A stretch of 44,881 nt of DNA. Origin: a phage. Below, in pieces: positions 1 to 44,881 of this stretch. The translations under genes and the position numbers were made by a program. The notes beneath the pieces are model-generated. The model did not search any database and was not told the origin of the DNA. It saw nothing but the letters and a program-made list of their open reading frames with translations. Where the stretch lies: sequence record PV730301.1; one strand, given 5' to 3'. Each line of letters starts with the position of its first letter. Positions within the stretch are counted from its first letter, which is position 1.

Positions 1-127
1 GAAACGACGCATCACCGGCGTCTCCGCTGACGCCCCTGGTGCCAAGATTGACATGGCGACTATTTCTCCTGCGTCTTTTTCTACCCCACTTAACGCTACT
101 ACCGAGGTTACCGCACCCGCCGCATTG
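1..127. repeat. 127-bp terminal direct repeat, identical to 44755..44881 (circular assembly overlap or terminal redundancy)
   Basis: Exact identity of the first and last 127 bp read directly from the sequence; an ORF runs continuously across the junction. Confidence 0.9.
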
Positions 128-331
128 ACTCTCACTGTTGCGGTAACTGGTGGTCTGGCTCCTTATTCCTACCAGTGGTATAAGAATAACAACGCCATCG
201 CAGGCGCTACCGAGGCTACGTACACCAAGGCCACTACTGTTGCTACTACCGACTCCGGTACGTATAAAGTGGTTGTTCACGATGTGTATGGTAATATTAT
301 CTCCAGCAGCACTGTAGCAACTGTGTCTTAA
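2..331 (+). CDS. Ig-like domain virion protein, 3' portion (ORF begins at 44741 and continues across the window junction); possible head decoration protein
   Basis: In frame with ATG at 44741 through the repeat; PYSYQWYKNN...DSGTYKVVVHD resembles an Ig-like fold; lies directly after the major capsid gene. Confidence 0.55.
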   Translation, partial: KRRITGVSADAPGAKIDMATISPASFSTPLNATTEVTAPAALTLTVAVTGGLAPYSYQWYKNNNAIAGATEATYTKATTVATTDSGTYKVVVHDVYGNIISSSTVATVS

Positions 332-367
332 TACAACGGCCCTTCGGGGCCGTAATAAGGAAAGGTC

Positions 368-547
368 ATGGCAGATAATTATGTAATCCGCGAAAAGTAC
401 ACCCATGTCGATATTGTTGACGGTCAGGTGATGCCTGTTCGCGGTGTTGTAGAAGCGGATGAACTGGTTGCAACCCAACCTGACAACGAAGAAGCACACA
501 ACAACGGCGGTGGTACTAAGCGTCGTCGCCGTAAGTCAGAGGATTAG
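368..547 (+). CDS. hypothetical small protein (59 aa)
   Basis: ATG preceded by AGGAAAGG; basic C-terminus; follows a hairpin at 338..353. Confidence 0.35.
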   Translation: MADNYVIREKYTHVDIVDGQVMPVRGVVEADELVATQPDNEEAHNNGGGTKRRRRKSED

Positions 548-550
548 GGT

Positions 551-703
551 ATGAATATCATGCGCCGCTTGCTCTGTATCCACAAATACCTAACGGTAAG
601 AGTCGTGTATGGTGACGAGATAATTGGTAGAAATTACAAGCGATACCGCCAAGAGTGCACTAAATGCGGCGTAATCAGATACGTGGGTGGTGATAAATGT
701 TAA
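551..703 (+). CDS. hypothetical small Cys/His-containing protein (50 aa)
   Basis: GAGGA 7 nt upstream of ATG; stop overlaps the start of the next gene (ATGTTAA). Confidence 0.3.
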   Translation: MNIMRRLLCIHKYLTVRVVYGDEIIGRNYKRYRQECTKCGVIRYVGGDKC

Positions 704-1206
704 TTGTAGAAACAGGCCAAATTATAGAGGGGGCTGATTCGTACGTCTCATTAGCGGACGCCCGCGCGTTAGCGGCTAATTATGGCCTTGAGCTACCGGA
801 AGACGATACCGCAGCTGAAGTTGCCCTGCGCAACGGCACCACTTATGTCGGGCTGGCAGAACCGCAGATGTGCGGTCGTCGTGTATCCGCTGAACAGTAT
901 CTGGCGTATCCGCGCACCGGCGTTACGCTGAACGGATTCCCGGTAGCGAACAATGTCATTCCGAAACAGGTGATTCTTGCGCAGGTAATCGCGTCCGCTA
1001 CATATGGCGCGGGTACTGAGGTACGGGCAAACTCAGACGGTCGTTCGGTGCAGACAGAGCGTGTTGAGGGCGCGGTGACAGTGACCTACTTCAACAACGG
1101 CAACAGTGGCGCGACAACCGCCATTACCGCTGCTGACGACGCATTACGCCCGTTACTGTGTGGCGGTCCTAACAATGGCTTCTCGTTTAATGTGTACCGG
1201 GGTTAA
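697..1206 (+). CDS. putative head-tail connector/neck protein
   Basis: Position between capsid and neck genes; GGTGGTGA RBS; no recognisable catalytic motif. Confidence 0.35.
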   Translation: MLIVETGQIIEGADSYVSLADARALAANYGLELPEDDTAAEVALRNGTTYVGLAEPQMCGRRVSAEQYLAYPRTGVTLNGFPVANNVIPKQVILAQVIASATYGAGTEVRANSDGRSVQTERVEGAVTVTYFNNGNSGATTAITAADDALRPLLCGGPNNGFSFNVYRG

Positions 1207-1208
1207 AA

Positions 1209-1823
1209 ATGGCGAAGACTAAAACAGAGATGTTTACCCTTATCGGCGCGAACCTCCCCGATAACACGACCGGGCTTATCACACCCGCGAAGTTACGCGA
1301 GGTAATGACGCAGATGGCCGACTCCCCTATTTACGCCACTCCAGGTGTTAAAGAGGTTGAAGTTCTCCGTGCCGCGTCTACCGTAATACAAGCGCCTACC
1401 GCGGTGGACACGGCGTTGCAGTTAACTTTTGGTGCGGCTCAAGGTAGCGCGACGGACCCGGTAATGATTAATGCCGCAGGGCTGGTCACATTCAACGCCG
1501 CAGGTAACTACGCCGTTCGCATCAAGTTGCAGGCCGGGCGTACAGGGGCAAGTGGTACATCCATCCTGCTATCACGTATTTTAGTAAACGGTGCTCAGTA
1601 CGGCTCGCCAGCTGCCACGAAACTGGTAAGCGCGGACACCACAATCCCGATTGAATCTCGCGTCGTTATTAACCCGACAGCAGGCCAGACGTTTTCCGTG
1701 CAGATTATGCGGGATAGCGCCGGAAGCAACTTCGGCGGCGTATATCCGCAAGCGGCTACCGTAACCGCATGGGGCACAGCGCCGTCAGCGTTACTGGTTA
1801 TCTCGAGACTGGAGGCCGCGTAA
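1209..1823 (+). CDS. virion structural protein of unknown role
   Basis: 204 aa, Ala/Thr/Gly-rich, inside the structural operon. Confidence 0.4.
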   Translation: MAKTKTEMFTLIGANLPDNTTGLITPAKLREVMTQMADSPIYATPGVKEVEVLRAASTVIQAPTAVDTALQLTFGAAQGSATDPVMINAAGLVTFNAAGNYAVRIKLQAGRTGASGTSILLSRILVNGAQYGSPAATKLVSADTTIPIESRVVINPTAGQTFSVQIMRDSAGSNFGGVYPQAATVTAWGTAPSALLVISRLEAA

Positions 1824-2182
1824 TGAGCACAGCTTTCAGTAAACGTATGCAAGGCGTTGGTACACGCCTGCTAACCAAATTCGGAAGCACGGTGTCTCTG
1901 ATTCGCGCTGGCTCGAAAGTGTGGGATGAAGTTCTCGGCGAGTACGTCTGGTCCGCGGATGAAGTGCTGCCGTTGAAGGCCGTTCCGGTTCCGGTAAACG
2001 CAGGACTGGTAAACGGTACGACGATTCAGGCTGGTGACATGATTGTTAAAGCGGATTGCAGCGTCGTTCCGAAGACGGAGGACAAGGTGCAATTCGGCGG
2101 AGAGCAATGGTCTGTCGTAGCCGTTGAAAAGAAGATGGTTAACGATGATGTCGTGGCGTATTTTATTCAGGTGAGAAAATGA
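1823..2182 (+). CDS. putative head-tail adaptor protein
   Basis: ATG overlaps the previous stop (TAATG); size and position typical of a neck protein. Confidence 0.4.
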   Translation: MSTAFSKRMQGVGTRLLTKFGSTVSLIRAGSKVWDEVLGEYVWSADEVLPLKAVPVPVNAGLVNGTTIQAGDMIVKADCSVVPKTEDKVQFGGEQWSVVAVEKKMVNDDVVAYFIQVRK

Positions 2183-2574
2183 GTTTCGCGCTTGATGTCT
2201 CTAAGTTCGTAGAAAAGGCGAAGAAGAATCCCGAGAAGGTGATGCGTCAGGTGTCTATCAAGCTGTTTTCCGCTATCATAAAGGCGAGCCCGGTAGATAC
2301 AGGCCGCTTTCGCATGAACTGGATGGCGTCTGGTGGTACTCCTGCTTCCGTGGTTACAGACGCTACGGATAAATCAGGAAACATAGCAACCGGAAACGCT
2401 ACAAGTTTCGTGCTGAATGCCTCAGACTGGCGCGAGTTCACGCTGACAAATAATCTGCCGTATGCGCAACGACTGGAGTATGGTTGGTCGCAACAGGCGC
2501 CAGCCGGAGTTGTCAGGACTAATGTGTCTCGCTTCCAGCAACTCATTAACGAAGAAGCCAACAAGGTGAAATAA
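2179..2574 (+). CDS. HK97 gp10-like neck/tail attachment protein
   Basis: VDTGRFRMNW resembles the HK97 gp10 family signature; ATGA overlap with the upstream gene. Confidence 0.5.
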   Translation: MSFALDVSKFVEKAKKNPEKVMRQVSIKLFSAIIKASPVDTGRFRMNWMASGGTPASVVTDATDKSGNIATGNATSFVLNASDWREFTLTNNLPYAQRLEYGWSQQAPAGVVRTNVSRFQQLINEEANKVK

Positions 2575-2987
2575 TGGGCTACTTTGAGGACTTAACAAAA
2601 GCGTTTGATGTGCCGCTGGTAGCCTTCGGAACCGCCAACGGCATCAAGGTTGCTCTTGAAAACATCGACGCGCCGACGTCAACCAATACACCGTATCTGG
2701 CAAGTTACATGTTACTTGCGGACACCGAGCAGGCGGATTTGTTCTTCACGGAACAACGCGCTGGTGTCTATCAGGTAGATATTAACTACGCATCGGCGAA
2801 AGGTAGCGCGCCAATCAATAAAATGGCAGACTTACTTAACACGGCGTTTAAAGCAGGTAAGTCATTTTCACGTAACGACATCTGCGCCGAGGTTCAATCG
2901 GTTAGCCTGGGGCCGCTGATTGTAGAAAACGGATGGGCCAAACGACCATTGTCAATTAACTTTATTGCATTCACCAAGAGGCTGTGA
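2574..2987 (+). CDS. putative tail completion/terminator protein
   Basis: Position immediately before the major tail protein; AAGGTGA RBS. Confidence 0.4.
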   Translation: MGYFEDLTKAFDVPLVAFGTANGIKVALENIDAPTSTNTPYLASYMLLADTEQADLFFTEQRAGVYQVDINYASAKGSAPINKMADLLNTAFKAGKSFSRNDICAEVQSVSLGPLIVENGWAKRPLSINFIAFTKRL

Positions 2988-2989
2988 AT

Positions 2990-4156
2990 ATGGCTACAAC
3001 TCCTTTTAAGGGCGCGAATACCGCGCAATTCTATGTGGCGGAAGTGACCCCGGGCGTAACACCGGATAACCCGGTATGGTCGCCGTTGCGCAATACGGGC
3101 GGCGTTCCCGCCATTACCCGCGACACGCTGACCTCTAACGAACTGGACGGCAGCCGTGAAACCACATCCATCCGCACCGGCAACAAACAGGTTAGCGGGG
3201 AATACGCTATCGAGCTTAGCTCTAAAAGTCAGGACGACTGGTTAGCTGGGGCTTTAGGCTCTACGTGGCAATCCGGGGTTTCTCTGTCCGATCTGTCCAT
3301 TACCGTCGCACCGGCAGGCAAGACGTTTACCCGCGCGGATGGTAGCTTCATTACGGACGGCGTTGAAGTAGGCGACCTGATCGCGTTCACCGACTTAACG
3401 GGCGACAACGCTAAACCGTTCATCGTAACCGAGGTAAGTGCGACTGTTGTCACCGGTGCCGGTATCCAACATACTCTGACCACCGAGACCGTAACAACCG
3501 ACGCTAAAACCGGCGACAAACTGGAAACTGGTAACGCGTGTAAGACGTTCTCTATCCTCACCTGGTACAAAGGCCAGTGCGGCGGGGCCGACGCGTACAC
3601 GCTAACCAAAGGCGTGGAAGTTTCTGGTTTCACTGTTGAGCAGGCGGTCAACGCGATGGTAACTGGCAGTTTCCCGTTCATCGGCCGCAGCCAGGAGATT
3701 CTCACCACGCCGCCGACGGGTTCTGATTTCTCCTCTGTTACGTTTGGTGACGAGCCATTCTCCTCCGTCGACGTTTCCGTGTTCGACGGCTCTACGCCGT
3801 TGCGTTGTGACAGCCTGACCATCACCAACGACAACAGCGCGTCCGCACAGTTCGAACTCGGTAATACTAACGTAGCGTTTGTGGAACGTAGCCGCGCGGC
3901 TAACACCTTCTCCATCTCCGGTAAGCTGTACGACATGGCTATGATTCAGAAGTTTATCAACGAACAGCAGGTAGAGATTAACTCTATTCTGGCGGGGGTA
4001 AACGGGGCTATGTCTTTCAGTTTAAAACGCGCGGAGCTTACGGCGGTTACCCCAGAAATATCTGGCCCGGAATCGATTACCCAAAGTATAGAAGGGCAGT
4101 CCACAGGCAACCAGTACCAGTCGTCCATTACTATCCAGCGTATCACCTACGCATAA
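2990..4156 (+). CDS. putative major tail (tube) protein
   Basis: 388 aa, last gene of the neck/tail block, followed by a strong terminator; start taken at ATG 2990 (AAGAGG RBS) rather than the GTG at 2984. Confidence 0.5.
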   Translation: MATTPFKGANTAQFYVAEVTPGVTPDNPVWSPLRNTGGVPAITRDTLTSNELDGSRETTSIRTGNKQVSGEYAIELSSKSQDDWLAGALGSTWQSGVSLSDLSITVAPAGKTFTRADGSFITDGVEVGDLIAFTDLTGDNAKPFIVTEVSATVVTGAGIQHTLTTETVTTDAKTGDKLETGNACKTFSILTWYKGQCGGADAYTLTKGVEVSGFTVEQAVNAMVTGSFPFIGRSQEILTTPPTGSDFSSVTFGDEPFSSVDVSVFDGSTPLRCDSLTITNDNSASAQFELGNTNVAFVERSRAANTFSISGKLYDMAMIQKFINEQQVEINSILAGVNGAMSFSLKRAELTAVTPEISGPESITQSIEGQSTGNQYQSSITIQRITYA

Positions 4157-4161
4157 AACTA

Positions 4162-4184
4162 AGGCCCCGAAAGGGGCCTTTTTC
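4162..4184. terminator. rho-independent terminator (bidirectional position)
   Basis: AGGCCCC-GAAA-GGGGCCT hairpin followed by TTTTT; sits between convergent plus and minus operons. Confidence 0.7.
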
Positions 4185-4361
4185 TTACTCACTTTTGAAT
4201 GGCATTTCATAGAAGTTAGTTAACTGGCCCAGGCCACTCCGTTCTGCCATTTCTTTTGAGGCCTCTTCCTTGCTACCGACCGCATAAATATCAACCCACT
4301 CATCCCATTCTTCGTCGTATACACGGATTACATATATTGTTTTCATAATATTTTCACTCAT
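4185..4361 (-). CDS. hypothetical small acidic protein (58 aa)
   Basis: ATG with AGGAG 8 nt upstream; ATGA overlap with the upstream gene stop; the six-frame track begins at a TTG further upstream. Confidence 0.4.
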   Translation of the reverse strand: MSENIMKTIYVIRVYDEEWDEWVDIYAVGSKEEASKEMAERSGLGQLTNFYEMPFKSE

Positions 4362-4584
4362 CAATGTTACTCCTGTACTCCCGTAACTTCTCCAGACTTT
4401 CAATTGCTTCTGCTAAGTCGGTTCCGGTGTCCTTGTGCCCGCGAAGGCCCATACACAATAGCTTCTTCAATGCGTGCTGTAGTGCCGGGTCGCGGATATC
4501 GAAAGCACGGAGAACATCGTAAACGTCTACTGTCATAGTGCTGCCGTGAGTGTTCGTCATTGTGCGGTTGTATTTATTTGTCAC
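4354..4584 (-). CDS. DUF3310-like phage protein
   Basis: YDVLRAF...ALQHALKKLLCMGLRGHKD...DLAEAIESL pattern recalled as DUF3310-like; start codon uncertain (GTG or internal ATG). Confidence 0.45.
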   Translation of the reverse strand: MTNKYNRTMTNTHGSTMTVDVYDVLRAFDIRDPALQHALKKLLCMGLRGHKDTGTDLAEAIESLEKLREYRSNIDE

Positions 4585-4774
4585 TGTTAACTCTCTTAAA
4601 TCGGGCTATGCCCGACTCGTTAATGTTGCCTATTTCAAAGAAGCTGCGATATTTAGGCGAATACATTCTTACGTCGCCATTCTCGAGGGTGATCCCTCCA
4701 TATACAGCACCTACTTCGAATCCATTTTTCTCCGCGTACGGACTCACATCGGTGCATTCATACATATCTTTCAT
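4574..4774 (-). CDS. hypothetical protein
   Basis: ATGA overlap with the upstream phosphoesterase gene (translational coupling). Confidence 0.45.
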   Translation of the reverse strand: MKDMYECTDVSPYAEKNGFEVGAVYGGITLENGDVRMYSPKYRSFFEIGNINESGIARFKRVNSDK

Positions 4775-5901
4775 CCCAGCATCTCCGGTGAAATAGTTAA
4801 ACGTGCGACCTCACCATATTCGGCGCTATAAGTAATTACGTTCGCACTACGGCCAGACATCCATCCGCCGCGGGAGGCGTAGGCGTCTTTAGCCGCTAAA
4901 GTGCGGTGTTGCTCAACAATCATGTTACGGCTTTCTACAATCTTTTGGTGGTGCAGGTGGCCTACGTGGGCGTAGCTGTAAACGCTCTCGCCGAACGCTT
5001 TGCGGAACTTAGCAATCATAACCGGTTCGATAGCGTCGAAGCGTGCTTTATGCCCGTGGTGAAAGAACAGGGTCGTTTTGCCGTGTTGCACCATCTTGTA
5101 AACATCCGGCGACGTGTCGACGATCACTCGGCTGTCTTTTGAGTATAAAGTCGTGAACATTTCCGCCAACCACACAGACCCTACAGGGTCGTGATTTCCT
5201 TGCACGATAAGCAAGCGAACATTTTTGTGTTTAACCAGCGCCATATCAACAACACGGCGGACCATACGAATCATGTAGCGGACAAGTTTCTGGTAGCGAG
5301 TGTCTGCGTCCAACACATGGCGCGACTCAGGGGTGACGGCATCCAGACTATCGAAGTGCGCGAAGTCCCCAAGCAGGTTAATAACTCCTGTTCCCGCGTC
5401 CGGTGCTTTCTGAAACGCAGCATCAAACCAGCGAGAGAACAGGTCTTCCGCAATCTTCATGTCCCAGTCGTCGCCGCTCTCATCGGCCCATGCCAGCATA
5501 CCGAGATGAAAATCAGATACAGTGTAAAGATTGAGTAGTTTATCGTCACGTTTGGCTCGAACGGCTTTAACAGGCGCAACGGGCGTAATCTCTGATTTCA
5601 TGCCTTCAATTACGGCTTTCATCAACTCGACCTGACGTTCGGCATCGGTGTCGGTCTTAACCCATTGCAACTTAGTGTTGCCGAACTCGTCCACAAGCGA
5701 CGACGTGCCTTTAATCTTGTAGCCGTCTGGTACGAGGTGGCTGACGTCCCGCCCGTGACCTACTCCTTTCTTAGCCAGCTTCGCTTTACGGATACGAATA
5801 ACGCGGTCTGAGATGCCGTATTTACGGGCGATGTCGATAATCTTTGTTCCGGCGTTCAATTCTTCCTGCAACTGTTCGTCGGTTATTTTCTTCCTGGCCA
5901 T
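4771..5901 (-). CDS. N-terminal HTH domain fused to a calcineurin-like metallophosphoesterase (phosphatase or nuclease)
   Basis: Motifs DFH, GDFAHFD, GNHD, HHGH and GHLHH match the metallophosphoesterase signature; N-terminal IIDIARKYGISDRVI is HTH-like; GAGGA RBS. Confidence 0.7.
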   Translation of the reverse strand: MARKKITDEQLQEELNAGTKIIDIARKYGISDRVIRIRKAKLAKKGVGHGRDVSHLVPDGYKIKGTSSLVDEFGNTKLQWVKTDTDAERQVELMKAVIEGMKSEITPVAPVKAVRAKRDDKLLNLYTVSDFHLGMLAWADESGDDWDMKIAEDLFSRWFDAAFQKAPDAGTGVINLLGDFAHFDSLDAVTPESRHVLDADTRYQKLVRYMIRMVRRVVDMALVKHKNVRLLIVQGNHDPVGSVWLAEMFTTLYSKDSRVIVDTSPDVYKMVQHGKTTLFFHHGHKARFDAIEPVMIAKFRKAFGESVYSYAHVGHLHHQKIVESRNMIVEQHRTLAAKDAYASRGGWMSGRSANVITYSAEYGEVARLTISPEMLG

Positions 5902-5938
5902 GCTTATTCCTCGTGCTTAGGATTTGTCCTATACTAGC

Positions 5939-6130
5939 TCACTTCTCTTTGACATTCGAGTTGCAAGCCCAGATTAAAATAAATACCCACGGCAGCAGAA
6001 TCCAGCCAAGAAACAGGTTGGCCATGAATATCGCTAACTTCGCTTTATGGTCGCGGAAATACGCAACCAGGAAAGGCGCAAAATAGGCTAGTAGTGCAAA
6101 CAGAATTAGGGAAACTGGTAAACTGGACAT
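5939..6130 (-). CDS. Imm-like superinfection immunity membrane protein
   Basis: YFAPFLVAYFRDHKAKLAIFMANLFLGWILLPWVFILIWA matches the superinfection-immunity (Imm) pattern; AAGGAG RBS before the ATG at 6130. Confidence 0.6.
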   Translation of the reverse strand: MSSLPVSLILFALLAYFAPFLVAYFRDHKAKLAIFMANLFLGWILLPWVFILIWACNSNVKEK

Positions 6131-6160
6131 TTTAAACTCCTTCATTGTTGGTGTAAGTGA

Positions 6161-6189
6161 ATAGTACCCTATTATATTGGGGTGCGCAA
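6161..6189 (-). promoter_or_regulatory. sigma70-like promoter for the Imm/phosphoesterase operon (TTGCGC-17-TACTAT) containing the conserved TGAATAGT..CTATTATA element
   Basis: Hexamers and 17-bp spacing read from the sequence; the 23-mer is identical to 41997..42019. Confidence 0.45.
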
Positions 6190-6296
6190 GTAGTGTGCTA
6201 GAATAAGTTTGCGCCTAGTGTCGCACACGAAAAGCGGGTGGTTCCCGTCTGGCGCATTAACCTTAACCTGTAACCTCTTAACCAAAGGATTAAAGA

Positions 6297-6713
6297 ATGA
6301 AACTTTCTGATTTTTATTTCGAAGAGAAAGCACTGGTGGGCAAGAAGATGCCTATTCTCCTGCCAAATGGCGAAGACTCAGGTGAGTGGCTTAACGTCGT
6401 AAGTCCTGACGCCGATGTCGCCGTTAAAGCAGGGCGTGCTTTCATTATCGCGTACCGCCGTGGGCTGGCGCGTTTTGAAGAACTGGAAAAGGCCGCCAAA
6501 GAATCCGGCGACTATACTGAATATAACCTGGCGGTTAACGAACTGGCTGAAGACCTCAACCGACAACTCGCGGCGGAAGTCGTAAACGGCTGGAGCTTTG
6601 ATGAGCCTTTCTCTAAAGAAGCATTTAACAAATTGCTGGGCCAGTTCAAGGCATTAGGGACACAGGTGGCCGCGTTCCATAACGCCGAGCGCAAAGCATT
6701 ACAGGAAAAGTAG
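6297..6713 (+). CDS. tail assembly chaperone (gpG-like)
   Basis: Position immediately upstream of the tape measure gene; AAAGGA RBS; overlapping -1 frame ORF downstream. Confidence 0.5.
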   Translation: MKLSDFYFEEKALVGKKMPILLPNGEDSGEWLNVVSPDADVAVKAGRAFIIAYRRGLARFEELEKAAKESGDYTEYNLAVNELAEDLNRQLAAEVVNGWSFDEPFSKEAFNKLLGQFKALGTQVAAFHNAERKALQEK

Positions 6714-6745
6714 ACGCGCTGTACAGGTTCGCCACCTACGAGTTT

Positions 6746-7078
6746 GTGGATAAGCATAAAATCAGAGAGTTTGATTCTATAGCCGACGGACACGAACAGG
6801 CGCTTATCGCGATGGGTGTAATCGATAAGAAAAAACGTGCAGCGCGACGGGGTGGGCCAGAATGCCCGCCCCTTTTTATATCCACCTTTGAGACGTACTG
6901 TGACATTAAGTTTACGCGACACGTGCGTGAGGACGCTGTAGTATTGTTTGCAAGAGAATCTGTTACGTGGCAAGACCTGAAAGCCTATCTCGATGTTACG
7001 CAAAAACAGCTTAGCCTGTTCGAGATAGACATTATCATGGGCTTAGAAGCAATCTTTGAAGGTAGAAATCATGGCTGA
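6746..7078 (+). CDS. putative frameshift extension of the tail assembly chaperone (gpT-like)
   Basis: ORF in the -1 frame, open from 6683 and overlapping the chaperone 3' end; no own SD; ends inside the tape measure start. Confidence 0.35.
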   Translation: MDKHKIREFDSIADGHEQALIAMGVIDKKKRAARRGGPECPPLFISTFETYCDIKFTRHVREDAVVLFARESVTWQDLKAYLDVTQKQLSLFEIDIIMGLEAIFEGRNHG

Positions 7079-9494
7079 TACCGCTAGTTTAATAGTACGA
7101 GTATCATCGACCGGCGTCGATAAAACCACATCACAACTGAACGGGCTTACTAAAGCCGCAGGCGCTGCGGCTGCCGCCGTTGTCAGTCTGGAAACCGCCA
7201 AGCAGGTGTTCAGTGCGCTGGTGGAGTCTCAGCGCAACTTCGATAAGCTGAACTCCGGCCTTATCACAATGACCGGGAGCGCCAAGAACGCGGCTAAGGC
7301 TTTCAGTGTCCTGCAACAGTTCGCAAAAGAAACTCCGTATGGCCTCAATCAGGCGGTAGAGGGGTTTACCAAGCTCGTGGCTCTCGGTCTTAACCCAAGC
7401 AAAGAGGCGCTGATTTCCTACGGCAACACCGCAGCGGCTATGGGTAAAGACCTTAATCAGATGATTGAGGCCGTAGCGGACGCCAGTACATTTGAATTTG
7501 AGCGACTGAAAGAGTTTGGCATTAAGTCGTCACAGCAGGCGGATACAGTTTCGTTCACGTTCCGCGGTGTCACCACCACGGTTAAAAAGAACTCCGAAGA
7601 GATTCAGAAATACCTGTTAAACATCGGCAACACCGATTTCGCCGGGGCGATGGAGACGCGCTCGAAGACATTAGATGGTCAGTTGTCGAGCCTGGCAGAC
7701 TCTTTCGATGGCCTTGTACTCGCGGTGGCGCAATCCGGTTTTGGCGATGCCGTAGGCGAACAAGCGGCGACAGCGGAAGATGCTATCACGGCACTCACCG
7801 ACGCCATCGCGTCTAATGAGATAGCCGCTACGCTCCAGGATTGGGTAACGCTGTTCAATGAATCGTTCAAGTTTATTTCTGATGCCTTAAACGACCTGGC
7901 ATACGATACCGAGGACAAATCCGCGGACATGTCAGACTCGCTGGGGACTATCCCGGACGCTATCCGTGAGTGGTTGCCTGATATACAGCAGACATTTCAC
8001 GAGGTTATTGCGTGGTTCCAGCGCATTGACGATTACGCCGTAGCGTTAGGTCAGACTCTTGCCGACGTGTTCGACCCAAGCAAAACGGCAGCGCTCACAT
8101 TTAAAAACCTGACCGCAGAGGCCGACGCCGCATACGCTGCCAGCATAAAACGCGCAGAGGCCGAATCACAGGCCATCACCAACAGGTCTAAGCAGCGTAA
8201 GAAAGAAATTGAGGAACAGCGCAAGCAGTACGACGAGCGCAAGAAGCAAGAAATTGACTTAGCCAGCCTTGTTAATAAAAATGGCGGAACTGGCGGAACC
8301 GGAAATACCAACGACAAAGACGCGAAAGCCGCTGCTAAGAAAGCGGAGCAATTGCGCAAACAGGCCCAGGATTATCTGGACACTTTGGCGCGTCAGAACA
8401 ACGATGAGTTAAAGGCTATTGACGCGCAGGAACAGCAGAAACTTAAAGAGGCCGCTAAATACCGAAAAGAAGGGGCGCTAACCGCTGAAGAGTATGAAAA
8501 GGCGAAAACCGCAATAGTTCTTCAATACGGACAAAAGCGCCAGGACGCTCTTGATAAAGAGTTAGCCGAGGAGCAGAAAAAACTGCAACAAGGCGTGGCT
8601 GTTCTGGCGTCAATCGACCCTATCGCAAACTTACAGCTCGAGCGGCAGAAGAGACTCGCAGTTATAGAGGAATACGAGGCCCAAGAAAACTCAGTACATG
8701 AAGTCGCGTTACAGGCGCGGGCGGAACTGGACAAGCAATATAACGATGGGCTGGCTGCCGCCGCCGAGGAGCGTTTCCGCAACCAATCCGAATGGAACAA
8801 CATGTTAATGGACTCCCTCGATGCGGTTGGCGCATCTGCATCCAGTTCCATAGTCGGTCTTATTAACGGCACACAGACCGCGAGTGAGGCAATGGCAAAC
8901 TTGGGCAACGCTATTCTATCCTCAGTCGTTTCAGGGTTAACACAGATGGGAGTGGAGTACCTGAAAAACATGATTATCGGCCAAACGGCATCCGCAGCGA
9001 CTATAGCGACCGCATCGGCTACCGGAGCGGCGATTGCCGCAGCGTATGCCCCCGCCGCGGCTATGGCGTCCCTGGCGTCATTTGGGGCCAACAGTGTTCC
9101 AGCTATGTCGGGCATCACAACCACGGTGGCGAGTACCCAAGCGTTAGCCTTAACTGGATTCCGCGAACAAGGCGGCCAAATGAACGCTGGCGGCAGCTAT
9201 CTTGTTGGTGAGCGTGGCCCTGAGATTATTAAGATGGCGGGGGCAGGGCGTGCGGTTAACTCAAGTCAAACACGGCAACAGTTAAGTGGCAACAATAGCG
9301 GAAATAGTGGACCATCTAATGTTACCATTGTAAATAACACATCGAGTCATATTGGCAACGTATCCACTGAGCAGGATGATGAGGGGCGCTTGCGTATCAT
9401 TATCTCTGAGCAGGTGGCTTCTGAGCTAATGAACAGCAACAGTCGGATTAGCAAGGCCCGCAAGTCTACGCGAAATGCACCTGGCTTTAAGTGA
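7071..9494 (+). CDS. tail tape measure protein
   Basis: About 800 aa, Ala/Gln/Lys-rich coiled-coil character, follows the chaperone pair; GAAGGT RBS before ATG 7071. Confidence 0.85.
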   Translation: MADTASLIVRVSSTGVDKTTSQLNGLTKAAGAAAAAVVSLETAKQVFSALVESQRNFDKLNSGLITMTGSAKNAAKAFSVLQQFAKETPYGLNQAVEGFTKLVALGLNPSKEALISYGNTAAAMGKDLNQMIEAVADASTFEFERLKEFGIKSSQQADTVSFTFRGVTTTVKKNSEEIQKYLLNIGNTDFAGAMETRSKTLDGQLSSLADSFDGLVLAVAQSGFGDAVGEQAATAEDAITALTDAIASNEIAATLQDWVTLFNESFKFISDALNDLAYDTEDKSADMSDSLGTIPDAIREWLPDIQQTFHEVIAWFQRIDDYAVALGQTLADVFDPSKTAALTFKNLTAEADAAYAASIKRAEAESQAITNRSKQRKKEIEEQRKQYDERKKQEIDLASLVNKNGGTGGTGNTNDKDAKAAAKKAEQLRKQAQDYLDTLARQNNDELKAIDAQEQQKLKEAAKYRKEGALTAEEYEKAKTAIVLQYGQKRQDALDKELAEEQKKLQQGVAVLASIDPIANLQLERQKRLAVIEEYEAQENSVHEVALQARAELDKQYNDGLAAAAEERFRNQSEWNNMLMDSLDAVGASASSSIVGLINGTQTASEAMANLGNAILSSVVSGLTQMGVEYLKNMIIGQTASAATIATASATGAAIAAAYAPAAAMASLASFGANSVPAMSGITTTVASTQALALTGFREQGGQMNAGGSYLVGERGPEIIKMAGAGRAVNSSQTRQQLSGNNSGNSGPSNVTIVNNTSSHIGNVSTEQDDEGRLRIIISEQVASELMNSNSRISKARKSTRNAPGFK

Positions 9495-9539
9495 TAATAT
9501 GGATATTAGGTTAACATCCAATCTACCGAGGTTCTAATA

Positions 9540-10040
9540 ATGACCGACTTATATTTCCCACGTAGCCTTAAGCCGGTGGTATCGAAAGGCTACTCAATGA
9601 CCAGACGTAACAACGTCTGGAGTGTAGATTTAGCTGGTGGCGGGGTGCGTCAGGGGCGCGACACGTATTACGACGTGTTCCCGATAAGCGTAACTCTGAT
9701 TACATCCGCAATGGGGCGACAGGCTTTTCTGTCGTTCCTCGAAAAAGTAGACGGCGGTGCGTCAAGTTTCTGGATGGCGCACGACTTCGGCATGGGTATT
9801 GAGGACTACCAGGTAACAATCACGTCCACCATCGCTGAGTCTACCGAAGATGGCATTAACTGGACAATCACTTTCACGGCAACCGCCGAGAAATCGCCGT
9901 TTCAGGACCAAGAGAACCAGTGCCTGATTAACAATCTGCCGGATTTGTATGGTTGCTATGGTGATGTGCTGGGCTGTTTACTTAAAGCCTACGGAACCGC
10001 GCAATCAACGTTTCCACGAATTTGGGACCCGATGCAATGA
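9540..10040 (+). CDS. minor tail protein (distal tail / gpM-like position)
   Basis: First gene after the tape measure; typical size. Confidence 0.45.
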   Translation: MTDLYFPRSLKPVVSKGYSMTRRNNVWSVDLAGGGVRQGRDTYYDVFPISVTLITSAMGRQAFLSFLEKVDGGASSFWMAHDFGMGIEDYQVTITSTIAESTEDGINWTITFTATAEKSPFQDQENQCLINNLPDLYGCYGDVLGCLLKAYGTAQSTFPRIWDPMQ

Positions 10041-10552
10041 GTCAGGAATCAGTAGAAGTCGCATACCGCCGTAAGCTGGCCTCAAACCCCGACGGCGAGA
10101 TAGACTACATCACGTTGCAAATCAGCCACCCGTTGCTGTCAAAGACGTACTATCTTGTTCGCGGGCTGCAGGAACTTACAGCAACACTGGAGACGGGCGA
10201 AGCAATAACATTCGAGCCAACCCCGATGGAGGCGTCGGGAGCGGCTAACAACAGTGATATGGACCAGACTACGACGTTTACTTTACCGGATATCCTCAAT
10301 CAACTGGATGATGAGATGGATAAAATCCCGATGAGCAATACTGAGTTGCCTAAGTTCGTCTTCCGCCGTTACGTCAGCACCGACCTGTCTTATCCGGCTG
10401 ACGGCCCGGTCGTGTACGAGTTGCAGGCTATCAACCAGGAGAAAGGCGAGTTCTCCGCAGATGTTGGTACACCTATGCTGAACCAACGAAGCACTGGTAT
10501 ACTGATGACACCTAAAGAGATACCGTTATTACGCGGCCTGTTGACCACATGA
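10037..10552 (+). CDS. minor tail protein (gpL-like position)
   Basis: ATGA overlap with the upstream gene; position in the tail tip cluster. Confidence 0.45.
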   Translation: MSQESVEVAYRRKLASNPDGEIDYITLQISHPLLSKTYYLVRGLQELTATLETGEAITFEPTPMEASGAANNSDMDQTTTFTLPDILNQLDDEMDKIPMSNTELPKFVFRRYVSTDLSYPADGPVVYELQAINQEKGEFSADVGTPMLNQRSTGILMTPKEIPLLRGLLTT

Positions 10553-10914
10553 ATATTAACGACTACACGGGAATACCTTACGACTTTCGCAAACGTAATT
10601 GCTGGCACCATGTGCGCATTGTCCGCGCGGATGCCGGGTTAGAAACCCCGGCGTTCGACGTTACAAGCCCAACGGCAATTAACGAAGCGTTCGACGAAGG
10701 GCATCGCGACACGAAGGGGCTTACGAAGATTGATAAGCCTGAAAACTTCTGTGCGGTGCTTATGGGGTTCCGCCGCGGCGGTCGTATCGTGTGGCACGCA
10801 GGAGTTTACTTTGACGGAATGGTGAGTCATTGTGAGCTTGCATCACGTCAGGTACGGCTTGACAGGCTGGCGGACCTCAGAGACACGTACACGGAGATTG
10901 AATTTTGGCGATAA
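10549..10914 (+). CDS. tail assembly/tip protein (gpK-like position, possible Cys-His peptidase-like)
   Basis: ATGA overlap; conserved Cys/His (NCWHH); position before the large tip protein. Confidence 0.35.
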   Translation: MNINDYTGIPYDFRKRNCWHHVRIVRADAGLETPAFDVTSPTAINEAFDEGHRDTKGLTKIDKPENFCAVLMGFRRGGRIVWHAGVYFDGMVSHCELASRQVRLDRLADLRDTYTEIEFWR

Positions 10915-13460
10915 TCCTGCACTACACGCGAAACGCTGACGGCGCTTTCGACCGTACAAAACACGTCGGGATGCCGATGGAGTTTGTCGTTAACCGTATT
11001 CCTGATGGCGTGCCGGTGCGCGTCTACCTTGGTGAGATTGGTGACGATACAGACGTAACTGACGACCTCGGCGCGCTTAAAGACGAAGACGCGGTATACC
11101 ACATTATCGAGGGTGCGGGTAGCGGGGCGCTCGGTGCCGTTAGTAAGGTGTTCGGCTTTATCCTTAAGCCAATTGCTAAGTTGTTCGGCCTTAACATGTC
11201 CGCGAACGCCAACTACACGGCAACTAACAACCAGACAACATCACCAAATAACAGCCTTACCGACCGCTCAAACAAACCACGCCCTTACGAGCGCTCCTAT
11301 GACATCTGCGGGACTGTGCAGACAATCCCTAATGACCTGATGCAGACGTATAAGGCGTTCAACTCCACTGGTGCTTTGCTGGAGTATTCGTACTATGACG
11401 CAGGGCGCGGGCATCTGCATATTGAGGCTGATGGCGTCACAGAGGGCGACACCCTGATAAGCGACATCACAGGCTCCTCTGTTGCCGTGTATGCGCCGTA
11501 TACGTCGCCGAACAACACCACATCGCCGCAACTACAAATCGGCGACGTCATTGACCAGAAACTCTATGTTACATACTCCAACGACGACGTTGACGGTATT
11601 GTGCTGAAAGCGCCAAACGATATAGGAGCTAACCCAAGCGCCGGCGGTACCGCCAAACGTATTTCGACCACCGGCTACCTGTATGACCCGTCGGGTGACT
11701 CTGCCTTTTCTGAGTTTCTTAGCGTCGGTGATGTCGCGGTGCTGAGCAACTTTGACGTTAAGGACGTCACTAACCTGAACGGCCCATTTGAGGTTTTATA
11801 TGTCGACGACTTTGAGGTTCGGTTGTACGTCGGGGATATAGGTAATTGGGGCAACCTTAATAGCGGAGAGACTTACGCACTTACAGAGCGTTCTGATACG
11901 TTTATAGGCCCAAGCAACACCTATGACGTATCCCTGACGGACTGGTATTACATGGTGCGCGGAGAGGTTGACCGGGTGCTGGCCAACGTTGCCGGGCAGA
12001 ACGGCCTCTATAAATACGACGGCGGCTATAACCGCACCAGCGTGACCGTAGAACTCCAGTACCAGATGATTGATTCCCAACGTAACCCGTTGAGCGATAT
12101 CTACACGGTACGGGCTACAATTACAGGCAACAATACCGACTACGTTGGCACGTCTATCTACGGTCAATTGCCGACCGCGTCCCGTTTCCGCGCCCGTATG
12201 CGCCGTATAACTAATTTCGATAAAGACTACGACGGAACGGTAAGTGACGAGATAACCTTCATCAACCTGTACGGTCAGTCTCTGGACACAACCCCACACT
12301 ACGGCAACCGAACTACCGTACATTGCGCCCGTAAACAGACGCCGCGTGCCGCGAGTATCGATAACCCTGAACTGCGCATGATTGCGACCGAGATGTGCTA
12401 CAAATATCTCGGTAATGGGGTATTCGATACGGTAATGACACCAAACACGCAGGCGGTGCAGTCGCTAATCAGACTGGCTCGCGACCCGGCGGTAGGTAAC
12501 TTAGAACTGACAACGGCAAACATGGATAAGTTGCTTGCCGTGCAGGAAGAGATTGAGTCCTATTTCGGGAGTGAGTTAGCTGGTCAGTTCTGCTACACGT
12601 TTGACGACTACGACACCACGATGCAGGACATCGTTCAGACCATAGCGGAAGCCGTGTTCTGTACCGCGTACCGTAAAGGCGCGGATATTATGCTGCGATT
12701 CGACCGTCCGGTTGCTGGGCCTGAGATGGTGTTCACCCACCGCAGTAAGACAACCGGTACGGAGAAATGGACTCGCACGTTCAACGATTCTACTACCTAC
12801 GATAGCCTGTCGTTCTCATACATCGACCCGGATACCAACGTACAGGAAACGATTTATATACCAGAAGAACTCGGCGCAAACACCGAGGAATACGAATCGA
12901 AGGGCGTGCGCAACTATCAGCAAGCGTACTGGCTGGCGTGGCGTCGCTACCAGCGCAACACGTTAAGTAAAGTTGTCGTAGAGTTCGAAGCTACGGAAGA
13001 GGGCGCGCTCGCTACACCGGGCGGCGTAATCAGTGTCGTTAAAGGCTCGCGTATCGCGCCGCAGGATGGCTATGTTGTTGCCGTTAATGGGCTTACACTG
13101 ACGCTGTCGCAGCCTGTTACGTTTACCCAGGGCGATGACCACTCCATCATCCTTAAGAAGCGCGACGGCTCTGTGCAAAGCATCTCTGTTATCAAAGGAA
13201 CCCACGACCGTGAGGTGATTATGCTCTCCGCGCCGGAGGAGGCAATCTACACAGGGAATAGCGCACTAAAAACTGAGTTTTCATTCGGCAACGAAGCAAG
13301 GCATAATGCTCAGAAGATAGTTGTTTCTTCAATCGACCCTGGCGACGACCGCACGGTCAAGATTATGGGCTACAACTATGACGACGGATTCTATAAATAC
13401 GACGGCGTAGCGCCATACGGCAGCGGTTTCTCCGACGGATTCGGCAATGGTTTTAATTAA
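10905..13460 (+). CDS. tail tip / central tail fiber protein (gpJ-like)
   Basis: 851 aa, directly downstream of the minor tail genes and upstream of the tailspike. Confidence 0.55.
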   Translation: MAIILHYTRNADGAFDRTKHVGMPMEFVVNRIPDGVPVRVYLGEIGDDTDVTDDLGALKDEDAVYHIIEGAGSGALGAVSKVFGFILKPIAKLFGLNMSANANYTATNNQTTSPNNSLTDRSNKPRPYERSYDICGTVQTIPNDLMQTYKAFNSTGALLEYSYYDAGRGHLHIEADGVTEGDTLISDITGSSVAVYAPYTSPNNTTSPQLQIGDVIDQKLYVTYSNDDVDGIVLKAPNDIGANPSAGGTAKRISTTGYLYDPSGDSAFSEFLSVGDVAVLSNFDVKDVTNLNGPFEVLYVDDFEVRLYVGDIGNWGNLNSGETYALTERSDTFIGPSNTYDVSLTDWYYMVRGEVDRVLANVAGQNGLYKYDGGYNRTSVTVELQYQMIDSQRNPLSDIYTVRATITGNNTDYVGTSIYGQLPTASRFRARMRRITNFDKDYDGTVSDEITFINLYGQSLDTTPHYGNRTTVHCARKQTPRAASIDNPELRMIATEMCYKYLGNGVFDTVMTPNTQAVQSLIRLARDPAVGNLELTTANMDKLLAVQEEIESYFGSELAGQFCYTFDDYDTTMQDIVQTIAEAVFCTAYRKGADIMLRFDRPVAGPEMVFTHRSKTTGTEKWTRTFNDSTTYDSLSFSYIDPDTNVQETIYIPEELGANTEEYESKGVRNYQQAYWLAWRRYQRNTLSKVVVEFEATEEGALATPGGVISVVKGSRIAPQDGYVVAVNGLTLTLSQPVTFTQGDDHSIILKKRDGSVQSISVIKGTHDREVIMLSAPEEAIYTGNSALKTEFSFGNEARHNAQKIVVSSIDPGDDRTVKIMGYNYDDGFYKYDGVAPYGSGFSDGFGNGFN

Positions 13461-13472
13461 AGAGGACTCTAT

Positions 13473-15698
13473 ATGTCAAGCGGATGCGGTGACGTTTTAA
13501 GCCTGGCGGATTTACAAACCGCCAAGAAACACCAGATTTTTGAAGCTGAGGTTATTACAGGGCGCCAGGGTGGGGTGGCTAGTGGTGATTTCATTGACTA
13601 TGCCACTAATCAGGTTACTGGTCAGACGCAGAAGACGTTACCCGCCGTGTTGCGTGACGCAGGATTTTCTCCGGTTTCGTGGGACTTTTCTACAGGCGGG
13701 ACATTAACTGTTAACGACCGTGATAAAGTGGTGTACGACCCAGTTAGCCAAACATGGTACTCGTACGCCGGTACGCTACCTGTTACAGTTCCCGTTGGTT
13801 TTAACCCGGTAGGTAATACGGACTGGAAACCGCAGACAGACCCGTATTTACGTGACGACCTTAAATCTGAACAAGGCGCAGCGCTAATAGGGTCATTCCC
13901 TTCAGTAGCGGCATTAAAAGCCTTAGCCGATTTATCCCCTTTTTCTGACGGAGACAGAGTGGTAGTCCGTAGTTTCCTGGCTGGGTATAACGTGGGTGGT
14001 GGGATTTTTCAGTGGCACCCACTTGCGACAACCGCCGATGATGGGTTCTCTGTTATCCGACCTTCGTCAGTAACTGGCGCTGGTCGATGGATTAACATTA
14101 AACGCGGCAGGTTAACCCCGGAAGAATGCGGGTGCGTACCTAATGACCCGTCTTTTGACAATGGTGTGGCACTTAACAGATGGGCGTCACAGCAGCACTG
14201 TATCGGTTCCGTAGGAACATTCTATAAAACCACGGCGTTAATACCGTCTCCGCCAGCGTACCCGCAGTATATAGCTGCTAAGGGTATGCGGCTGATGACT
14301 ACCATAGCTGACGTAAACGGGGTGGAACTTCCAAAAGACACATCCCGCAGAATAATTATCGAAGGGCTGGAATCGTTTGTTGATTATTCGCTAACAGCCA
14401 CAGACAGAAATAAGGCAAACGGTTTTTACATCGCGGGTAGCCGTGAAGTAACGTTAAAGGATATCCGTTGTGAGGGGTGGAAAAACGCTGGTGTCTGGTG
14501 GTTTGAAGTCAACAGCATGACCATAGATGGTTTTGTTGGGTGGCGAAATGATTGGGACGGCTCCTCGCTATTTGCCTCTGGCGGTGATTTGGTTGAGTGG
14601 ACTTCGCCTACCGGTGTGGCAAAATCATGCAGCATAACTAATTTCTTATGTCTTTCAGATTCTAGCCAGAGCGTCTCCATTAACACATTATCTGTTGGGC
14701 GAAATATACTAATCAGTAACGGACGCTGTTTCACGTATGACGCTACAGATTTTACACCAAAAGAACATTCTAACATAAAAGCACGCCACGGAATTACTAT
14801 AGGCTACAACTCTAACCATCCATACGGTGGGGGTATCAAAGTCAGCAATGTCATTATCAGAGATAAGGGATGGACAGGGATTTACCGTTCTGGTGGTTTA
14901 GACGGCGCCGTGAGGTATCAACCTGCTACCATTTCTAATGTCTCCATTTACGATTGCGGGTTCGGGGTAAACGAAGATAACATTGGTGCCGGTATTCTGT
15001 TTGGTGACGTAGTGGACGGAGACATGATCAACAACTGTTATGTTGAAGGGTTCGCCAACGCTAATAACGGTGCGTATAAAATTCAGGATTCTGTAGGTAC
15101 AGGGAAGCTGACAATAGCTAACTGTGTGGATAAGGGTTCCACGGGCTACGGTGTGCATATAGCGACAGAATCGGTTAACGTAATGGTTATTGGGCACAGA
15201 AGCATAGAACCTACTGGCGCTGGAATTTTTCTTGAGCCAAAAGGCGGCGCAACACTATTCCGGTTTCATACTATTGACGGATGTCGTATTGAGCGCGCGA
15301 CTGACGGTTACGGAATATTTGTGTCTAGCGGCGTAATTCGCGCAAATATTAAAAACAACGAAATCCATGGTACTTCTACGGACTCAACTTCAAACTGCGC
15401 TATTCGTGTAATCCAAAACGGGCAATCCATAAATATAAGAGGTAATCAAATTTATGGTTTTGCATACGGGTTGTGGTACAACACTTACGTAGATACCACG
15501 ACAGTATTCCCGTGGGGTAACAACCAGTTCTTCGGCTGCATTAACGCGCACCGTTTCGCAAGGACAACCGGCACCAGCGTAGCCAAGGTAGAACCAAACT
15601 ACTATGACGGGGCTACTACAAACCGGTTTTCTAACGGTGGCGTGGGTACAAGTAACGGAACGGAAGAATTCAGAGTTAATGGAGTGCCCGTAACGTAA
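13473..15698 (+). CDS. tailspike with right-handed beta-helix (polysaccharide depolymerase-like)
   Basis: 741 aa; repeated NxxG/IxG-rich C-terminal region typical of pectate-lyase folds; last gene of the tail operon. Confidence 0.7.
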   Translation: MSSGCGDVLSLADLQTAKKHQIFEAEVITGRQGGVASGDFIDYATNQVTGQTQKTLPAVLRDAGFSPVSWDFSTGGTLTVNDRDKVVYDPVSQTWYSYAGTLPVTVPVGFNPVGNTDWKPQTDPYLRDDLKSEQGAALIGSFPSVAALKALADLSPFSDGDRVVVRSFLAGYNVGGGIFQWHPLATTADDGFSVIRPSSVTGAGRWINIKRGRLTPEECGCVPNDPSFDNGVALNRWASQQHCIGSVGTFYKTTALIPSPPAYPQYIAAKGMRLMTTIADVNGVELPKDTSRRIIIEGLESFVDYSLTATDRNKANGFYIAGSREVTLKDIRCEGWKNAGVWWFEVNSMTIDGFVGWRNDWDGSSLFASGGDLVEWTSPTGVAKSCSITNFLCLSDSSQSVSINTLSVGRNILISNGRCFTYDATDFTPKEHSNIKARHGITIGYNSNHPYGGGIKVSNVIIRDKGWTGIYRSGGLDGAVRYQPATISNVSIYDCGFGVNEDNIGAGILFGDVVDGDMINNCYVEGFANANNGAYKIQDSVGTGKLTIANCVDKGSTGYGVHIATESVNVMVIGHRSIEPTGAGIFLEPKGGATLFRFHTIDGCRIERATDGYGIFVSSGVIRANIKNNEIHGTSTDSTSNCAIRVIQNGQSINIRGNQIYGFAYGLWYNTYVDTTTVFPWGNNQFFGCINAHRFARTTGTSVAKVEPNYYDGATTNRFSNGGVGTSNGTEEFRVNGVPVT

Positions 15699-15702
15699 AA
15701 CT

Positions 15703-15724
15703 AAGGCCCCGAACGGGGCCTTTT
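15703..15724. terminator. rho-independent terminator after the tailspike
   Basis: GGCCCC-GAAC-GGGGCC hairpin plus TTTT; near-identical to the terminator at 4162..4184. Confidence 0.7.
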
Positions 15725-15726
15725 CG

Positions 15727-15864
15727 CTACTCTTCTGATAGCTTCTCCAGCACAAACGCCAGTTGCGCATTAGCGGCATCTCTTTGCTGACGTAGCCGTA
15801 AAACCTCCTCTTCGAGTTCCTTGATACGTTTTTGCAATGCGGGAATCGGGGCTATGATGTTCAT
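15727..15864 (-). CDS. hypothetical small coiled-coil protein (45 aa)
   Basis: ATG overlaps the stop of the upstream Toprim gene (ATGA); heptad-like sequence; ends next to the terminator. Confidence 0.35.
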   Translation of the reverse strand: MNIIAPIPALQKRIKELEEEVLRLRQQRDAANAQLAFVLEKLSEE

Positions 15865-16376
15865 CTGGTAAATTTCCTCGCAAGATACGTTATTTCTTCT
15901 TCACAAAGTTCATCGAGGTCGTTAGATACAAATCCTCTGGTGAATGTTTTGCTTAACTTTAAGCCCGCTTTATCATTGTCACCGGCGCACACCCATTCAT
16001 ACGGCAAAAGTGACATTTGCTGCCGTAAGTCGGCTGGTATGTTCGACCCCAATGCGCTAACTGCATTAAACCCGCAATTCATCAAAGCAACAGCTTTAAA
16101 TATGCTTTCGGTGACAAATACCACCCCGCTACTTGGCAAATACTCAAGCCCCCATAAACACGGCCTTGTTGTTCGGGTAAAGTACCGCGCGTCTTTAGGG
16201 TTTTTACAGTTCTTTTCCGCATGTGGGTTGTAGTGCTGGTATCCGCGAAGCCTACCATCAAACCCCCACAGGTAAAACGTAGCTACTCCAGTGCCTAAGA
16301 CTACACGTAAACGGTCAGCGTCAAAACCTCGTGACAGCAGATGCGCCTTAAGTAGTAACTCCTTGCAATCCATCAT
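15861..16376 (-). CDS. Toprim-domain protein (primase-like)
   Basis: Conserved Glu (VTES) and DxD (AGDNDKAG) typical of Toprim; ATGA overlap with the helicase gene. Confidence 0.55.
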   Translation of the reverse strand: MMDCKELLLKAHLLSRGFDADRLRVVLGTGVATFYLWGFDGRLRGYQHYNPHAEKNCKNPKDARYFTRTTRPCLWGLEYLPSSGVVFVTESIFKAVALMNCGFNAVSALGSNIPADLRQQMSLLPYEWVCAGDNDKAGLKLSKTFTRGFVSNDLDELCEEEITYLARKFTR

Positions 16377-17797
16377 TTCTTACTCCTACGTTTCATATAA
16401 TTAAGTAGTTCGTCCTGTACAGACCTTTTCTCGTCTGTACGCGCGGCGACAACTTCATCAAGAGTATCTCGGGCTATTATTTGATAAATGAATACAGACC
16501 GTTTGTACCCAGACTGCATCTGCCTTACTGGGCCTATACGCTCGATAACCTGCAAATAATGTTCCAGGTTCCATCCCTGACTCATAAATGCCATGTGGTG
16601 TCCGCCGTGTTGTAGTGACAGCCCGTGGCCCGCGGAGGCCGGGTGTATCAGGAGCATAGGTATTTCACCGCGGTTCCACGCTTCCATCTGCTTATTACCC
16701 TTAGCACCTTTGGCAAAAGCCTGCGCCTGCGGGAATCGCTTAAGGATGCGCTCCAGTTCGTGCTTGAACTGATAGGCCACCAGTAACGGCGCGCCCTGTA
16801 ACTCCTCCACAATTGACTCCAGAGCATCCAGTTTCGTGTCGTGTACTTTCTCCCAGTCTTTCGTCGCTTCGCCGTCTGGCCCTGACACATACACGGCACC
16901 AGATGCAATCTGCAAACACTTAGATGTCTTCGCCGCCGCGTTAGCCGCTTCAACTTCTCCGCTCTCCAGTTCCGCGAATAACTTCTCCTCCATATCGATG
17001 TACGCCTGACGCGCTTTCTTCGGCAGGTCGATTTCAACCGGTACAATAATCGGCGCTTCGCAGCCAAACCACTCGGCGGCGTCAATAGTGAGACTAATGT
17101 CCTTCATCTTCTGGTGAATTTCATTATCCGCCCCCGGTCGTGCGTGGTGTTCACGAGCCATCGCCGACTTACCTTTCTGTACCGAGTTAAACCAGCGGTC
17201 GGTGAACGCCGTGTACGATGAGCCTAGGCGTTCACCTGCGTCGATAAACCAGTTCTGCCCCCACAAGTCCTTGAGGCCGTTAGGAGACGGCGTACCCGTC
17301 AGGTTTATGAAACGCTTAACCTTACCGAACGCCACTTTACTAAGCGCCTTTGCCCGCTTGCTCCCTCCTGAACGGCTGCGAAAAGATTTCAGCTTCGTGC
17401 TCTCGTCGGCAACGATAACCGTAAAAGGCCAGTCGTCTTTGCCGTAGTAGTCAATCAGCCACTCGATTACCTCATAGTTCGTACACACCACGTTAGCGTC
17501 TGACTCCAGCGCCGCGATGCGGCGCTTCTCCGAACCAGTTGCATCTACGACACGCAGACAAGGGAAGTTCCATTTCTCTTGTTCAGCAGGCCATGTGCCA
17601 GACGCAACACGCAGCGGGGCGAGGATTAACACTCGGTCGTCGTCATTAAGTTGGCCGTTGCGGAACAGTCTGTTTAATGTCCACAGTACGCTGCCAGTCT
17701 TCCCGGCGCCCATGCTTGCCCAAATATTACAGCGATTATGTCGCAACATGAACGAGGTCATGAGCTTCTGGTACTCGCGCCTTTGAAACTTACTCAT
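16373..17797 (-). CDS. ATP-dependent helicase (SNF2/DEAH-like)
   Basis: Walker A GAGKTGS and DExx box IVADEST; C-terminal helicase domain. Confidence 0.8.
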   Translation of the reverse strand: MSKFQRREYQKLMTSFMLRHNRCNIWASMGAGKTGSVLWTLNRLFRNGQLNDDDRVLILAPLRVASGTWPAEQEKWNFPCLRVVDATGSEKRRIAALESDANVVCTNYEVIEWLIDYYGKDDWPFTVIVADESTKLKSFRSRSGGSKRAKALSKVAFGKVKRFINLTGTPSPNGLKDLWGQNWFIDAGERLGSSYTAFTDRWFNSVQKGKSAMAREHHARPGADNEIHQKMKDISLTIDAAEWFGCEAPIIVPVEIDLPKKARQAYIDMEEKLFAELESGEVEAANAAAKTSKCLQIASGAVYVSGPDGEATKDWEKVHDTKLDALESIVEELQGAPLLVAYQFKHELERILKRFPQAQAFAKGAKGNKQMEAWNRGEIPMLLIHPASAGHGLSLQHGGHHMAFMSQGWNLEHYLQVIERIGPVRQMQSGYKRSVFIYQIIARDTLDEVVAARTDEKRSVQDELLNYMKRRSKK

Positions 17798-18719
17798 TTA
17801 CCGCCCCCATGAATGCCTTTATAAATTCAGCGGCTACTTGCGGGACGATGGCATTGCCATAACCGCGCAATCGTCCCACTCTGGCGGGTATCCCATTAGC
17901 CAGCGGGAATGTGCCGGGTTCAACTGGCCTGAATTTCCCATCCCGGCATCCGAGCCAGTCAGCATCTGACCAGAAGCTGTGATGCGGATTGGCCGCGATA
18001 TTTTCAGTCCCTGCTCCGTTGAGTAGCCCAGCCTGTCGAATGTTCTGTCTTTTCCGTCCTTGCGAATAACTGTCTCTCCGCTCCCTCTGTAATCGTTCGC
18101 GGTCGGCGTCGCCCATGCCGCCATCGCGGCTGCCCACCCCAGTTTGTTCGGTTTCGTCCTGCCGTCTGTGCTGCGCATGTTCACGTCGTTTGTTATCAGT
18201 GATACCGCCGGTGTGGGCCAGTCTGTGCGCTCCGAAGAACAGCCTGTCGCGTTTGTGCGGTGCGCCGACGCTACAAGCTGGGAGTACGGCAAACCCGACG
18301 GCGTAGTCTTCTCTTTCCAGGTGAGTTTGTAAATCGCACATCCACGATTTTGCAATTGCTGGCGCAACCTGTTCCCCAAAGAGGACTGGAGGGCGGCACT
18401 CGCTGATGAGGTCGAGGAACACAGGTGCGAGGTGTCTCGGGTCGAACTGTCCGAGTTGTTTTCCCGCCGCGCTAAACGGTTGGCAAGGCGGGCTTCCCGT
18501 CCAGAGAGGCGTATCTTCCGGAACTCCCGCAAGTCTGAGCGCGAGAGGCCAGCCGCCGATACCAGCGAAAAAATGACACTGAGTGAATCCGTCGAGGTCT
18601 TCTGGCTTAACTTTGGTAATACTTCTTTCATCTACAACTCCAAAAGGTATATGCCCCTGTTTTATTAATTCACGCAGCCACGCGGCTGCGCCTCTATCCC
18701 ATTCGTTGTAATAGTTCAT
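17790..18719 (-). CDS. DNA (cytosine-5)-methyltransferase
   Basis: Motif I FAGIGG and motif IV PCQPFS are diagnostic of C5 methyltransferases. Confidence 0.7.
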   Translation of the reverse strand: MNYYNEWDRGAAAWLRELIKQGHIPFGVVDERSITKVKPEDLDGFTQCHFFAGIGGWPLALRLAGVPEDTPLWTGSPPCQPFSAAGKQLGQFDPRHLAPVFLDLISECRPPVLFGEQVAPAIAKSWMCDLQTHLEREDYAVGFAVLPACSVGAPHKRDRLFFGAHRLAHTGGITDNKRREHAQHRRQDETEQTGVGSRDGGMGDADRERLQRERRDSYSQGRKRQNIRQAGLLNGAGTENIAANPHHSFWSDADWLGCRDGKFRPVEPGTFPLANGIPARVGRLRGYGNAIVPQVAAEFIKAFMGAVNE

Positions 18720-18907
18720 TTCGCCACCAGAACCAGCTCTTTACGCCCGAACGCCGTAACGTTGCCTGTTACATCTTCGATAACCAGTTTACCGTTCGAC
18801 TCGACGTACACCGTATCAACGGCAACAGGACGACGGGTCTTAACGTTGAAAATCATGTCTCCAGGTACGATGTCACGTGCTGGTTTGCGGTCATATTCGT
18901 GTTTCAT
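18716..18907 (-). CDS. hypothetical protein
   Basis: ATGA coupling to the methyltransferase gene; promoter immediately upstream. Confidence 0.5.
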   Translation of the reverse strand: MKHEYDRKPARDIVPGDMIFNVKTRRPVAVDTVYVESNGKLVIEDVTGNVTAFGRKELVLVAK

Positions 18908-19226
18908 TTCTCAATTCCTTATATTGTTGGTGTGTGTGATTACTATAATAGCCCGCTATTAGGTCGTCAACCTGTTTAAACGAACCAACGACAAAAACAT
19001 TTGCGCCTCGTTTACGCATCCTCTCGTGTTCACGTATTTGGTGCGGGTCTGGCTTCGTGTTTTCATCCTTCTTCACCTCGACGAACCAGACGATGCCGCC
19101 GGGGAGAATTATCAGCAGGTCGGGGGCGCCCACTCTATTTTCGTACGACAATTTGCGTACGAGGCCACCGATGGCCTCGAATCGCTCTTTTGCGTATTTC
19201 TGGATGCGCCCCTCAGGCGTACTCAT
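18891..19226 (-). CDS. VRR-NUC domain nuclease
   Basis: GAPDLLII...FVEVKK pattern typical of VRR-NUC. Confidence 0.65.
   Translation of the reverse strand: MSTPEGRIQKYAKERFEAIGGLVRKLSYENRVGAPDLLIILPGGIVWFVEVKKDENTKPDPHQIREHERMRKRGANVFVVGSFKQVDDLIAGYYSNHTHQQYKELRNETRI
18942..18970 (-). promoter_or_regulatory. sigma70-like promoter (TTGACG-17-TATAGT) with the conserved element, embedded in the 3' end of the VRR-NUC gene
   Basis: Hexamers and spacing read from the sequence; same architecture as 23052..23081 and 26055..26083. Confidence 0.5.
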
Positions 19227-19307
19227 CTATGCACCCCTCCCGTTTTGTATGCTCGATACCGCAGCGCGGACAGATTCGGCAGTCTTCTTCGTAGAACCAG
19301 TAAATTT

Positions 19308-19439
19308 TCATTCCAGCACCCACAGATAAATTGCAATAAACATACCTAACACGGCTACAATCATTCCGTATTGGCCCTCGTGACAGTAGACACCGGCAGC
19401 AAATCCCGCCAGTACCGCGATAATCAGTTTACTTGGCAT
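19308..19439 (-). CDS. hypothetical small membrane protein (43 aa)
   Basis: Hydrophobic; ATG adjacent to the HNH stop; the track ORF 19308..19691 overlaps the HNH gene and is probably too long. Confidence 0.3.
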   Translation of the reverse strand: MPSKLIIAVLAGFAAGVYCHEGQYGMIVAVLGMFIAIYLWVLE

Positions 19440-19440
19440 T

Positions 19441-19956
19441 CTAGCCCCCGTGATTCTCATGAAAGCCGTAGCGAACAATCGCAGATTTCCGTGCACAAGC
19501 CGCGTCAAATATATTGTCATAGTGGCCCAGGAATATAAGTCTACCGTCAACGAATATCCCTGCTTTCCATTTAGCCGCCCGTGCGTTCCAGTGCACACCA
19601 GTGAGACCTGACTTGTTATCTTTTCTGCGAGATGCGTTTCGGTTATTATCAGTACGGGATACTTTCCGAAGGTTGCATGCACGATTATCATCCAGGATAT
19701 GATTTATATGGTCTACTTCATCATCAGGCCCTAAACGGTCATTGTTATACATCTCCCATGCGATACGATTAGCCCTGTAACTAACCCCTCTGACGACGAT
19801 ACATATGTAGCCCCTCTTACTTGGACTACCGGCTTCGTCTCCGGCGTTTATACTGTGTCTCGGGGAATACTTCCATCGTATCTTCCCCGTGTCAGGTTCG
19901 TAGTAGAAATGGTCATGCCAATTAATTAAATCTCTCATAAACCACCCCATCATCAT
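19441..19956 (-). CDS. HNH homing endonuclease
   Basis: HINHILDDNRACNLR HNH motif; overlaps the DNA polymerase stop. Confidence 0.7.
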   Translation of the reverse strand: MMMGWFMRDLINWHDHFYYEPDTGKIRWKYSPRHSINAGDEAGSPSKRGYICIVVRGVSYRANRIAWEMYNNDRLGPDDEVDHINHILDDNRACNLRKVSRTDNNRNASRRKDNKSGLTGVHWNARAAKWKAGIFVDGRLIFLGHYDNIFDAACARKSAIVRYGFHENHGG

Positions 19957-22154
19957 TTAGCATATCTGTACATTTCGCTACCTTCCGCGACAAGAGGGAA
20001 ACCATCCGCCCACTCAGGCAGCGAACACATTAATTTTTCCAGTTCGGCCACCGTGTACTCAGGTGTATCTGGAGTTTCACACACTAATTCATCGTGTACC
20101 GAAAGCACGATAGGATACCCGCCGTGTTCAACGTTAATCATCGCATATGCTAGTAAATCACGGCACAGAGCCTGAACAATGTTTTCGCAGGCCTTGCCGC
20201 CGTGTGTGTACAGGGTGGTCCATTGGCGGGTTAACTGGTTTTCGCCTTGATACTTGATTCGCACATTCGTGTTTACCCGCCCGTCTTCGTCTGTTTCCTT
20301 TGTCACACTAACGCCGATTCCCGGATACGAGAGGATGCGGCCTGACGGCAACTCCATACACAACCACCAACCCGGAACCTTCCTGCCGGATGAATCAAAT
20401 TCTACAGTGCGCCATATGCGGATAGCCCTTTCCCCGTTCCTGCGCAAGCGCGCTCCCGCCCAAAATTCACGACCAGGGTTACGAACAGCGGCTAAAATTC
20501 CGTCTTTAAGGTCGCGCCAGAACGCTACTGTTTCAGGGTGTGACTCGCGCCACATACGCTTGATCGCGTCGCATGTGCGCCACACTTTCTTGTCCAGAAT
20601 ATACGACGGTCGGTCGTCCTTTTCGCCCGGACGCGGCGGTCGCTTTGCTTCCTGAATACGCGCCCACTCATACCCACGTGCGGTAGCAGCCCAGATGTGG
20701 TCAGGGAAAGTCCCATCCATTGTTTTTGCCATCTCAATAAGGTCAAGACCTAAGTTTTTAGCAAACGTAACGAACGCTCCGACGCCCCCCTCATAGCCGA
20801 GGCCAAGCTCGCAAGCCTTGCCTATCTGTCTGATTTCCTTGTAGTTTTTCTTAATGTCATCTGGGTCCATGCCGAACATCTTACCTGCGGTTACGCAGTA
20901 AATATCCAGTCCGGCACGGAACGTATCGAGCGCGGTTTCTTCACCTGCCAGCCACGCAAGCCCGCGGCCTTCTACGTTAGAGTAATCGGCAACTACAAAC
21001 TTATGTCCTGCTTCCGGGATGATGCAGCTACGAACCGTCGAAGCCGTTAGCTTGGCTACGTCGAAACGGCGGTGTGCACGGCCCTTAAGTAGCGCCGCAA
21101 TTCCTTTACCTAGTTCATCATCGTGATAATACCCGCGTGCCAGGTTCTGCGGCTGGAAGCCTTTACCGGCCCATCGCAGAGTTCGTTTTGCCCCGCCGTA
21201 CTGCAAGCAACCACGGCGGCGGTCGTCCGACGAGCGGCCCAACAGCAGTGGGTTATACTTTGTCGATGCTGTGGACGCTGCCCCGAGTCGCATCTCGATA
21301 ATCGTGCGGGCGTCGTCGGGTAAATCATCGTCTGACAACAGGTCATTCAGCGTCGACTTCTGCGCGTTGTGGATTCGGTGCGCCGGTGCGAGTTCACGCA
21401 GAATCGGAAGGAAGTCATTCCCGGTAAGCGAGCCGCCGTATTTGCGTTGGGCTTCTTCCTGTAACTGTGCTTTGTGTTTCTCCACAGCTTCGATCGCAGC
21501 TTCTGCCAACGCAACGTCAACCTTAAACCCGCGGTCATTGATTAACTGGTCCAGTTCCAGTACGCGGTCTTCAAACTCTGAGTTACCCCACCGCGGCAGC
21601 TTATGGAAGACTTCACGCATTGCGGTGATGTCGCTCACAGCGTACTTGATGAACAGCACCCACTCGTCAGGGTGAGTTTCTGCGGTGTAGCGGCGGATTT
21701 TGTAGTTCTTCGGCGTCGGTTTAGAAAAACGCTTAATCAGCGCCTTGCCGCGTTTATCTTTCGCGTTGTCCGCAGATACGCCCAACACTTCGCACAATGC
21801 GTCAAGTGAACCCGGCAGAGCGTGACGGAAGGCCCAAATCATCGTATCAATGGTGTTGCTTACAGGAATATCAAAACCCCAGCAGTGTTTCATGATGAGT
21901 CTGTCGAACATTGAACCGTTGTGCCACACCATCTTTATGCGGCTGTTAGGTTTAACCAGGCGGCGTAACGCGCGGTGCAAATCCCCCGGCATGTCGCTGC
22001 CTTCGGTGCAATCCCATACCTGCACAGGCTCGTCGTCAAAAGCATATGTGCAGATAAGCACTTCTGTAGTTGGGTGTTCGGCGTAAGCGTAAGAACCGAC
22101 TTTCTTTAAATCGGCTTCGGAGAATGTTTCAAAGTCCAGGTATAAGTAGCTCAT
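19953..22154 (-). CDS. family A DNA polymerase with 3'-5' exonuclease domain
   Basis: Exo I motif DFETFS, motif C SVHDELV; start placed at ATG 22154 with AAGGA RBS. Confidence 0.9.
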   Translation of the reverse strand: MSYLYLDFETFSEADLKKVGSYAYAEHPTTEVLICTYAFDDEPVQVWDCTEGSDMPGDLHRALRRLVKPNSRIKMVWHNGSMFDRLIMKHCWGFDIPVSNTIDTMIWAFRHALPGSLDALCEVLGVSADNAKDKRGKALIKRFSKPTPKNYKIRRYTAETHPDEWVLFIKYAVSDITAMREVFHKLPRWGNSEFEDRVLELDQLINDRGFKVDVALAEAAIEAVEKHKAQLQEEAQRKYGGSLTGNDFLPILRELAPAHRIHNAQKSTLNDLLSDDDLPDDARTIIEMRLGAASTASTKYNPLLLGRSSDDRRRGCLQYGGAKRTLRWAGKGFQPQNLARGYYHDDELGKGIAALLKGRAHRRFDVAKLTASTVRSCIIPEAGHKFVVADYSNVEGRGLAWLAGEETALDTFRAGLDIYCVTAGKMFGMDPDDIKKNYKEIRQIGKACELGLGYEGGVGAFVTFAKNLGLDLIEMAKTMDGTFPDHIWAATARGYEWARIQEAKRPPRPGEKDDRPSYILDKKVWRTCDAIKRMWRESHPETVAFWRDLKDGILAAVRNPGREFWAGARLRRNGERAIRIWRTVEFDSSGRKVPGWWLCMELPSGRILSYPGIGVSVTKETDEDGRVNTNVRIKYQGENQLTRQWTTLYTHGGKACENIVQALCRDLLAYAMINVEHGGYPIVLSVHDELVCETPDTPEYTVAELEKLMCSLPEWADGFPLVAEGSEMYRYAK

Positions 22155-22276
22155 TTCTTTTTCCTTAAATCCAGTGCCTTCGTTTCGCTTAATCTTATTT
22201 TCATACAATCACGGCAAATCCACACATGCCGGTATCCGGCTCGGTACTTATCCGCGTACCACGGAAGCGGTTTCAT
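22151..22276 (-). CDS. possible small Cys-containing ORF (41 aa) coupled to the polymerase start
   Basis: ATGA overlap with the polymerase ATG; no clear SD, so weak. Confidence 0.2.
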   Translation of the reverse strand: MKPLPWYADKYRAGYRHVWICRDCMKIRLSETKALDLRKKK

Positions 22277-22326
22277 ATAACGATAAACGTGCTTACAGAA
22301 AAACATTATTTTCGACCCTTAGTAAA

Positions 22327-22346
22327 AAGGCCCAATGAAGGGCCTT
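22327..22346 (-). terminator. terminator-like hairpin after the DUF2815 gene
   Basis: AAGGCCC-loop-GGGCCTT hairpin followed on the minus strand by TTTACT. Confidence 0.45.
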
Positions 22347-22365
22347 AGTTAAATTGATTCAGATA

Positions 22366-22995
22366 TTAGCGGCGGCGACGTTCGCGGCGCGGGGCTTCAT
22401 CTTCTTCATCGTCTTCCAGGTCGTCAGTGCTCGCTACTACACTGGAGCCCCCGAAGCGTTTACCTTCTCCCATATACTTGATGCCGAGGATGGTAGCGCA
22501 CAGGTTTTTCCAATCTTTGTGCCACCATAATTCTACAGATACGTTTGCGACACATCCGCTATATACCTGCTCGCCTTCTATTTCCTTTCCATCGATGTTG
22601 AAATCAGGCTCGGTTTGTTTTTCACCTTTAGCTGATGTCATAATTACCGGCTGGCGGTTGTTAGTAGCGCGGAAATACAGACCTTCTTCAAAATCTTCAA
22701 TCGGATTGTCGCGCATTGCCAGGTCACGGACGCAGCATTTGTCTGCGTGGTGGTCTACGCCGTAGTTGGCCTTCATCCATTTCTCGGCAGCAGCCGCCCC
22801 GATTGCCTCTGTTACAACTTCCAGTGCGGTGTCGTAAAGCGCGTCTATTTGAGGATGGTCAGGCTGCATAAGAACAGTTACCTGATATTTACCTTTAATC
22901 AGTTTACCGGTTTTCTTGTCCTCAGAGTCAGCAGCACGTTCGAATACGTTAACCCATGCAGTGTTTACTTTACGCAGATTCAGTTTAATACCCAT
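22366..22995 (-). CDS. DUF2815-like protein, probable ssDNA-binding protein
   Basis: Family recognition by eye; acidic C-terminal region DDLEDDEEDE as in SSB tails. Confidence 0.55.
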   Translation of the reverse strand: MGIKLNLRKVNTAWVNVFERAADSEDKKTGKLIKGKYQVTVLMQPDHPQIDALYDTALEVVTEAIGAAAAEKWMKANYGVDHHADKCCVRDLAMRDNPIEDFEEGLYFRATNNRQPVIMTSAKGEKQTEPDFNIDGKEIEGEQVYSGCVANVSVELWWHKDWKNLCATILGIKYMGEGKRFGGSSVVASTDDLEDDEEDEAPRRERRRR

Positions 22996-23051
22996 CTTGA
23001 TTTCTCGCTTTTCAAAGTTTACTCCGGGAAGCTGCCCGGCCAGTGATTAGA

Positions 23052-23081
23052 ACTATAATAGCTAACTATTCAGGTTGTCAA
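23052..23081 (-). promoter_or_regulatory. sigma70-like promoter (TTGACA-18-TATAGT) with the conserved element
   Basis: Intergenic; hexamers read from the sequence. Confidence 0.5.
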
Positions 23082-23085
23082 CACT

Positions 23086-23259
23086 TTATTTAAGTTTCTT
23101 CGGAACTACCTTATAGATATAAGGTTGCACCGCCTCATGCTTTGAGTTCTTCTCTTCTGCAATTTTGTCGGCGTCGGCGCGTTTAGCGTGAACGGAAACA
23201 ATTTCAAGTTCTTGAATATAGTCTAGGCGGTAATATCGCGTGAGAATATAAACCATCAT
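23086..23259 (-). CDS. hypothetical protein (57 aa)
   Basis: GGAGGA RBS; ATGA coupling with the upstream gene. Confidence 0.45.
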   Translation of the reverse strand: MMVYILTRYYRLDYIQELEIVSVHAKRADADKIAEEKNSKHEAVQPYIYKVVPKKLK

Positions 23260-24527
23260 TCTAAATCCTCCTCTGTTACCTGATTCCACTCAGGGCGTTT
23301 GTCATCTGCCGTTGCAACACATGGTGCGCCTGGCTTACGTGTAATTAGTTTTTCGAGAATAGGCCACGCATCGGTATTTTTGAACGCGGCTTCTGCCTCT
23401 TTCGGAGATACAAGAGACGCCTTAAACAGCATTTTCCGGTCTATTTCATAAAATTCTGCGGCGTCTATTACCTCCTTCGCATCTTTCCACGCACGGTTGC
23501 CCATCTTACCCTCCACCAGCTTGTACCCCGGCACTTTCTTACCGGAATGCAACGCGGTGGCCATCGCTTTCTCAACCTTGTCGATGTGCTGGCGCAACAA
23601 CGGCAACTTCTCATACTCAGCTACGAGTTGCTCTGGCGTAAGCTCCAGCGCAAAGTCGTCTTCCAGTTCTTCCACCAGTACAGAATTAACCGTCTTTGTA
23701 CGCGCGGCGCATTGTTCCGAGAACCGACACCACTGACAACCATCGACCGACGGCCTGAAATCCGATGCTTTCAGGTTCTTCTTGCCGCGGGAATACGCAT
23801 CAAGGGCTAACAGCGCGCGTTTCTGGGCAAACTTAGCGAACAGTTCCAGACCTTCAACCGAGATGTCCCACTCCGACGCACCACCAGCGTACGGCTGGAA
23901 GATGACCAGGCGCACTACTGTGATGTTATAACGTCTCTTGAGTCGGCGATAAACACCGAGAGCGTAAAGCATAAGCTGTTTGTTTTCTTTCGCTTCGACA
24001 CGATGCCGCCCAGTTTTCAGGTCGCCGATGATAAGCATATGTTCATCGGTGTTAGCCAGTTCCTGTACGGCAACAAGGTCAGCGGTCCCGAACGTCTCAA
24101 CGCCTTCATACCCAGGATGCAATACCTCAGTAAGATTGACGCGCATTTCCGGCTTGGCGTAAGTCGCTACGTCGATAATCGCTTTGCAGTAGTCCGTGTA
24201 CTTGCGCACCTGCTCAATCATGTCTGCCGTAATCAGTACCGCACCTTTCATCGGACTGATTAGTTCCTTAATCTGGCCTTTACCTTCATCAAGCACGTAA
24301 GCGCCGACTTCGCGCTCTAACGGCAACGCAGTACCTTTGATGTACTGATTTAAATGGACCTCTGCTATAGTGTGGCACGCGGTTCCTGTAACGGCGGATT
24401 TGCCTGACGTGTTAGGAATATCTTTTTCACAGGCCAACGATGCACTGCACGTCAGCCACTTTTTAGCGCCCGACGGTGACAGTAAGGCGTGTACATCGTT
24501 ATTGCCGCCACGTTCTTTAAGAATCAT
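23256..24527 (-). CDS. DUF2800-like PD-(D/E)XK nuclease (Cas4-like exonuclease)
   Basis: IGDLKTG...EAKENKQLMLYA core and C-terminal Cys cluster CQWCRFSEQC. Confidence 0.65.
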   Translation of the reverse strand: MILKERGGNNDVHALLSPSGAKKWLTCSASLACEKDIPNTSGKSAVTGTACHTIAEVHLNQYIKGTALPLEREVGAYVLDEGKGQIKELISPMKGAVLITADMIEQVRKYTDYCKAIIDVATYAKPEMRVNLTEVLHPGYEGVETFGTADLVAVQELANTDEHMLIIGDLKTGRHRVEAKENKQLMLYALGVYRRLKRRYNITVVRLVIFQPYAGGASEWDISVEGLELFAKFAQKRALLALDAYSRGKKNLKASDFRPSVDGCQWCRFSEQCAARTKTVNSVLVEELEDDFALELTPEQLVAEYEKLPLLRQHIDKVEKAMATALHSGKKVPGYKLVEGKMGNRAWKDAKEVIDAAEFYEIDRKMLFKASLVSPKEAEAAFKNTDAWPILEKLITRKPGAPCVATADDKRPEWNQVTEEDLE

Positions 24528-25021
24528 TTCTCGGCTCCGTTAACTGTAAATCCGTATTTAATTTCGGCTTGCCTACGAGCCTTAGCCGCGTTCTCTAACT
24601 TATTGTAAGCCCCTAAATAAATTGGCACCCCGTCTACATAAATTCTGGCAACCCACTTACCAGAGCGTTTATGAAACCCAACGCCTTTAACACCCGAAGT
24701 ATTGTCAGTACGTATGTTTGTGCCGTGTGCGATACTACCTCGACGCATTTTTATAAGATTTTCTATTCTGTTATCAGTTCTATCTTTATTTTTGTGACGA
24801 ATTACTTCCCCTTGCGCCATTGGCCCGTTAAACATCTCCCAAACAACGTGGTGGATAAGTTTAGTAGCGCCGTTAAAACGTAGTATTTTAAATTCACTCC
24901 CATCGTTATCCACCCTCGTACTACCAGCTTCTTGCCCTATTTTTACAGATTTTGACGGGCTTATTTTCCAAAACAATTTCCCTGTGACAGGGTCATAGTC
25001 AAACAGTTCATGCCAATTCAT
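24524..25021 (-). CDS. HNH endonuclease
   Basis: HKNKDRTDNRIENL HNH-like motif; ATGA overlap with the upstream gene. Confidence 0.65.
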   Translation of the reverse strand: MNWHELFDYDPVTGKLFWKISPSKSVKIGQEAGSTRVDNDGSEFKILRFNGATKLIHHVVWEMFNGPMAQGEVIRHKNKDRTDNRIENLIKMRRGSIAHGTNIRTDNTSGVKGVGFHKRSGKWVARIYVDGVPIYLGAYNKLENAAKARRQAEIKYGFTVNGAEK

Positions 25022-25290
25022 GCTCTGCTCTCCCACTGGTCAATTAAATGTCGCGTTTGGTGATGACAATGCATAGCCCACCCATACATCGACTCAAAGA
25101 CATAAAAGTCAGGTTTGGCGAAAGTCGTGCGCTTAATCTGTGACACGTGTCGGCCTATATCTTTAGGGCGCGGTACTTCGCCTAAGTACGCCATCTCTTC
25201 CATCAGGTGCGCACCGGACGGCGCACGTAACAGCCATAGCGCCTCCGTATTATCCCGCCTGTCTACGGCGCGGTAGAGTTGGTAAATCAT
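25018..25290 (-). CDS. hypothetical protein
   Basis: ORF with GAGGG upstream of the ATG. Confidence 0.4.
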   Translation of the reverse strand: MIYQLYRAVDRRDNTEALWLLRAPSGAHLMEEMAYLGEVPRPKDIGRHVSQIKRTTFAKPDFYVFESMYGWAMHCHHQTRHLIDQWESRA

Positions 25291-25333
25291 ATTTCCGACC
25301 CTCAGTTAAAGCGGCCCGAAGGCCGCGGGATAG

Positions 25334-25846
25334 TTATTCTTCTTCGAAATACTTGTTCTTGATTGCCGTCAGGCGTTCCAGGTACTCAACCAGGTCTTCG
25401 TCTTTAATTGCAGCAATCTTCATCTTCTTACCAGTGAACTCTTCCAGCAGTTCATCAGAATCATCACACGCGGCATCACTCGGACCTTCGTTAATTGCGT
25501 CGTCGATAGCCTGAATCTGGTCACGAAGAGACTTATAATCGACTTCTTCTTTCTCTTCTTCCGGCTCTGGCGTAGGTTCCTCTACTTTAGCTTTACGCGG
25601 CTTGCGTTTCGGCTTCTCTTCTTCTTCTGCCGGTTTAGTGTCGACGATGTCTTCACCTTCGACCGGGATTTCTTTCCCGATGCCTGTACCCGGGTCGACC
25701 TCAAGTACCTCGCCAGTAACCGATACGTCTACAAGCATTTCACCCGCACGCTCAACCGGCGGAACCGGACGTTTCACACTATTTGCGGCAATCAGTTCAT
25801 GTGCAACTACGAAACGCTCCAGTAATTTTAAGAATTGGTCTAACAT
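25334..25846 (-). CDS. hypothetical acidic Glu/Asp-rich protein
   Basis: ORF with strong acidic low-complexity region; coupled to the upstream small gene. Confidence 0.45.
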   Translation of the reverse strand: MLDQFLKLLERFVVAHELIAANSVKRPVPPVERAGEMLVDVSVTGEVLEVDPGTGIGKEIPVEGEDIVDTKPAEEEEKPKRKPRKAKVEEPTPEPEEEKEEVDYKSLRDQIQAIDDAINEGPSDAACDDSDELLEEFTGKKMKIAAIKDEDLVEYLERLTAIKNKYFEEE

Positions 25847-26022
25847 TATTTGTTCTCCTGTTCGGCGATATTGTTAAGTTCTTTAAGAATGTCTTTCTGC
25901 ATGTTTTCTGGTAAGTATAAGAATGCTTGAGTAATCATGCCTTTAACGCTTCCGCGGCCTTCTAAGATGAAGTTGGGGAACCACACTTTCCAGTTAGCAT
26001 CATAATCTTTACGTTTAGCCAT
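25846..26022 (-). CDS. hypothetical small protein (58 aa)
   Basis: GAGAGGAGAGA RBS; first gene downstream of the early promoter. Confidence 0.45.
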   Translation of the reverse strand: MAKRKDYDANWKVWFPNFILEGRGSVKGMITQAFLYLPENMQKDILKELNNIAEQENK

Positions 26023-26054
26023 TTTGTTTCTCTCCTCTCGTTTAGTATGGGCTG

Positions 26055-26083
26055 ACTATAATAGCAAACTATTCACATGTCAA
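26055..26083 (-). promoter_or_regulatory. sigma70-like early promoter (TTGACA-17-TATAGT) with the conserved element
   Basis: Hexamers read from the sequence; a second weaker copy (TTGATA-17-TAATTA) at about 26099..26127. Confidence 0.5.
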
Positions 26084-26147
26084 TGGGCTTTTCTAAAATA
26101 ATTAATATGGTACTATTCACATATCAACCGACTAAGGAGTAATTGAC

Positions 26148-26363
26148 ATGCAACCATCTGAACTAGGCATCCGCGTAGAACAACGCCGCAAAGAACTCGG
26201 CATCTCCCAGCGCCGTCTGGCTGTCCTGGCTGGTGTTTCCCAGGGCGCAATTAACCAGCTGGCACTTGGAGTAACTCAGGACGTCCGCCCGGCGACGCTG
26301 TTTAAACTGGCGGAAGTGCTGCAAGTAGACGCTAAGTGGCTGGCATTCGGTGAAGGGGCTTAA
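26148..26363 (+). CDS. XRE-family HTH transcriptional regulator (Cro/CI-like)
   Basis: ELGISQRRLAVLAGVSQGAINQLALG helix-turn-helix; AAGGAG RBS; only plus-strand gene within the minus-strand block. Confidence 0.75.
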   Translation: MQPSELGIRVEQRRKELGISQRRLAVLAGVSQGAINQLALGVTQDVRPATLFKLAEVLQVDAKWLAFGEGA

Positions 26364-26380
26364 CGCCCCTTTCTTTTTGC

Positions 26381-28621
26381 CTATTCCAAATCTTCCTCGG
26401 TCACTATCAGCATCTCATTCGGTTCGTATATTGTCTTTGGTCTTAATCTGTCACCCATCTTTTCCGGTATACGGTATGTACCGGGGATAACCTCGCCGTT
26501 AGCATCACATCCTAGCATCAACTCACCGTCTTTCAGCATCTTCTCGAGATGGTGGTTAGTGATGGCATGGTCACCCGAGTTCGATACTATCTGCCGTTGG
26601 GTAAAACCTCGTCCGGTGTCGTCAGACTGTTGCAGGTCTTCCAGCGCGGCGAGTATGGATTCCTTCCTTCCTTCATCCTTCCCACGTTTTACGGCATTCT
26701 TTACGTTTTCTTTACCTTCCTTTGTCATCCCTTCTTCCCGCTCTTTCTCCTCGTCAGTTTTGAACGGCTCGAAGCCCCACGGCATCAGCACAAGCGCCTT
26801 GTGCGGTTCCGGCAGGTCGAGGTTTACGATTGTGCCGTATTCCTCTGTGCTACCGAGGAACTCAACCGCACGGTACTCTTTCGGTGGTGGCGCTTCACGG
26901 AACTGTACCGACTCCAGCACCATGCCAACCGTCTTCTGTTGAGGGCCATGCTTAAATTTCGAGTGGTATACGTTTATCTGACGGTCGGTCGCACGCTCAA
27001 TTGTCAGTTCTACGTCAACGCCCGCGTACAGCGCCCCACTGCCACGGGCTTTCTTGCCACCCTTCGGCGTGTGGTGAACAACGCCTACCGCGGCTTTAGT
27101 TGCGTCACGTACTTCTTTCAGGATGGCGATAACTTTACCCATACCGATTGCCGTTGATGAGCTGTTCTCGTCGAACTTATCAATCGTCAGGGCCAGGGTC
27201 TGGTTAAGGGTGTCGAACGCGACCATGCCGATAGGTTCATCACCTGCAGTTTCGCGCATCAGCTTAATCAGGTTTCTCAGTTTCCCGACTTCGCCCATGT
27301 CGATAACATGTACATAATCTTTACCTTCCTCGCCATATTTAGCCGCGAGCGCGTCGATACGTGTGCGGGTAGCCGCGCCACCTTCACCATCAATATAGAA
27401 GTGATGGCAACGCTGGGTATCCGCCCCTGCGAACCGGTATCCGGCGGCGCTAAGGTACATCATCCCGAGCGTATAAAACGATTTGTACGTGCCGGATTCT
27501 CCGACAATATCCCAGATGCAATCAGACGGCATGTACCCCTCGACGACGAAATCAGCCTTTACCGGTTCCGGTAACTCGTCCTCCTCTGAGTCTTCGTCGT
27601 CTTCCAGGTCGTCGAGACTGCATGAAACTGATTCACGCGCACCCCACCCGATAGCCTCGGCGACTTCACTGAACGGAAGCCCGGTCGCGTCGCACGCGTA
27701 CTTCCACACCTCTTTCGGGGACATGCCTTCGGTTGCCGTAATGTCGGTGTCGTGAATCATGGTTACGTTCGGCGCTTCGTATCCCTCGCGCGGGAAACAC
27801 AGAAGGAAGTCGTCCGGGCGCGGGGTCGGGTCGCTGTAGTTTTCTGCGTGTTCCGGCGTAGCTGGCATCTTAAGGCCGCGCGGCGTCATGACGCCCCCAT
27901 ACTCGAACGCCAGGGATTCGAACGCATCTGTAAACGCGGTGCGCAGTTCTTCCGGTATCTGATAATCCGATGCGCTGCTAACATCAACGGCGGGGATACC
28001 TTCCAGTAACTCGTCCGGGTCAATTAGGTCGTTGCGACGCGACCAGATAACAGTAGAGCCAACCGGCGGCAGATACATCGGCTGCGACAGAGTAAACCCG
28101 CTTCGGTCAGCACCCATGCCTTTGAAGAAATGCTCCAGTAATCCATGACGAACGCGGATGATGTCGCCGCCTTCAACCGGGCGAGCCAGCGGCATGACGA
28201 CACGGAACCGCGGTGACTCTTCGGTATGTGATGCCGTGGTGTAAAGGCACACCGCCTGGCGGCTACGCTTAACCAGGCGCACCGCTTCCTGATACTCTTC
28301 CGGTGTTGCACTGTCAAAGTCTAGATACGCCAGCGACGATTTGCTTACAGACGCATCGCAGCGATAGAAGAAGCCTTTACGCGCTTGCTTAAAGTCACCT
28401 GTTTCCGGGTCTTTTACGGTGCTGTGCGTAGCGTCACACGCGGCGGTGATATACCCCGGCGCGGTCTTCGGGTTAATTCCGCCACGAACGGCATCAAGCG
28501 GCTGGATTAACTCTTTCAGGTCGTCCAGTGTTGCCGTGTGTGTGGTTCTGACGTTTATATCCTTTTTCTCTGCCCGCGCGTTGCGACGTGACCACGAGTA
28601 GGATAAAATTACATCGGACAT
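26381..28621 (-). CDS. primase/helicase (N-terminal primase-like domain plus RecA-like AAA_25 domain)
   Basis: RecA-like region FYIDGEGG...VVHHTPKGGK; start at ATG 28621 (track gives a GTG at 28663); C-terminal VTEEDLE tail. Confidence 0.65.
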   Translation of the reverse strand: MSDVILSYSWSRRNARAEKKDINVRTTHTATLDDLKELIQPLDAVRGGINPKTAPGYITAACDATHSTVKDPETGDFKQARKGFFYRCDASVSKSSLAYLDFDSATPEEYQEAVRLVKRSRQAVCLYTTASHTEESPRFRVVMPLARPVEGGDIIRVRHGLLEHFFKGMGADRSGFTLSQPMYLPPVGSTVIWSRRNDLIDPDELLEGIPAVDVSSASDYQIPEELRTAFTDAFESLAFEYGGVMTPRGLKMPATPEHAENYSDPTPRPDDFLLCFPREGYEAPNVTMIHDTDITATEGMSPKEVWKYACDATGLPFSEVAEAIGWGARESVSCSLDDLEDDEDSEEDELPEPVKADFVVEGYMPSDCIWDIVGESGTYKSFYTLGMMYLSAAGYRFAGADTQRCHHFYIDGEGGAATRTRIDALAAKYGEEGKDYVHVIDMGEVGKLRNLIKLMRETAGDEPIGMVAFDTLNQTLALTIDKFDENSSSTAIGMGKVIAILKEVRDATKAAVGVVHHTPKGGKKARGSGALYAGVDVELTIERATDRQINVYHSKFKHGPQQKTVGMVLESVQFREAPPPKEYRAVEFLGSTEEYGTIVNLDLPEPHKALVLMPWGFEPFKTDEEKEREEGMTKEGKENVKNAVKRGKDEGRKESILAALEDLQQSDDTGRGFTQRQIVSNSGDHAITNHHLEKMLKDGELMLGCDANGEVIPGTYRIPEKMGDRLRPKTIYEPNEMLIVTEEDLE

Positions 28622-28680
28622 GTTGTATATTCCTTCAGCAAGTAATTTGGCCTCGGCGTTCACCGCGTCGGGGCTTTCTT

Positions 28681-28914
28681 TTATTCCAGGTCTTCTAAAG
28701 TGGCCGTCATTCCGCGAACTTCAGCAACGGCACTATATTTCCCGCCAACATTTTTCACGACACCGGATTTAACCAGTACACGTAACGACCCTTCAATGAT
28801 GGCGGAACTATAGTACTTAAAATAACTACGGCGCAAGTCGATAACGCTGCACGACCCTTTTTTACGTGTTAACGAAACGACCGCCGTAAATACGCGTGAC
28901 TGGAACTCGGTCAT
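28681..28914 (-). CDS. hypothetical protein with C-terminal TLEDLE tail
   Basis: ATGA coupling to the upstream AlpA-like gene. Confidence 0.5.
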   Translation of the reverse strand: MTEFQSRVFTAVVSLTRKKGSCSVIDLRRSYFKYYSSAIIEGSLRVLVKSGVVKNVGGKYSAVAEVRGMTATLEDLE

Positions 28915-29081
28915 TTCACGTTCTCCTTAATCCACGCTTCCACTTTCTCCGGGTCGAACGTACCTGGCTGGCGGCGGCCCATAATGCGAATACAACAATC
29001 GGGGAACTTCCCACTCTTTAACCAGTTATTCAGTGTGCGGCGAGTAACCCCGATACGCTCAGCTACTTCATTCTGTGTCAT
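28911..29081 (-). CDS. AlpA/excisionase-family HTH regulator
   Basis: MTQNEVAERIGVTRRTLNNWLKSGKFP matches the AlpA-type HTH; start placed at ATG 29081. Confidence 0.6.
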   Translation of the reverse strand: MTQNEVAERIGVTRRTLNNWLKSGKFPDCCIRIMGRRQPGTFDPEKVEAWIKENVK

Positions 29082-29113
29082 TCTCAAACCCCCATTATCA
29101 GTTAACGAAACCA

Positions 29114-29142
29114 AGTATACATTGTGAATAATGGGAAATCAA
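29114..29142 (-). promoter_or_regulatory. sigma70-like promoter (TTGATT-17-TATACT) for the AlpA-primase operon
   Basis: Hexamers read from the sequence; spacer carries an ATTATTCACA variant of the conserved element. Confidence 0.45.
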
Positions 29143-29511
29143 ACATAATCGCACCTATTGACATTATGAAAATCTTCGTTTAAGGTGCTTCTGTATCTTA
29201 GTTACTTTGATTCCTGTTCACCTTGTAAGAATGTTTAACCCGTGCGTCAAGCAAAGGGTTAAACACAGGCTTACTGAACATTCGAATTATCGTAACTTTC
29301 CTTCCTTAGTATCTCAGGTTGCCCTGGGCAAGCTCTATTCTCATCGGCAGCTTATCTCTTAAGTATCTGATTTTCTTAATGTGCCGTAGATTCGCAACCG
29401 TAAAAATGTAACGATTATTGGGCAGGCTTAAGGCCTGCCCTTTAGTTACCAAGTAATAAGAATAAAGGCACAACCATCCCTGAAAAATCACAACGGCAAC
29501 GTAACCATCTC

Positions 29512-29540
29512 TTGCACACCCCGACATAATAGGATACTAT
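29512..29540 (+). promoter_or_regulatory. sigma70-like promoter (TTGCAC-17-TACTAT) with the conserved element
   Basis: Hexamers read from the sequence; same architecture at 30871..30899. Confidence 0.5.
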
Positions 29541-29568
29541 TCACTTATCAAAACGAAACCGAGGAGCG

Positions 29569-29766
29569 ATGGTTATGTTTAAGAAGGGTCAATTGGCTAA
29601 AACTAAACGTGGAGGGCAATATGTATTAGTGTTGCAGGACTAGAACGAGTATGACCAGGATAATCTGGTTGACGTATGGGGTCTGGTAAGAAAGAAAACT
29701 GGGTTCGCCTTACGCGATAATTTAGAACTCATCGGCAACAATTTTAAATTCAAAGGGGTGAAGTGA
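29569..29766 (+). pseudogene. small ORF interrupted by an in-frame TAG at 29641 (amber allele, readthrough or sequencing error)
   Basis: GAGGAG RBS; 24 codons, TAG, then 40 more codons ending in TGATG coupling to the next gene. Confidence 0.35.
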
Positions 29767-29969
29767 TGGAAGAATTATTTGAAGAACTGAAACATCATAG
29801 ACTAGAGAAGGTGCATTTCCAGGTAAACAGATACGAGGTTGTTTTGCTAGACGGCCCGACTATTTCTTCCGGGACATGTGGGCTCTTGTTGAAAGTTTTA
29901 CGTGCGCTCCGAACGGCATCGAATCATGATGCTCGTGCCGACGACTCTGAGGGAGGTTGCCGTGAATAA
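29766..29969 (+). CDS. hypothetical protein
   Basis: AGGGGTGA RBS; ORF. Confidence 0.5.
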   Translation: MEELFEELKHHRLEKVHFQVNRYEVVLLDGPTISSGTCGLLLKVLRALRTASNHDARADDSEGGCRE

Positions 29970-30135
29970 TATTTTAATTGTGGGGGTTGGTATGAGAGAA
30001 GCATTTGAGCGGTGGGCCGTCGTCGAGGGTCTGCCGGTTAACAAGGGTTCAAAGAAAGAGTACCTGAACGTTAAGACGCGTCTCGCGTGGCGGGCGTGGA
30101 AAGCTGGTGTGCAAGCTGTGATGAATAAGGGGTGA
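29962..30135 (+). CDS. hypothetical protein (GTG start)
   Basis: GGGAGG RBS 5 nt before GTG 29962. Confidence 0.4.
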   Translation: MNNILIVGVGMREAFERWAVVEGLPVNKGSKKEYLNVKTRLAWRAWKAGVQAVMNKG

Positions 30136-30138
30136 GAT

Positions 30139-30444
30139 ATGAGCGAAGAACTTAAAGCATTTTATAAAGCCTACGCTGCGTGGCTCGATGCTGGTGCGGT
30201 TAACAATGGCGTATTCACATGTTGCACCGGACTATGCTTCGCATTACATAAATGGGCAGGCGATAAAGGTTACAACCTCCGCGCTCTGCGCCTGGAGTTG
30301 AAAGCACAGTTTACCAACGCCGGGTTAGATTCGGGCTACCCGTTTAACCACGGCGAACGCAACTATGACGTTGAGTGCGACGATGAAACAATCCACCTAA
30401 ATCCGGCGCGCATCGCCTGGGTACGTAAACACGCGACTGATTGA
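30139..30444 (+). CDS. hypothetical protein
   Basis: AAGGGGTGAG RBS; ORF. Confidence 0.5.
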   Translation: MSEELKAFYKAYAAWLDAGAVNNGVFTCCTGLCFALHKWAGDKGYNLRALRLELKAQFTNAGLDSGYPFNHGERNYDVECDDETIHLNPARIAWVRKHATD

Positions 30445-30521
30445 TATGTGTAACCAGACGACAGCCCTGCTGCTATTCTGAGCCTGGTAAAGTATTAACT
30501 TAGTAATAGAGGACTTGATAA

Positions 30522-30722
30522 ATGAGCGAGTGGGTTAAGTGCCGCGACAGGATGCCGGAATGTTTTACGGATGTGCTGGTTTCTGACGGTTCCTATGTAG
30601 AAGTTATGACGCTGCTTGGCGACGGCACCTGGCTTGCGCTGCTGGGGGATTGGGCTACATGTGTTTCTGTTGACAGGATAACTCACTGGATGCCGTTACC
30701 CGAGCTGCCACCCCCGGTATAA
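30522..30722 (+). CDS. DUF551-like protein
   Basis: W..C.D..P....VLV.DG......HWMPLPELPPP pattern typical of DUF551; AGAGGA RBS. Confidence 0.55.
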   Translation: MSEWVKCRDRMPECFTDVLVSDGSYVEVMTLLGDGTWLALLGDWATCVSVDRITHWMPLPELPPPV

Positions 30723-30755
30723 CAGGTCAATAGGTTACTATTTGGCTTTGTGTCT

Positions 30756-30790
30756 TACGCTGCTACACAGCAGCGTATCATTTTTCTCAT
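30756..30790 (+). terminator. rho-independent terminator
   Basis: 9-bp stem TACGCTGCT/AGCAGCGTA followed by a T-rich tract. Confidence 0.6.
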
Positions 30791-30870
30791 TTTTGTTCTA
30801 TTTCACCAAACGCAACAATCGAAGCGACTATTGCAGGAGATGAAACAATACAAACACCAATAAAATTTAC

Positions 30871-30899
30871 TTGCACACCTGGATATAATAGCCTACTAT
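30871..30899 (+). promoter_or_regulatory. sigma70-like promoter (TTGCAC-17-TACTAT) with the conserved element
   Basis: Hexamers read from the sequence. Confidence 0.5.
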
Positions 30900-30930
30900 T
30901 CATTTACACAAACGAGAGGAGAGACAGAAG

Positions 30931-31080
30931 ATGGTTACTTTGATGGTTATGGAGTTTGAAAACAGCGCAGCAACTTATCGCGAGATGACTATGGCGCAGG
31001 CGTATCACCTGGCTTCAAACGGCAACTTCTACAAGGCTCAAATCATCAATGAGTTCGGGGTAATTGACTATGAATTTTAG
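30931..31080 (+). CDS. hypothetical small protein (49 aa)
   Basis: GAGAGGAGAGA RBS; below the ORF-track length cutoff. Confidence 0.4.
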   Translation: MVTLMVMEFENSAATYREMTMAQAYHLASNGNFYKAQIINEFGVIDYEF

Positions 31081-31342
31081 CAGCTACACCGTTACCGTTG
31101 ATTTTGAGGGGCTGGAATTGCCCCTCCCAAACAACTATCGGTATATAACCCGTGACCGTTTCGGTTTTATTCAGGGGTGGCGGAACAAACCGACAGACAC
31201 TGAGTTCGGAATGTCAGGCGGAGAAGAGTTGCCGATCACTTTCGGGCATCAGAGTAGCAGCGAAGAGCTTAAAACTGTGATTCGTAAGTATCGCCGCCGC
31301 GGTAACACCGGGCTTATAGCGATAACAGGTGCTGTTGAATAA
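31070..31342 (+). CDS. hypothetical protein
   Basis: ORF; start at ATG 31070. Confidence 0.45.
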   Translation: MNFSSYTVTVDFEGLELPLPNNYRYITRDRFGFIQGWRNKPTDTEFGMSGGEELPITFGHQSSSEELKTVIRKYRRRGNTGLIAITGAVE

Positions 31343-31361
31343 ACGAGAGGAGAGAAGGAAG

Positions 31362-31580
31362 ATGTTCCTGGAATGTAAATCCTACGATGGCTATTGGGCG
31401 CTGACTAAAAACGACCTGTACCACCTCAAAGAAGACGGCGATGAGAGCCGCTGCTACATAATAGACGACAACGGCACTGAACTTGATGTCTATTACACTG
31501 GCTACGGCCAATGGGCGCTATCCGCGGACGATGACTTTGTGTTTGAAGAATATAACGGGGAGGAGCCAGAAGATGAGTAG
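31362..31580 (+). CDS. hypothetical acidic protein
   Basis: GAGAGGAGAGAAGGAAG RBS nearly identical to that at 30911. Confidence 0.5.
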   Translation: MFLECKSYDGYWALTKNDLYHLKEDGDESRCYIIDDNGTELDVYYTGYGQWALSADDDFVFEEYNGEEPEDE

Positions 31581-32082
31581 CAAAAACGAAGTATTCGAGT
31601 ACCTGATTGACCAGTTACGGAAGCAGGTAAATAACAACCCGTACAAGCAGCAGTGCGAAGACCTGGCGCACGAGGTGCAGTCACTTAAGAATCAGTTACG
31701 TGACGCGTCGGCGCTGGTGGCTGAGTTACAAGAGACGATAAAACTAATGAACGAGGACTTTAACCGCGTCACAAACCGCGGCGGCCCGCTGCCGAAAGGG
31801 GTGAGCTACGTAGTGGGTGAGCACGGGCCTGAGCAATCCGGTTGCCGTAAAGAGGGCGCACAGGAGTGCGAGCACTCATGGATTATTATGCCTGGGTTGT
31901 TTCTCAGTGAAGGCAATCCGGACAACGTTCCCGGTAGCGAGCTTTGTTCTAAATGCGGTAAACGTGAGTGGGACGACGAGGAATATAAACCGAAAAATGA
32001 TACATCGGAATGCGAGCACGAATGGCAATTTTACGGAGTCGGGTTTCCATGTATGTACCTTAAATGCGGGCTAAAGAAATGA
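31573..32082 (+). CDS. coiled-coil protein with C-terminal Cys-rich zinc-ribbon-like region
   Basis: GGGGAGGAG RBS; CEHSW...CSKCGK...CEHEW...CMYLKCG cysteine pairs. Confidence 0.5.
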   Translation: MSSKNEVFEYLIDQLRKQVNNNPYKQQCEDLAHEVQSLKNQLRDASALVAELQETIKLMNEDFNRVTNRGGPLPKGVSYVVGEHGPEQSGCRKEGAQECEHSWIIMPGLFLSEGNPDNVPGSELCSKCGKREWDDEEYKPKNDTSECEHEWQFYGVGFPCMYLKCGLKK

Positions 32083-32282
32083 CCAGCATCTTATTTATCT
32101 GGGTGTTGTACGCAGGCCAGATGCACCTGACGGCATCAGAAACGTTTTACTCGATGGAGGCGTGCCAGTCAGCGGCACGCGCCGCAGAGAACGCACACTT
32201 CCTGTTTCAGGGTGACAAGCCAAACGATTCAGAGGTGCGCGCTATCTGCTCACCCAAGCGACTTGGTAAACAGGAGAAGTGA
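32079..32282 (+). CDS. hypothetical protein with hydrophobic N-terminus
   Basis: ATGA coupling; ORF. Confidence 0.4.
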   Translation: MTSILFIWVLYAGQMHLTASETFYSMEACQSAARAAENAHFLFQGDKPNDSEVRAICSPKRLGKQEK

Positions 32283-32284
32283 TT

Positions 32285-32557
32285 ATGGTACAGAGATACG
32301 ATTTAAAAGAAGACTGTGTTACGGGGCATATTGACTTAGAGAAAGACGCAGACGGTGACTGGGTGCGTTATGGAGACTACAAGGAACTGGACAACAGTTT
32401 CCAGGACTACATAACAACTACGGACATGGAAATAGAAGGGCTTGTGGTAAGATTGGCAGAAGTAAACGCTGAGTTACAGAAATACAAAGACCAGTTCCCT
32501 GATTACGTCGAGTGCGCGAACTGTGGGTCAATTACACATGTGGAAGGGGTGGAGTGA
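32285..32557 (+). CDS. hypothetical protein, paralog of the next gene
   Basis: AGGAG RBS; begins MVQRYDL like 32557..32751. Confidence 0.5.
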   Translation: MVQRYDLKEDCVTGHIDLEKDADGDWVRYGDYKELDNSFQDYITTTDMEIEGLVVRLAEVNAELQKYKDQFPDYVECANCGSITHVEGVE

Positions 32558-32751
32558 TGGTGCAAAGATATGAATTAGAGCTTTATCATTGCAATGGCGG
32601 AGAGATGGAGCCGTGTGATGAAGGTGGTTACGTAGAGTACGAAGATTACGCGGAGCTGGAGCGAAAACTGTGTAACTTCGCCGCCCAGGTACTGTACTCA
32701 CCTTGTTCGAAAGTTACCGAAGAAATGGCCTGCGAGATTCTCGGTATATGA
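32557..32751 (+). CDS. hypothetical protein, paralog of the previous gene
   Basis: TGATG coupling; begins MVQRYEL; shares the (D/G)(W/Y)V(R/E)Y(G/E)DY(K/A)EL(D/E) motif. Confidence 0.5.
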   Translation: MVQRYELELYHCNGGEMEPCDEGGYVEYEDYAELERKLCNFAAQVLYSPCSKVTEEMACEILGI

Positions 32752-33041
32752 GCCTCGCAACTGACATCCTGAAACGAAGCGGCATTGCGCCGCTGTCACC
32801 GAGAGCTAAAACACAGATATACAAGCGCCGCCGTAACGCGCTGTACCCGGAGATTCAGGCCAGACGCAAAGCGGTCCGCGCCTGTGGGTTCCAGAACGGG
32901 AGGGCGGTGAATCTCGGTGAGTTCAAGACAAAGGAACGCGCCGCTATCGCTAATCGGTTATTTAATTACTGGAAATCGCTGGGATACGATGATATTCCGA
33001 CGAAACCACAGAGACGACAATACATCTGGAGACATAAATGA
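32748..33041 (+). CDS. hypothetical basic protein
   Basis: ATGA coupling on both sides; Arg/Lys-rich. Confidence 0.45.
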   Translation: MSLATDILKRSGIAPLSPRAKTQIYKRRRNALYPEIQARRKAVRACGFQNGRAVNLGEFKTKERAAIANRLFNYWKSLGYDDIPTKPQRRQYIWRHK

Positions 33042-33478
33042 CTACTATCGCGTTCGACGGAAAGACAATGGCCTGTGATACCCGTGTTGTGTGCGGAAGT
33101 AACTGCTACAACACAGACATAAAGATATACGAGAATGATACTTATGTTATAGGGGTAGCGGGTGACGCTGGAGTTGGCACTATGCTTATCGATTGTCCGG
33201 GTATTCTTCGACCACAGCCCTACGACTTCGATTTCGAGGCCCTGGTGTTCGTGAAAGACACAGAAAAGGTGTATAAAGTCGCGTTTTATAAATCATGGGA
33301 TTGTGCACTTAGTTCGGTTATTCCAATTGCGGATAGCTTCGCCGCCGTGGGGTCTGGCTCGCCCTATGCGTTAGCCGCTATGGAATGCGGGTATTCGGCG
33401 CATGGTGGTGTAGCTGTTGCCTCGAAGTTCGACACTAACACCGGCGGCAAGATTATTACCAAACAACTATTAGGATAA
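33038..33478 (+). CDS. HslV/proteasome beta-like Ntn-hydrolase peptidase
   Basis: N-terminal MTTI (Thr nucleophile after Met removal), VIGVAGDAGVGTML and AAVGSGSPYALAA resemble HslV motifs. Confidence 0.65.
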   Translation: MTTIAFDGKTMACDTRVVCGSNCYNTDIKIYENDTYVIGVAGDAGVGTMLIDCPGILRPQPYDFDFEALVFVKDTEKVYKVAFYKSWDCALSSVIPIADSFAAVGSGSPYALAAMECGYSAHGGVAVASKFDTNTGGKIITKQLLG

Positions 33479-33537
33479 TTCCTACCCGTGGTATCCTCCA
33501 GTTACTGCATACTTAATACGCACCTGGAGGATTCATC

Positions 33538-33846
33538 TTGGATAAATTTACTGAAACAGTGACAGGGTGGCTTCTCGCCGCCGCACTAGCCGGAGGGGTC
33601 ATCGGGCTACGACAACATAAGTCCGTTATTTCTGGCCCCATCGACGGGTTCTGCTTTATTGCAACTGGCTTCACCTGCGCCGTATTTGGCGCACCTCTCG
33701 CAGCTCAATGGTTCGGCATTACCGGCGAACGCGAAATAGCTGGCCTCGGATTTATCATCGCTGTTCTCTGGATGCCTATCTATTCCCGCCTTTCTGGCAT
33801 CGTCGCCGGAGAATACATCGCACGTCGAGGAGGCCCGGATGAATGA
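33538..33846 (+). CDS. holin (three predicted TM helices), TTG start
   Basis: Hydrophobic segments; position before the endolysin; GGAGGA 6 nt before the only available start (TTG). Confidence 0.55.
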   Translation: MDKFTETVTGWLLAAALAGGVIGLRQHKSVISGPIDGFCFIATGFTCAVFGAPLAAQWFGITGEREIAGLGFIIAVLWMPIYSRLSGIVAGEYIARRGGPDE

Positions 33847-34111
33847 GTTATTCTGGTTCGGCGGTATGCTGGCAATCGGAGGCACATCGCTGTTTAACGT
33901 GTATCATCCCAGCGTTGACGACGGATTATTTGGCCGTGTGCTCTATATCCTGACCGCTATTGTCTGCGCCGCCGGGTGTATCCACCTGTTACAGGGCAGC
34001 ATGTCACCAACGCTGCCCGAGACCTTAATTACATTAGTTGCGCTGCGCCAGATTCGCCAGGCGTGGCTGTCATACGGAGGACATAAGCGTGTCTCGAAAT
34101 ATTTCAGATAA
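33839..34111 (+). CDS. holin/antiholin-like membrane protein
   Basis: Two hydrophobic segments; ATGA coupling; lies between holin and endolysin. Confidence 0.45.
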   Translation: MNELFWFGGMLAIGGTSLFNVYHPSVDDGLFGRVLYILTAIVCAAGCIHLLQGSMSPTLPETLITLVALRQIRQAWLSYGGHKRVSKYFR

Positions 34112-34577
34112 TGGGTTGCATTTCACTGCCGCGTTCGAGGGGTTCCGCGGAACTGCGTATCGCGCTACACCGAATGAGAAGTACCTGACTATTGGGTATG
34201 GAAGCTATGGCCCGCATGTTAAGGCTGGACAGACCATCACGCCGGGGCAAGGCCTCCTGTTACTTAACCGTGATATGGCTAAGGCCGTGGCTGCGGTTGA
34301 TGCAGCGGCGCACCATTCACTGACACAGGCGCAGTTCGATGCCGTGTGCGACCTGGTCTACAACGCCGGTGCAGGCGTGATTGCCGCTACTACAGGCACA
34401 GGTAAGGCGCTGCGCTCAGGTGATACCGTGACGCTGCGGGCCAAGCTGGCACTGTTCATCAACCAGAACGGCAAACCGTTACTTGGCCTGCGTCGCCGTA
34501 CTGCGGGTCGTCTTGCACTGTTCGACGGTAAACCGTGGCAGGAGGCGGAGGCTATCGGGCGCGCGGTGAAAGGTTGA
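34089..34577 (+). CDS. endolysin, GH24 lysozyme (P22 gp19-like)
   Basis: FEGFRGTAYRATPNEKYLTIGYG and QFDAVCDLVYNAG match the phage lysozyme pattern; GTG start with GGAGGA RBS. Confidence 0.8.
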   Translation: MSRNISDNGLHFTAAFEGFRGTAYRATPNEKYLTIGYGSYGPHVKAGQTITPGQGLLLLNRDMAKAVAAVDAAAHHSLTQAQFDAVCDLVYNAGAGVIAATTGTGKALRSGDTVTLRAKLALFINQNGKPLLGLRRRTAGRLALFDGKPWQEAEAIGRAVKG

Positions 34578-34644
34578 CACCTGAGACTAATCCGACGATA
34601 CTTAAATCACCTCCTGTTCCATCCCTCTGCTCTCCAGTTTTATC

Positions 34645-34675
34645 CCGGCCCTGACCCAGCCGGGATTTTTTTTTT
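34645..34675 (+). terminator. rho-independent terminator after the lysis genes
   Basis: CCCGGC-loop-GCCGGG hairpin followed by a run of about 10 T. Confidence 0.75.
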
Positions 34676-34697
34676 ATCTATTTTCTGTTATGACTAG

Positions 34698-34726
34698 TTG
34701 ACTATTACATTCGACCCTACTATATT
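34698..34726 (+). promoter_or_regulatory. sigma70-like promoter (TTGACT-17-TATATT)
   Basis: Hexamers and spacing read from the sequence; upstream of 34761. Confidence 0.5.
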
Positions 34727-34760
34727 TACTCCATCGACAACGAGAACGGAGTAGAGAGAA

Positions 34761-35009
34761 ATGAATAACGTACCGACAATCGCAATAACCGCGGAACTTG
34801 AAGCTAGATGCATCGCATGGGCTATGGATAACGACCCGGTTGCTATGCGTAAATTTCCAATGAAAATCACAGATACCGAAGCATTCAAAGACGCACAACT
34901 GATGGCACGCATCGCCGTTAGTAACCTGAGCCGCAATATACCGGCGGATGCGTTCTGGTTCGCTGCGATGCAGACACTGAAAGCAGCTTATGCAGGAGAG
35001 AAGAAATGA
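34761..35009 (+). CDS. hypothetical protein
   Basis: GGAGTAGAGAGA RBS; ORF. Confidence 0.5.
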   Translation: MNNVPTIAITAELEARCIAWAMDNDPVAMRKFPMKITDTEAFKDAQLMARIAVSNLSRNIPADAFWFAAMQTLKAAYAGEKK

Positions 35010-35203
35010 AAGTTAAAGCCGCTAAAATTCTCTGGTTAGCCGCCCTTGACTATGTGACAGAGGGTAAAGTGTATGATGTATACAACCCGACAGCTACTGG
35101 TTTCGGTTATATAGTCTCCGACGACGACTGCGATATTTTCATAGACTTTGGTAACGATGATGGCGATGGTTTCCACGGCGTTAAATGGGAGGTTGTAGAA
35201 TGA
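35006..35203 (+). CDS. hypothetical acidic protein
   Basis: ATGA coupling; ORF. Confidence 0.5.
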   Translation: MKVKAAKILWLAALDYVTEGKVYDVYNPTATGFGYIVSDDDCDIFIDFGNDDGDGFHGVKWEVVE

Positions 35204-35358
35204 GTGAACAAGGCCCGGTAAGTCAGCCATTACGAGTAGGACGTAAAGTCAATCACACCCCGTTCCCGACACGCGAGGAACTGTTGAAACGTAACAGTTT
35301 CCCGGGGCCGGACAAGAACAAGTATCTCAATCGCATGTGGGGAGAGCGTAAAGAATGA
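35200..35358 (+). CDS. hypothetical small protein (52 aa)
   Basis: ATGA coupling at both ends; below the track cutoff. Confidence 0.35.
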   Translation: MSEQGPVSQPLRVGRKVNHTPFPTREELLKRNSFPGPDKNKYLNRMWGERKE

Positions 35359-35540
35359 CTGACCGTGAATACGAAAAGATGATGGTGGAGGCTGTTAACA
35401 GCGGCGTAGACATTAGCCACGTTATGCACGTCCTGAACACTAAAATCGCGGTGGCCGAGCAAATGGTAGAGTCACTTTACGAGACGCGCCGTGAACTTAT
35501 TAACCGCTTCAACCTGAACAAAGGTGACGCCAATGCCTAA
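35355..35540 (+). CDS. hypothetical protein
   Basis: ORF with coupled start. Confidence 0.5.
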   Translation: MTDREYEKMMVEAVNSGVDISHVMHVLNTKIAVAEQMVESLYETRRELINRFNLNKGDANA

Positions 35541-35772
35541 AATAACAATCGCATCACTCGAGCGCCGTATTCTGGTGCTTGAGTCGGAAAAACAGACGTT
35601 AGGCGGGCAACTGTCAATTAACGGCGAGTTTCAACTGGAGGCGTTTAAGCTGCTTCTTGATAGGTTAAAAGCGGACGAAAAGCCTTGCGTGCATGATTAC
35701 TACCTACATGTGGTGGGCGGGCTACATCGCGCCACGTGCATTAAATGCGGTGAAGCGTATGGGGTCGCCTGA
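35533..35772 (+). CDS. hypothetical protein with C-terminal CxxC...CxxC
   Basis: AGGTGA RBS; start at ATG 35533. Confidence 0.45.
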   Translation: MPKITIASLERRILVLESEKQTLGGQLSINGEFQLEAFKLLLDRLKADEKPCVHDYYLHVVGGLHRATCIKCGEAYGVA

Positions 35773-35941
35773 ACCTGTAATTATTGATGGCGTCCTGTGG
35801 AAACCTTACTCGGTTAACCACATCGACGCCGACGGGAAGAAGTTTAGCTTCTACATTTTTGCAATTAGCCGTGAGCACGCCGCCTGTGTGGTCGATGATA
35901 TACGAGAAACGGCGTGGTTAGGCGATGAGATAGTGGGGTAA
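35759..35941 (+). CDS. hypothetical protein
   Basis: ORF; start uncertain. Confidence 0.35.
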   Translation: MGSPEPVIIDGVLWKPYSVNHIDADGKKFSFYIFAISREHAACVVDDIRETAWLGDEIVG

Positions 35942-35945
35942 GAGT

Positions 35946-36029
35946 ATGAGCCTCGAGGTAGTTATCGGTCTGGTTGGTCTTAGTTACTTCATTGGGCTTC
36001 TGGTTGGGTTTCTGTGGGGTAGATACTAA
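35946..36029 (+). CDS. possible tiny hydrophobic peptide (27 aa)
   Basis: Single TM-like ORF; TAATG coupling to the next gene. Confidence 0.25.
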   Translation: MSLEVVIGLVGLSYFIGLLVGFLWGRY

Positions 36030-36310
36030 TGGCGCGCACCGTTGCATCTAGATTCACCGATATTGAATCCGCTATAGAAGAAGCCGTTTATTGTAGATTT
36101 TGCAACCCCTCCGCGGTACATAACTACGGAGTTATTGTTAAATATGGCAAGTTTGAGGTTAGAAGGGTGCGCGCCGACCGTCCGTACGAGTTTTTATGGA
36201 CAACAGAAAGCCTCATCCCGCGGTGCCACATTTACACAAGCGGTGCACATACGATTTTTGTAGACCTTAACAAGAAAGATATTACCGTCACTAAAGGAGC
36301 GACAAATTGA
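36029..36310 (+). CDS. hypothetical protein
   Basis: ORF. Confidence 0.5.
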   Translation: MARTVASRFTDIESAIEEAVYCRFCNPSAVHNYGVIVKYGKFEVRRVRADRPYEFLWTTESLIPRCHIYTSGAHTIFVDLNKKDITVTKGATN

Positions 36311-36543
36311 TTACCAGCATCCCTAAACTGATTGAAGAGTACGGAAATATGTCGGAGACTTGCCGACAAACCGGTATCTGCGAGATGACGATTGCCAAGT
36401 ACAGCAAAGACGTGAACTGCGAGCGTCACGTAATTTATAACAATCGTCTTATGACGCACGTTAAGACTAGCCCGGTGTTATTCACACGCCGCGGTATCAC
36501 TAAAACAGAGCAACGCATTGCTAAAAAGGAGAGTGGGGAATGA
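36307..36543 (+). CDS. hypothetical protein
   Basis: ORF; start codon uncertain (TTG or internal ATG). Confidence 0.4.
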   Translation: MITSIPKLIEEYGNMSETCRQTGICEMTIAKYSKDVNCERHVIYNNRLMTHVKTSPVLFTRRGITKTEQRIAKKESGE

Positions 36544-36641
36544 GATTGCTAATCATCCCCAACGCCTGGGCTATCGCCGTAGCTAATGACCATTACGGCG
36601 GCGACGGTAAAAGAGCGCCACGACACGGCCTATACAACTGA
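36540..36641 (+). CDS. possible small ORF (33 aa)
   Basis: ATGA coupling; ends just before a terminator. Confidence 0.25.
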   Translation: MRLLIIPNAWAIAVANDHYGGDGKRAPRHGLYN

Positions 36642-36645
36642 TACA

Positions 36646-36667
36646 AGCCCTCTACGGAGGGCTTTTC
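36646..36667 (+). terminator. rho-independent terminator ending the early/middle plus operon
   Basis: AGCCCTC-TACG-GAGGGCT hairpin followed by TTTT. Confidence 0.65.
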
Positions 36668-36762
36668 TGTACATCCCGCCCAATCCCCTTATATAATCTA
36701 TTTAGACGCGTAGGGCGCGTCTGGTGCGCTCTGATGGTCAGACGCATATGCAAGGGGATTCT

Positions 36763-37305
36763 ATGAAGCTGAAACTTAAGCAGCCATCGCCAGAGGTGGT
36801 GCAAGCTGCACATGAAGAAGCTGTTAGCGCAAACCGTCGCCGTAAACGACCGCGCGGTAAACAGAGCCTTTATCAATCATCCCGTAATTCCGCCGCGCTG
36901 TGGGACCCGGACTATTGCGACGAATTAATCGAGTTCTTCGACCGCACGTCGTGGGAGCTTGTGCCTACGTCAAAGGGAGACGAACGCCCGCTGATTCAGG
37001 ATAAACCCCCGTCTCTGGCCCGCTTCGCCTTACACATCGGCGTCACTATCCCGATTATTAAGCTGTGGCTGCGTGAGATTCCTGCATTTGCAGAAGCCTG
37101 GGAGACAGCTCAATCGCTGGAAGAGGCCTATTTCACTGAGACAGGGGCCGCTGGTATCTCCGCTACGTTCGCTGCCGCTAAGCTGGGCCTTAGCAAAGAT
37201 AAGCCGGTCGAGGAAGCCGAGGTTCTACCGGCGACAATCGTATTTAGCGTAGCGCCCCCTGTAGGTGAAATCAAAACCACTAACATGGGTGAGGACGACG
37301 TATGA
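36763..37305 (+). CDS. terminase small subunit
   Basis: Directly upstream of and overlapping the large terminase; HTH-like region ARFALHIGVT...W..E.P.F.EAWE. Confidence 0.6.
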   Translation: MKLKLKQPSPEVVQAAHEEAVSANRRRKRPRGKQSLYQSSRNSAALWDPDYCDELIEFFDRTSWELVPTSKGDERPLIQDKPPSLARFALHIGVTIPIIKLWLREIPAFAEAWETAQSLEEAYFTETGAAGISATFAAAKLGLSKDKPVEEAEVLPATIVFSVAPPVGEIKTTNMGEDDV

Positions 37306-38552
37306 GTATCCAACTGTCCGCCCCTCAATCTATATTTCTCAATTGCGCCAATAAGTATAAGGCGTACGTCGGGGGCTTCGGTAGCGGTAAAACGTTTGTA
37401 GGATGCCTGAAGCTATTGACTTTCATCCGTCAGAACCCAAGAACGCGCGTCGGATACTTCGGACCGACATACCCGGCAATTCGCGATATTTTCTATCCAA
37501 CTTTCGAGGAAGCGGCTAATCTACTCGGGCTAAGTGTAGTAGTTAAAACGGGAGACAAAGAAGTAGAGGTGCGATATGGGCGCCAGTACCTGGGTACGGT
37601 AATCTGTCGTTCTATGGACAACCCGGCATCGATAGTTGGCTTTAAAGTATCCGCCGCGGTAGTGGACGAGCTGGACGTATTGAGCCGCGAGAAAGCGGAG
37701 CTGGCGTGGAACAAAATCGTAGCTCGTATGCGTCTTGTTATACCCGGTGTAGTTAACCAGATTTCGGTGACAACTACACCAGAGGGGTTTAAGTTTGTTT
37801 ATTCTAAATTTAAAGAGAATCCTACCAAAAGTTACTCTATGGTTCAGGCGTCTACACATGAGAATGCAAAATTTCTCCCATCGGATTATATCGACTCATT
37901 AGTGGAAACGTACCCGGAGCGATTAATAGACGCATATCTGAACGGTGAGTTTGTCAACCTGACATCCGGCAGCGTGTATTACGCATACGACCGCCGTAAG
38001 CACCGCAGCAAAGAGACAATTCAGCCGGGCGACACCTTATACATTGGGCAGGACTTCAACGTTACGAAGAATGCGAGCGCCGTTTATGTACAGCGCAAAG
38101 ACGGCTGGCACGCGGTTGCAGAACTGAAAGGTCTGTTTGATACGCCGGACACCGTGCGTGTAATTACCGAGAAGTGGAAGTCGCAAGGCCACCGTATCGT
38201 CGTTTACCCCGACGCCAGCGGCAAGAACCGCAAAACCAACTCCGCGTCAATCTCTGATATTGCATTACTACAGCAGGCTGGTTTCGACGTTCGCGCTAAA
38301 TCCGCCAACCCCCCGGTTAAAGACCGCGTTTTAGCCGTGAACACCGCGCTGGAAAAAGGTAAGCTGTGGGTTAATGACCACTTATGCCATGAGATAGCGA
38401 AGGCGCTGGAGCAGCAGGCATACGATGATAACGGAGAGCCAGCTAAAGACGGCGTCATTGACCACATGGCGGATGCTCTCGGCTATCCTGTAGTTTACGA
38501 GATGCCGGTGGTTAAACCTGTAATCAACATCCCGGTGACTTTCGCACTTTAA
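37302..38552 (+). CDS. terminase large subunit
   Basis: Walker A GGFGSGKT and Walker B AAVVDELD; size and position. Confidence 0.9.
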   Translation: MSIQLSAPQSIFLNCANKYKAYVGGFGSGKTFVGCLKLLTFIRQNPRTRVGYFGPTYPAIRDIFYPTFEEAANLLGLSVVVKTGDKEVEVRYGRQYLGTVICRSMDNPASIVGFKVSAAVVDELDVLSREKAELAWNKIVARMRLVIPGVVNQISVTTTPEGFKFVYSKFKENPTKSYSMVQASTHENAKFLPSDYIDSLVETYPERLIDAYLNGEFVNLTSGSVYYAYDRRKHRSKETIQPGDTLYIGQDFNVTKNASAVYVQRKDGWHAVAELKGLFDTPDTVRVITEKWKSQGHRIVVYPDASGKNRKTNSASISDIALLQQAGFDVRAKSANPPVKDRVLAVNTALEKGKLWVNDHLCHEIAKALEQQAYDDNGEPAKDGVIDHMADALGYPVVYEMPVVKPVINIPVTFAL

Positions 38553-38564
38553 GAGGATTATTCA

Positions 38565-40046
38565 ATGTTAACTATGAACGGTCAGAATCAGGGTGTTAAG
38601 ACAAAACACCGGGAATGGCTGCATCACTTCGATAAATGGCAGAAGGTGCGCCACGCGCTGGAAGGCGACCTTATTCGCTATCTGCGCAACGTCGGGAAGA
38701 ACGAGCCTGACCCGACCTACGCAGCACAGCGCCAGGAAGAATACGAGAACGGTGCTATCTGCTACAACTTCACTAAACGTACCCTGGTAGGGATGGTGGG
38801 GTCGGTTATGCGCAAAGACCCCGAGCAGATTATCCCGCCTGAACTTGAGTACCTGTTACGTAATGCCGACGGTTCCGGCGTTGGCCTGTGGCAGCACGCT
38901 CAGGACACTCTAATGGAGATTGACTCGGTTGGCCGCGGCGGGTTGCTGGTTGACGCCCCGGAGACAGCCGCAGCAACGGCAGCCGAGCAGAACGCGGGGC
39001 TATTAAACCCGGTAATCGCATTCTATACCGCAGAGAACATCATCAACTGGCGACTGACTCGCGTCGGTTCTGTTAACCGCATGACGATGGTCGTGTTGCG
39101 TGAGGTGTGGGAATACTCAGAACCGGATGCAGAGTTCGAAACAAAGTTCGGTGAGCAATACCGTGTTCTCGATTTGATTGACGGGCGCTACCGTCAGCGT
39201 ATTTACCGCTTCGATGCAGAAGGTGGTGCACAGGGTGAAGTAAAACAAATCTTCCCGAAACTTGGCGAACAGCTACGCGGCAAAATCCCGTTTACGTTCA
39301 TTGGCGCGAGCAACAACGACGCAACCATCGACGACGCCCCTTTGCTCCCGTTGGCTGAACTTAATATCGGGCATTTCCGCAACAGCGCGGACAATGAAGA
39401 GTCCAGCTTCGTTGTAGGCCAGCCCACTCTGTTCATCGCCCCTGGTGAAAACATGAGCATGGAACAGTGGGTGGAAGCTAACCCACGCGGTGTGCGCATG
39501 GGGTCGCGTTCAGGCCATAACATCGGGTACGGCGGAAACGCGTTTCTGGTTCAGGCAGGAGAGAACAACCTGGCCAAGCAGAATATGCTGGATAAAGAGA
39601 ATCAGGCAATCCAGATTGGCGCGCAGCTTATCACCCCGACGCAGCAAATCACCGCTGAATCAGCACGCCTGCAACGCGGCGCGGATACGTCCGTTATGGC
39701 GACAATCGCACGTAACGTAAGCATGGCATATACCGATGCGTTGCGCTGGGTGGCTGCGATGCTAGGGTTGCGTGAAGGTACAGAGGTTGAGTTCAAGCTG
39801 AATATGGAGTTCTTCCTGCAACCAATGACCGCTCAGGACCGCACCCAGTGGATGGCGGATATTAACGCTGGCCTGTTACCGGCTACAGCTTACTATGCGG
39901 CATTGCGTAAGGCGGGCGTAACGGACTGGACGGACGAAGACATTCAGAACGCTATCGAGGATGCGCCTCTGCCTATGGGCGCGGTTACCCGGGTGCAGGG
40001 GGAGATTCCGCAGTCTGCGCAACAACAGGACACCACTCAGCAGTAA
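38565..40046 (+). CDS. portal protein
   Basis: 493 aa directly after the large terminase, before the head-morphogenesis gene. Confidence 0.7.
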   Translation: MLTMNGQNQGVKTKHREWLHHFDKWQKVRHALEGDLIRYLRNVGKNEPDPTYAAQRQEEYENGAICYNFTKRTLVGMVGSVMRKDPEQIIPPELEYLLRNADGSGVGLWQHAQDTLMEIDSVGRGGLLVDAPETAAATAAEQNAGLLNPVIAFYTAENIINWRLTRVGSVNRMTMVVLREVWEYSEPDAEFETKFGEQYRVLDLIDGRYRQRIYRFDAEGGAQGEVKQIFPKLGEQLRGKIPFTFIGASNNDATIDDAPLLPLAELNIGHFRNSADNEESSFVVGQPTLFIAPGENMSMEQWVEANPRGVRMGSRSGHNIGYGGNAFLVQAGENNLAKQNMLDKENQAIQIGAQLITPTQQITAESARLQRGADTSVMATIARNVSMAYTDALRWVAAMLGLREGTEVEFKLNMEFFLQPMTAQDRTQWMADINAGLLPATAYYAALRKAGVTDWTDEDIQNAIEDAPLPMGAVTRVQGEIPQSAQQQDTTQQ

Positions 40047-40056
40047 GTTCACATAT

Positions 40057-40079
40057 AGCCCCGAAAGGGGCTTTCTTAT
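40057..40079 (+). terminator. terminator-like hairpin (possible attenuator inside the head operon)
   Basis: AGCCCC-GAAA-GGGGCT hairpin followed by TTCTTAT. Confidence 0.45.
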
Positions 40080-40082
40080 AGT

Positions 40083-41159
40083 ATGCTATTAACTTTAGCG
40101 CCACAGGGTTTATTTATGAGCTTACTTACATCACTAATCAGCCACCAGATATGGCTGCAACGCACCGCATCCGGCGAAGTGAAAGACCTCGCGCCGTTCA
40201 TTCAGGAGATGCGGGACGAAATAAAACGGCAGGTGCTGCTATTCGGCGACGACGGGCGCAGCACTGCGCGACTGAATAAACTGTTACGTGACCTCGAAGA
40301 AGCGCTAACTGGACTTACAGGCGACTGGCAAACAAAGCTGACAGAAGACCTTAAGGAACTGGCGGCGTATGAGGCTGAGTGGAACGTAAAGACACTGACC
40401 GCCAACGTTAACGCGGAATTTGTTACACCTACGGCCGAGCAGGTGTGGGCCGCAGCCGAGTTTCAACCCTTATCGTTAAGCGACAAGCCCGTTGACTTCA
40501 CTAAGCTGATGTCTGGCTGGGGTGAAACGGAGGTTGCGCGCCTTGTAACGGGCGTTAAGATGGGTTTCGCACAAGGCCAGACAACACGGCAGATTGTTAA
40601 GAATGTTGTAGGCGCTGGTGGACTAGCCAACATCTCTGAGCGTAACGCAGCTACAGTAATCCGCACCGCGCTGTCCCACGTATCCAACGAAGCCCGTAAT
40701 GAGACGTACCGCCAGAACGACGACATCATTGAGAAGTACGAGTGGGTGTCGACGTTGGACAGCCGCACCAGTACAATTTGCAGAGCCAGAGACGGAATGA
40801 CGTGGGAAATCGGAAAAGGGCCGATGCCGCCAGCGCATCCGAATTGTCGGTCATGCACGGCCCCTGTGATTAGCTCGGAGTTCGACTTCCTGGATAAAGG
40901 CGCAAAACGCGCGGCTAAAGGCGCAGACGGCGGAGCCCAGGTAAGCGCGGGCACCACTTACTACGAGTTCCTGAAACAGCAACCGGCATGGTTTCAGGAC
41001 CAGGCGCTTGGTCCTGTTCGCGGTAAGATTTTCCGTAACAGCGGTATATCGCCGGAAGAGTTTCGCGTAATATCTGTAGATGGTTTCGGGAATCCGCTCA
41101 CGCTTAGGCAGATGGCGGAACTCGATAAACGTGTTGCTGATTATCTGAAAGGGGAATAA
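40083..41159 (+). CDS. head morphogenesis protein (Mu F / SPP1 gp7-like)
   Basis: Position after the portal; size. Confidence 0.55.
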   Translation: MLLTLAPQGLFMSLLTSLISHQIWLQRTASGEVKDLAPFIQEMRDEIKRQVLLFGDDGRSTARLNKLLRDLEEALTGLTGDWQTKLTEDLKELAAYEAEWNVKTLTANVNAEFVTPTAEQVWAAAEFQPLSLSDKPVDFTKLMSGWGETEVARLVTGVKMGFAQGQTTRQIVKNVVGAGGLANISERNAATVIRTALSHVSNEARNETYRQNDDIIEKYEWVSTLDSRTSTICRARDGMTWEIGKGPMPPAHPNCRSCTAPVISSEFDFLDKGAKRAAKGADGGAQVSAGTTYYEFLKQQPAWFQDQALGPVRGKIFRNSGISPEEFRVISVDGFGNPLTLRQMAELDKRVADYLKGE

Positions 41160-41620
41160 TGATGGGCTTTTTCAAAGTAACTGATGTGCCGTCGCGTCGC
41201 GTAGTTCAGTATGCTCGCGTGTCTGGCTCTGGTGAGAACGTGGTGTTTATCGAAGATGAAAGTGTACTCGGTACACCAGTAGACGACATGCCGTTTGCGG
41301 ACAAGACCGGTATTGCGTTGCCTGCGGCGGGTATGCTTTACGAGATTCCGTATCTGGCGGACGCCGGTGACGTGTACTTCTCTTTGCAACCGCAGGACGC
41401 TGAACTGGCAGACGGCAGCGCAACTATCACTGTCGAAGTTAAGGCAGGCAAAGCACCCTATGCGCTGACCTGGTACAAAGACGGTAAGGAAGTGGTAAAC
41501 GCCCCGGAAGAGGCTCTGTCTCTGACGGTTAACGCCGCGGGCGAATACTTCGTTAAAGTTACCGATGCCGATGGTGTAGAGGCCGTGAGTAAGGCGGCGA
41601 AGGTCACTAAGCCAGAATGA
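41159..41620 (+). CDS. Ig-like domain protein
   Basis: C-terminal PYALTWYKDGKEV...GEYFVKVTDADG parallels the Ig-like region of the 44741 gene. Confidence 0.55.
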   Translation: MMGFFKVTDVPSRRVVQYARVSGSGENVVFIEDESVLGTPVDDMPFADKTGIALPAAGMLYEIPYLADAGDVYFSLQPQDAELADGSATITVEVKAGKAPYALTWYKDGKEVVNAPEEALSLTVNAAGEYFVKVTDADGVEAVSKAAKVTKPE

Positions 41621-41623
41621 TAA

Positions 41624-41651
41624 AAGGCCCCTTACGGGGCCTTAGATTTTT
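41624..41651. terminator. rho-independent terminator between convergent genes
   Basis: AAGGCCCC-TTAC-GGGGCCTT hairpin followed by ATTTTT. Confidence 0.65.
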
Positions 41652-41956
41652 CCTATTAGTTTTTTAATTCTATCGCGTTCTATTCTTTTCCCTTCTTCTA
41701 CTCCATCATTGAAGTATCTTTCCGCGTCTTCCTTGTTGGACTTACGAACTGCTGCACCATCTCTATATAGCTCTTGATTGTCACGTAACACCCTAATCTT
41801 AGCTATTATTTCGTTAAAAGGTGCGTCAGCACGTACTTTAAGCATAGACCTTACCTGTTCTACGAACCAAGCAAAATCAGGCTTTTTCGCTAATTTCTCT
41901 CTTAAAACAGCGTTCTCTTGTTCCGCTTTTGTGGCGCGAGCACGATAATCAACCAT
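41642..41956 (-). CDS. hypothetical charged coiled-coil protein (lone minus-strand gene in the late region)
   Basis: ORF with its own promoter and terminator. Confidence 0.5.
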   Translation of the reverse strand: MVDYRARATKAEQENAVLREKLAKKPDFAWFVEQVRSMLKVRADAPFNEIIAKIRVLRDNQELYRDGAAVRKSNKEDAERYFNDGVEEGKRIERDRIKKLIGKI

Positions 41957-41999
41957 TTTAGTAAACCTCTATTTTTATTAAATAACACCGATGTGATGA

Positions 42000-42028
42000 A
42001 TAGTACCCTATTATATTGGTGTCTGCAA
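42000..42028 (-). promoter_or_regulatory. sigma70-like promoter (TTGCAG-17-TACTAT) with the conserved 23-mer
   Basis: Same 23-mer as at 6158..6180. Confidence 0.45.
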
Positions 42029-42094
42029 ACTATTTGTTTATGTATTCCAGTTATTCCACTCAATTGTAAATGTTGGAATAAACTATTCGAATAG

Positions 42095-42123
42095 TTGACT
42101 TTTCACTAAAAATGTGCTAAGCT
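42095..42123 (+). promoter_or_regulatory. candidate late promoter (TTGACT-17-TAAGCT with extended -10 TG) overlapped by a perfect 16-bp palindrome
   Basis: Hexamers read from the sequence; palindrome AACTATTCGAATAGTT at 42081..42096. Confidence 0.45.
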
Positions 42124-42303
42124 CCACCTGAGCTTGTGAAGTATGAACAAGCGACCGCGGCGCGGGCAGGTAACGGAGCGGGACGTAAGTCCTGAGTGTA
42201 GTTACGCTGACGCGTTCGGAAGGGCCACACTCTATTGCTTGTGTAAAAAGTAACTGGTTTACTGAGATTACGCCGTTTCTATGTTTAAATGATAAGGACT
42301 AGC

Positions 42304-42330
42304 GCCCCGCTTTATGGCGGGGCTTTACTT
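42304..42330 (+). terminator. leader terminator/attenuator directly upstream of the spanin gene
   Basis: GCCCCGC-TTTATG-GCGGGGC hairpin followed by TTTACTT, 18 nt before the RBS. Confidence 0.5.
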
Positions 42331-42347
42331 ATCGAGAAAGGAGAAAC

Positions 42348-42734
42348 ATGAATCTTAAAGCAACTGTCGTAGCGGGAGCATGTTTCATCATCCTGGCTTA
42401 CGCACACGGCATCTACCAGTATCGCAGCGGCTGGAACGAAGGCCGGGCGAATCTCGTTTCGCAGCAACAGCAGAAAGCACAGGCTGAGTTCGCGAAGAAA
42501 ACACAACGGCAGCAGCAGGATGAATCAAAGGCAGCCGCCGCTGACAACGAAGGTAAGACGAAATCAGAGGTGATTACCCGTGAAGTCGTTAAGTACATTA
42601 GAACGCCTGGTCGCAGCGTGTGCACTTTTGACCCTGAGCGCGTGCAGCTCAAGTCCCGCGCCGTCGCAAACGCCAATTCCATCCCCGGATACGACGATGA
42701 TGCAGCCGCCGTGCAAACTGGCGCCGCCAAGTAG
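42348..42734 (+). CDS. i-spanin (Rz-like)
   Basis: N-terminal TM helix, Gln/Ala-rich coiled coil, AAGGAG RBS, embedded +1 frame lipoprotein ORF. Confidence 0.7.
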   Translation: MNLKATVVAGACFIILAYAHGIYQYRSGWNEGRANLVSQQQQKAQAEFAKKTQRQQQDESKAAAADNEGKTKSEVITREVVKYIRTPGRSVCTFDPERVQLKSRAVANANSIPGYDDDAAAVQTGAAK

Positions 42735-42843
42735 CGACGCGGACGAGGATTTGGCTATCGACGTTCAGAATGCTGAATGTGTGCGGCAACTGCGCCTGAA
42801 GGTGTTCATGTTGCAGGATTACGTGAGGAATATTCTGGAATAG
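42580..42843 (+). CDS. o-spanin (Rz1-like lipoprotein)
   Basis: Signal peptide with lipobox LSAC; Pro-rich; overlaps the 3' end of the Rz gene in another frame. Confidence 0.7.
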   Translation: MKSLSTLERLVAACALLTLSACSSSPAPSQTPIPSPDTTMMQPPCKLAPPSSDADEDLAIDVQNAECVRQLRLKVFMLQDYVRNILE

Positions 42844-42925
42844 TTGCCTTGCATGTTGGAATAATTTATTCTTGACATGTAAATCCGGGTGGCCCGGGTT
42901 CCAACGTCCAGGGGACATACTGACT

Positions 42926-43630
42926 ATGAATCGTTTTTTACGTTATCCGTTCCAGGAAGAAGCTGGAGCAGAAGATAAAGCCGGTGGCGGTGACGCGCCG
43001 AAAATGTTCACCGCCGAAGAAGTTCAGGCGCTGATTGAGAAAGAAGTCGCCGGGCTTAAGGCTAATCAGGAAGCATTGCTGGCGGAGAAGAAAGAAGCCG
43101 CCCGCAAAGCAAAAGAGGCTGAAGAAGAACGGCAGCGCGCACACCAGGAGGCGTTAAAAGCCGCCGGTAAGATGGACGAGTTCGAAAAGACGATTCGTAG
43201 CCAGTATGACCCGGTGTTAGCCGAGAAAGATGGCCGCATCTCCAGAATGGCAGAGCGCATCCTCGGCAGCGAACGTAAAGCGGTGTTAGGCTCTTTCGCG
43301 GGTGACTTTATTACCCCGGAAGCAGTAGACATTCTTGCTCCGTTCGTTAAGACTGAGTTCGAAGGTGATGATGTGGTTACTAAGTTTGTTGGTGCAGATG
43401 GCAACGTAATCACGACTGACCCGGAACAGTTCCGCAAATACCTGCGCGAACACAAAGCGTTTTCGCATTTGATTAAAGCAAATGCAGCTTCCGGCGGCGG
43501 GGCTTCCGGTAGCAAAGGCGGCGGGGCCGCACCAGCGTTTAAAGACATGAGTGAAGCGGAGCGCATTGCTCTGTATGAATCGAACCCTGCCGAATTTGAA
43601 CGGCAACTTAAAGCCCTGAGGAAAAAATAA
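42926..43630 (+). CDS. capsid scaffolding protein
   Basis: Helical charged EAKR-rich protein immediately upstream of the major capsid gene; start at ATG 42926 (track begins at a TTG at 42872). Confidence 0.6.
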   Translation: MNRFLRYPFQEEAGAEDKAGGGDAPKMFTAEEVQALIEKEVAGLKANQEALLAEKKEAARKAKEAEEERQRAHQEALKAAGKMDEFEKTIRSQYDPVLAEKDGRISRMAERILGSERKAVLGSFAGDFITPEAVDILAPFVKTEFEGDDVVTKFVGADGNVITTDPEQFRKYLREHKAFSHLIKANAASGGGASGSKGGGAAPAFKDMSEAERIALYESNPAEFERQLKALRKK

Positions 43631-44679
43631 TGGCAATTACTACTATCGGCGACATCGTAACTGGTAAAGAATCGGTCATTCTGTCTTACATGACAGAAGA
43701 CCCGGTGGAGAAAACTGCGTTCTTCCAGTCTGGTATTCTTACCCCGACCCCGTACGCCGCTGCTATCGCTAACGGCCCGTCCAACAAAGCTGTTCTGCCG
43801 TACTGGAAAGCGATTGATACTTCTATCGAGCCGAACTACTCGAACGATGTGTATCAGGACATCGCAACCCCTCGTAACGTGCAGACCGGTGAGATGGACG
43901 TTCGCGTAGCTTACCTGAACGAAGGTTTCGGTCAGGCGGATTTGACTGTCGAACTGACCAGCCAGCATCCGCTGCGATCCGTAGCGTCCCGTCTGGATAA
44001 CTTCTGGCAGCGCCAGGCACAACGCCGTCTGATTGCTACCGCGCTTGGTCTGTACAATGACAACGTAGCCACTACCGACGCGTACCACGAGCAGAACGAC
44101 ATGGTAATCGACGTGTCCTCTACCCTGGGCTTCGACTCCGGCGCGTTCATCGATGCTACCCAGACTATGGGTGATGCGCTGATTGGTAACGGCGGTGAAG
44201 TGCTGGGCGCTATTGCAATGCACAGCTTCGTTTATGCGCAGGCGCGTAAGCAACAGCTTATCGACTACATCCGTAACGCAGACAACGACACCATGTTCGC
44301 CGCCTACCAGGGCTACCGCGTGATTGTTGATGACAGCATGACCGTAGTCGGTACTGGCGGCAGCCGTAAGTTCATCTCCATTATCTTCGGTAACGGCGCT
44401 ATCGGTTACGGTGAAGGTTCTCCGTCCAACCCGCTGGAATACGAGCGCGAAGCGTCTCGCGGTAACGGTGGTGGTGTTGAAACCCTGTGGACCCGTAAGA
44501 CCTGGTTGCTGCACCCGTTCGGCTACAGCTTCACCAGTGCAGTAATCACCGGCAACGGCACCGAGACTACCCCACGCTCCGCTTCCTGGCAGGACCTGGC
44601 TAACGCCTCCAACTGGAACCGTGTTGTTGAACGTAAGCACGTACCGATTGCCTTCCTGGTAACTGGTGTCGGGTCTTAA
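43630..44679 (+). CDS. major capsid protein
   Basis: 349 aa after the scaffold, followed by a strong terminator; ATGA-type coupling. Confidence 0.8.
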   Translation: MAITTIGDIVTGKESVILSYMTEDPVEKTAFFQSGILTPTPYAAAIANGPSNKAVLPYWKAIDTSIEPNYSNDVYQDIATPRNVQTGEMDVRVAYLNEGFGQADLTVELTSQHPLRSVASRLDNFWQRQAQRRLIATALGLYNDNVATTDAYHEQNDMVIDVSSTLGFDSGAFIDATQTMGDALIGNGGEVLGAIAMHSFVYAQARKQQLIDYIRNADNDTMFAAYQGYRVIVDDSMTVVGTGGSRKFISIIFGNGAIGYGEGSPSNPLEYEREASRGNGGGVETLWTRKTWLLHPFGYSFTSAVITGNGTETTPRSASWQDLANASNWNRVVERKHVPIAFLVTGVGS

Positions 44680-44695
44680 GGTTAAGCTATAATCG

Positions 44696-44718
44696 AGAGG
44701 GACTTCGGTCCCTCTTTT
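44696..44718 (+). terminator. rho-independent terminator after the major capsid gene
   Basis: GAGGGAC-TTCG-GTCCCTC hairpin followed by TTTT. Confidence 0.75.
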
Positions 44719-44740
44719 CATTTACTAAGAGGATTCCTAA

Positions 44741-44881
44741 ATGGCAGACGTATTGAAACGACGCATCACCGGCGTCTCCGCTGACGCCCCTGGTGCCAAG
44801 ATTGACATGGCGACTATTTCTCCTGCGTCTTTTTCTACCCCACTTAACGCTACTACCGAGGTTACCGCACCCGCCGCATTG
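44741..44881 (+). CDS. Ig-like domain virion protein, 5' portion (continues at window start 2..331)
   Basis: ATG with GAGGA RBS; reading frame continues through the terminal repeat. Confidence 0.55.
   Translation, partial: MADVLKRRITGVSADAPGAKIDMATISPASFSTPLNATTEVTAPAAL

What the first reader, a model, noticed from the sequence alone, without database searches (positions are those of the whole stretch)
41642..42028. Lone minus-strand gene between head and spanin genes, driven by an early-type promoter
Seen in sequence: the single gene 41642..41956 (104 aa, charged, coiled-coil-like) is antisense to the surrounding late genes. It has its own promoter carrying the same 23-mer as the Imm operon promoter, and ends at the bidirectional terminator 41624..41651. 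Inference: a moron-like accessory gene (anti-defense, exclusion or regulator) expressed with early genes.
Basis: partly seen in the sequence, partly recalled or inferred. Interest (0 to 1): 0.45.

Follow-up and report, generated by a model that had tools for sequence, protein, structure and literature searches.

The report
Swappable accessory gene slot in phage
This is a real but functionally unknown small phage gene that sits, with its own promoter and terminator, in an optional plug-in slot which related phages leave empty or fill with unrelated genes, so it is an ordinary accessory ("moron") gene.

Summary
ORF 41642..41956 (-) is a genuine 104-aa gene, antisense to the late head/lysis genes of a Kagunavirus-like (Guernseyvirinae) phage. 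It ends at a two-way terminator (41624-41651). It is preceded by a 32-nt promoter motif (41997-42028) whose 23-mer is identical to the one before the Imm gene.

That motif belongs to a seven-member promoter family. The other members head the replication block and the small-gene blocks; none was found before the structural genes.

Comparison with 181 GenBank and 46 IMG/VR relatives shows a variable slot. About 40% of relatives lack it and one has it empty. The rest carry at least 12 unrelated cargos behind the same promoter, including Dam and N6 methylases, small membrane peptides and an HNH-like protein. This cargo is rare: 2 of 181 GenBank records and 0 of 46 IMG/VR loci.

The protein is basic and all-helical, and its gene is AT-rich. 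It belongs to a small uncharacterised family (PHROG 10768/16432) found in the early regions of T4-like, N4-like, Jedunavirus and lambdoid phages. No fold, domain or literature match gives a function.

Verdict: an ordinary moron-type accessory gene. Early timing and a host-directed role are inferred, not shown. The structured leader RNA next door (42151-42229) is the more interesting by-product.

The parts
41624..41651 (.). Two-way intrinsic terminator and left boundary of the slot. It ends the Hoc-like gene transcript on + and the ORF104 transcript on -.
   Evidence: 8-bp stem (6 GC pairs) at 41624-41643 called on both strands, with a T-run on +. The hairpin position is conserved in all relatives whatever the cargo.
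41642..41956 (-). ORF104, the cargo gene: a 104-aa basic, all-helical protein of PHROG 10768/16432 (function unknown).
41957..41996 (-). Cargo-specific AT-rich 5' untranslated region with the ribosome-binding site AGAGG (41970-41966).
   Evidence: Read. Six of the other cargos compared share a different short leader of the type CAGGAG/GAGGAG (three further alleles differ again), so this leader came in with the gene.
41997..42028 (-). Class-A promoter/operator motif TTGCAGACACCAATATAATAGGGTACTATTCA, right end of the variable cargo. -35-like TTGCAG at 42028-42023; alternative -10 hexamers TATAAT (42015-42010) and TACTAT (42005-42000); palindrome AATAG-N4-CTATT.
   Evidence: four copies in the genome against 0.01 expected. 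It lies about 349 nt (345-350; one variant motif at 337) before the spanin ATG in all 27 slot-bearing IMG/VR loci. The equivalent site is annotated 'phage promoter2 (PHIRE)' on the minus strand in the fBC-Eco01 record (PMC9825357).

Best explanation
ORF104 is the cargo of an optional, self-contained expression slot (promoter, gene, two-way terminator). The slot is inserted antisense between the head-decoration gene and the leader of the spanin-scaffold-capsid operon in Guernseyvirinae phages.

Shown:
- The slot has fixed ends: the terminator at 41624-41651 and the promoter motif at 41997-42028.
- Relatives lack it, have it empty, or carry one of at least 12 unrelated cargos.
- The promoter belongs to a seven-member family. 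The other members head the replication block and the small-gene blocks.
- The gene is under purifying selection and is AT-rich relative to the genome.
- Its protein family is scattered through the early-gene arrays of unrelated Enterobacterales phages.

Inferred:
- Host RNA polymerase fires this promoter together with the other family members, before or independently of late transcription. This would give a roughly 350-nt single-gene mRNA that stops at the terminator.
- The 12-kDa basic helical protein is dispensable for the core lytic cycle.
- It acts on a host or defence component by direct binding through its strongly conserved N-terminal helix-loop-helix (DYRARATKAEQENAxLRxxLAxxP...WFV). 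The variable C-terminal long helix would mediate self-association.
- On this reading it tunes host takeover or counter-defence in particular hosts.

The target and the phenotype are unknown.
For: - Identity of the window: Kagunavirus-like phage.
- Slot polymorphism, GenBank: AV104 and LM08P1 carry the same gene. BEU33 has an empty slot, with 33 nt between the Hoc-like stop codon (the terminator hairpin lies within these) and the motif. K1G and Sciku have no motif at all. Other cargos include a Dam methylase, a split N6 methylase, a 173-aa protein, proteins of 55, 67 and 81 aa, and a 37-aa membrane peptide with or without a 114-aa lipoprotein-like protein.
- Slot polymorphism, IMG/VR: 19 of 46 loci have no slot. 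The other 27 have the motif about 349 nt (337-350) from the spanin ATG. The cargos fall into at least 11 unrelated clusters, and none is ORF104.
- Promoter family: four TTGCNN-17-TACTATTCA sites and three TTGACR-17/18-TATAGT sites share the AATAG-N4-CTATT core, each against 0.01-0.03 expected. Each class-A site is followed by a ribosome-binding site and an ATG within 25-45 nt.
- Literature: seven PHIRE 'phage promoters' with consensus tgAATAGTa-ccTATTat-T are reported in a Kagunavirus.
- Composition: 39.4% GC against 50.9% for the genome, in the lowest 1.1% of windows.
- Selection: dN/dS 0.23.
- Family: 18 representatives in 1.8 billion proteins, with an invariant N-terminal motif.
- Context of homologues: small-gene arrays in RB43 (next to a C5 methylase), Jedunavirus Geezett, VLCpiS10a and the N4-like Fifi067 (next to a macro-domain protein). 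One homologue lies between cIII and int in a lambdoid prophage. One lies next to 7-deazaguanine genes.
- A 57%-identical homologue sits in a different antisense slot, between spanin and scaffold. It has its own similar promoter-like sequence and a two-way terminator.
Against: - No transcript or timing data exist for this gene.
- The only Kagunavirus RNA-seq (PMC12645636) classed the Imm gene 'late'. In this window, that gene carries the identical 23-mer. The sampling was coarse (5-120 min), and that phage's own promoter was not examined here.
- The -35/-10 match is weak, and the generic scan called no promoter here.
- No domain, fold or profile match supports any particular activity.
- The model has pTM 0.42, so the helix packing is not defined.
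- The link to DNA-modification genes is only loose neighbourhood.
- An empty slot persists in BEU33, so the promoter might have a role apart from its cargo.
Confidence: 0.65

Rival explanations
1. It is a regulator of the phage's own transcription or lysis timing. For example, it might bind the GAATAG/CTATTC half-sites in the promoter family, or the adjacent late leader and its palindrome at 42081-42096.
For: The protein is basic and helical. The gene lies back-to-back with the conserved late-leader promoter. A 16-bp palindrome there carries the same half-sites as the promoter motif.
Against: The motif family and the leader are conserved in relatives that lack this gene or the whole slot. The gene is present in only 2 of 181 GenBank relatives. 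No helix-turn-helix or other DNA-binding domain was found. A separate HTH protein is encoded at 28911-29114.
Confidence: 0.1
2. It is a superinfection-exclusion or immunity factor co-regulated with Imm, protecting the infected cell from secondary phages.
For: Its 23-mer promoter core is identical to that of the Imm operon. Several alternative cargos of the slot are small membrane or lipoprotein-like proteins typical of exclusion functions.
Against: ORF104 has no transmembrane segment or signal peptide, is 42% charged and has GRAVY -0.84. It has no match to Imm or to any PADLOC defence model. Homologues sit in cytoplasmic early-gene arrays.
Confidence: 0.08
3. It is a neutral or selfish passenger with no benefit to the phage: DNA captured by recombination in a tolerant intergenic site.
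For: The allele is rare, and slot contents turn over quickly. An HNH-like cargo in other loci shows that selfish elements use the site. A split methylase in ER23 shows that cargo can decay.
Against: dN/dS is 0.23, similar to the neighbouring spanin gene. The N-terminal motif is strongly conserved across phage families that share nothing else. The reading frame, ribosome-binding site and promoter are intact in all three phage genomes examined that carry the gene (this window, AV104 and LM08P1).
Confidence: 0.1

Closest known systems
Morons of tailed phages (Hendrix/Juhala concept; for example the lambda lom/bor and HK97 morons)
   Same: An autonomous promoter-gene-terminator unit sits between two genes of a late operon. 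It is present in some relatives and absent from others with sharp boundaries, and it has atypical base composition.
   Different: Classical morons are in temperate phages and are expressed from the prophage. This phage group is virulent. Here the promoter is not private to the gene: it is a copy of the phage's own non-late promoter family, and the site is a reusable slot with many alternative cargos.
PHROG 10768 / PHROG 16432 (unknown function); for example RB43 ORF126c, RB16 D9ICH8, Citrobacter phage Merlin gp286
   Same: The N-terminal 60 residues are homologous (E 2.6e-17 and 3.1e-15). Foldseek matches to the predicted RB16 and STML-198 proteins.
   Different: The C-terminal halves are unrelated or missing. 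Those genes lie inside long co-directional early-gene arrays, not in a lone antisense unit.
Accessory-gene hotspots carrying anti-restriction methylases in virulent phages (own knowledge)
   Same: The same slot carries Dam (D12-class) or N6 methylases in EM1, ER23, L033 and L055.
   Different: ORF104 has no methylase or other enzymatic signature. It is basic, so it is not a DNA mimic of the Ocr/ArdA kind.
Lambda Ea22 / Ead-Ea22-like proteins of the exo-xis region
   Same: Small helical proteins of unknown role. One ORF104 relative lies between cIII and int in a lambdoid prophage.
   Different: No Pfam PF13935 match. Profile comparison with lambda Ea22 gave probability 0.1%.

Membership tests
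Moron (autonomous accessory transcription unit) | Present in some close relatives and absent from others, with precise boundaries | tested here: met
   no slot in K1G, Sciku and 19 of 46 IMG/VR loci; an empty slot in BEU33; the same flanks around at least 12 different cargos.
Moron (autonomous accessory transcription unit) | Own promoter upstream of the gene | tested here: inconclusive
   A repeated promoter-family motif lies in the right orientation, 41 nt before the ATG. It is annotated as a promoter in fBC-Eco01. The generic sigma-70 scan found nothing, and activity was not measured.
Moron (autonomous accessory transcription unit) | Own terminator downstream | tested here: met
   a hairpin at 41624-41643 called on the minus strand, directly after the stop codon.
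Moron (autonomous accessory transcription unit) | Base composition unlike the surrounding genome | tested here: met
   39.4% GC against 50.9% for the genome, in the lowest 1.1% of 315-nt windows. One search shows the same dip.
Moron (autonomous accessory transcription unit) | Expressed independently of the flanking late operon | not testable with these tools
   Needs transcript mapping. Published RNA-seq of a relative is too coarse.
PHROG 10768 / 16432 | Significant match to the family profile | tested here: met
   E 2.6e-17 (residues 3-60) and E 3.1e-15 (residues 1-65). All 23 aligned relatives match both profiles.
Ead/Ea22-like (PF13935) | Match to the Pfam profile or to lambda Ea22 | tested here: not met
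   No Pfam hit at E <= 1 for any of the 23 members. hhalign against lambda Ea22 gave probability 0.1%.
Superinfection immunity protein (PF14373) | Small membrane protein matching the profile | tested here: not met
   No Pfam hit. The protein is hydrophilic, GRAVY -0.84. The neighbouring-promoter gene at 5939-6131 does match.
Known anti-phage defence or candidate defence proteins (PADLOC) | Match to any PADLOC model | tested here: not met
   0 families at E <= 1.
DNA-mimic anti-restriction proteins (Ocr/ArdA type) | Strongly acidic surface mimicking DNA | tested here: not met
   pI 9.7 and net charge +6. No PDB sequence or fold match.

The most novel reading that the evidence does not exclude
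The conserved N-terminal module of ORF104 defines a new, horizontally mobile counter-defence or host-takeover factor. It would be shared by T4-like, N4-like, Jedunavirus, lambdoid and Guernseyvirinae phages. The Guernseyvirinae slot would then be a dedicated plug-and-play site in which such factors (methylases, this protein and others) are exchanged behind a standard early promoter.
Probability: 0.25. Interest if true: 0.6.

Novelty: new member of a known kind. Interest (0 to 1): 0.33.

Why it matters
In itself this is one more hypothetical accessory gene. Its value is practical.

The slot is a natural, precisely bounded site with a standard promoter and terminator, and it tolerates inserts from 0 to about 0.8 kb. 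That makes it an obvious place to engineer cargo into Kagunaviruses, which are being considered for therapy and synthetic biology.

The catalogue of natural cargos is also a short list of candidate host-interaction or counter-defence genes. This phage group is reported to be highly sensitive to restriction-modification systems (PMC11990801).

Tried and rejected
- Pfam, NCBIfam and PADLOC scans of the protein gave nothing. A Pfam scan of all 23 relatives gave only noise.
- The word-indexed homologue search found only 5 proteins. The exhaustive search found 18 cluster representatives, all unnamed.
- PDB sequence and profile searches gave nothing below E 0.09.
- A relationship to lambda Ea22, suggested by the position of a prophage homologue, was rejected.
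- Reading the motif as a rightward promoter for the late genes was rejected. On the opposite strand, only one of the four class-A sites has a good -35 and none combines it with a usable -10. All four have TTGC-17-TACTAT plus a ribosome-binding site and ATG on the strand pointing to the small genes.
- Rfam found no family in 41500-42500.
- Literature searches for the family identifiers found nothing. The Kagunavirus RNA-seq paper did not resolve this locus. A search for Jerseyvirus transcriptomics returned only irrelevant papers.

Full report
**What the window is.** The region 41300-42400 matches 181 phage records at 90-99% identity, all Escherichia, Salmonella, Raoultella or Shigella siphoviruses. 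The records whose taxonomy was checked are Guernseyvirinae, genera Kagunavirus and Jerseyvirus. The local gene order is portal, Mu-F-like head morphogenesis protein, Hoc-like decoration protein (41159-41620, +), the minus-strand ORF, overlapping spanins (42348-42843, +), scaffold and major capsid.

**Checking the observation.**
- The ORF 41642..41956 (-) is 104 codons with an ATG start. An AGAGG ribosome-binding site lies 9 nt upstream.
- It is annotated at the same place in phage AV104 and is also present in LM08P1, at 88.5% amino-acid identity.
- Against AV104, dN/dS is 0.23, close to the neighbouring spanin gene at 0.29.
- More distant homologues exist in unrelated phages. It is therefore a real gene.
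- A hairpin at 41624-41643 is called as a terminator on both strands, and the stop codon abuts it.
- The 23-mer TGAATAGTACCCTATTATATTGG occurs exactly at 41997 and 6158, with 0.00 expected by chance. It occurs with three mismatches at 29521 on the other strand.
- The gene downstream of the 6158 copy is a bona fide superinfection-immunity protein (PF14373).
- The protein is 42% charged with pI 9.7. The model is all-helical: helices 3-23, 29-39, 47-59 and 61-103, mean pLDDT 84, pTM 0.42.

All elements of the observation are confirmed. The one caveat is that a generic sigma-70 scan did not call a promoter here.

**The promoter belongs to a family.**
- A degenerate search finds about nine related sites. 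They resolve into two exact classes.
- Class A, TTGCNN-17 nt-TACTATTCA, occurs four times against 0.01 expected: 6158-6189 (-), 29512-29543 (+), 30871-30902 (+) and 41997-42028 (-). Each is followed within 25-45 nt by a ribosome-binding site and an ATG on the same strand.
- Class B, TTGACR-17/18-TATAGT, occurs three times against 0.03 expected. All three fire leftward inside the replication block, at 18942, 23052 and 26055.
- Both classes embed the palindrome AATAG-N4-CTATT in the spacer/-10 region. I read this as a sigma-70 promoter with a shared operator; that is inference.
- The count of seven matches a published report of seven PHIRE-predicted 'phage promoters' in Kagunavirus fBC-Eco01, consensus tgAATAGTa-ccTATTat-T (PMC9825357). 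The deposited record annotates one of them on the minus strand at exactly this slot.
- The family heads the replication block, two rightward small-gene blocks, and two antisense inserts in the structural region (the Imm operon and this gene). It was not found in front of structural genes.
- This supports 'non-late promoter type' by genome logic only. The single Kagunavirus RNA-seq paper samples at 5-120 min and puts the Imm gene in its 'late' class (PMC12645636). That is weak contrary evidence.

**The gene sits in a variable slot.** Alignment with relatives shows near-identical sequence up to the terminator and again from the promoter motif rightward. The sequence between them is unrelated. 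Three states exist.
- No slot: in K1G and Sciku the terminator runs straight into the late leader and the motif is absent.
- Empty slot: BEU33 has 33 nt between the Hoc-like stop codon and the motif; the terminator hairpin lies within these 33 nt.
- Loaded slot: the cargos in GenBank records are listed below.

| Phage(s) | Cargo in the slot |
|---|---|
| K1H, M01, Golestan | 33-37-aa membrane peptide; Golestan also has a 114-aa lipoprotein-like protein |
| EM1 | 230-aa D12-class Dam methylase |
| ER23 | split N6 methylase |
| fFiEco03 | 173-aa protein, loosely annotated as a sliding clamp |
| hz69, SHAK7858, RP180 | proteins of 55, 67 and 81 aa |

Among 46 IMG/VR loci found through the spanin gene, 19 have no slot. 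The other 27 have the motif about 349 nt (337-350) from the spanin ATG. Their cargo regions run from 158 to 767 nt and fall into at least 11 unrelated clusters, including an HNH-like protein. None of them is ORF104. ORF104 is therefore a rare allele, found in 2 of 181 GenBank records.

Six of the other cargos compared share a short common leader and ribosome-binding site, and three differ again. ORF104 brings its own AT-rich 40-nt leader. At 39.4% GC against 50.9% for the genome, it lies in the lowest 1.1% of windows.

A 57%-identical homologue (P0006) lies in a second antisense slot, between spanin and scaffold, in more distant Guernseyvirinae-like contigs. It too has a similar promoter-like sequence and its own two-way terminator. 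These are the defining properties of a moron.

**What the protein is.**
- Pfam, NCBIfam and PADLOC give nothing.
- PHROG 10768 and 16432, both 'unknown function', match residues 1-65.
- An exhaustive search of 1.8 billion cluster representatives finds only 18 relatives, all unnamed.
- The alignment shows an invariant N-terminal motif, DYRARATKAEQENAxLRxxLAxxP, followed by WFV...L. The C-termini are variable, and some members have extra N-terminal extensions.
- Sequence and fold searches against solved and predicted structures return only generic coiled coils or the family itself.
- Homologues lie in arrays of small genes. These include RB43 (next to a C5 methylase), Jedunavirus Geezett (first gene after a divergent promoter region) and VLCpiS10a.
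- Others are in the N4-like Fifi067 (next to a macro-domain gene), a lambdoid prophage (between cIII and int) and a 60-kb phage (next to 7-deazaguanine genes).
- A relationship to lambda Ea22 was tested and rejected.

**Most likely mechanism.**
- Shown: an optional, autonomously bounded unit whose promoter copies the phage's non-late promoter family, and a conserved, selected, horizontally mobile small protein.
- Inferred: host RNA polymerase transcribes a roughly 350-nt single-gene mRNA leftward from near 41993 to the terminator, in parallel with the other family promoters. The protein is dispensable for the core cycle. It would act by binding a host or defence component through its conserved N-terminal helices, with the long C-terminal helix driving self-association.
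- An essential role in phage regulation is unlikely, because the motif family and the late leader are conserved in phages without the gene.
- Membrane-based exclusion is unlikely for a soluble basic protein.
- DNA mimicry is excluded by its charge.

**By-product: a structured leader RNA.**
- The sequence to the right of the slot (about 42020-42347) is more conserved than the flanking genes.
- It contains a 16-bp perfect palindrome, AACTATTCGAATAGTT (42081-42096), with the same half-sites as the promoter motif.
- It contains a promoter, TTGACT-17-TAAGCT with an extended TGn (42096-42124), and a roughly 200-nt leader. A terminator follows at 42304-42323, just before the spanin ATG.
- A covariance model of a 78-nt three-stem element (42151-42229) scores 103 bits in this window. 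It finds the element in 33 Kagunavirus-type loci (90-107 bits) and in 10 Jerseyvirus-type loci with very different stem sequences (32-35 bits).
- In the resulting alignment 93% of cells are paired, against about 30% in slid controls. Eleven of 21 pairs show compensatory changes, and 0 of 500 shuffles reach the observed score. The alignment was fitted to the model, which favours the structure.
- No Rfam family matches.
- Some records annotate a 36-38-aa ORF here. Its start codon is missing in the Jerseyvirus-type loci.
- The layout resembles a promoter-leader-terminator control point for the spanin-scaffold-capsid operon. I did not pursue it further.

**Verdict.** The moron reading is supported; early timing and function are not established. 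The finding is a new member of a known kind, of modest interest.

Noticed in passing
window 42096-42347 (+); core element 42151-42229: Conserved promoter-leader-terminator unit upstream of the spanin-scaffold-capsid genes. It contains a 78-nt three-stem RNA element supported by covariation: 93% of cells paired, 11 of 21 pairs with compensatory changes, found in Kagunavirus-type and Jerseyvirus-type loci. No Rfam family matches. It is a candidate attenuation or antitermination leader.
   Followed up: partly
window 42081-42096: Perfect 16-bp palindrome AACTATTCGAATAGTT abutting the -35 of the late-leader promoter. Its half-sites GAATAG/CTATTC are the same as in the seven-member promoter motif, which hints at one regulator acting on both.
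   Followed up: no
window 6158-6189(-), 29512-29543(+), 30871-30902(+), 41997-42028(-); 18942-18970(-), 23052-23081(-), 26055-26083(-): Two exact promoter classes share the AATAG-N4-CTATT core: TTGCNN-17-TACTATTCA (four sites) and TTGACR-17/18-TATAGT (three sites). Together they head all non-structural transcription units.
   Followed up: partly
L017 3843-4331; L018 1061-1549: In more distant Guernseyvirinae-like contigs a 57%-identical homologue sits in a second antisense slot between spanin and scaffold. It has its own promoter-like sequence and a two-way terminator. The Hoc-spanin slot there holds other small genes.
   Followed up: partly
window 4771-5901 (-): The gene downstream of Imm in the same leftward unit encodes a 376-aa protein. 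It has weak, below-cut-off matches to calcineurin-like phosphoesterase families.
   Followed up: no
L003 (Salmonella phage ER23) 1834-2562: The N6 adenine methylase cargo in the slot is split into two ORFs (101 and 137 aa). IMG/VR loci L033 and L055 carry it intact (242-246 aa). This looks like a decaying cargo.
   Followed up: no
L058, L071 (IMG/VR loci), slot cargo: One cargo cluster (141-179 aa) has an HNH-endonuclease-like C-terminus (HVDH...N...N). This suggests that selfish nucleases also use the slot.
   Followed up: no
L007 (OR594183.1, vB_EcoM_SHAK7858): The GenBank taxonomy line says Autographiviridae/Kayfunavirus. The locus is collinear with, and about 93% identical to, Kagunavirus sequence, so the record is probably mislabelled.
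   Followed up: no
window 29569-29643 (+): The first reading frame after the class-A promoter at 29512-29543 is only 24 codons, with a GAGGAG ribosome-binding site. It could be a micro-peptide or simply a leader.
   Followed up: no

What the first reader, a model, noticed from the sequence alone, without database searches (positions are those of the whole stretch)
42043..42347. Lambda PR'-like late promoter, structured leader and terminator directly upstream of the spanin/capsid operon
Seen in sequence: a promoter (TTGACT-17-TAAGCT, extended -10 TG) at 42095..42123, then a GC-rich leader of about 180 nt, then an intrinsic terminator (42304..42330) only 18 nt before the Rz ribosome-binding site. 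A perfect 16-bp palindrome AACTATTCGAATAGTT (42081..42096) overlaps the -35, and TATTCCA/TGGAATA repeats lie just upstream. Established knowledge: lambdoid late operons use a constitutive PR' promoter whose short transcript stops at tR' unless an antiterminator (Q) acts. Inference: late genes here may be controlled by antitermination or by an operator-bound regulator. The leader also holds a 36-codon Arg-rich ORF (42143..42253, MNKRPRRGQ...) that could be a leader peptide.
Basis: partly seen in the sequence, partly recalled or inferred. Interest (0 to 1): 0.65.

Follow-up and report, generated by a model that had tools for sequence, protein, structure and literature searches.

The report
Conserved leader RNA of phage late operon
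A host-type promoter in this virulent E. coli phage makes a folded RNA of about 200 nt that heads the spanin/capsid/tail operon, keeps its shape across the Guernseyvirinae subfamily, matches no catalogued RNA family, and probably governs how RNA polymerase enters the late genes.

Summary
The window is a near-complete Kagunavirus (Guernseyvirinae) genome.

The new result is that the leader is a conserved structured RNA. It has a 5' hairpin and a long irregular hairpin (core 42124-42245). Across three diverged lineages, 97.5% of pair cells are paired, against 29-41% in slid controls, and 10 pairs show compensatory changes. The lineages are P (this window, 181 phage records), J (Jerseyvirus, 269 records, about 50% identical) and S, a second copy at the early operon of some Kagunaviruses.

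It has no Rfam match, no copy in E. coli genomes, and none in the nearest outgroup phages tested. The 36-codon ORF is not conserved. No Q- or N-like protein was found. The terminator's T-run is absent from the J and S types, so lambda PR'/tR' is an analogy only.

My best reading is a cis-acting leader that modifies elongation or termination, as HK022 put RNA does, but unrelated to it. A trans-acting sRNA remains a serious rival. The near-identity to Salmonella phage SETP13 is a recombinant patch, not ultra-conservation.

The parts
41997..42028 (-). Divergent 'P2-family' promoter (TTGCAG-17-TACTAT-TCA) driving the leftward gene 41642-41956. It marks the left edge of the control region.
   Evidence: A 32-nt motif occurs 4 times in the window (6158, 29512, 30871, 41997) against 0.01 expected.
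42043..42080 (.). Three GGAATA boxes: TATTCCA at 42043-42049 and 42052-42058 (the TGGAATA sequence is on the minus strand), and TGGAATA at 42074-42080. They are operator-like sites for an unidentified DNA-binding protein.
   Evidence: The boxes are conserved in the P-type and J-type upstream regions, but are absent upstream of S-type copies.
42081..42096 (.). Perfect 16-bp palindrome AACTATTCGAATAGTT that overlaps the -35 hexamer by 2 bp.
   Evidence: The J-type has GGAATACTTTATTC instead, with the same half-sites at a different spacing.
42095..42123 (+). Extended -10 sigma70 promoter: TTGACT, 17 nt, TGcTAAGCT. The predicted transcription start is near 42130-42131.
   Evidence: conserved in the P, S and J types.
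42124..42245 (+). Core of the structured RNA, as matched by the covariance models.
   Evidence: R1 scores 142.7 bits (E 5e-44) and R2 scores 136.8 bits. This is the only copy in the window.
42132..42152 (+). P1: 5'-terminal hairpin GCUUGU / ACAAGC with a 9-nt loop.
   Evidence: The J-type has a different hairpin, ACGCU-UUC-AGCGU, at the same position.
42155..42219 (+). P2: long irregular hairpin. Its helices are CCG/CGG, GGCGC/GCGUU, CAG/CUG and GUAAC/GUUAC. It has conserved internal loops GGAGC and UGAGUGUAG, and an apical hairpin GGGAC-GUAA-GUCCU at 42180-42193.
   Evidence: 10 pairs carry compensatory changes. 97.5% of cells are paired against 29-41% when the partners are slid.
42215..42237 (+). 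Motif that is invariant or nearly invariant in P, S and J types: UUCGGAAGGGCC ... CUAUUG. It is partly the 3' strand of P2 and partly single-stranded.
42246..42303 (+). Less conserved 3' half. It contains a candidate hairpin AGUAA-CUGGU-UUACU (42249-42263) and the motifs GAUUACGCCG (shared with J) and GUUUCUAUGUU (shared with S).
   Evidence: Support for the structure here is weak.
42304..42332 (+). Terminal GC-rich hairpin GCCCCGC-UUUAU-GGCGGGGC followed by UUUACUUAU. In this window it is terminator-like.
   Evidence: Compensatory variants exist: GCCCUGC/GCAGGGC in the P-type copy of L012 and L054, and GCCCGAC/GUCGGGC in L075 (J). The hairpin is kept in J and S types without a T-run.
42143..42253 (+). 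36-codon ORF. It is not a gene.
   Evidence: The reading frame is not conserved.
42339..42350 (+). Rz ribosome-binding site (AAGGAG) and start codon (42348). This is the first gene of the downstream operon, and no promoter lies between it and the RNA.
   Evidence: Spanin annotations in relatives.
42826..42864 (+). A second cluster of GGAATA boxes in direct repeat (42826, 42836, 42857) upstream of the scaffold gene. The same factor probably binds here.
   Evidence: 0.02 expected. The cluster is conserved in f18SE, which has four repeats.

Best explanation
The region is the restart promoter and structured 5' leader of the phage's major late transcription unit (Rz/Rz1, scaffold, capsid, connector and tail genes).

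Shown or directly read from the sequence:
- A conserved extended -10 sigma70 promoter at 42095-42123.
- GGAATA boxes and a palindrome around its -35 hexamer.
- A transcript that begins with a conserved folded RNA: the P1 hairpin, the long P2 hairpin with invariant internal loops, the motif UUCGGAAGGGCC...CUAUUG, and a terminal GC hairpin 16 nt before the Rz ribosome-binding site.
- This RNA is a previously uncatalogued family found in the Guernseyvirinae phages examined.

Inferred mechanism:
- A phage or host DNA-binding protein acting on the GGAATA boxes sets when the promoter fires.
- The nascent RNA folds and acts in cis on the transcription complex that made it.
- This lets the polymerase pass the hairpin/terminator at 42304-42332 and later terminators, such as 44695-44716 after the capsid gene and 4161-4180.
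- The RNA would do this either by binding RNA polymerase directly, as HK022 put RNA does, or by recruiting a factor that is still unidentified.
- Polymerases that fail to be modified would stop at 42330, leaving a discrete RNA of about 200 nt.
For: The promoter is conserved in three lineages that are only about 50-57% identical over the element.

The RNA structure is well supported:
- RNAalifold on an unfitted MAFFT alignment predicts P1 and the P2 helices.
- On the P+S alignment, 97.9% of cells are paired and 5 pairs are compensatory.
- On P+S+J, 97.5% are paired against 29-41% in slid controls, with 10 compensatory pairs, 91 compensatory cells and 0 of 500 shuffles reaching the observed value.

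Its position argues for a leader:
- In all P and J genomes examined it lies on the coding strand directly upstream of Rz, with no promoter in between. It follows a terminator that ends the upstream operon.
- In J and S types the terminal hairpin has no T-run, so there the RNA must be the 5' end of a longer transcript.
- A subset of Kagunaviruses carries a second copy, promoter included, at the head of the rightward early operon. This echoes putL and putR at the heads of the two HK022 early operons (PMC9378689).

Other points:
- No antiterminator protein is recognisable.
- Terminators without recognisable following promoters lie inside the downstream operon.
- No alternative pairing links the core to the terminator arm, which argues against a riboswitch-type attenuator.
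Against: - There is no experimental transcript data.
- S-type copies are followed about 100 nt later by an independent, conserved promoter (P2) for the downstream genes. In this window the same slot holds an unrelated promoter, roughly 250 nt of sequence, and a strong terminator (29159-29445). Both observations look more like a site for free-standing RNA genes.
- The RNA has no detectable similarity to HK022 put.
- Leaky terminators inside phage late operons do not by themselves require antitermination.
- The structure-aware alignments A3 and A4 were fitted to the model, so the percentage paired leans towards the structure. The compensatory changes are nevertheless visible in the raw sequences.
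Confidence: 0.4

Rival explanations
1. It is a free-standing, trans-acting small RNA gene. The promoter and the terminator (or processing at the terminal GC hairpin) yield a stable RNA of about 200 nt that acts on a host or phage target. Transcription into Rz is just leakage.
For: - In this window the unit has its own promoter and a terminator-like hairpin.
- It has 5'- and 3'-terminal hairpins, which are typical of stable RNAs.
- S-type copies sit in an intergenic slot followed by a separate promoter for the downstream genes. Other phages, including this window, have a different promoter-RNA-terminator cassette in that slot.
Against: - The J and S types lack a T-run after the hairpin.
- The U tail is short and unlike those of Hfq-type sRNAs.
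- Complementarity to phage mRNAs is no greater than chance: one 12-mer found against 0.9 expected.
- No similarity to E. coli sequences was found.
- In about 450 genomes no promoter separates the RNA from Rz, so read-through is required for late-gene expression.
Confidence: 0.28
2. It is a cis-acting 5' UTR element that works after transcription. It could be a processing site (RNase III or RNase E) or a stabiliser, or a platform that controls translation or stability of the late mRNA.
For: - The long irregular hairpin with internal loops resembles phage RNase III substrates. This rests on my own knowledge of T7 and lambda N-leader sites.
- The terminal GC hairpin lies 16 nt upstream of the Rz ribosome-binding site in both P and J types.
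- A 5'-terminal hairpin can protect a transcript.
Against: - The invariant internal-loop sequences and the motif UUCGGAAGGGCC point to specific recognition rather than a generic double-stranded substrate.
- S-type copies are 130 nt or more from the next gene, with a promoter in between.
Confidence: 0.17
3. This is the first reader's model: a lambda PR'/tR'-type module in which a phage Q-like or N-like protein loads at the promoter or leader and allows read-through late in infection.
For: The layout of promoter, leader and terminator directly before the late genes fits this model. Many early proteins have unknown function, so an unrecognised antiterminator cannot be excluded.
Against: - No Q or N family hit was found among the ten proteins tested, and none is annotated in Bas70.
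- No conserved -10-like pause element is seen in the initially transcribed region across P, S and J types.
- The terminator T-run is not conserved.
- Lambda-type modules do not need a covarying 100-nt RNA fold.
Confidence: 0.08
4. There is no RNA function. The conservation reflects DNA-level roles (operators, an origin, a homing-endonuclease target) or recent recombination, or the 36-aa peptide is the product.
For: The 93-99% identity to SETP13 is indeed a recombinant patch next to an endonuclease gene. Operator-like repeats are present.
Against: Compensatory base changes on ten pairs across lineages that are about 50% identical point to selection on an RNA or single-strand fold. The ORF is broken in many members.
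Confidence: 0.05

Closest known systems
HK022 putL/putR RNAs (protein-independent processive antitermination)
   Same: - Both are cis-encoded RNAs built from two stem-loops that lie downstream of host-type promoters at the heads of phage operons.
- Some genomes carry two related copies.
- No dedicated antiterminator protein is recognisable.
- Terminators lie downstream.
   Different: - No sequence or structure similarity was found: model R1 finds nothing in the HK022 PL-PR region.
- The core is about 95-120 nt, against about 70 nt for put.
- The host phage is virulent, not lambdoid.
- The second copy is followed by a further promoter.
- Binding to the RNA polymerase beta' zinc-binding domain is untested.
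Lambda PR' - 6S RNA - tR' with Q antiterminator
   Same: Both have a promoter immediately before the late genes, a short leader (194 nt in lambda, about 200 nt here) and, in this window, an intrinsic terminator-like hairpin.
   Different: - No Q homologue was found.
- There is no conserved sigma-dependent pause element.
- The terminator T-run is missing in most family members.
- The leader here is a covarying structured RNA.
Lambda N / nut (boxA-boxB) antitermination
   Same: In both, an RNA site in an operon leader contains a hairpin. Two copies occur in some genomes.
   Different: - No N-like arginine-rich protein was recognised.
- The CUAUUG motif does not match the boxA core GCUCUUUA.
- The hairpins are much larger than boxB.
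Phage-encoded sRNAs and 5'UTR-derived sRNAs
   Same: Both have their own promoter, terminal hairpins and a length of about 200 nt.
   Different: No seed or target was found, the U tail is unlike Hfq-type tails, and most family members lack a terminator.

Membership tests
Lambda-type PR'/tR'-Q late antitermination module | Sigma70 promoter directly upstream of the late genes | tested here: met
   An extended -10 promoter at 42095-42123 is conserved in the P, S and J lineages. It is a prediction, not a mapped start site.
Lambda-type PR'/tR'-Q late antitermination module | Intrinsic terminator a short distance downstream of the promoter | tested here: inconclusive
   The feature is present in this window. 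The homologous hairpin in J- and S-type members has no T-run and is not called by the same scan.
Lambda-type PR'/tR'-Q late antitermination module | Q-family antiterminator gene | tested here: not met
   No Q or antiterminator family was found among ten candidate proteins in Pfam or PHROGs. None is annotated in the close relative Bas70. Not every ORF of the window was scanned.
Lambda-type PR'/tR'-Q late antitermination module | Sigma70-dependent promoter-proximal pause element (a -10-like sequence in the initially transcribed region) and a Q-binding element | tested here: inconclusive
   No -10-like hexamer is conserved across P, S and J in the first 25 nt. A Q-binding element cannot be defined without a Q protein.
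HK022 put RNA | Sequence and structure similarity to putL/putR | tested here: not met
   R1 run with filters off on HK022 27000-32000 gave a best score of 5.6 bits, E 1.9. Rfam gave no match in the window.
HK022 put RNA | Cis-encoded RNA with two stem-loops downstream of an operon promoter | tested here: met
   P1 and P2 are supported by covariation and lie directly after the promoter.
HK022 put RNA | Protein-independent suppression of pausing and termination through the RNA polymerase beta' zinc-binding domain | not testable with these tools
   This needs in vitro transcription and rpoC mutants.
Lambda N/nut | A boxA (GCUCUUUA-like) plus a short boxB hairpin, and an N-like arginine-rich protein | tested here: not met
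   The conserved motif is (N)CUAU(U/A)(U/C)UG, not boxA. No N-like protein was recognised.
Any Rfam 15 family | Score at or above the family's gathering threshold | tested here: not met
   There were 0 matches in the whole window. Only chance-level hits appeared at E up to 10 in 41600-43000.
tRNA / tmRNA | ARAGORN detection | tested here: not met
   No tRNA or tmRNA genes were found in the window or in f18SE.
Small-protein (leader-peptide) gene | Reading frame conserved among homologues | tested here: not met
   The frame is broken by frameshifts and early stops in P and S types and is absent in J types. A 20-codon ORF spanning the terminator is interrupted by TAA in most P-type phages.
Hfq-type trans-acting sRNA | Rho-independent terminator with a long U tail, and a conserved single-stranded seed with targets | tested here: inconclusive
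   The U tract is UUUACUUAU here and is absent in J and S types. Complementarity to the phage genome is no greater than chance. Host targets were not testable.

The most novel reading that the evidence does not exclude
The RNA would be a second, evolutionarily independent class of protein-free, polymerase-binding antitermination RNA. It would be a functional analogue of HK022 put, used by a whole subfamily of virulent phages (Kagunavirus and Jerseyvirus, both used in phage therapy). Its role would be to license host RNA polymerase to transcribe the roughly 18-kb late operon. A portable promoter-plus-RNA cassette would also have been duplicated to the early operon in some members.
Probability: 0.25. 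Interest if true: 0.8.

Novelty: new variant of a known kind. Interest (0 to 1): 0.6.

Why it matters
Guernseyvirinae (Kagunavirus and Jerseyvirus) are among the E. coli and Salmonella phages most often isolated and engineered for therapy. They encode no RNA polymerase and no recognised antiterminator, and how they time gene expression is essentially unknown.

- A conserved, covarying RNA sits between the strongest late promoter and the capsid genes. It gives a concrete, testable handle on that regulation.
- If it acts on RNA polymerase, it would be only the second known class of RNA-only processive antiterminator.
- It would also be a compact part of about 100 nt for synthetic biology.
- If it acts in trans, it would be a new phage sRNA with an unknown host target.
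- In either case, genome engineers who insert payloads near the capsid operon should avoid disrupting it.

Tried and rejected
- **Rfam.** The gathering-threshold search on the whole window and the E-value search on 41600-43000 gave nothing relevant.
- **tRNA/tmRNA.** None was found. The 'tRNA-Ser' annotated in phage horsemountain lies on the other strand over the upstream terminator and is spurious.
- **Leader peptide.** The 36-aa ORF and a 20-aa ORF spanning the terminator are both unconserved.
- **Ultra-conservation, a reading I had to retract.** I first took the 93-99% identity to Salmonella phage SETP13, against 60-89% in the flanks, as ultra-conservation that implied a host target. A three-way comparison showed that SETP13 is Jerseyvirus-like everywhere except a patch of about 1.4 kb (L004:3000-4400). 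That patch is Kagunavirus-like and lies next to an endonuclease VII gene, so it is a recombinant patch. The true Jerseyvirus orthologue is only about 50% identical.
- **Homology to HK022 put.** None was found.
- **Copies in bacteria or plasmids.** There are none in 5,426 E. coli genomes. The only plasmid hit is a mis-filed 44-kb phage. The scan of one genome per species gave only chance hits and one phage fragment.
- **Copies beyond Guernseyvirinae.** The nearest capsid relatives, Kokobel2 and JWX (41-42% capsid identity), have no intergenic gap at the equivalent position and give no R2 hit. The metagenome pattern scan returned only P- and S-type Kagunavirus copies.
- **Riboswitch-type antiterminator/terminator alternative.** No pairing between the core and the 5' arm of the terminator is conserved. 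The CGGCG/CGCCG alternative seen in the MFE fold is broken in L059 and absent in the S type.
- **boxA-like reading of CUCUAUUG.** The variable positions are the ones boxA needs.
- **Antisense targets in the phage genome.** They are at chance level.
- **Literature.** Nothing was found on this RNA in Guernseyvirinae, Kagunavirus or Jerseyvirus papers. The one Kagunavirus RNA-seq paper reports annotated genes only.

Full report
**Context**

The window is a near-complete genome of a Kagunavirus (Guernseyvirinae), a group of virulent siphoviruses of E. coli. The 1.3 kb around the finding matches 196 phage records.

The gene order is terminase, portal, head-morphogenesis and Hoc-like genes on the plus strand. 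These end at a bidirectional terminator at 41624-41643. A small leftward gene follows (41642-41956). Then comes the finding's region, followed by Rz/Rz1 (42348-42843), scaffold, major capsid, and the connector and tail genes. The phage encodes no RNA polymerase, so host sigma70 polymerase must transcribe everything.

**Checking the observation**

- The promoter is TTGACT (42095-42100), 17 nt, then TAAGCT (42118-42123), with a TGn extension.
- The generic scan missed it because the -10 matches the consensus at only 3 of 6 positions.
- The three most important -10 positions, the TG extension, the spacing and the -35 hexamer are nevertheless kept in three lineages that have otherwise diverged to about 50% identity. 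That is better evidence than a consensus score.
- The stem-loop 42304-42323 plus TTTACTTATC is the best terminator-like site in the region.
- The 16-bp palindrome is exact and improbable by chance.
- TGGAATA is over-represented and clustered.
- The 36-codon ORF exists.

**What the leader is**

The noncoding segment recurs in 181 phage records at 95% identity or more. Three further observations changed the picture.

*A second, diverged copy ('S-type').* Some Kagunavirus genomes carry a second copy, 79-90% identical over the promoter and the first 110-120 nt. It lies about 10.6 kb upstream, between a divergent excisionase-like HTH gene and a conserved promoter of the rightward early genes.

*A much more diverged version ('J-type').* Typical Jerseyviruses such as f18SE carry this version at exactly the orthologous place, between the Hoc-like gene and Rz. 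A covariance model built only from P and S sequences finds it at 42.7 bits, E about 1e-11. 269 records carry it.

*Compensatory differences between the versions.*
- RNAalifold on a plain MAFFT alignment predicts a 5' hairpin (P1) and a long irregular hairpin (P2).
- On the model-guided alignment of P+S copies, 97.9% of pair cells are standard pairs, against 30-40% when the partners are slid by 1-3 columns. Five pairs have changes on both sides.
- Adding J-type copies gives 97.5% against 29-41%, with ten pairs and 91 cells carrying double changes. No shuffle in 500 reaches the observed covariation.
- Examples visible in the raw sequences:
  - the apical stem reads GGAC/GUCC, GUGC/GCAC, GGGC/GCCC, GUGCC/GGCAC, CACGU/ACGUG or GGGCG/CGCCC;
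  - pair 42161/42213 (alignment A4 columns 42/106) reads C-G, U-A or A-U;
  - pair 42171/42204 (A4 columns 53/94) reads U-A, A-U or G-C.
- Caveat: the alignments for searches were fitted to the model.

*What is conserved in all types.* The promoter, a 5'-terminal hairpin, P2 with its internal loops (GGAGC and GAGUGUAG, or close variants), the motif UUCGGAAGGGCC, a CUAU motif, and a terminal GC-rich hairpin. That hairpin itself shows compensatory variants.

*Where the family is and is not found.*
- The window has a single copy, at 42124-42245.
- There is no Rfam match and no tRNA/tmRNA call.
- There is no homologue in 5,426 complete E. coli genomes.
- Scans of one genome per bacterial species and of metagenomes gave only phage fragments.
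- The nearest non-Guernseyvirinae relatives have contiguous head genes and no match.
- The reading frames in the leader are not conserved.
- I found no paper describing this RNA.

**A correction worth recording**

The element is 93-99% identical between this E. coli phage and Salmonella phage SETP13, while the flanking genes are 60-89% identical. I first read this as extreme purifying selection.

A three-way comparison shows otherwise. SETP13 is 85-100% identical to Jerseyvirus f18SE everywhere except a patch of about 1.4 kb. The patch covers the 3' part of the Hoc-like gene, an endonuclease VII gene and the element. In that patch SETP13 is Kagunavirus-like.

The island is therefore a recombinant patch. 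It may have been spread by the adjacent homing-type endonuclease, which is my inference. The true cross-genus divergence of the element is about 50%, which is greater than that of the neighbouring genes, with the structure retained. This is the usual signature of a structured RNA. It removes the argument that the RNA must bind a host component.

**The terminator**

Only the P-type has a T-run after the terminal hairpin (UUUACUUAU). The J-type has UUAGCGUAU and the S-type has CUGCGUUGC. The same scan calls no terminator in either.

The feature conserved across the family is therefore a stable hairpin, not a canonical terminator. In most members the RNA must be the 5' end of a longer transcript. 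In P and J genomes no promoter lies between the RNA and Rz, so late-gene expression depends on polymerases that have transcribed the RNA.

**The promoter's surroundings**

- Upstream lie two TATTCCA boxes, an inverted GGAATA box and the palindrome. The boxes are conserved in the P and J types.
- Three to four phased direct repeats of GGAATA recur before the scaffold gene in both genera.
- They are absent upstream of the S-type copies.
- This looks like an operator array for a DNA-binding protein that co-ordinates late expression. The protein is unidentified.
- Two phage HTH proteins are candidates.
- The left part of the conserved intergenic region (41997-42028, minus strand) is one of four copies of a 32-nt phage promoter family. 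It drives the leftward gene.

**Mechanism**

I considered four kinds of mechanism.

*Cis-acting leader affecting elongation or termination (my preferred reading, about 0.4).*
- Points in favour:
  - It fits the invariable position at the head of operons on the coding strand.
  - It fits the lack of an intervening promoter in about 450 genomes.
  - It fits the missing T-run in most members.
  - The promoter-plus-RNA unit has been duplicated to a second operon.
  - No antiterminator protein is recognisable.
  - There are terminators inside the downstream operon.
- The closest precedent is HK022 put. It is a two-stem-loop RNA of about 70 nt, present in two copies downstream of PL and PR. It binds the polymerase that made it and suppresses termination without any protein (PMC9378689).
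- The present RNA is not a put homologue.

*Trans-acting RNA (about 0.28).*
- It is favoured by the promoter-plus-terminator bracket in this window.
- It is also favoured by the S-type context. There an independent promoter follows the RNA. In this window the same slot holds an unrelated promoter, about 250 nt and a strong terminator (29159-29445).
- Against it: the terminator is missing in most members, and no targets were found.

*Post-transcriptional 5' UTR role, meaning processing, stability or translation (about 0.17).* This cannot be excluded.

**Verdict**

It misses the main point, which is that the leader is a member of a new, well-supported structured RNA family of the Guernseyvirinae. 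Its function is not established. The experiments listed under next steps would settle it quickly, because these phages are easy to grow and engineer.

Noticed in passing
window 29159-29445 (+): A second promoter-RNA-terminator cassette lies between the excisionase-like HTH gene (28911-29081, minus strand) and the early promoter at 29512. It has TTGACA-17-TAAGGT, about 250 nt with hairpins, and a strong terminator GGGCAGGC-TTAA-GGCCTGCCC-TTT at 29420-29440. It occupies the slot where other Kagunaviruses carry the S-type copy of the leader RNA. It is unrelated to that RNA by the covariance model. It is present in about 400 phage records, at 72-80% identity in Jerseyviruses.
   Followed up: partly
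window 29512-29543 (+), 30871-30902 (+), 41997-42028 (-), 6158-6189 (-): A 32-nt phage-specific promoter family, TTGCRCACCCCAAYATAATAGGRTACTATTCA, occurs 4 times against 0.01 expected. The two minus-strand copies drive the two leftward modules embedded in the late operon. A related -10 and initially transcribed motif, ACTATTCACAT(G/A)TCAA, occurs twice at 26069-26128 next to the Cro/CI-like HTH gene.
   Followed up: partly
window 4161-4180, 15703-15722, 41624-41643: Three copies of the same bidirectional terminator, AAGGCCCC-N4-GGGGCCTT (0 expected). Two of them bound the leftward modules inserted in the late operon. Each of those modules is therefore framed by this terminator on one side and a P2-family promoter on the other.
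   Followed up: partly
window 6196-6296 (+): After the first leftward module, plus-strand transcription seems to restart from another extended -10 promoter (TGcTAGAAT, 6196-6204). A structured leader of about 90 nt follows (UGCGCC...GGCGCA) before the tail-chaperone gene. The architecture is the same as at 42095, but the sequence is unrelated.
   Followed up: no
window 42826-42900; L064 28296-28385 (-): Between Rz1 and the scaffold gene lie 3-4 phased direct repeats of (A/T)GGAATA. A hairpin follows, CCGGG-TGGC-CCGGG, extended to AUCCGGG/CCCGGGUU here and ACACCGGG/CCCGGUGU in f18SE, with compensatory changes between the genera. No good sigma70 -10 is present. This could be an activator-dependent promoter or a processing site.
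   Followed up: partly
L004 3000-4400 (Salmonella phage SETP13): A recombinant patch of about 1.4 kb is Kagunavirus-like in an otherwise Jerseyvirus genome. It covers the 3' part of the Hoc-like gene, an endonuclease VII gene and the P-type leader. The gene to the left of the leader differs between phages (HNH endonuclease, endonuclease VII, hypothetical proteins). This suggests a hotspot for homing-endonuclease insertion and co-conversion.
   Followed up: partly
window 33465-33480: AACTATTAGGATAATT is a near-copy (3 mismatches) of the palindrome. It lies just upstream of the holin gene (33538), with a TGGAATA box at 33319-33325. The lysis cassette may share the regulator.
   Followed up: no
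L065 1172-1249 (Salmonella phage horsemountain, NC_073171.1): A 'tRNA-Ser' is annotated on the minus strand over the end of the Hoc-like gene and its terminator. ARAGORN finds no tRNA in the equivalent f18SE sequence, so the annotation is probably spurious.
   Followed up: partly
plasmid collection, CP088689.1: A 44-kb 'plasmid' of a human blood E. coli isolate is a complete Kagunavirus genome carrying both leader copies. It is a phage filed as a plasmid.
   Followed up: no

What the first reader, a model, noticed from the sequence alone, without database searches (positions are those of the whole stretch)
42853..42900. ATGTTGGAATAA 12-mer repeated upstream of the late promoter and of the scaffold gene
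Seen in sequence: ATGTTGGAATAA occurs at 42070..42081 and 42853..42864. At the second site it forms a perfect 13-bp palindrome GAATAATTTATTC (42859..42871), immediately followed by TTGACA and a short GC hairpin before the scaffold/capsid genes. Inference: a binding site for a late-gene regulator shared by the two late transcription units.
Basis: partly seen in the sequence, partly recalled or inferred. Interest (0 to 1): 0.4.

Follow-up and report, generated by a model that had tools for sequence, protein, structure and literature searches.

The report
Shared operator at two phage promoters
The repeated 12-mer is the left part of a conserved 15-bp inverted repeat (GGAATA-N3-TATTC) at two promoters of a Kagunavirus-like phage. 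It is most likely the binding site of a regulator, and the best candidate is the phage's own NinH/Fis-like protein. This is an ordinary kind of element but an undescribed case.

Summary
The sequence facts are correct: the 12-mer occurs at 42070 and 42853, with the palindrome, TTGACA and GC hairpin as described. An exact 12-mer pair is not above chance (about 68 pairs expected genome-wide, 2.6 within 1 kb).

The real unit is a 15-bp inverted repeat, GGAATA-N3-TATTC(C), at 42075-42089 and 42858-42872. These are the only two copies with at most one mismatch (0.08 expected). Each has two extra GGAATA/TATTCC hexamers 30-32 bp upstream. The repeat is invariant at both places in Kaguna-, Jersey-, GRNsp27- and phiEap-2-type phages. 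The 5' ATGTT of the 12-mer is not conserved.

- **Site 1** ends 6 nt before the -35 of an extended -10 promoter, P1. P1 drives a roughly 200-nt structured leader and the spanin genes.
- **Site 2** lies inside a promoter, P2 (TTGCCT-17-TATTCT), found in 23 of 23 distinct relatives. The TTGACA is not a -35.

Of 308 window ORFs, only the NinH-like gene (36307-36543) co-occurs perfectly with the repeat across eight complete genomes.

Best reading, inferred only: a dimeric regulator, probably NinH-like, activates weak P1 and occludes P2.

The parts
42070..42081 (+). 12-mer copy 1 (ATGTTGGAATAA). Only GGAATAA belongs to the conserved element.
   Evidence: Exact match. Jersey-type phages have ATTCAGGAATAC here.
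42853..42864 (+). 12-mer copy 2 (ATGTTGGAATAA), lying in the spacer of promoter P2.
   Evidence: Exact match. Relatives read TAAGTGGAATAA, GCATGGAATAA or ATGTGGAATAA.
42075..42089 (.). Operator O1: inverted repeat GGAATAAACTATTCG. It ends 6 nt before the -35 of P1, with its centre at about -48/-49.
   Evidence: One of only two matches with at most one mismatch in the genome. Kept in 34 distinct P1 variants of sequence types A and B, and as perfect GGAATAAATTATTCC in GRNsp27 and phiEap-2, always 6 nt from the -35.
42858..42872 (.). Operator O2: inverted repeat GGAATAATTTATTCT, covering -21 to -7 of P2. Its right arm doubles as the -10 hexamer.
   Evidence: Match with one mismatch. The core GGAATAATTTATTCT is invariant in all distinct palindrome-bearing P2 sequences and TTG follows it in every one, while the 6 nt upstream vary freely.
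42043..42057 (-). Auxiliary half-sites upstream of P1: TATTCC-AGT-TATTCC, a direct repeat with 9-bp period. Its centre is about 32 bp from the O1 centre.
   Evidence: Conserved as TTATTCCAGTTATTCC in type A and B relatives. Found inverted, 8 nt from a palindrome, in L014 and phiEap-2.
42827..42842 (+). Auxiliary half-sites upstream of P2: GGAATA-TTCT-GGAATA. They lie in the last codons of the o-spanin gene, and the stop codon TAG (42841-42843) begins inside the second copy.
   Evidence: GGAATAG next to the -35 is kept in Cornell-type phages that have no spanin gene upstream. Part of the conservation may be due to coding.
42095..42123 (+). Promoter P1, extended -10 type: TTGACT (42095-42100), 17-nt spacer, TG (42115-42116), TAAGCT (42118-42123). 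Predicted start about 42130.
   Evidence: Read from sequence. The layout T[TAG]GA[CT]T-17-TGnTA[ACT][GC]CT is conserved in types A, B and C although the spacer sequences differ. The start site is not mapped.
42130..42347 (+). Conserved structured leader or non-coding RNA between P1 and the i-spanin start. Its 3' hairpin at 42304-42323 is terminator-like.
   Evidence: 95-99% identical in about 180 phages. No Rfam family. Fold z-score -2.0. 9 pairs with compensatory changes. Terminator-like site found by the scan. No ORF is conserved between the sequence types.
42348..42843 (+). Overlapping i-spanin (42348-42734) and o-spanin (42580-42843) genes, the coding cargo of P1.
   Evidence: ORFs. Annotated as Rz-like spanins in relatives.
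42844..42872 (+). Promoter P2: TTGCCT (42844-42849), 17-nt spacer, TATTCT (42867-42872). Predicted start about 42879-42881.
   Evidence: All 23 distinct relatives have TTG[CT][CAT]N, exactly 17 nt, then TAT[TA][CT]T, ending 12-14 nt before the conserved hairpin. This includes Serratia, Klebsiella and Pantoea relatives whose spacers are unrelated.
42872..42877 (+). It is not one; it lies between the -10 and the start of P2.
   Evidence: No -10-like hexamer at 16-18 nt (CGGGTT). Reads TTGTTA in Jersey-type phages and is absent in the Serratia and Klebsiella relatives.
42882..42900 (+). Stem-loop at the 5' end of the scaffold mRNA: 8 bp, loop UGG. Not a terminator.
   Evidence: Fold. The outer pairs covary across relatives: U-A 8, G-C 9, A-U 3, U-G 2 for the first pair. 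No run of T follows it.
42910..43630 (+). RBS AGGGGA (42910-42915) and the scaffold gene (ATG at 42926, stop at 43630), the first gene of the P2 unit. The major capsid gene follows at 43630-44679.
   Evidence: Annotated as head scaffolding protein in relatives.
36307..36543 (+). NinH-like (Fis-like HTH) gene, the best candidate for the protein that binds O1 and O2.
   Evidence: Pfam Phage_NinH, 29.9 bits against a cutoff of 29.8, and 9 of 9 homologs match. hhalign to lambda NinH gives 95.6% probability. It is the only one of 308 ORFs present in all 5 palindrome-bearing complete genomes and absent from all 3 without the palindrome. Among IMG/VR contigs of at least 35 kb: 39 have both, 8 have neither, 1 has the palindrome only, 0 have NinH only.
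41624..41643 (.). Bidirectional terminator that ends the upstream terS-to-decoration unit. P1 and P2 therefore restart transcription.
   Evidence: Terminator-like on both strands.

Best explanation
The 12-mer is not a unit. It is the left arm, plus five unconserved flanking bases, of a 15-bp inverted repeat, GGAATA-N3-TATTC(C).

This repeat, with two extra GGAATA/TATTCC hexamers about three helical turns upstream, forms an operator cluster at two sigma-70-type promoters of a Kagunavirus-like siphophage.

**O1 at P1.** O1 ends 6 nt before the weak -35 of P1. P1 is an extended -10 promoter that drives a roughly 200-nt structured leader and the spanin genes.

**O2 at P2.** O2 covers the spacer and -10 of P2, the promoter of the scaffold-capsid unit.

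**Proposed mechanism.**
- A dimeric DNA-binding protein recognises the repeat.
- Bound at O2, it must compete with RNA polymerase, so it represses or dampens P2.
- Bound at O1 (centre about -48/-49), it most likely helps polymerase at a promoter whose core elements are poor.
- Together this would act as a promoter switch or timer.

The most likely protein is the phage's own 78-aa NinH-like, Fis-like HTH protein (36307-36543), encoded just upstream of the terS unit.

**Shown here:** the sequence anatomy, its conservation, its genome-wide uniqueness, promoter geometry across relatives, and co-occurrence with the NinH-like gene.

**Inferred:** that a protein binds at all (about 0.8), that it is NinH-like (about 0.45), and the activate-P1, repress-P2 direction (about 0.35-0.4).
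For: **Uniqueness.** Two matches with at most one mismatch against 0.08 expected. Two clusters of three hexamers fall only at these sites (P about 4e-4).

**Conservation.**
- The palindrome sits at the same two places in Bas76, Jersey, GRNsp27 and phiEap-2. PhiSTP1 has it at P2 only.
- GGAATAATTTATTCT is invariant at P2, and TTG follows it throughout, while the neighbouring spacer bases vary.
- O1 is always 6 nt from the -35, in three otherwise different P1 sequence types.
- phiEap-2 and L014 carry two palindromes 33 bp apart flanking the P2 -35.

**Promoters.**
- P2's -35, 17-nt spacer and -10 are present in 23 of 23 distinct relatives at a fixed distance from a covarying 5' hairpin.
- P1's TG extension is conserved in all types.

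**Direction of action.**
- P1 versions with the palindrome have poor -10 hexamers (TAAGCT, TACGCT, TAACCT, TACCCT) and variable -35.
- P1 versions without it (PhiSTP1, L014, AH01) carry a consensus TATAAT.
- Pantoea phage AH01 has the same TATTCT -10 at P2 but neither a palindrome nor a NinH-like gene. P2 therefore does not seem to need the factor.

**Candidate binder.**
- The NinH-like ORF is the only one of 308 with perfect co-occurrence across 8 complete genomes.
- The pattern is not a simple clade split. AH01 has the window-type capsid protein. phiEap-2's annotated major head gene is 969 nt, like those of Smarc3 and VLCpiS11a (a gene-length comparison, not an alignment).
- Among IMG/VR contigs of at least 35 kb: 39 have both, 8 have neither, 1 has the palindrome only.
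- All 9 homologs hit Pfam NinH.
- Lambda NinH is a homodimer preferring a 15-bp pseudo-palindromic G-N13-C site (PMC7166090). O1 and O2 have that geometry.
- The predicted recognition helix (N/S/C)E(M/L)T(I/L)(A/S)KY is conserved across clades.
- The Cro-like HTH is in all genomes. The HTH_17 gene is found only in the Kaguna- and Jersey-type genomes (Bas76, Jersey), the same genomes that carry a different motif, AATAG-N4-CTATT, in 4-8 copies.
Against: - No binding, footprint or start-site data exist. The one Kagunavirus RNA-seq paper has no 5'-end resolution (PMC12645636).
- P1 and P2 each match the sigma-70 consensus at only 8 of 12 positions, and the promoter scan did not call them.
- The two operators sit differently relative to their promoters (about -49 and about -14). 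A single simple mode of action is therefore excluded.
- A centre near -49 is not a classical activator position.
- In L014 and phiEap-2 a complete cluster also occurs inverted and upstream of a terminator. This does not fit a strictly promoter-proximal role.
- The NinH link rests on correlation, and the negative lineages represent few independent events.
- The -4/-3 and +3/+4 steps of the site are A-T, not the pyrimidine-purine steps reported for NinH and Fis.
- One contig (L072) has palindromes but no NinH hit.
- Part of the P2 upstream hexamers may be conserved because they encode the o-spanin C-terminus.
Confidence: 0.6

Rival explanations
1. A host DNA-binding protein (Fis-, ArgR-, Lrp- or other nucleoid-type) binds the AT-rich inverted repeats, rather than a phage protein.
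For: The site is a 15-bp G-N13-C element with an AT-rich core, the general shape of Fis sites as summarised in PMC7166090. It also resembles an ARG box with one extra central base (from memory). Phages with the palindrome infect Escherichia, Salmonella, Enterobacter and Raoultella. Phages without it infect Serratia, Klebsiella and Pantoea.
Against: - Hosts of positive phages (Raoultella, Enterobacter aerogenes) are closer to Klebsiella, a negative host, than to E. coli. A host split is therefore not tidy.
- A at -4 and T at +4, with no purine at -3, are unfavourable for Fis (rules recalled from memory, not tested).
- ARG boxes have a 4-nt centre, not 5.
- A phage gene (NinH-like) tracks the motif perfectly in 8 complete genomes.
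Confidence: 0.13
2. No dedicated regulator exists. The similarity reflects shared promoter architecture: a -10-like TATTCT, AT-rich UP-like DNA, and stop codons of upstream genes. In Kaguna-type phages the extra 5-nt match is chance or local gene conversion.
For: - The exact 12-mer is not significant.
- TATTCT is the -10 of P2 even where the left arm is missing (AH01, L017, L043).
- Three upstream genes end in GAA TAA or GAA TAG inside the motif.
Against: - Promoter spacers are normally free to vary. Here GGAATAATT is invariant while the adjacent 6 nt change completely.
- At P1 the right arm (TATTCG, TATTCA, TATTCC) lacks the final T of a -10 hexamer, yet it is conserved at a fixed 6 nt from the -35.
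- The dyad symmetry and the accompanying hexamer pairs recur in different contexts and orientations.
- 2 matches against 0.08 expected.
Confidence: 0.12
3. The element is the loading site of a Q-like antiterminator, as in lambda PR'. There the Q-binding element lies between -35 and -10, a roughly 200-nt leader ends in a terminator, and lysis genes come first.
For: - The layout P1, roughly 195-nt leader, terminator-like hairpin (42304-42323), then spanins resembles PR', 6S RNA, tR', then lysis genes.
- O2 lies between -35 and -10, like the lambda Q-binding element (from memory).
- Several intrinsic terminators lie inside the morphogenesis units.
Against: - None of the 30 small ORFs scanned with Pfam and PHROGs is Q-like.
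- At P1, the promoter that has the leader and terminator, the dyad is upstream of the -35, not in the spacer.
- At P2 no terminator follows.
- The 3' hairpin has a usable T-tract only in type A leaders.
- No conserved -10-like pause element lies in the early transcribed region.
Confidence: 0.05
4. The repeats are recombination linkers or mosaic-boundary sequences, or packaging or replication sites, rather than transcription signals.
For: - Homology with many relatives begins exactly at 42043, the left edge of the cluster.
- Cornell-type homology at P2 begins at GGAATAG.
- The cluster is found inverted in L014 and phiEap-2.
- The P1-leader block is 96% identical between Kaguna and some Salmonella phages whose neighbouring genes are only about 80-85% identical.
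Against: - Mosaic joints are expected at promoter regions anyway.
- The dyad keeps a fixed register with the -35 of P1 and with the -35 and -10 of P2.
- Two sites 783 bp apart flanking the spanin genes make no sense for packaging or replication.
- The replication genes lie about 15-20 kb away.
Confidence: 0.05

Closest known systems
Lambda NinH and E. coli Fis binding sites (15-bp G-N13-C pseudo-palindromes bound by a dimeric HTH protein; PMC7166090)
   Same: - A 15-bp dyad with G and C 13 bp apart and an AT-rich centre.
- A NinH-family gene is encoded by the phage and tracks the motif.
- Residues matching lambda N18, T32, K35, H45 and H55 are kept.
   Different: - The site here is a near-invariant specific sequence at two promoters, not a degenerate nucleoid-type consensus.
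- The -4/-3 steps are A-T rather than pyrimidine-purine.
- The arginine equivalent to NinH R30 (Fis R85) is Glu.
- No physiological target of any NinH protein is reported in the one NinH paper read here (PMC7166090).
One phage regulator that activates one promoter and represses another through differently placed sites (phi29 p4; lambda CI at OR2/OR3, PRM/PR). From general knowledge.
   Same: The same dyad sits upstream of one promoter (P1, about -49) and over the core of another (P2, -21 to -7). phiEap-2 has both positions on one promoter.
   Different: The proteins are unrelated. The site positions and the partner (auxiliary direct-repeat hexamers) differ. The direction of regulation here is inferred only from promoter quality.
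Dyad sites of phage late activators (Mu C/Mor at -43.5; P2 Ogr / P4 delta TGT-N12-ACA at -55). From general knowledge.
   Same: A dyad immediately upstream of a weak -35 (P1), with the regulator gene probably expressed before the structural genes.
   Different: In Mu and P2 every late promoter carries the site. Here only two of at least four morphogenesis promoter-like sites do, and one copy overlaps the -10. No C, Mor or Ogr homolog was found in the 30 ORFs scanned.
'Phage promoter' motif tgAATAGTa-ccTATTat-T reported for Kagunavirus fBC-Eco01 (PMC9825357)
   Same: Also a repeated dyad in Kagunavirus intergenic regions, and it shares the AATA/TATT core.
   Different: It is a different element: AATAG-N4-CTATT, 8 copies at early-type promoters, and common (4 or more copies) only in the Kaguna- and Jersey-type genomes tested. 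The GGAATA-N3-TATTC dyad is not mentioned in that paper and gave no full-text hit.

Membership tests
Sigma-70 -35/-10 promoter (P2) | A -35-like hexamer, a 17 +/- 1 nt spacer, and a -10-like hexamer with A at position 2 and T at position 6 | tested here: met
   TTGCCT-17-TATTCT. The same layout, with a spacer of exactly 17 nt, occurs in 23 of 23 distinct relatives, 12-14 nt before a conserved hairpin. It matches 8 of 12 consensus positions, below the threshold of the scan tool.
Sigma-70 -35/-10 promoter (P2) | Transcription start mapped a few nt downstream of the -10 | not testable with these tools
   No 5'-end data. The published RNA-seq lacks start-site resolution.
Extended -10 promoter (P1) | TGn immediately upstream of a -10 hexamer with A at position 2 and T at position 6 | tested here: met
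   TGcTAAGCT at 42115-42123. TGnTA[ACT][GC]CT is conserved in leader types A, B and C, with a 17-nt spacer to T[TAG]GA[CT]T.
Palindromic operator of a dimeric regulator | Dyad symmetry, conserved more strongly than flanking non-coding DNA, at or next to a promoter | tested here: met
Palindromic operator of a dimeric regulator | Demonstrated protein binding | not testable with these tools
   Needs a gel-shift or footprint experiment.
NinH/Fis-type site | G and C separated by 13 bp in a 15-bp pseudo-palindrome | tested here: met
   GGAATAATTTATTC(C/T). The criterion is from PMC7166090.
NinH/Fis-type site | Pyrimidine-purine steps at -4/-3 and +3/+4 | tested here: not met
   The site has A-T at -4/-3 and A-T at +3/+4 (sequence). 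The criterion is from PMC7166090.
NinH/Fis-type site | A cognate NinH-family protein with the DNA-contacting residues | tested here: inconclusive
   The Pfam NinH hit is at threshold (29.9 against 29.8), though 9 of 9 homologs match. hhalign gives 95.6% probability. N18, T32 and K35 are kept; R30 is Glu and R56 is not kept. The AlphaFold2 single-sequence model was unusable (pLDDT 56).
Lambda-type Q antitermination module | A Q-family antiterminator gene | tested here: not met
   No Q family among the 30 ORFs scanned with Pfam and PHROGs. Not every ORF was scanned.
Lambda-type Q antitermination module | A promoter-proximal terminator about 200 nt downstream, conserved | tested here: inconclusive
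   Terminator-like in type A. The hairpin is kept in types B and C, but the T-tract is poor or absent.
Mu C / P2 Ogr-type late-activator site | The same dyad upstream of every late promoter | tested here: not met
   Only two copies in the genome. The promoter-like sites read upstream of the tail genes and of terS lack it.
Intrinsic terminator (the GC hairpin at 42885-42897) | A GC-rich stem followed by a run of T | tested here: not met
   Followed by GTTCCAACG. Not listed by the terminator scan.

The most novel reading that the evidence does not exclude
The NinH-like protein of Guernseyvirinae is a sequence-specific switch rather than a generic Fis mimic. It would bind GGAATA-N3-TATTCC, turn on the weak extended -10 promoter P1 (leader and spanins) from about -49, and shut the factor-independent promoter P2 (scaffold and capsid) at its -10. 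That would give the first physiological target and role reported for the NinH family.
Probability: 0.3. Interest if true: 0.55.

Novelty: new member of a known kind. Interest (0 to 1): 0.4.

Why it matters
Guernseyvirinae (Kaguna-, Jersey- and Cornellviruses) are among the coliphages and Salmonella phages most often isolated for therapy and biocontrol. The papers found here report only predicted promoters for them (PMC9825357) and RNA-seq without 5'-end resolution (PMC12645636). I found no mapped promoter or operator.

This analysis gives:
- two comparatively supported promoters;
- a precise 15-bp operator;
- a single candidate regulator, so the idea can be tested with one gel shift and two reporter fusions.

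If the NinH link holds, it would assign a function to a protein family whose biological role is not established in the one paper on it read here. If it does not hold, the result is still an ordinary operator shared by two promoters.

Tried and rejected
- **The 12-mer as the unit.** Rejected: it is not significant alone and its 5' half is not conserved.
- **TTGACA (42872) as a -35.** Rejected: no -10 follows and it is not conserved.
- **The GC hairpin as a terminator.** Rejected: no T-tract. It is a covarying 5'-UTR stem.
- **Alternative sigma factors and a TGGAATAAT extended -10.** Sigma-54, sigma-E, sigma-28 and sigma-32 readings were checked by eye against remembered consensus sequences. The spacing does not fit, or the reading is not conserved at site 1.
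- **Known E. coli regulator sites.** CRP, LexA, Fur, ArgR, MetR, IclR, TyrR, CpxR, RcsAB, DnaA, IHF and Lrp, recalled from memory. None fits in both spacing and sequence.
- **An RNA-level role for the dyad.** Rejected: site 1 lies upstream of the P1 start and after a terminator, and the stem is AU-only.
- **Rfam for the leader and the whole window.** No match at gathering thresholds. Only chance-level hits at E up to 10.
- **Q-like, Mor/C or Ogr-like proteins.** None in the 30 ORFs scanned.
- **Other proteins from the first six-genome profile** (59-aa 368-547, 45-aa 15727-15864, 61-aa 35355-35540, capsid protein). Rejected: all are present in AH01, which lacks the palindrome.
- **Cro-like HTH as the binder.** Present in every genome.
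- **HTH_17 as the binder.** Found only in Bas76 and Jersey, so it is absent from other palindrome-bearing genomes.
- **PDB sequence search with the NinH-like protein.** Nothing useful.
- **AlphaFold2 from a single sequence.** pLDDT 56, unusable, so no fold search was run.
- **Leftward promoter at site 1.** Possible by eye (TACAAT), but Jersey-type phages have no leftward gene there.
Full report
**Context**

The window is a complete, circularly assembled siphophage genome: 44,754 bp plus a 127-nt overlap, where 1-127 equals 44755-44881. It is 93-97% identical to Kagunavirus phages of the subfamily Guernseyvirinae over the region of interest.

Gene order around the finding:
- terS, terL, portal, MuF-like and decoration genes (36724-41620, plus strand)
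- a bidirectional terminator (41624-41643)
- a minus-strand 104-aa cargo gene (41642-41956) with its own leftward promoter
- site 1
- a roughly 200-nt non-coding stretch
- overlapping spanin genes (42348-42843)
- site 2
- scaffold (ATG at 42926), major capsid, and the rest of the head and tail genes, which continue across the start of the window.

**Checking the observation**

The exact 12-mer repeat is not evidence by itself. Shuffled genomes contain about 68 exact direct 12-mer pairs, 2.6 of them within 1 kb. The real genome has 11 such pairs within 1 kb.

What stands out statistically is a shorter, symmetric core.
- GGAATANNNTATTCC with at most one mismatch occurs twice, at 42075 and 42858, against 0.08 expected. 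No shuffle reached two.
- The next best match has two mismatches and lies inside a gene.
- The hexamer GGAATA/TATTCC occurs 33 times. The only two clusters of three within 50 bp are 42043/42052/42075 and 42827/42837/42858 (P about 4e-4 under random placement).

**What is conserved in relatives**

I compared eight complete genomes, a further ten 3-kb loci and about 70 IMG/VR loci.

*Site 2.* The core GGAATAATTTATTCT is invariant in every distinct sequence that has the element, and TTG follows it in all of them. The six bases just upstream change freely: GCATGT, AGTAAG, CTGGCA, CTCCTG, CTGATG, ATAATC and others.

*Site 1.* Kaguna-type phages have ATGTTGGAATAAACTATTCG. Jersey-type phages have ATTCAGGAATACTTTATTCA. 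GRNsp27 and phiEap-2 have the perfect palindrome GGAATAAATTATTCC.

The conserved unit is therefore the 15-bp dyad. The ATGTT that makes the 12-mer exact in this phage is lineage-specific, arising by chance or by local conversion.

Upstream of site 1 the direct repeat TTATTCC-AG-TTATTCC is also conserved. In L014 and phiEap-2 a complete cluster, palindrome plus two GGAATAA, also occurs inverted and just before a terminator. In the same phages P2 carries two palindromes 33 bp apart.

**The promoters**

*Site 2 lies inside a promoter, not upstream of one.* In all 23 distinct relatives there is TTG[CT][CAT]N, exactly 17 nt, then TAT[TA][CT]T, ending 12-14 nt before a conserved stem-loop. Four relatives have unrelated spacers:
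- Serratia Smarc3: TTGCCC-17-TATATT
- Klebsiella VLCpiS11a: TTGTTA-17-TATATT
- Pantoea AH01 and L017: TTGCAT-17-TATTCT

In the window this promoter, P2, is TTGCCT (42844-42849), 17 nt, TATTCT (42867-42872).
- The dyad spans about -21 to -7.
- Its right arm is the -10 hexamer.
- TTGACA has no -10 downstream (CGGGTT), reads TTGTTA in Jersey-type phages and is absent in the distant relatives.

The GC hairpin is an 8-bp RNA stem near the predicted 5' end of the scaffold mRNA. Its outer pairs covary and no T-tract follows.

*Site 1 ends six bases before TTGACT (42095-42100).* A 17-nt spacer, TG, and TAAGCT (42118-42123) follow. The TG extension and the odd -10 (TAnSCT) are kept in three otherwise dissimilar versions of this region, while the -35 drifts among TTGACT, TAGACT, TAGATT and TGGATT. 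P1 is therefore an extended -10 promoter with weak core hexamers, and the dyad is centred near -48/-49.

Neither promoter reaches the threshold of the consensus scan. No start site has been mapped.

**Which way the regulator would act (inferred)**

A protein on -21 to -7 must compete with RNA polymerase, so at P2 occupancy means repression or damping.

P2 appears able to work without the factor. AH01 has the same -10, but neither the left arm of the dyad nor the candidate protein.

At P1 the comparison points the other way.
- P1 versions with the dyad have poor -10 hexamers.
- The three lineages in which the P1 region lacks the dyad (PhiSTP1, L014, AH01) carry a consensus TATAAT.

That pattern is what one expects if the dyad-bound protein helps polymerase at P1. 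I therefore favour a switch in which P1 goes up and P2 goes down. A pure repressor acting at both promoters is not excluded.

The element is not a general late signal. Promoter-like sites read by eye upstream of the tail genes (about 6177-6205, TTGGGG-16-TGcTAGAAT) and of terS (36668-36697) lack it.

**Who binds (inferred)**

The phage encodes three recognisable small DNA-binding proteins:
- a Cro-like HTH_3 (26148-26363)
- an HTH_17 (28911-29114)
- a NinH-like protein (36307-36543; Pfam NinH 29.9 bits against a 29.8 cutoff)

.

I compared all 308 ORFs of at least 40 aa with eight complete genomes.
- Five genomes carry the dyad: Bas76, Jersey, GRNsp27, PhiSTP1 and phiEap-2.
- Three do not: Smarc3, VLCpiS11a and AH01.
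- The only ORF present in all five and absent from all three is the NinH-like gene, together with its antisense shadow.
- A profile built from nine homologs finds nothing in the three negatives.

The split does not simply follow other genes. AH01 has the window-type capsid protein. phiEap-2's annotated major head gene has the same length (969 nt) as those of Smarc3 and VLCpiS11a; this is a length comparison, not an alignment.

Among IMG/VR contigs of at least 35 kb: 39 have both, 8 have neither, 1 has the dyad only, and none has NinH only. These are heavily related genomes, so the number of independent events is small.

Two further points fit. Lambda NinH is a Fis-like homodimer that prefers a 15-bp pseudo-palindromic G-N13-C site (PMC7166090), and the dyad has that geometry. 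The predicted recognition helix is conserved among the clades that share the dyad.

Three points count against the link.
- The inner steps of the site differ from the NinH and Fis preference.
- The structure prediction failed.

The other two DNA-binding proteins fit worse. The Cro-like protein is in all genomes. The HTH_17 gene is found only in the Kaguna- and Jersey-type genomes (Bas76, Jersey), the ones that carry a different repeated dyad, AATAG-N4-CTATT, in 4-8 copies. That second dyad was published as a 'phage promoter' motif (PMC9825357).

**Comparison with known systems, and novelty**

In kind this is an ordinary palindromic operator at sigma-70 promoters. Its use at two positions recalls phi29 p4 or lambda CI (from general knowledge).

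It fails the test for a Mu C or P2 Ogr-type universal late-promoter site. It also fails most tests for a lambda Q module: no Q-like gene was found, and the dyad is not in the spacer of the promoter that has the leader and hairpin.

I found no description of this motif. Three sequence strings searched in full text gave no hits. The two papers that mention NinH in this subfamily do not link it to any site.

**Verdict**

The likely mechanism is a shared operator for a regulator, probably NinH-like, that treats the two promoters differently.

Interest is moderate: an ordinary kind of element, but newly delimited, strongly conserved, and testable with simple experiments.

Noticed in passing
window 42130-42347: A conserved, structured, roughly 200-nt non-coding leader lies between P1 and the i-spanin gene.
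- It is 95-99% identical in about 180 Kaguna phages and some Salmonella phages.
- It comes in three sequence types (A, B, C), and no ORF is shared between them.
- It has no Rfam family.
- 9 predicted pairs show compensatory changes.
- Its 5' end can pair with the spanin RBS region.
- Its 3' hairpin (42304-42323) is terminator-like only in type A.

Its function is unknown. It could be a translational gate, a stabiliser or an antitermination element.
   Followed up: partly
window 6160, 18947, 23057, 26060, 29528, 30729, 30887, 41999: A second repeated dyad, AATAG-N4-CTATT, is embedded in early-type promoters (for example TTGCAC-17-TACTAT at 29511-29547). It has 8 copies here, 7 in Bas76, 4 in Jersey and 0-1 in the other genomes. 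The HTH_17 gene (28911-29114) is likewise found only in Bas76 and Jersey. The motif was published as 'phage promoters' in PMC9825357.
   Followed up: partly
window 41642-42029: A minus-strand 104-aa cargo gene sits in a variable slot between the decoration gene and P1. It has its own early-type promoter (-35 at 42028-42023, -10 at 42005-42000) and a bidirectional terminator (41624-41643). Homology with relatives starts at 41989-41999 or exactly at 42043. Other phages carry different genes here or none.
   Followed up: partly
window 41997-42347 compared with L003, L005 and others: The P1-leader block is about 96% identical between E. coli Kagunaviruses and some Salmonella phages whose flanking spanin and scaffold DNA is only about 80-85% identical. 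This suggests recent horizontal exchange of this regulatory block.
   Followed up: no
L014 862-900; phiEap-2 (L142) 11500-11537: A complete motif cluster, palindrome then 8 nt then GGAATAA-CT-GGAATAA, occurs in inverted orientation immediately before a terminator, at the end of the gene that follows the Hoc-like decoration gene. The hexamers are kept while the spacers have diverged. A strictly promoter-proximal operator model does not explain this.
   Followed up: partly
window 42838-42843; L014 about 860-868 and about 1829-1837: Stop codons of three different upstream genes (GAA TAG or GAA TAA) lie inside the GGAATA(A/G) motif.
   Followed up: no
window 6177-6205 and 36668-36697: Two further promoter-like sites for morphogenesis genes lack the GGAATA dyad. 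One is TTGGGG-16-TGcTAGAAT upstream of the tail-chaperone gene, back-to-back with an early-type promoter. The other is TGTACA-18-TATAAT upstream of terS, just after a terminator that follows the NinH-like gene.
   Followed up: no
window 1-127 and 44755-44881: An exact 127-nt terminal duplication. It is an assembly overlap of a circular or circularly permuted genome, not a biological repeat.
   Followed up: yes
window 19441-19956 and 24524-25036: Two paralogous HNH-AP2 homing-endonuclease genes lie inside the replication module. They are absent from the closest relative, Bas76, and patchily present in the others.
   Followed up: no
L072 (IMGVR_UViG_3300023280_000122): This is the single discordant contig. 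It has palindromes at P1 and P2, but the pattern-based search found no NinH-like gene. This could be a search miss, since only 5.6 kb of the contig is held.
   Followed up: no
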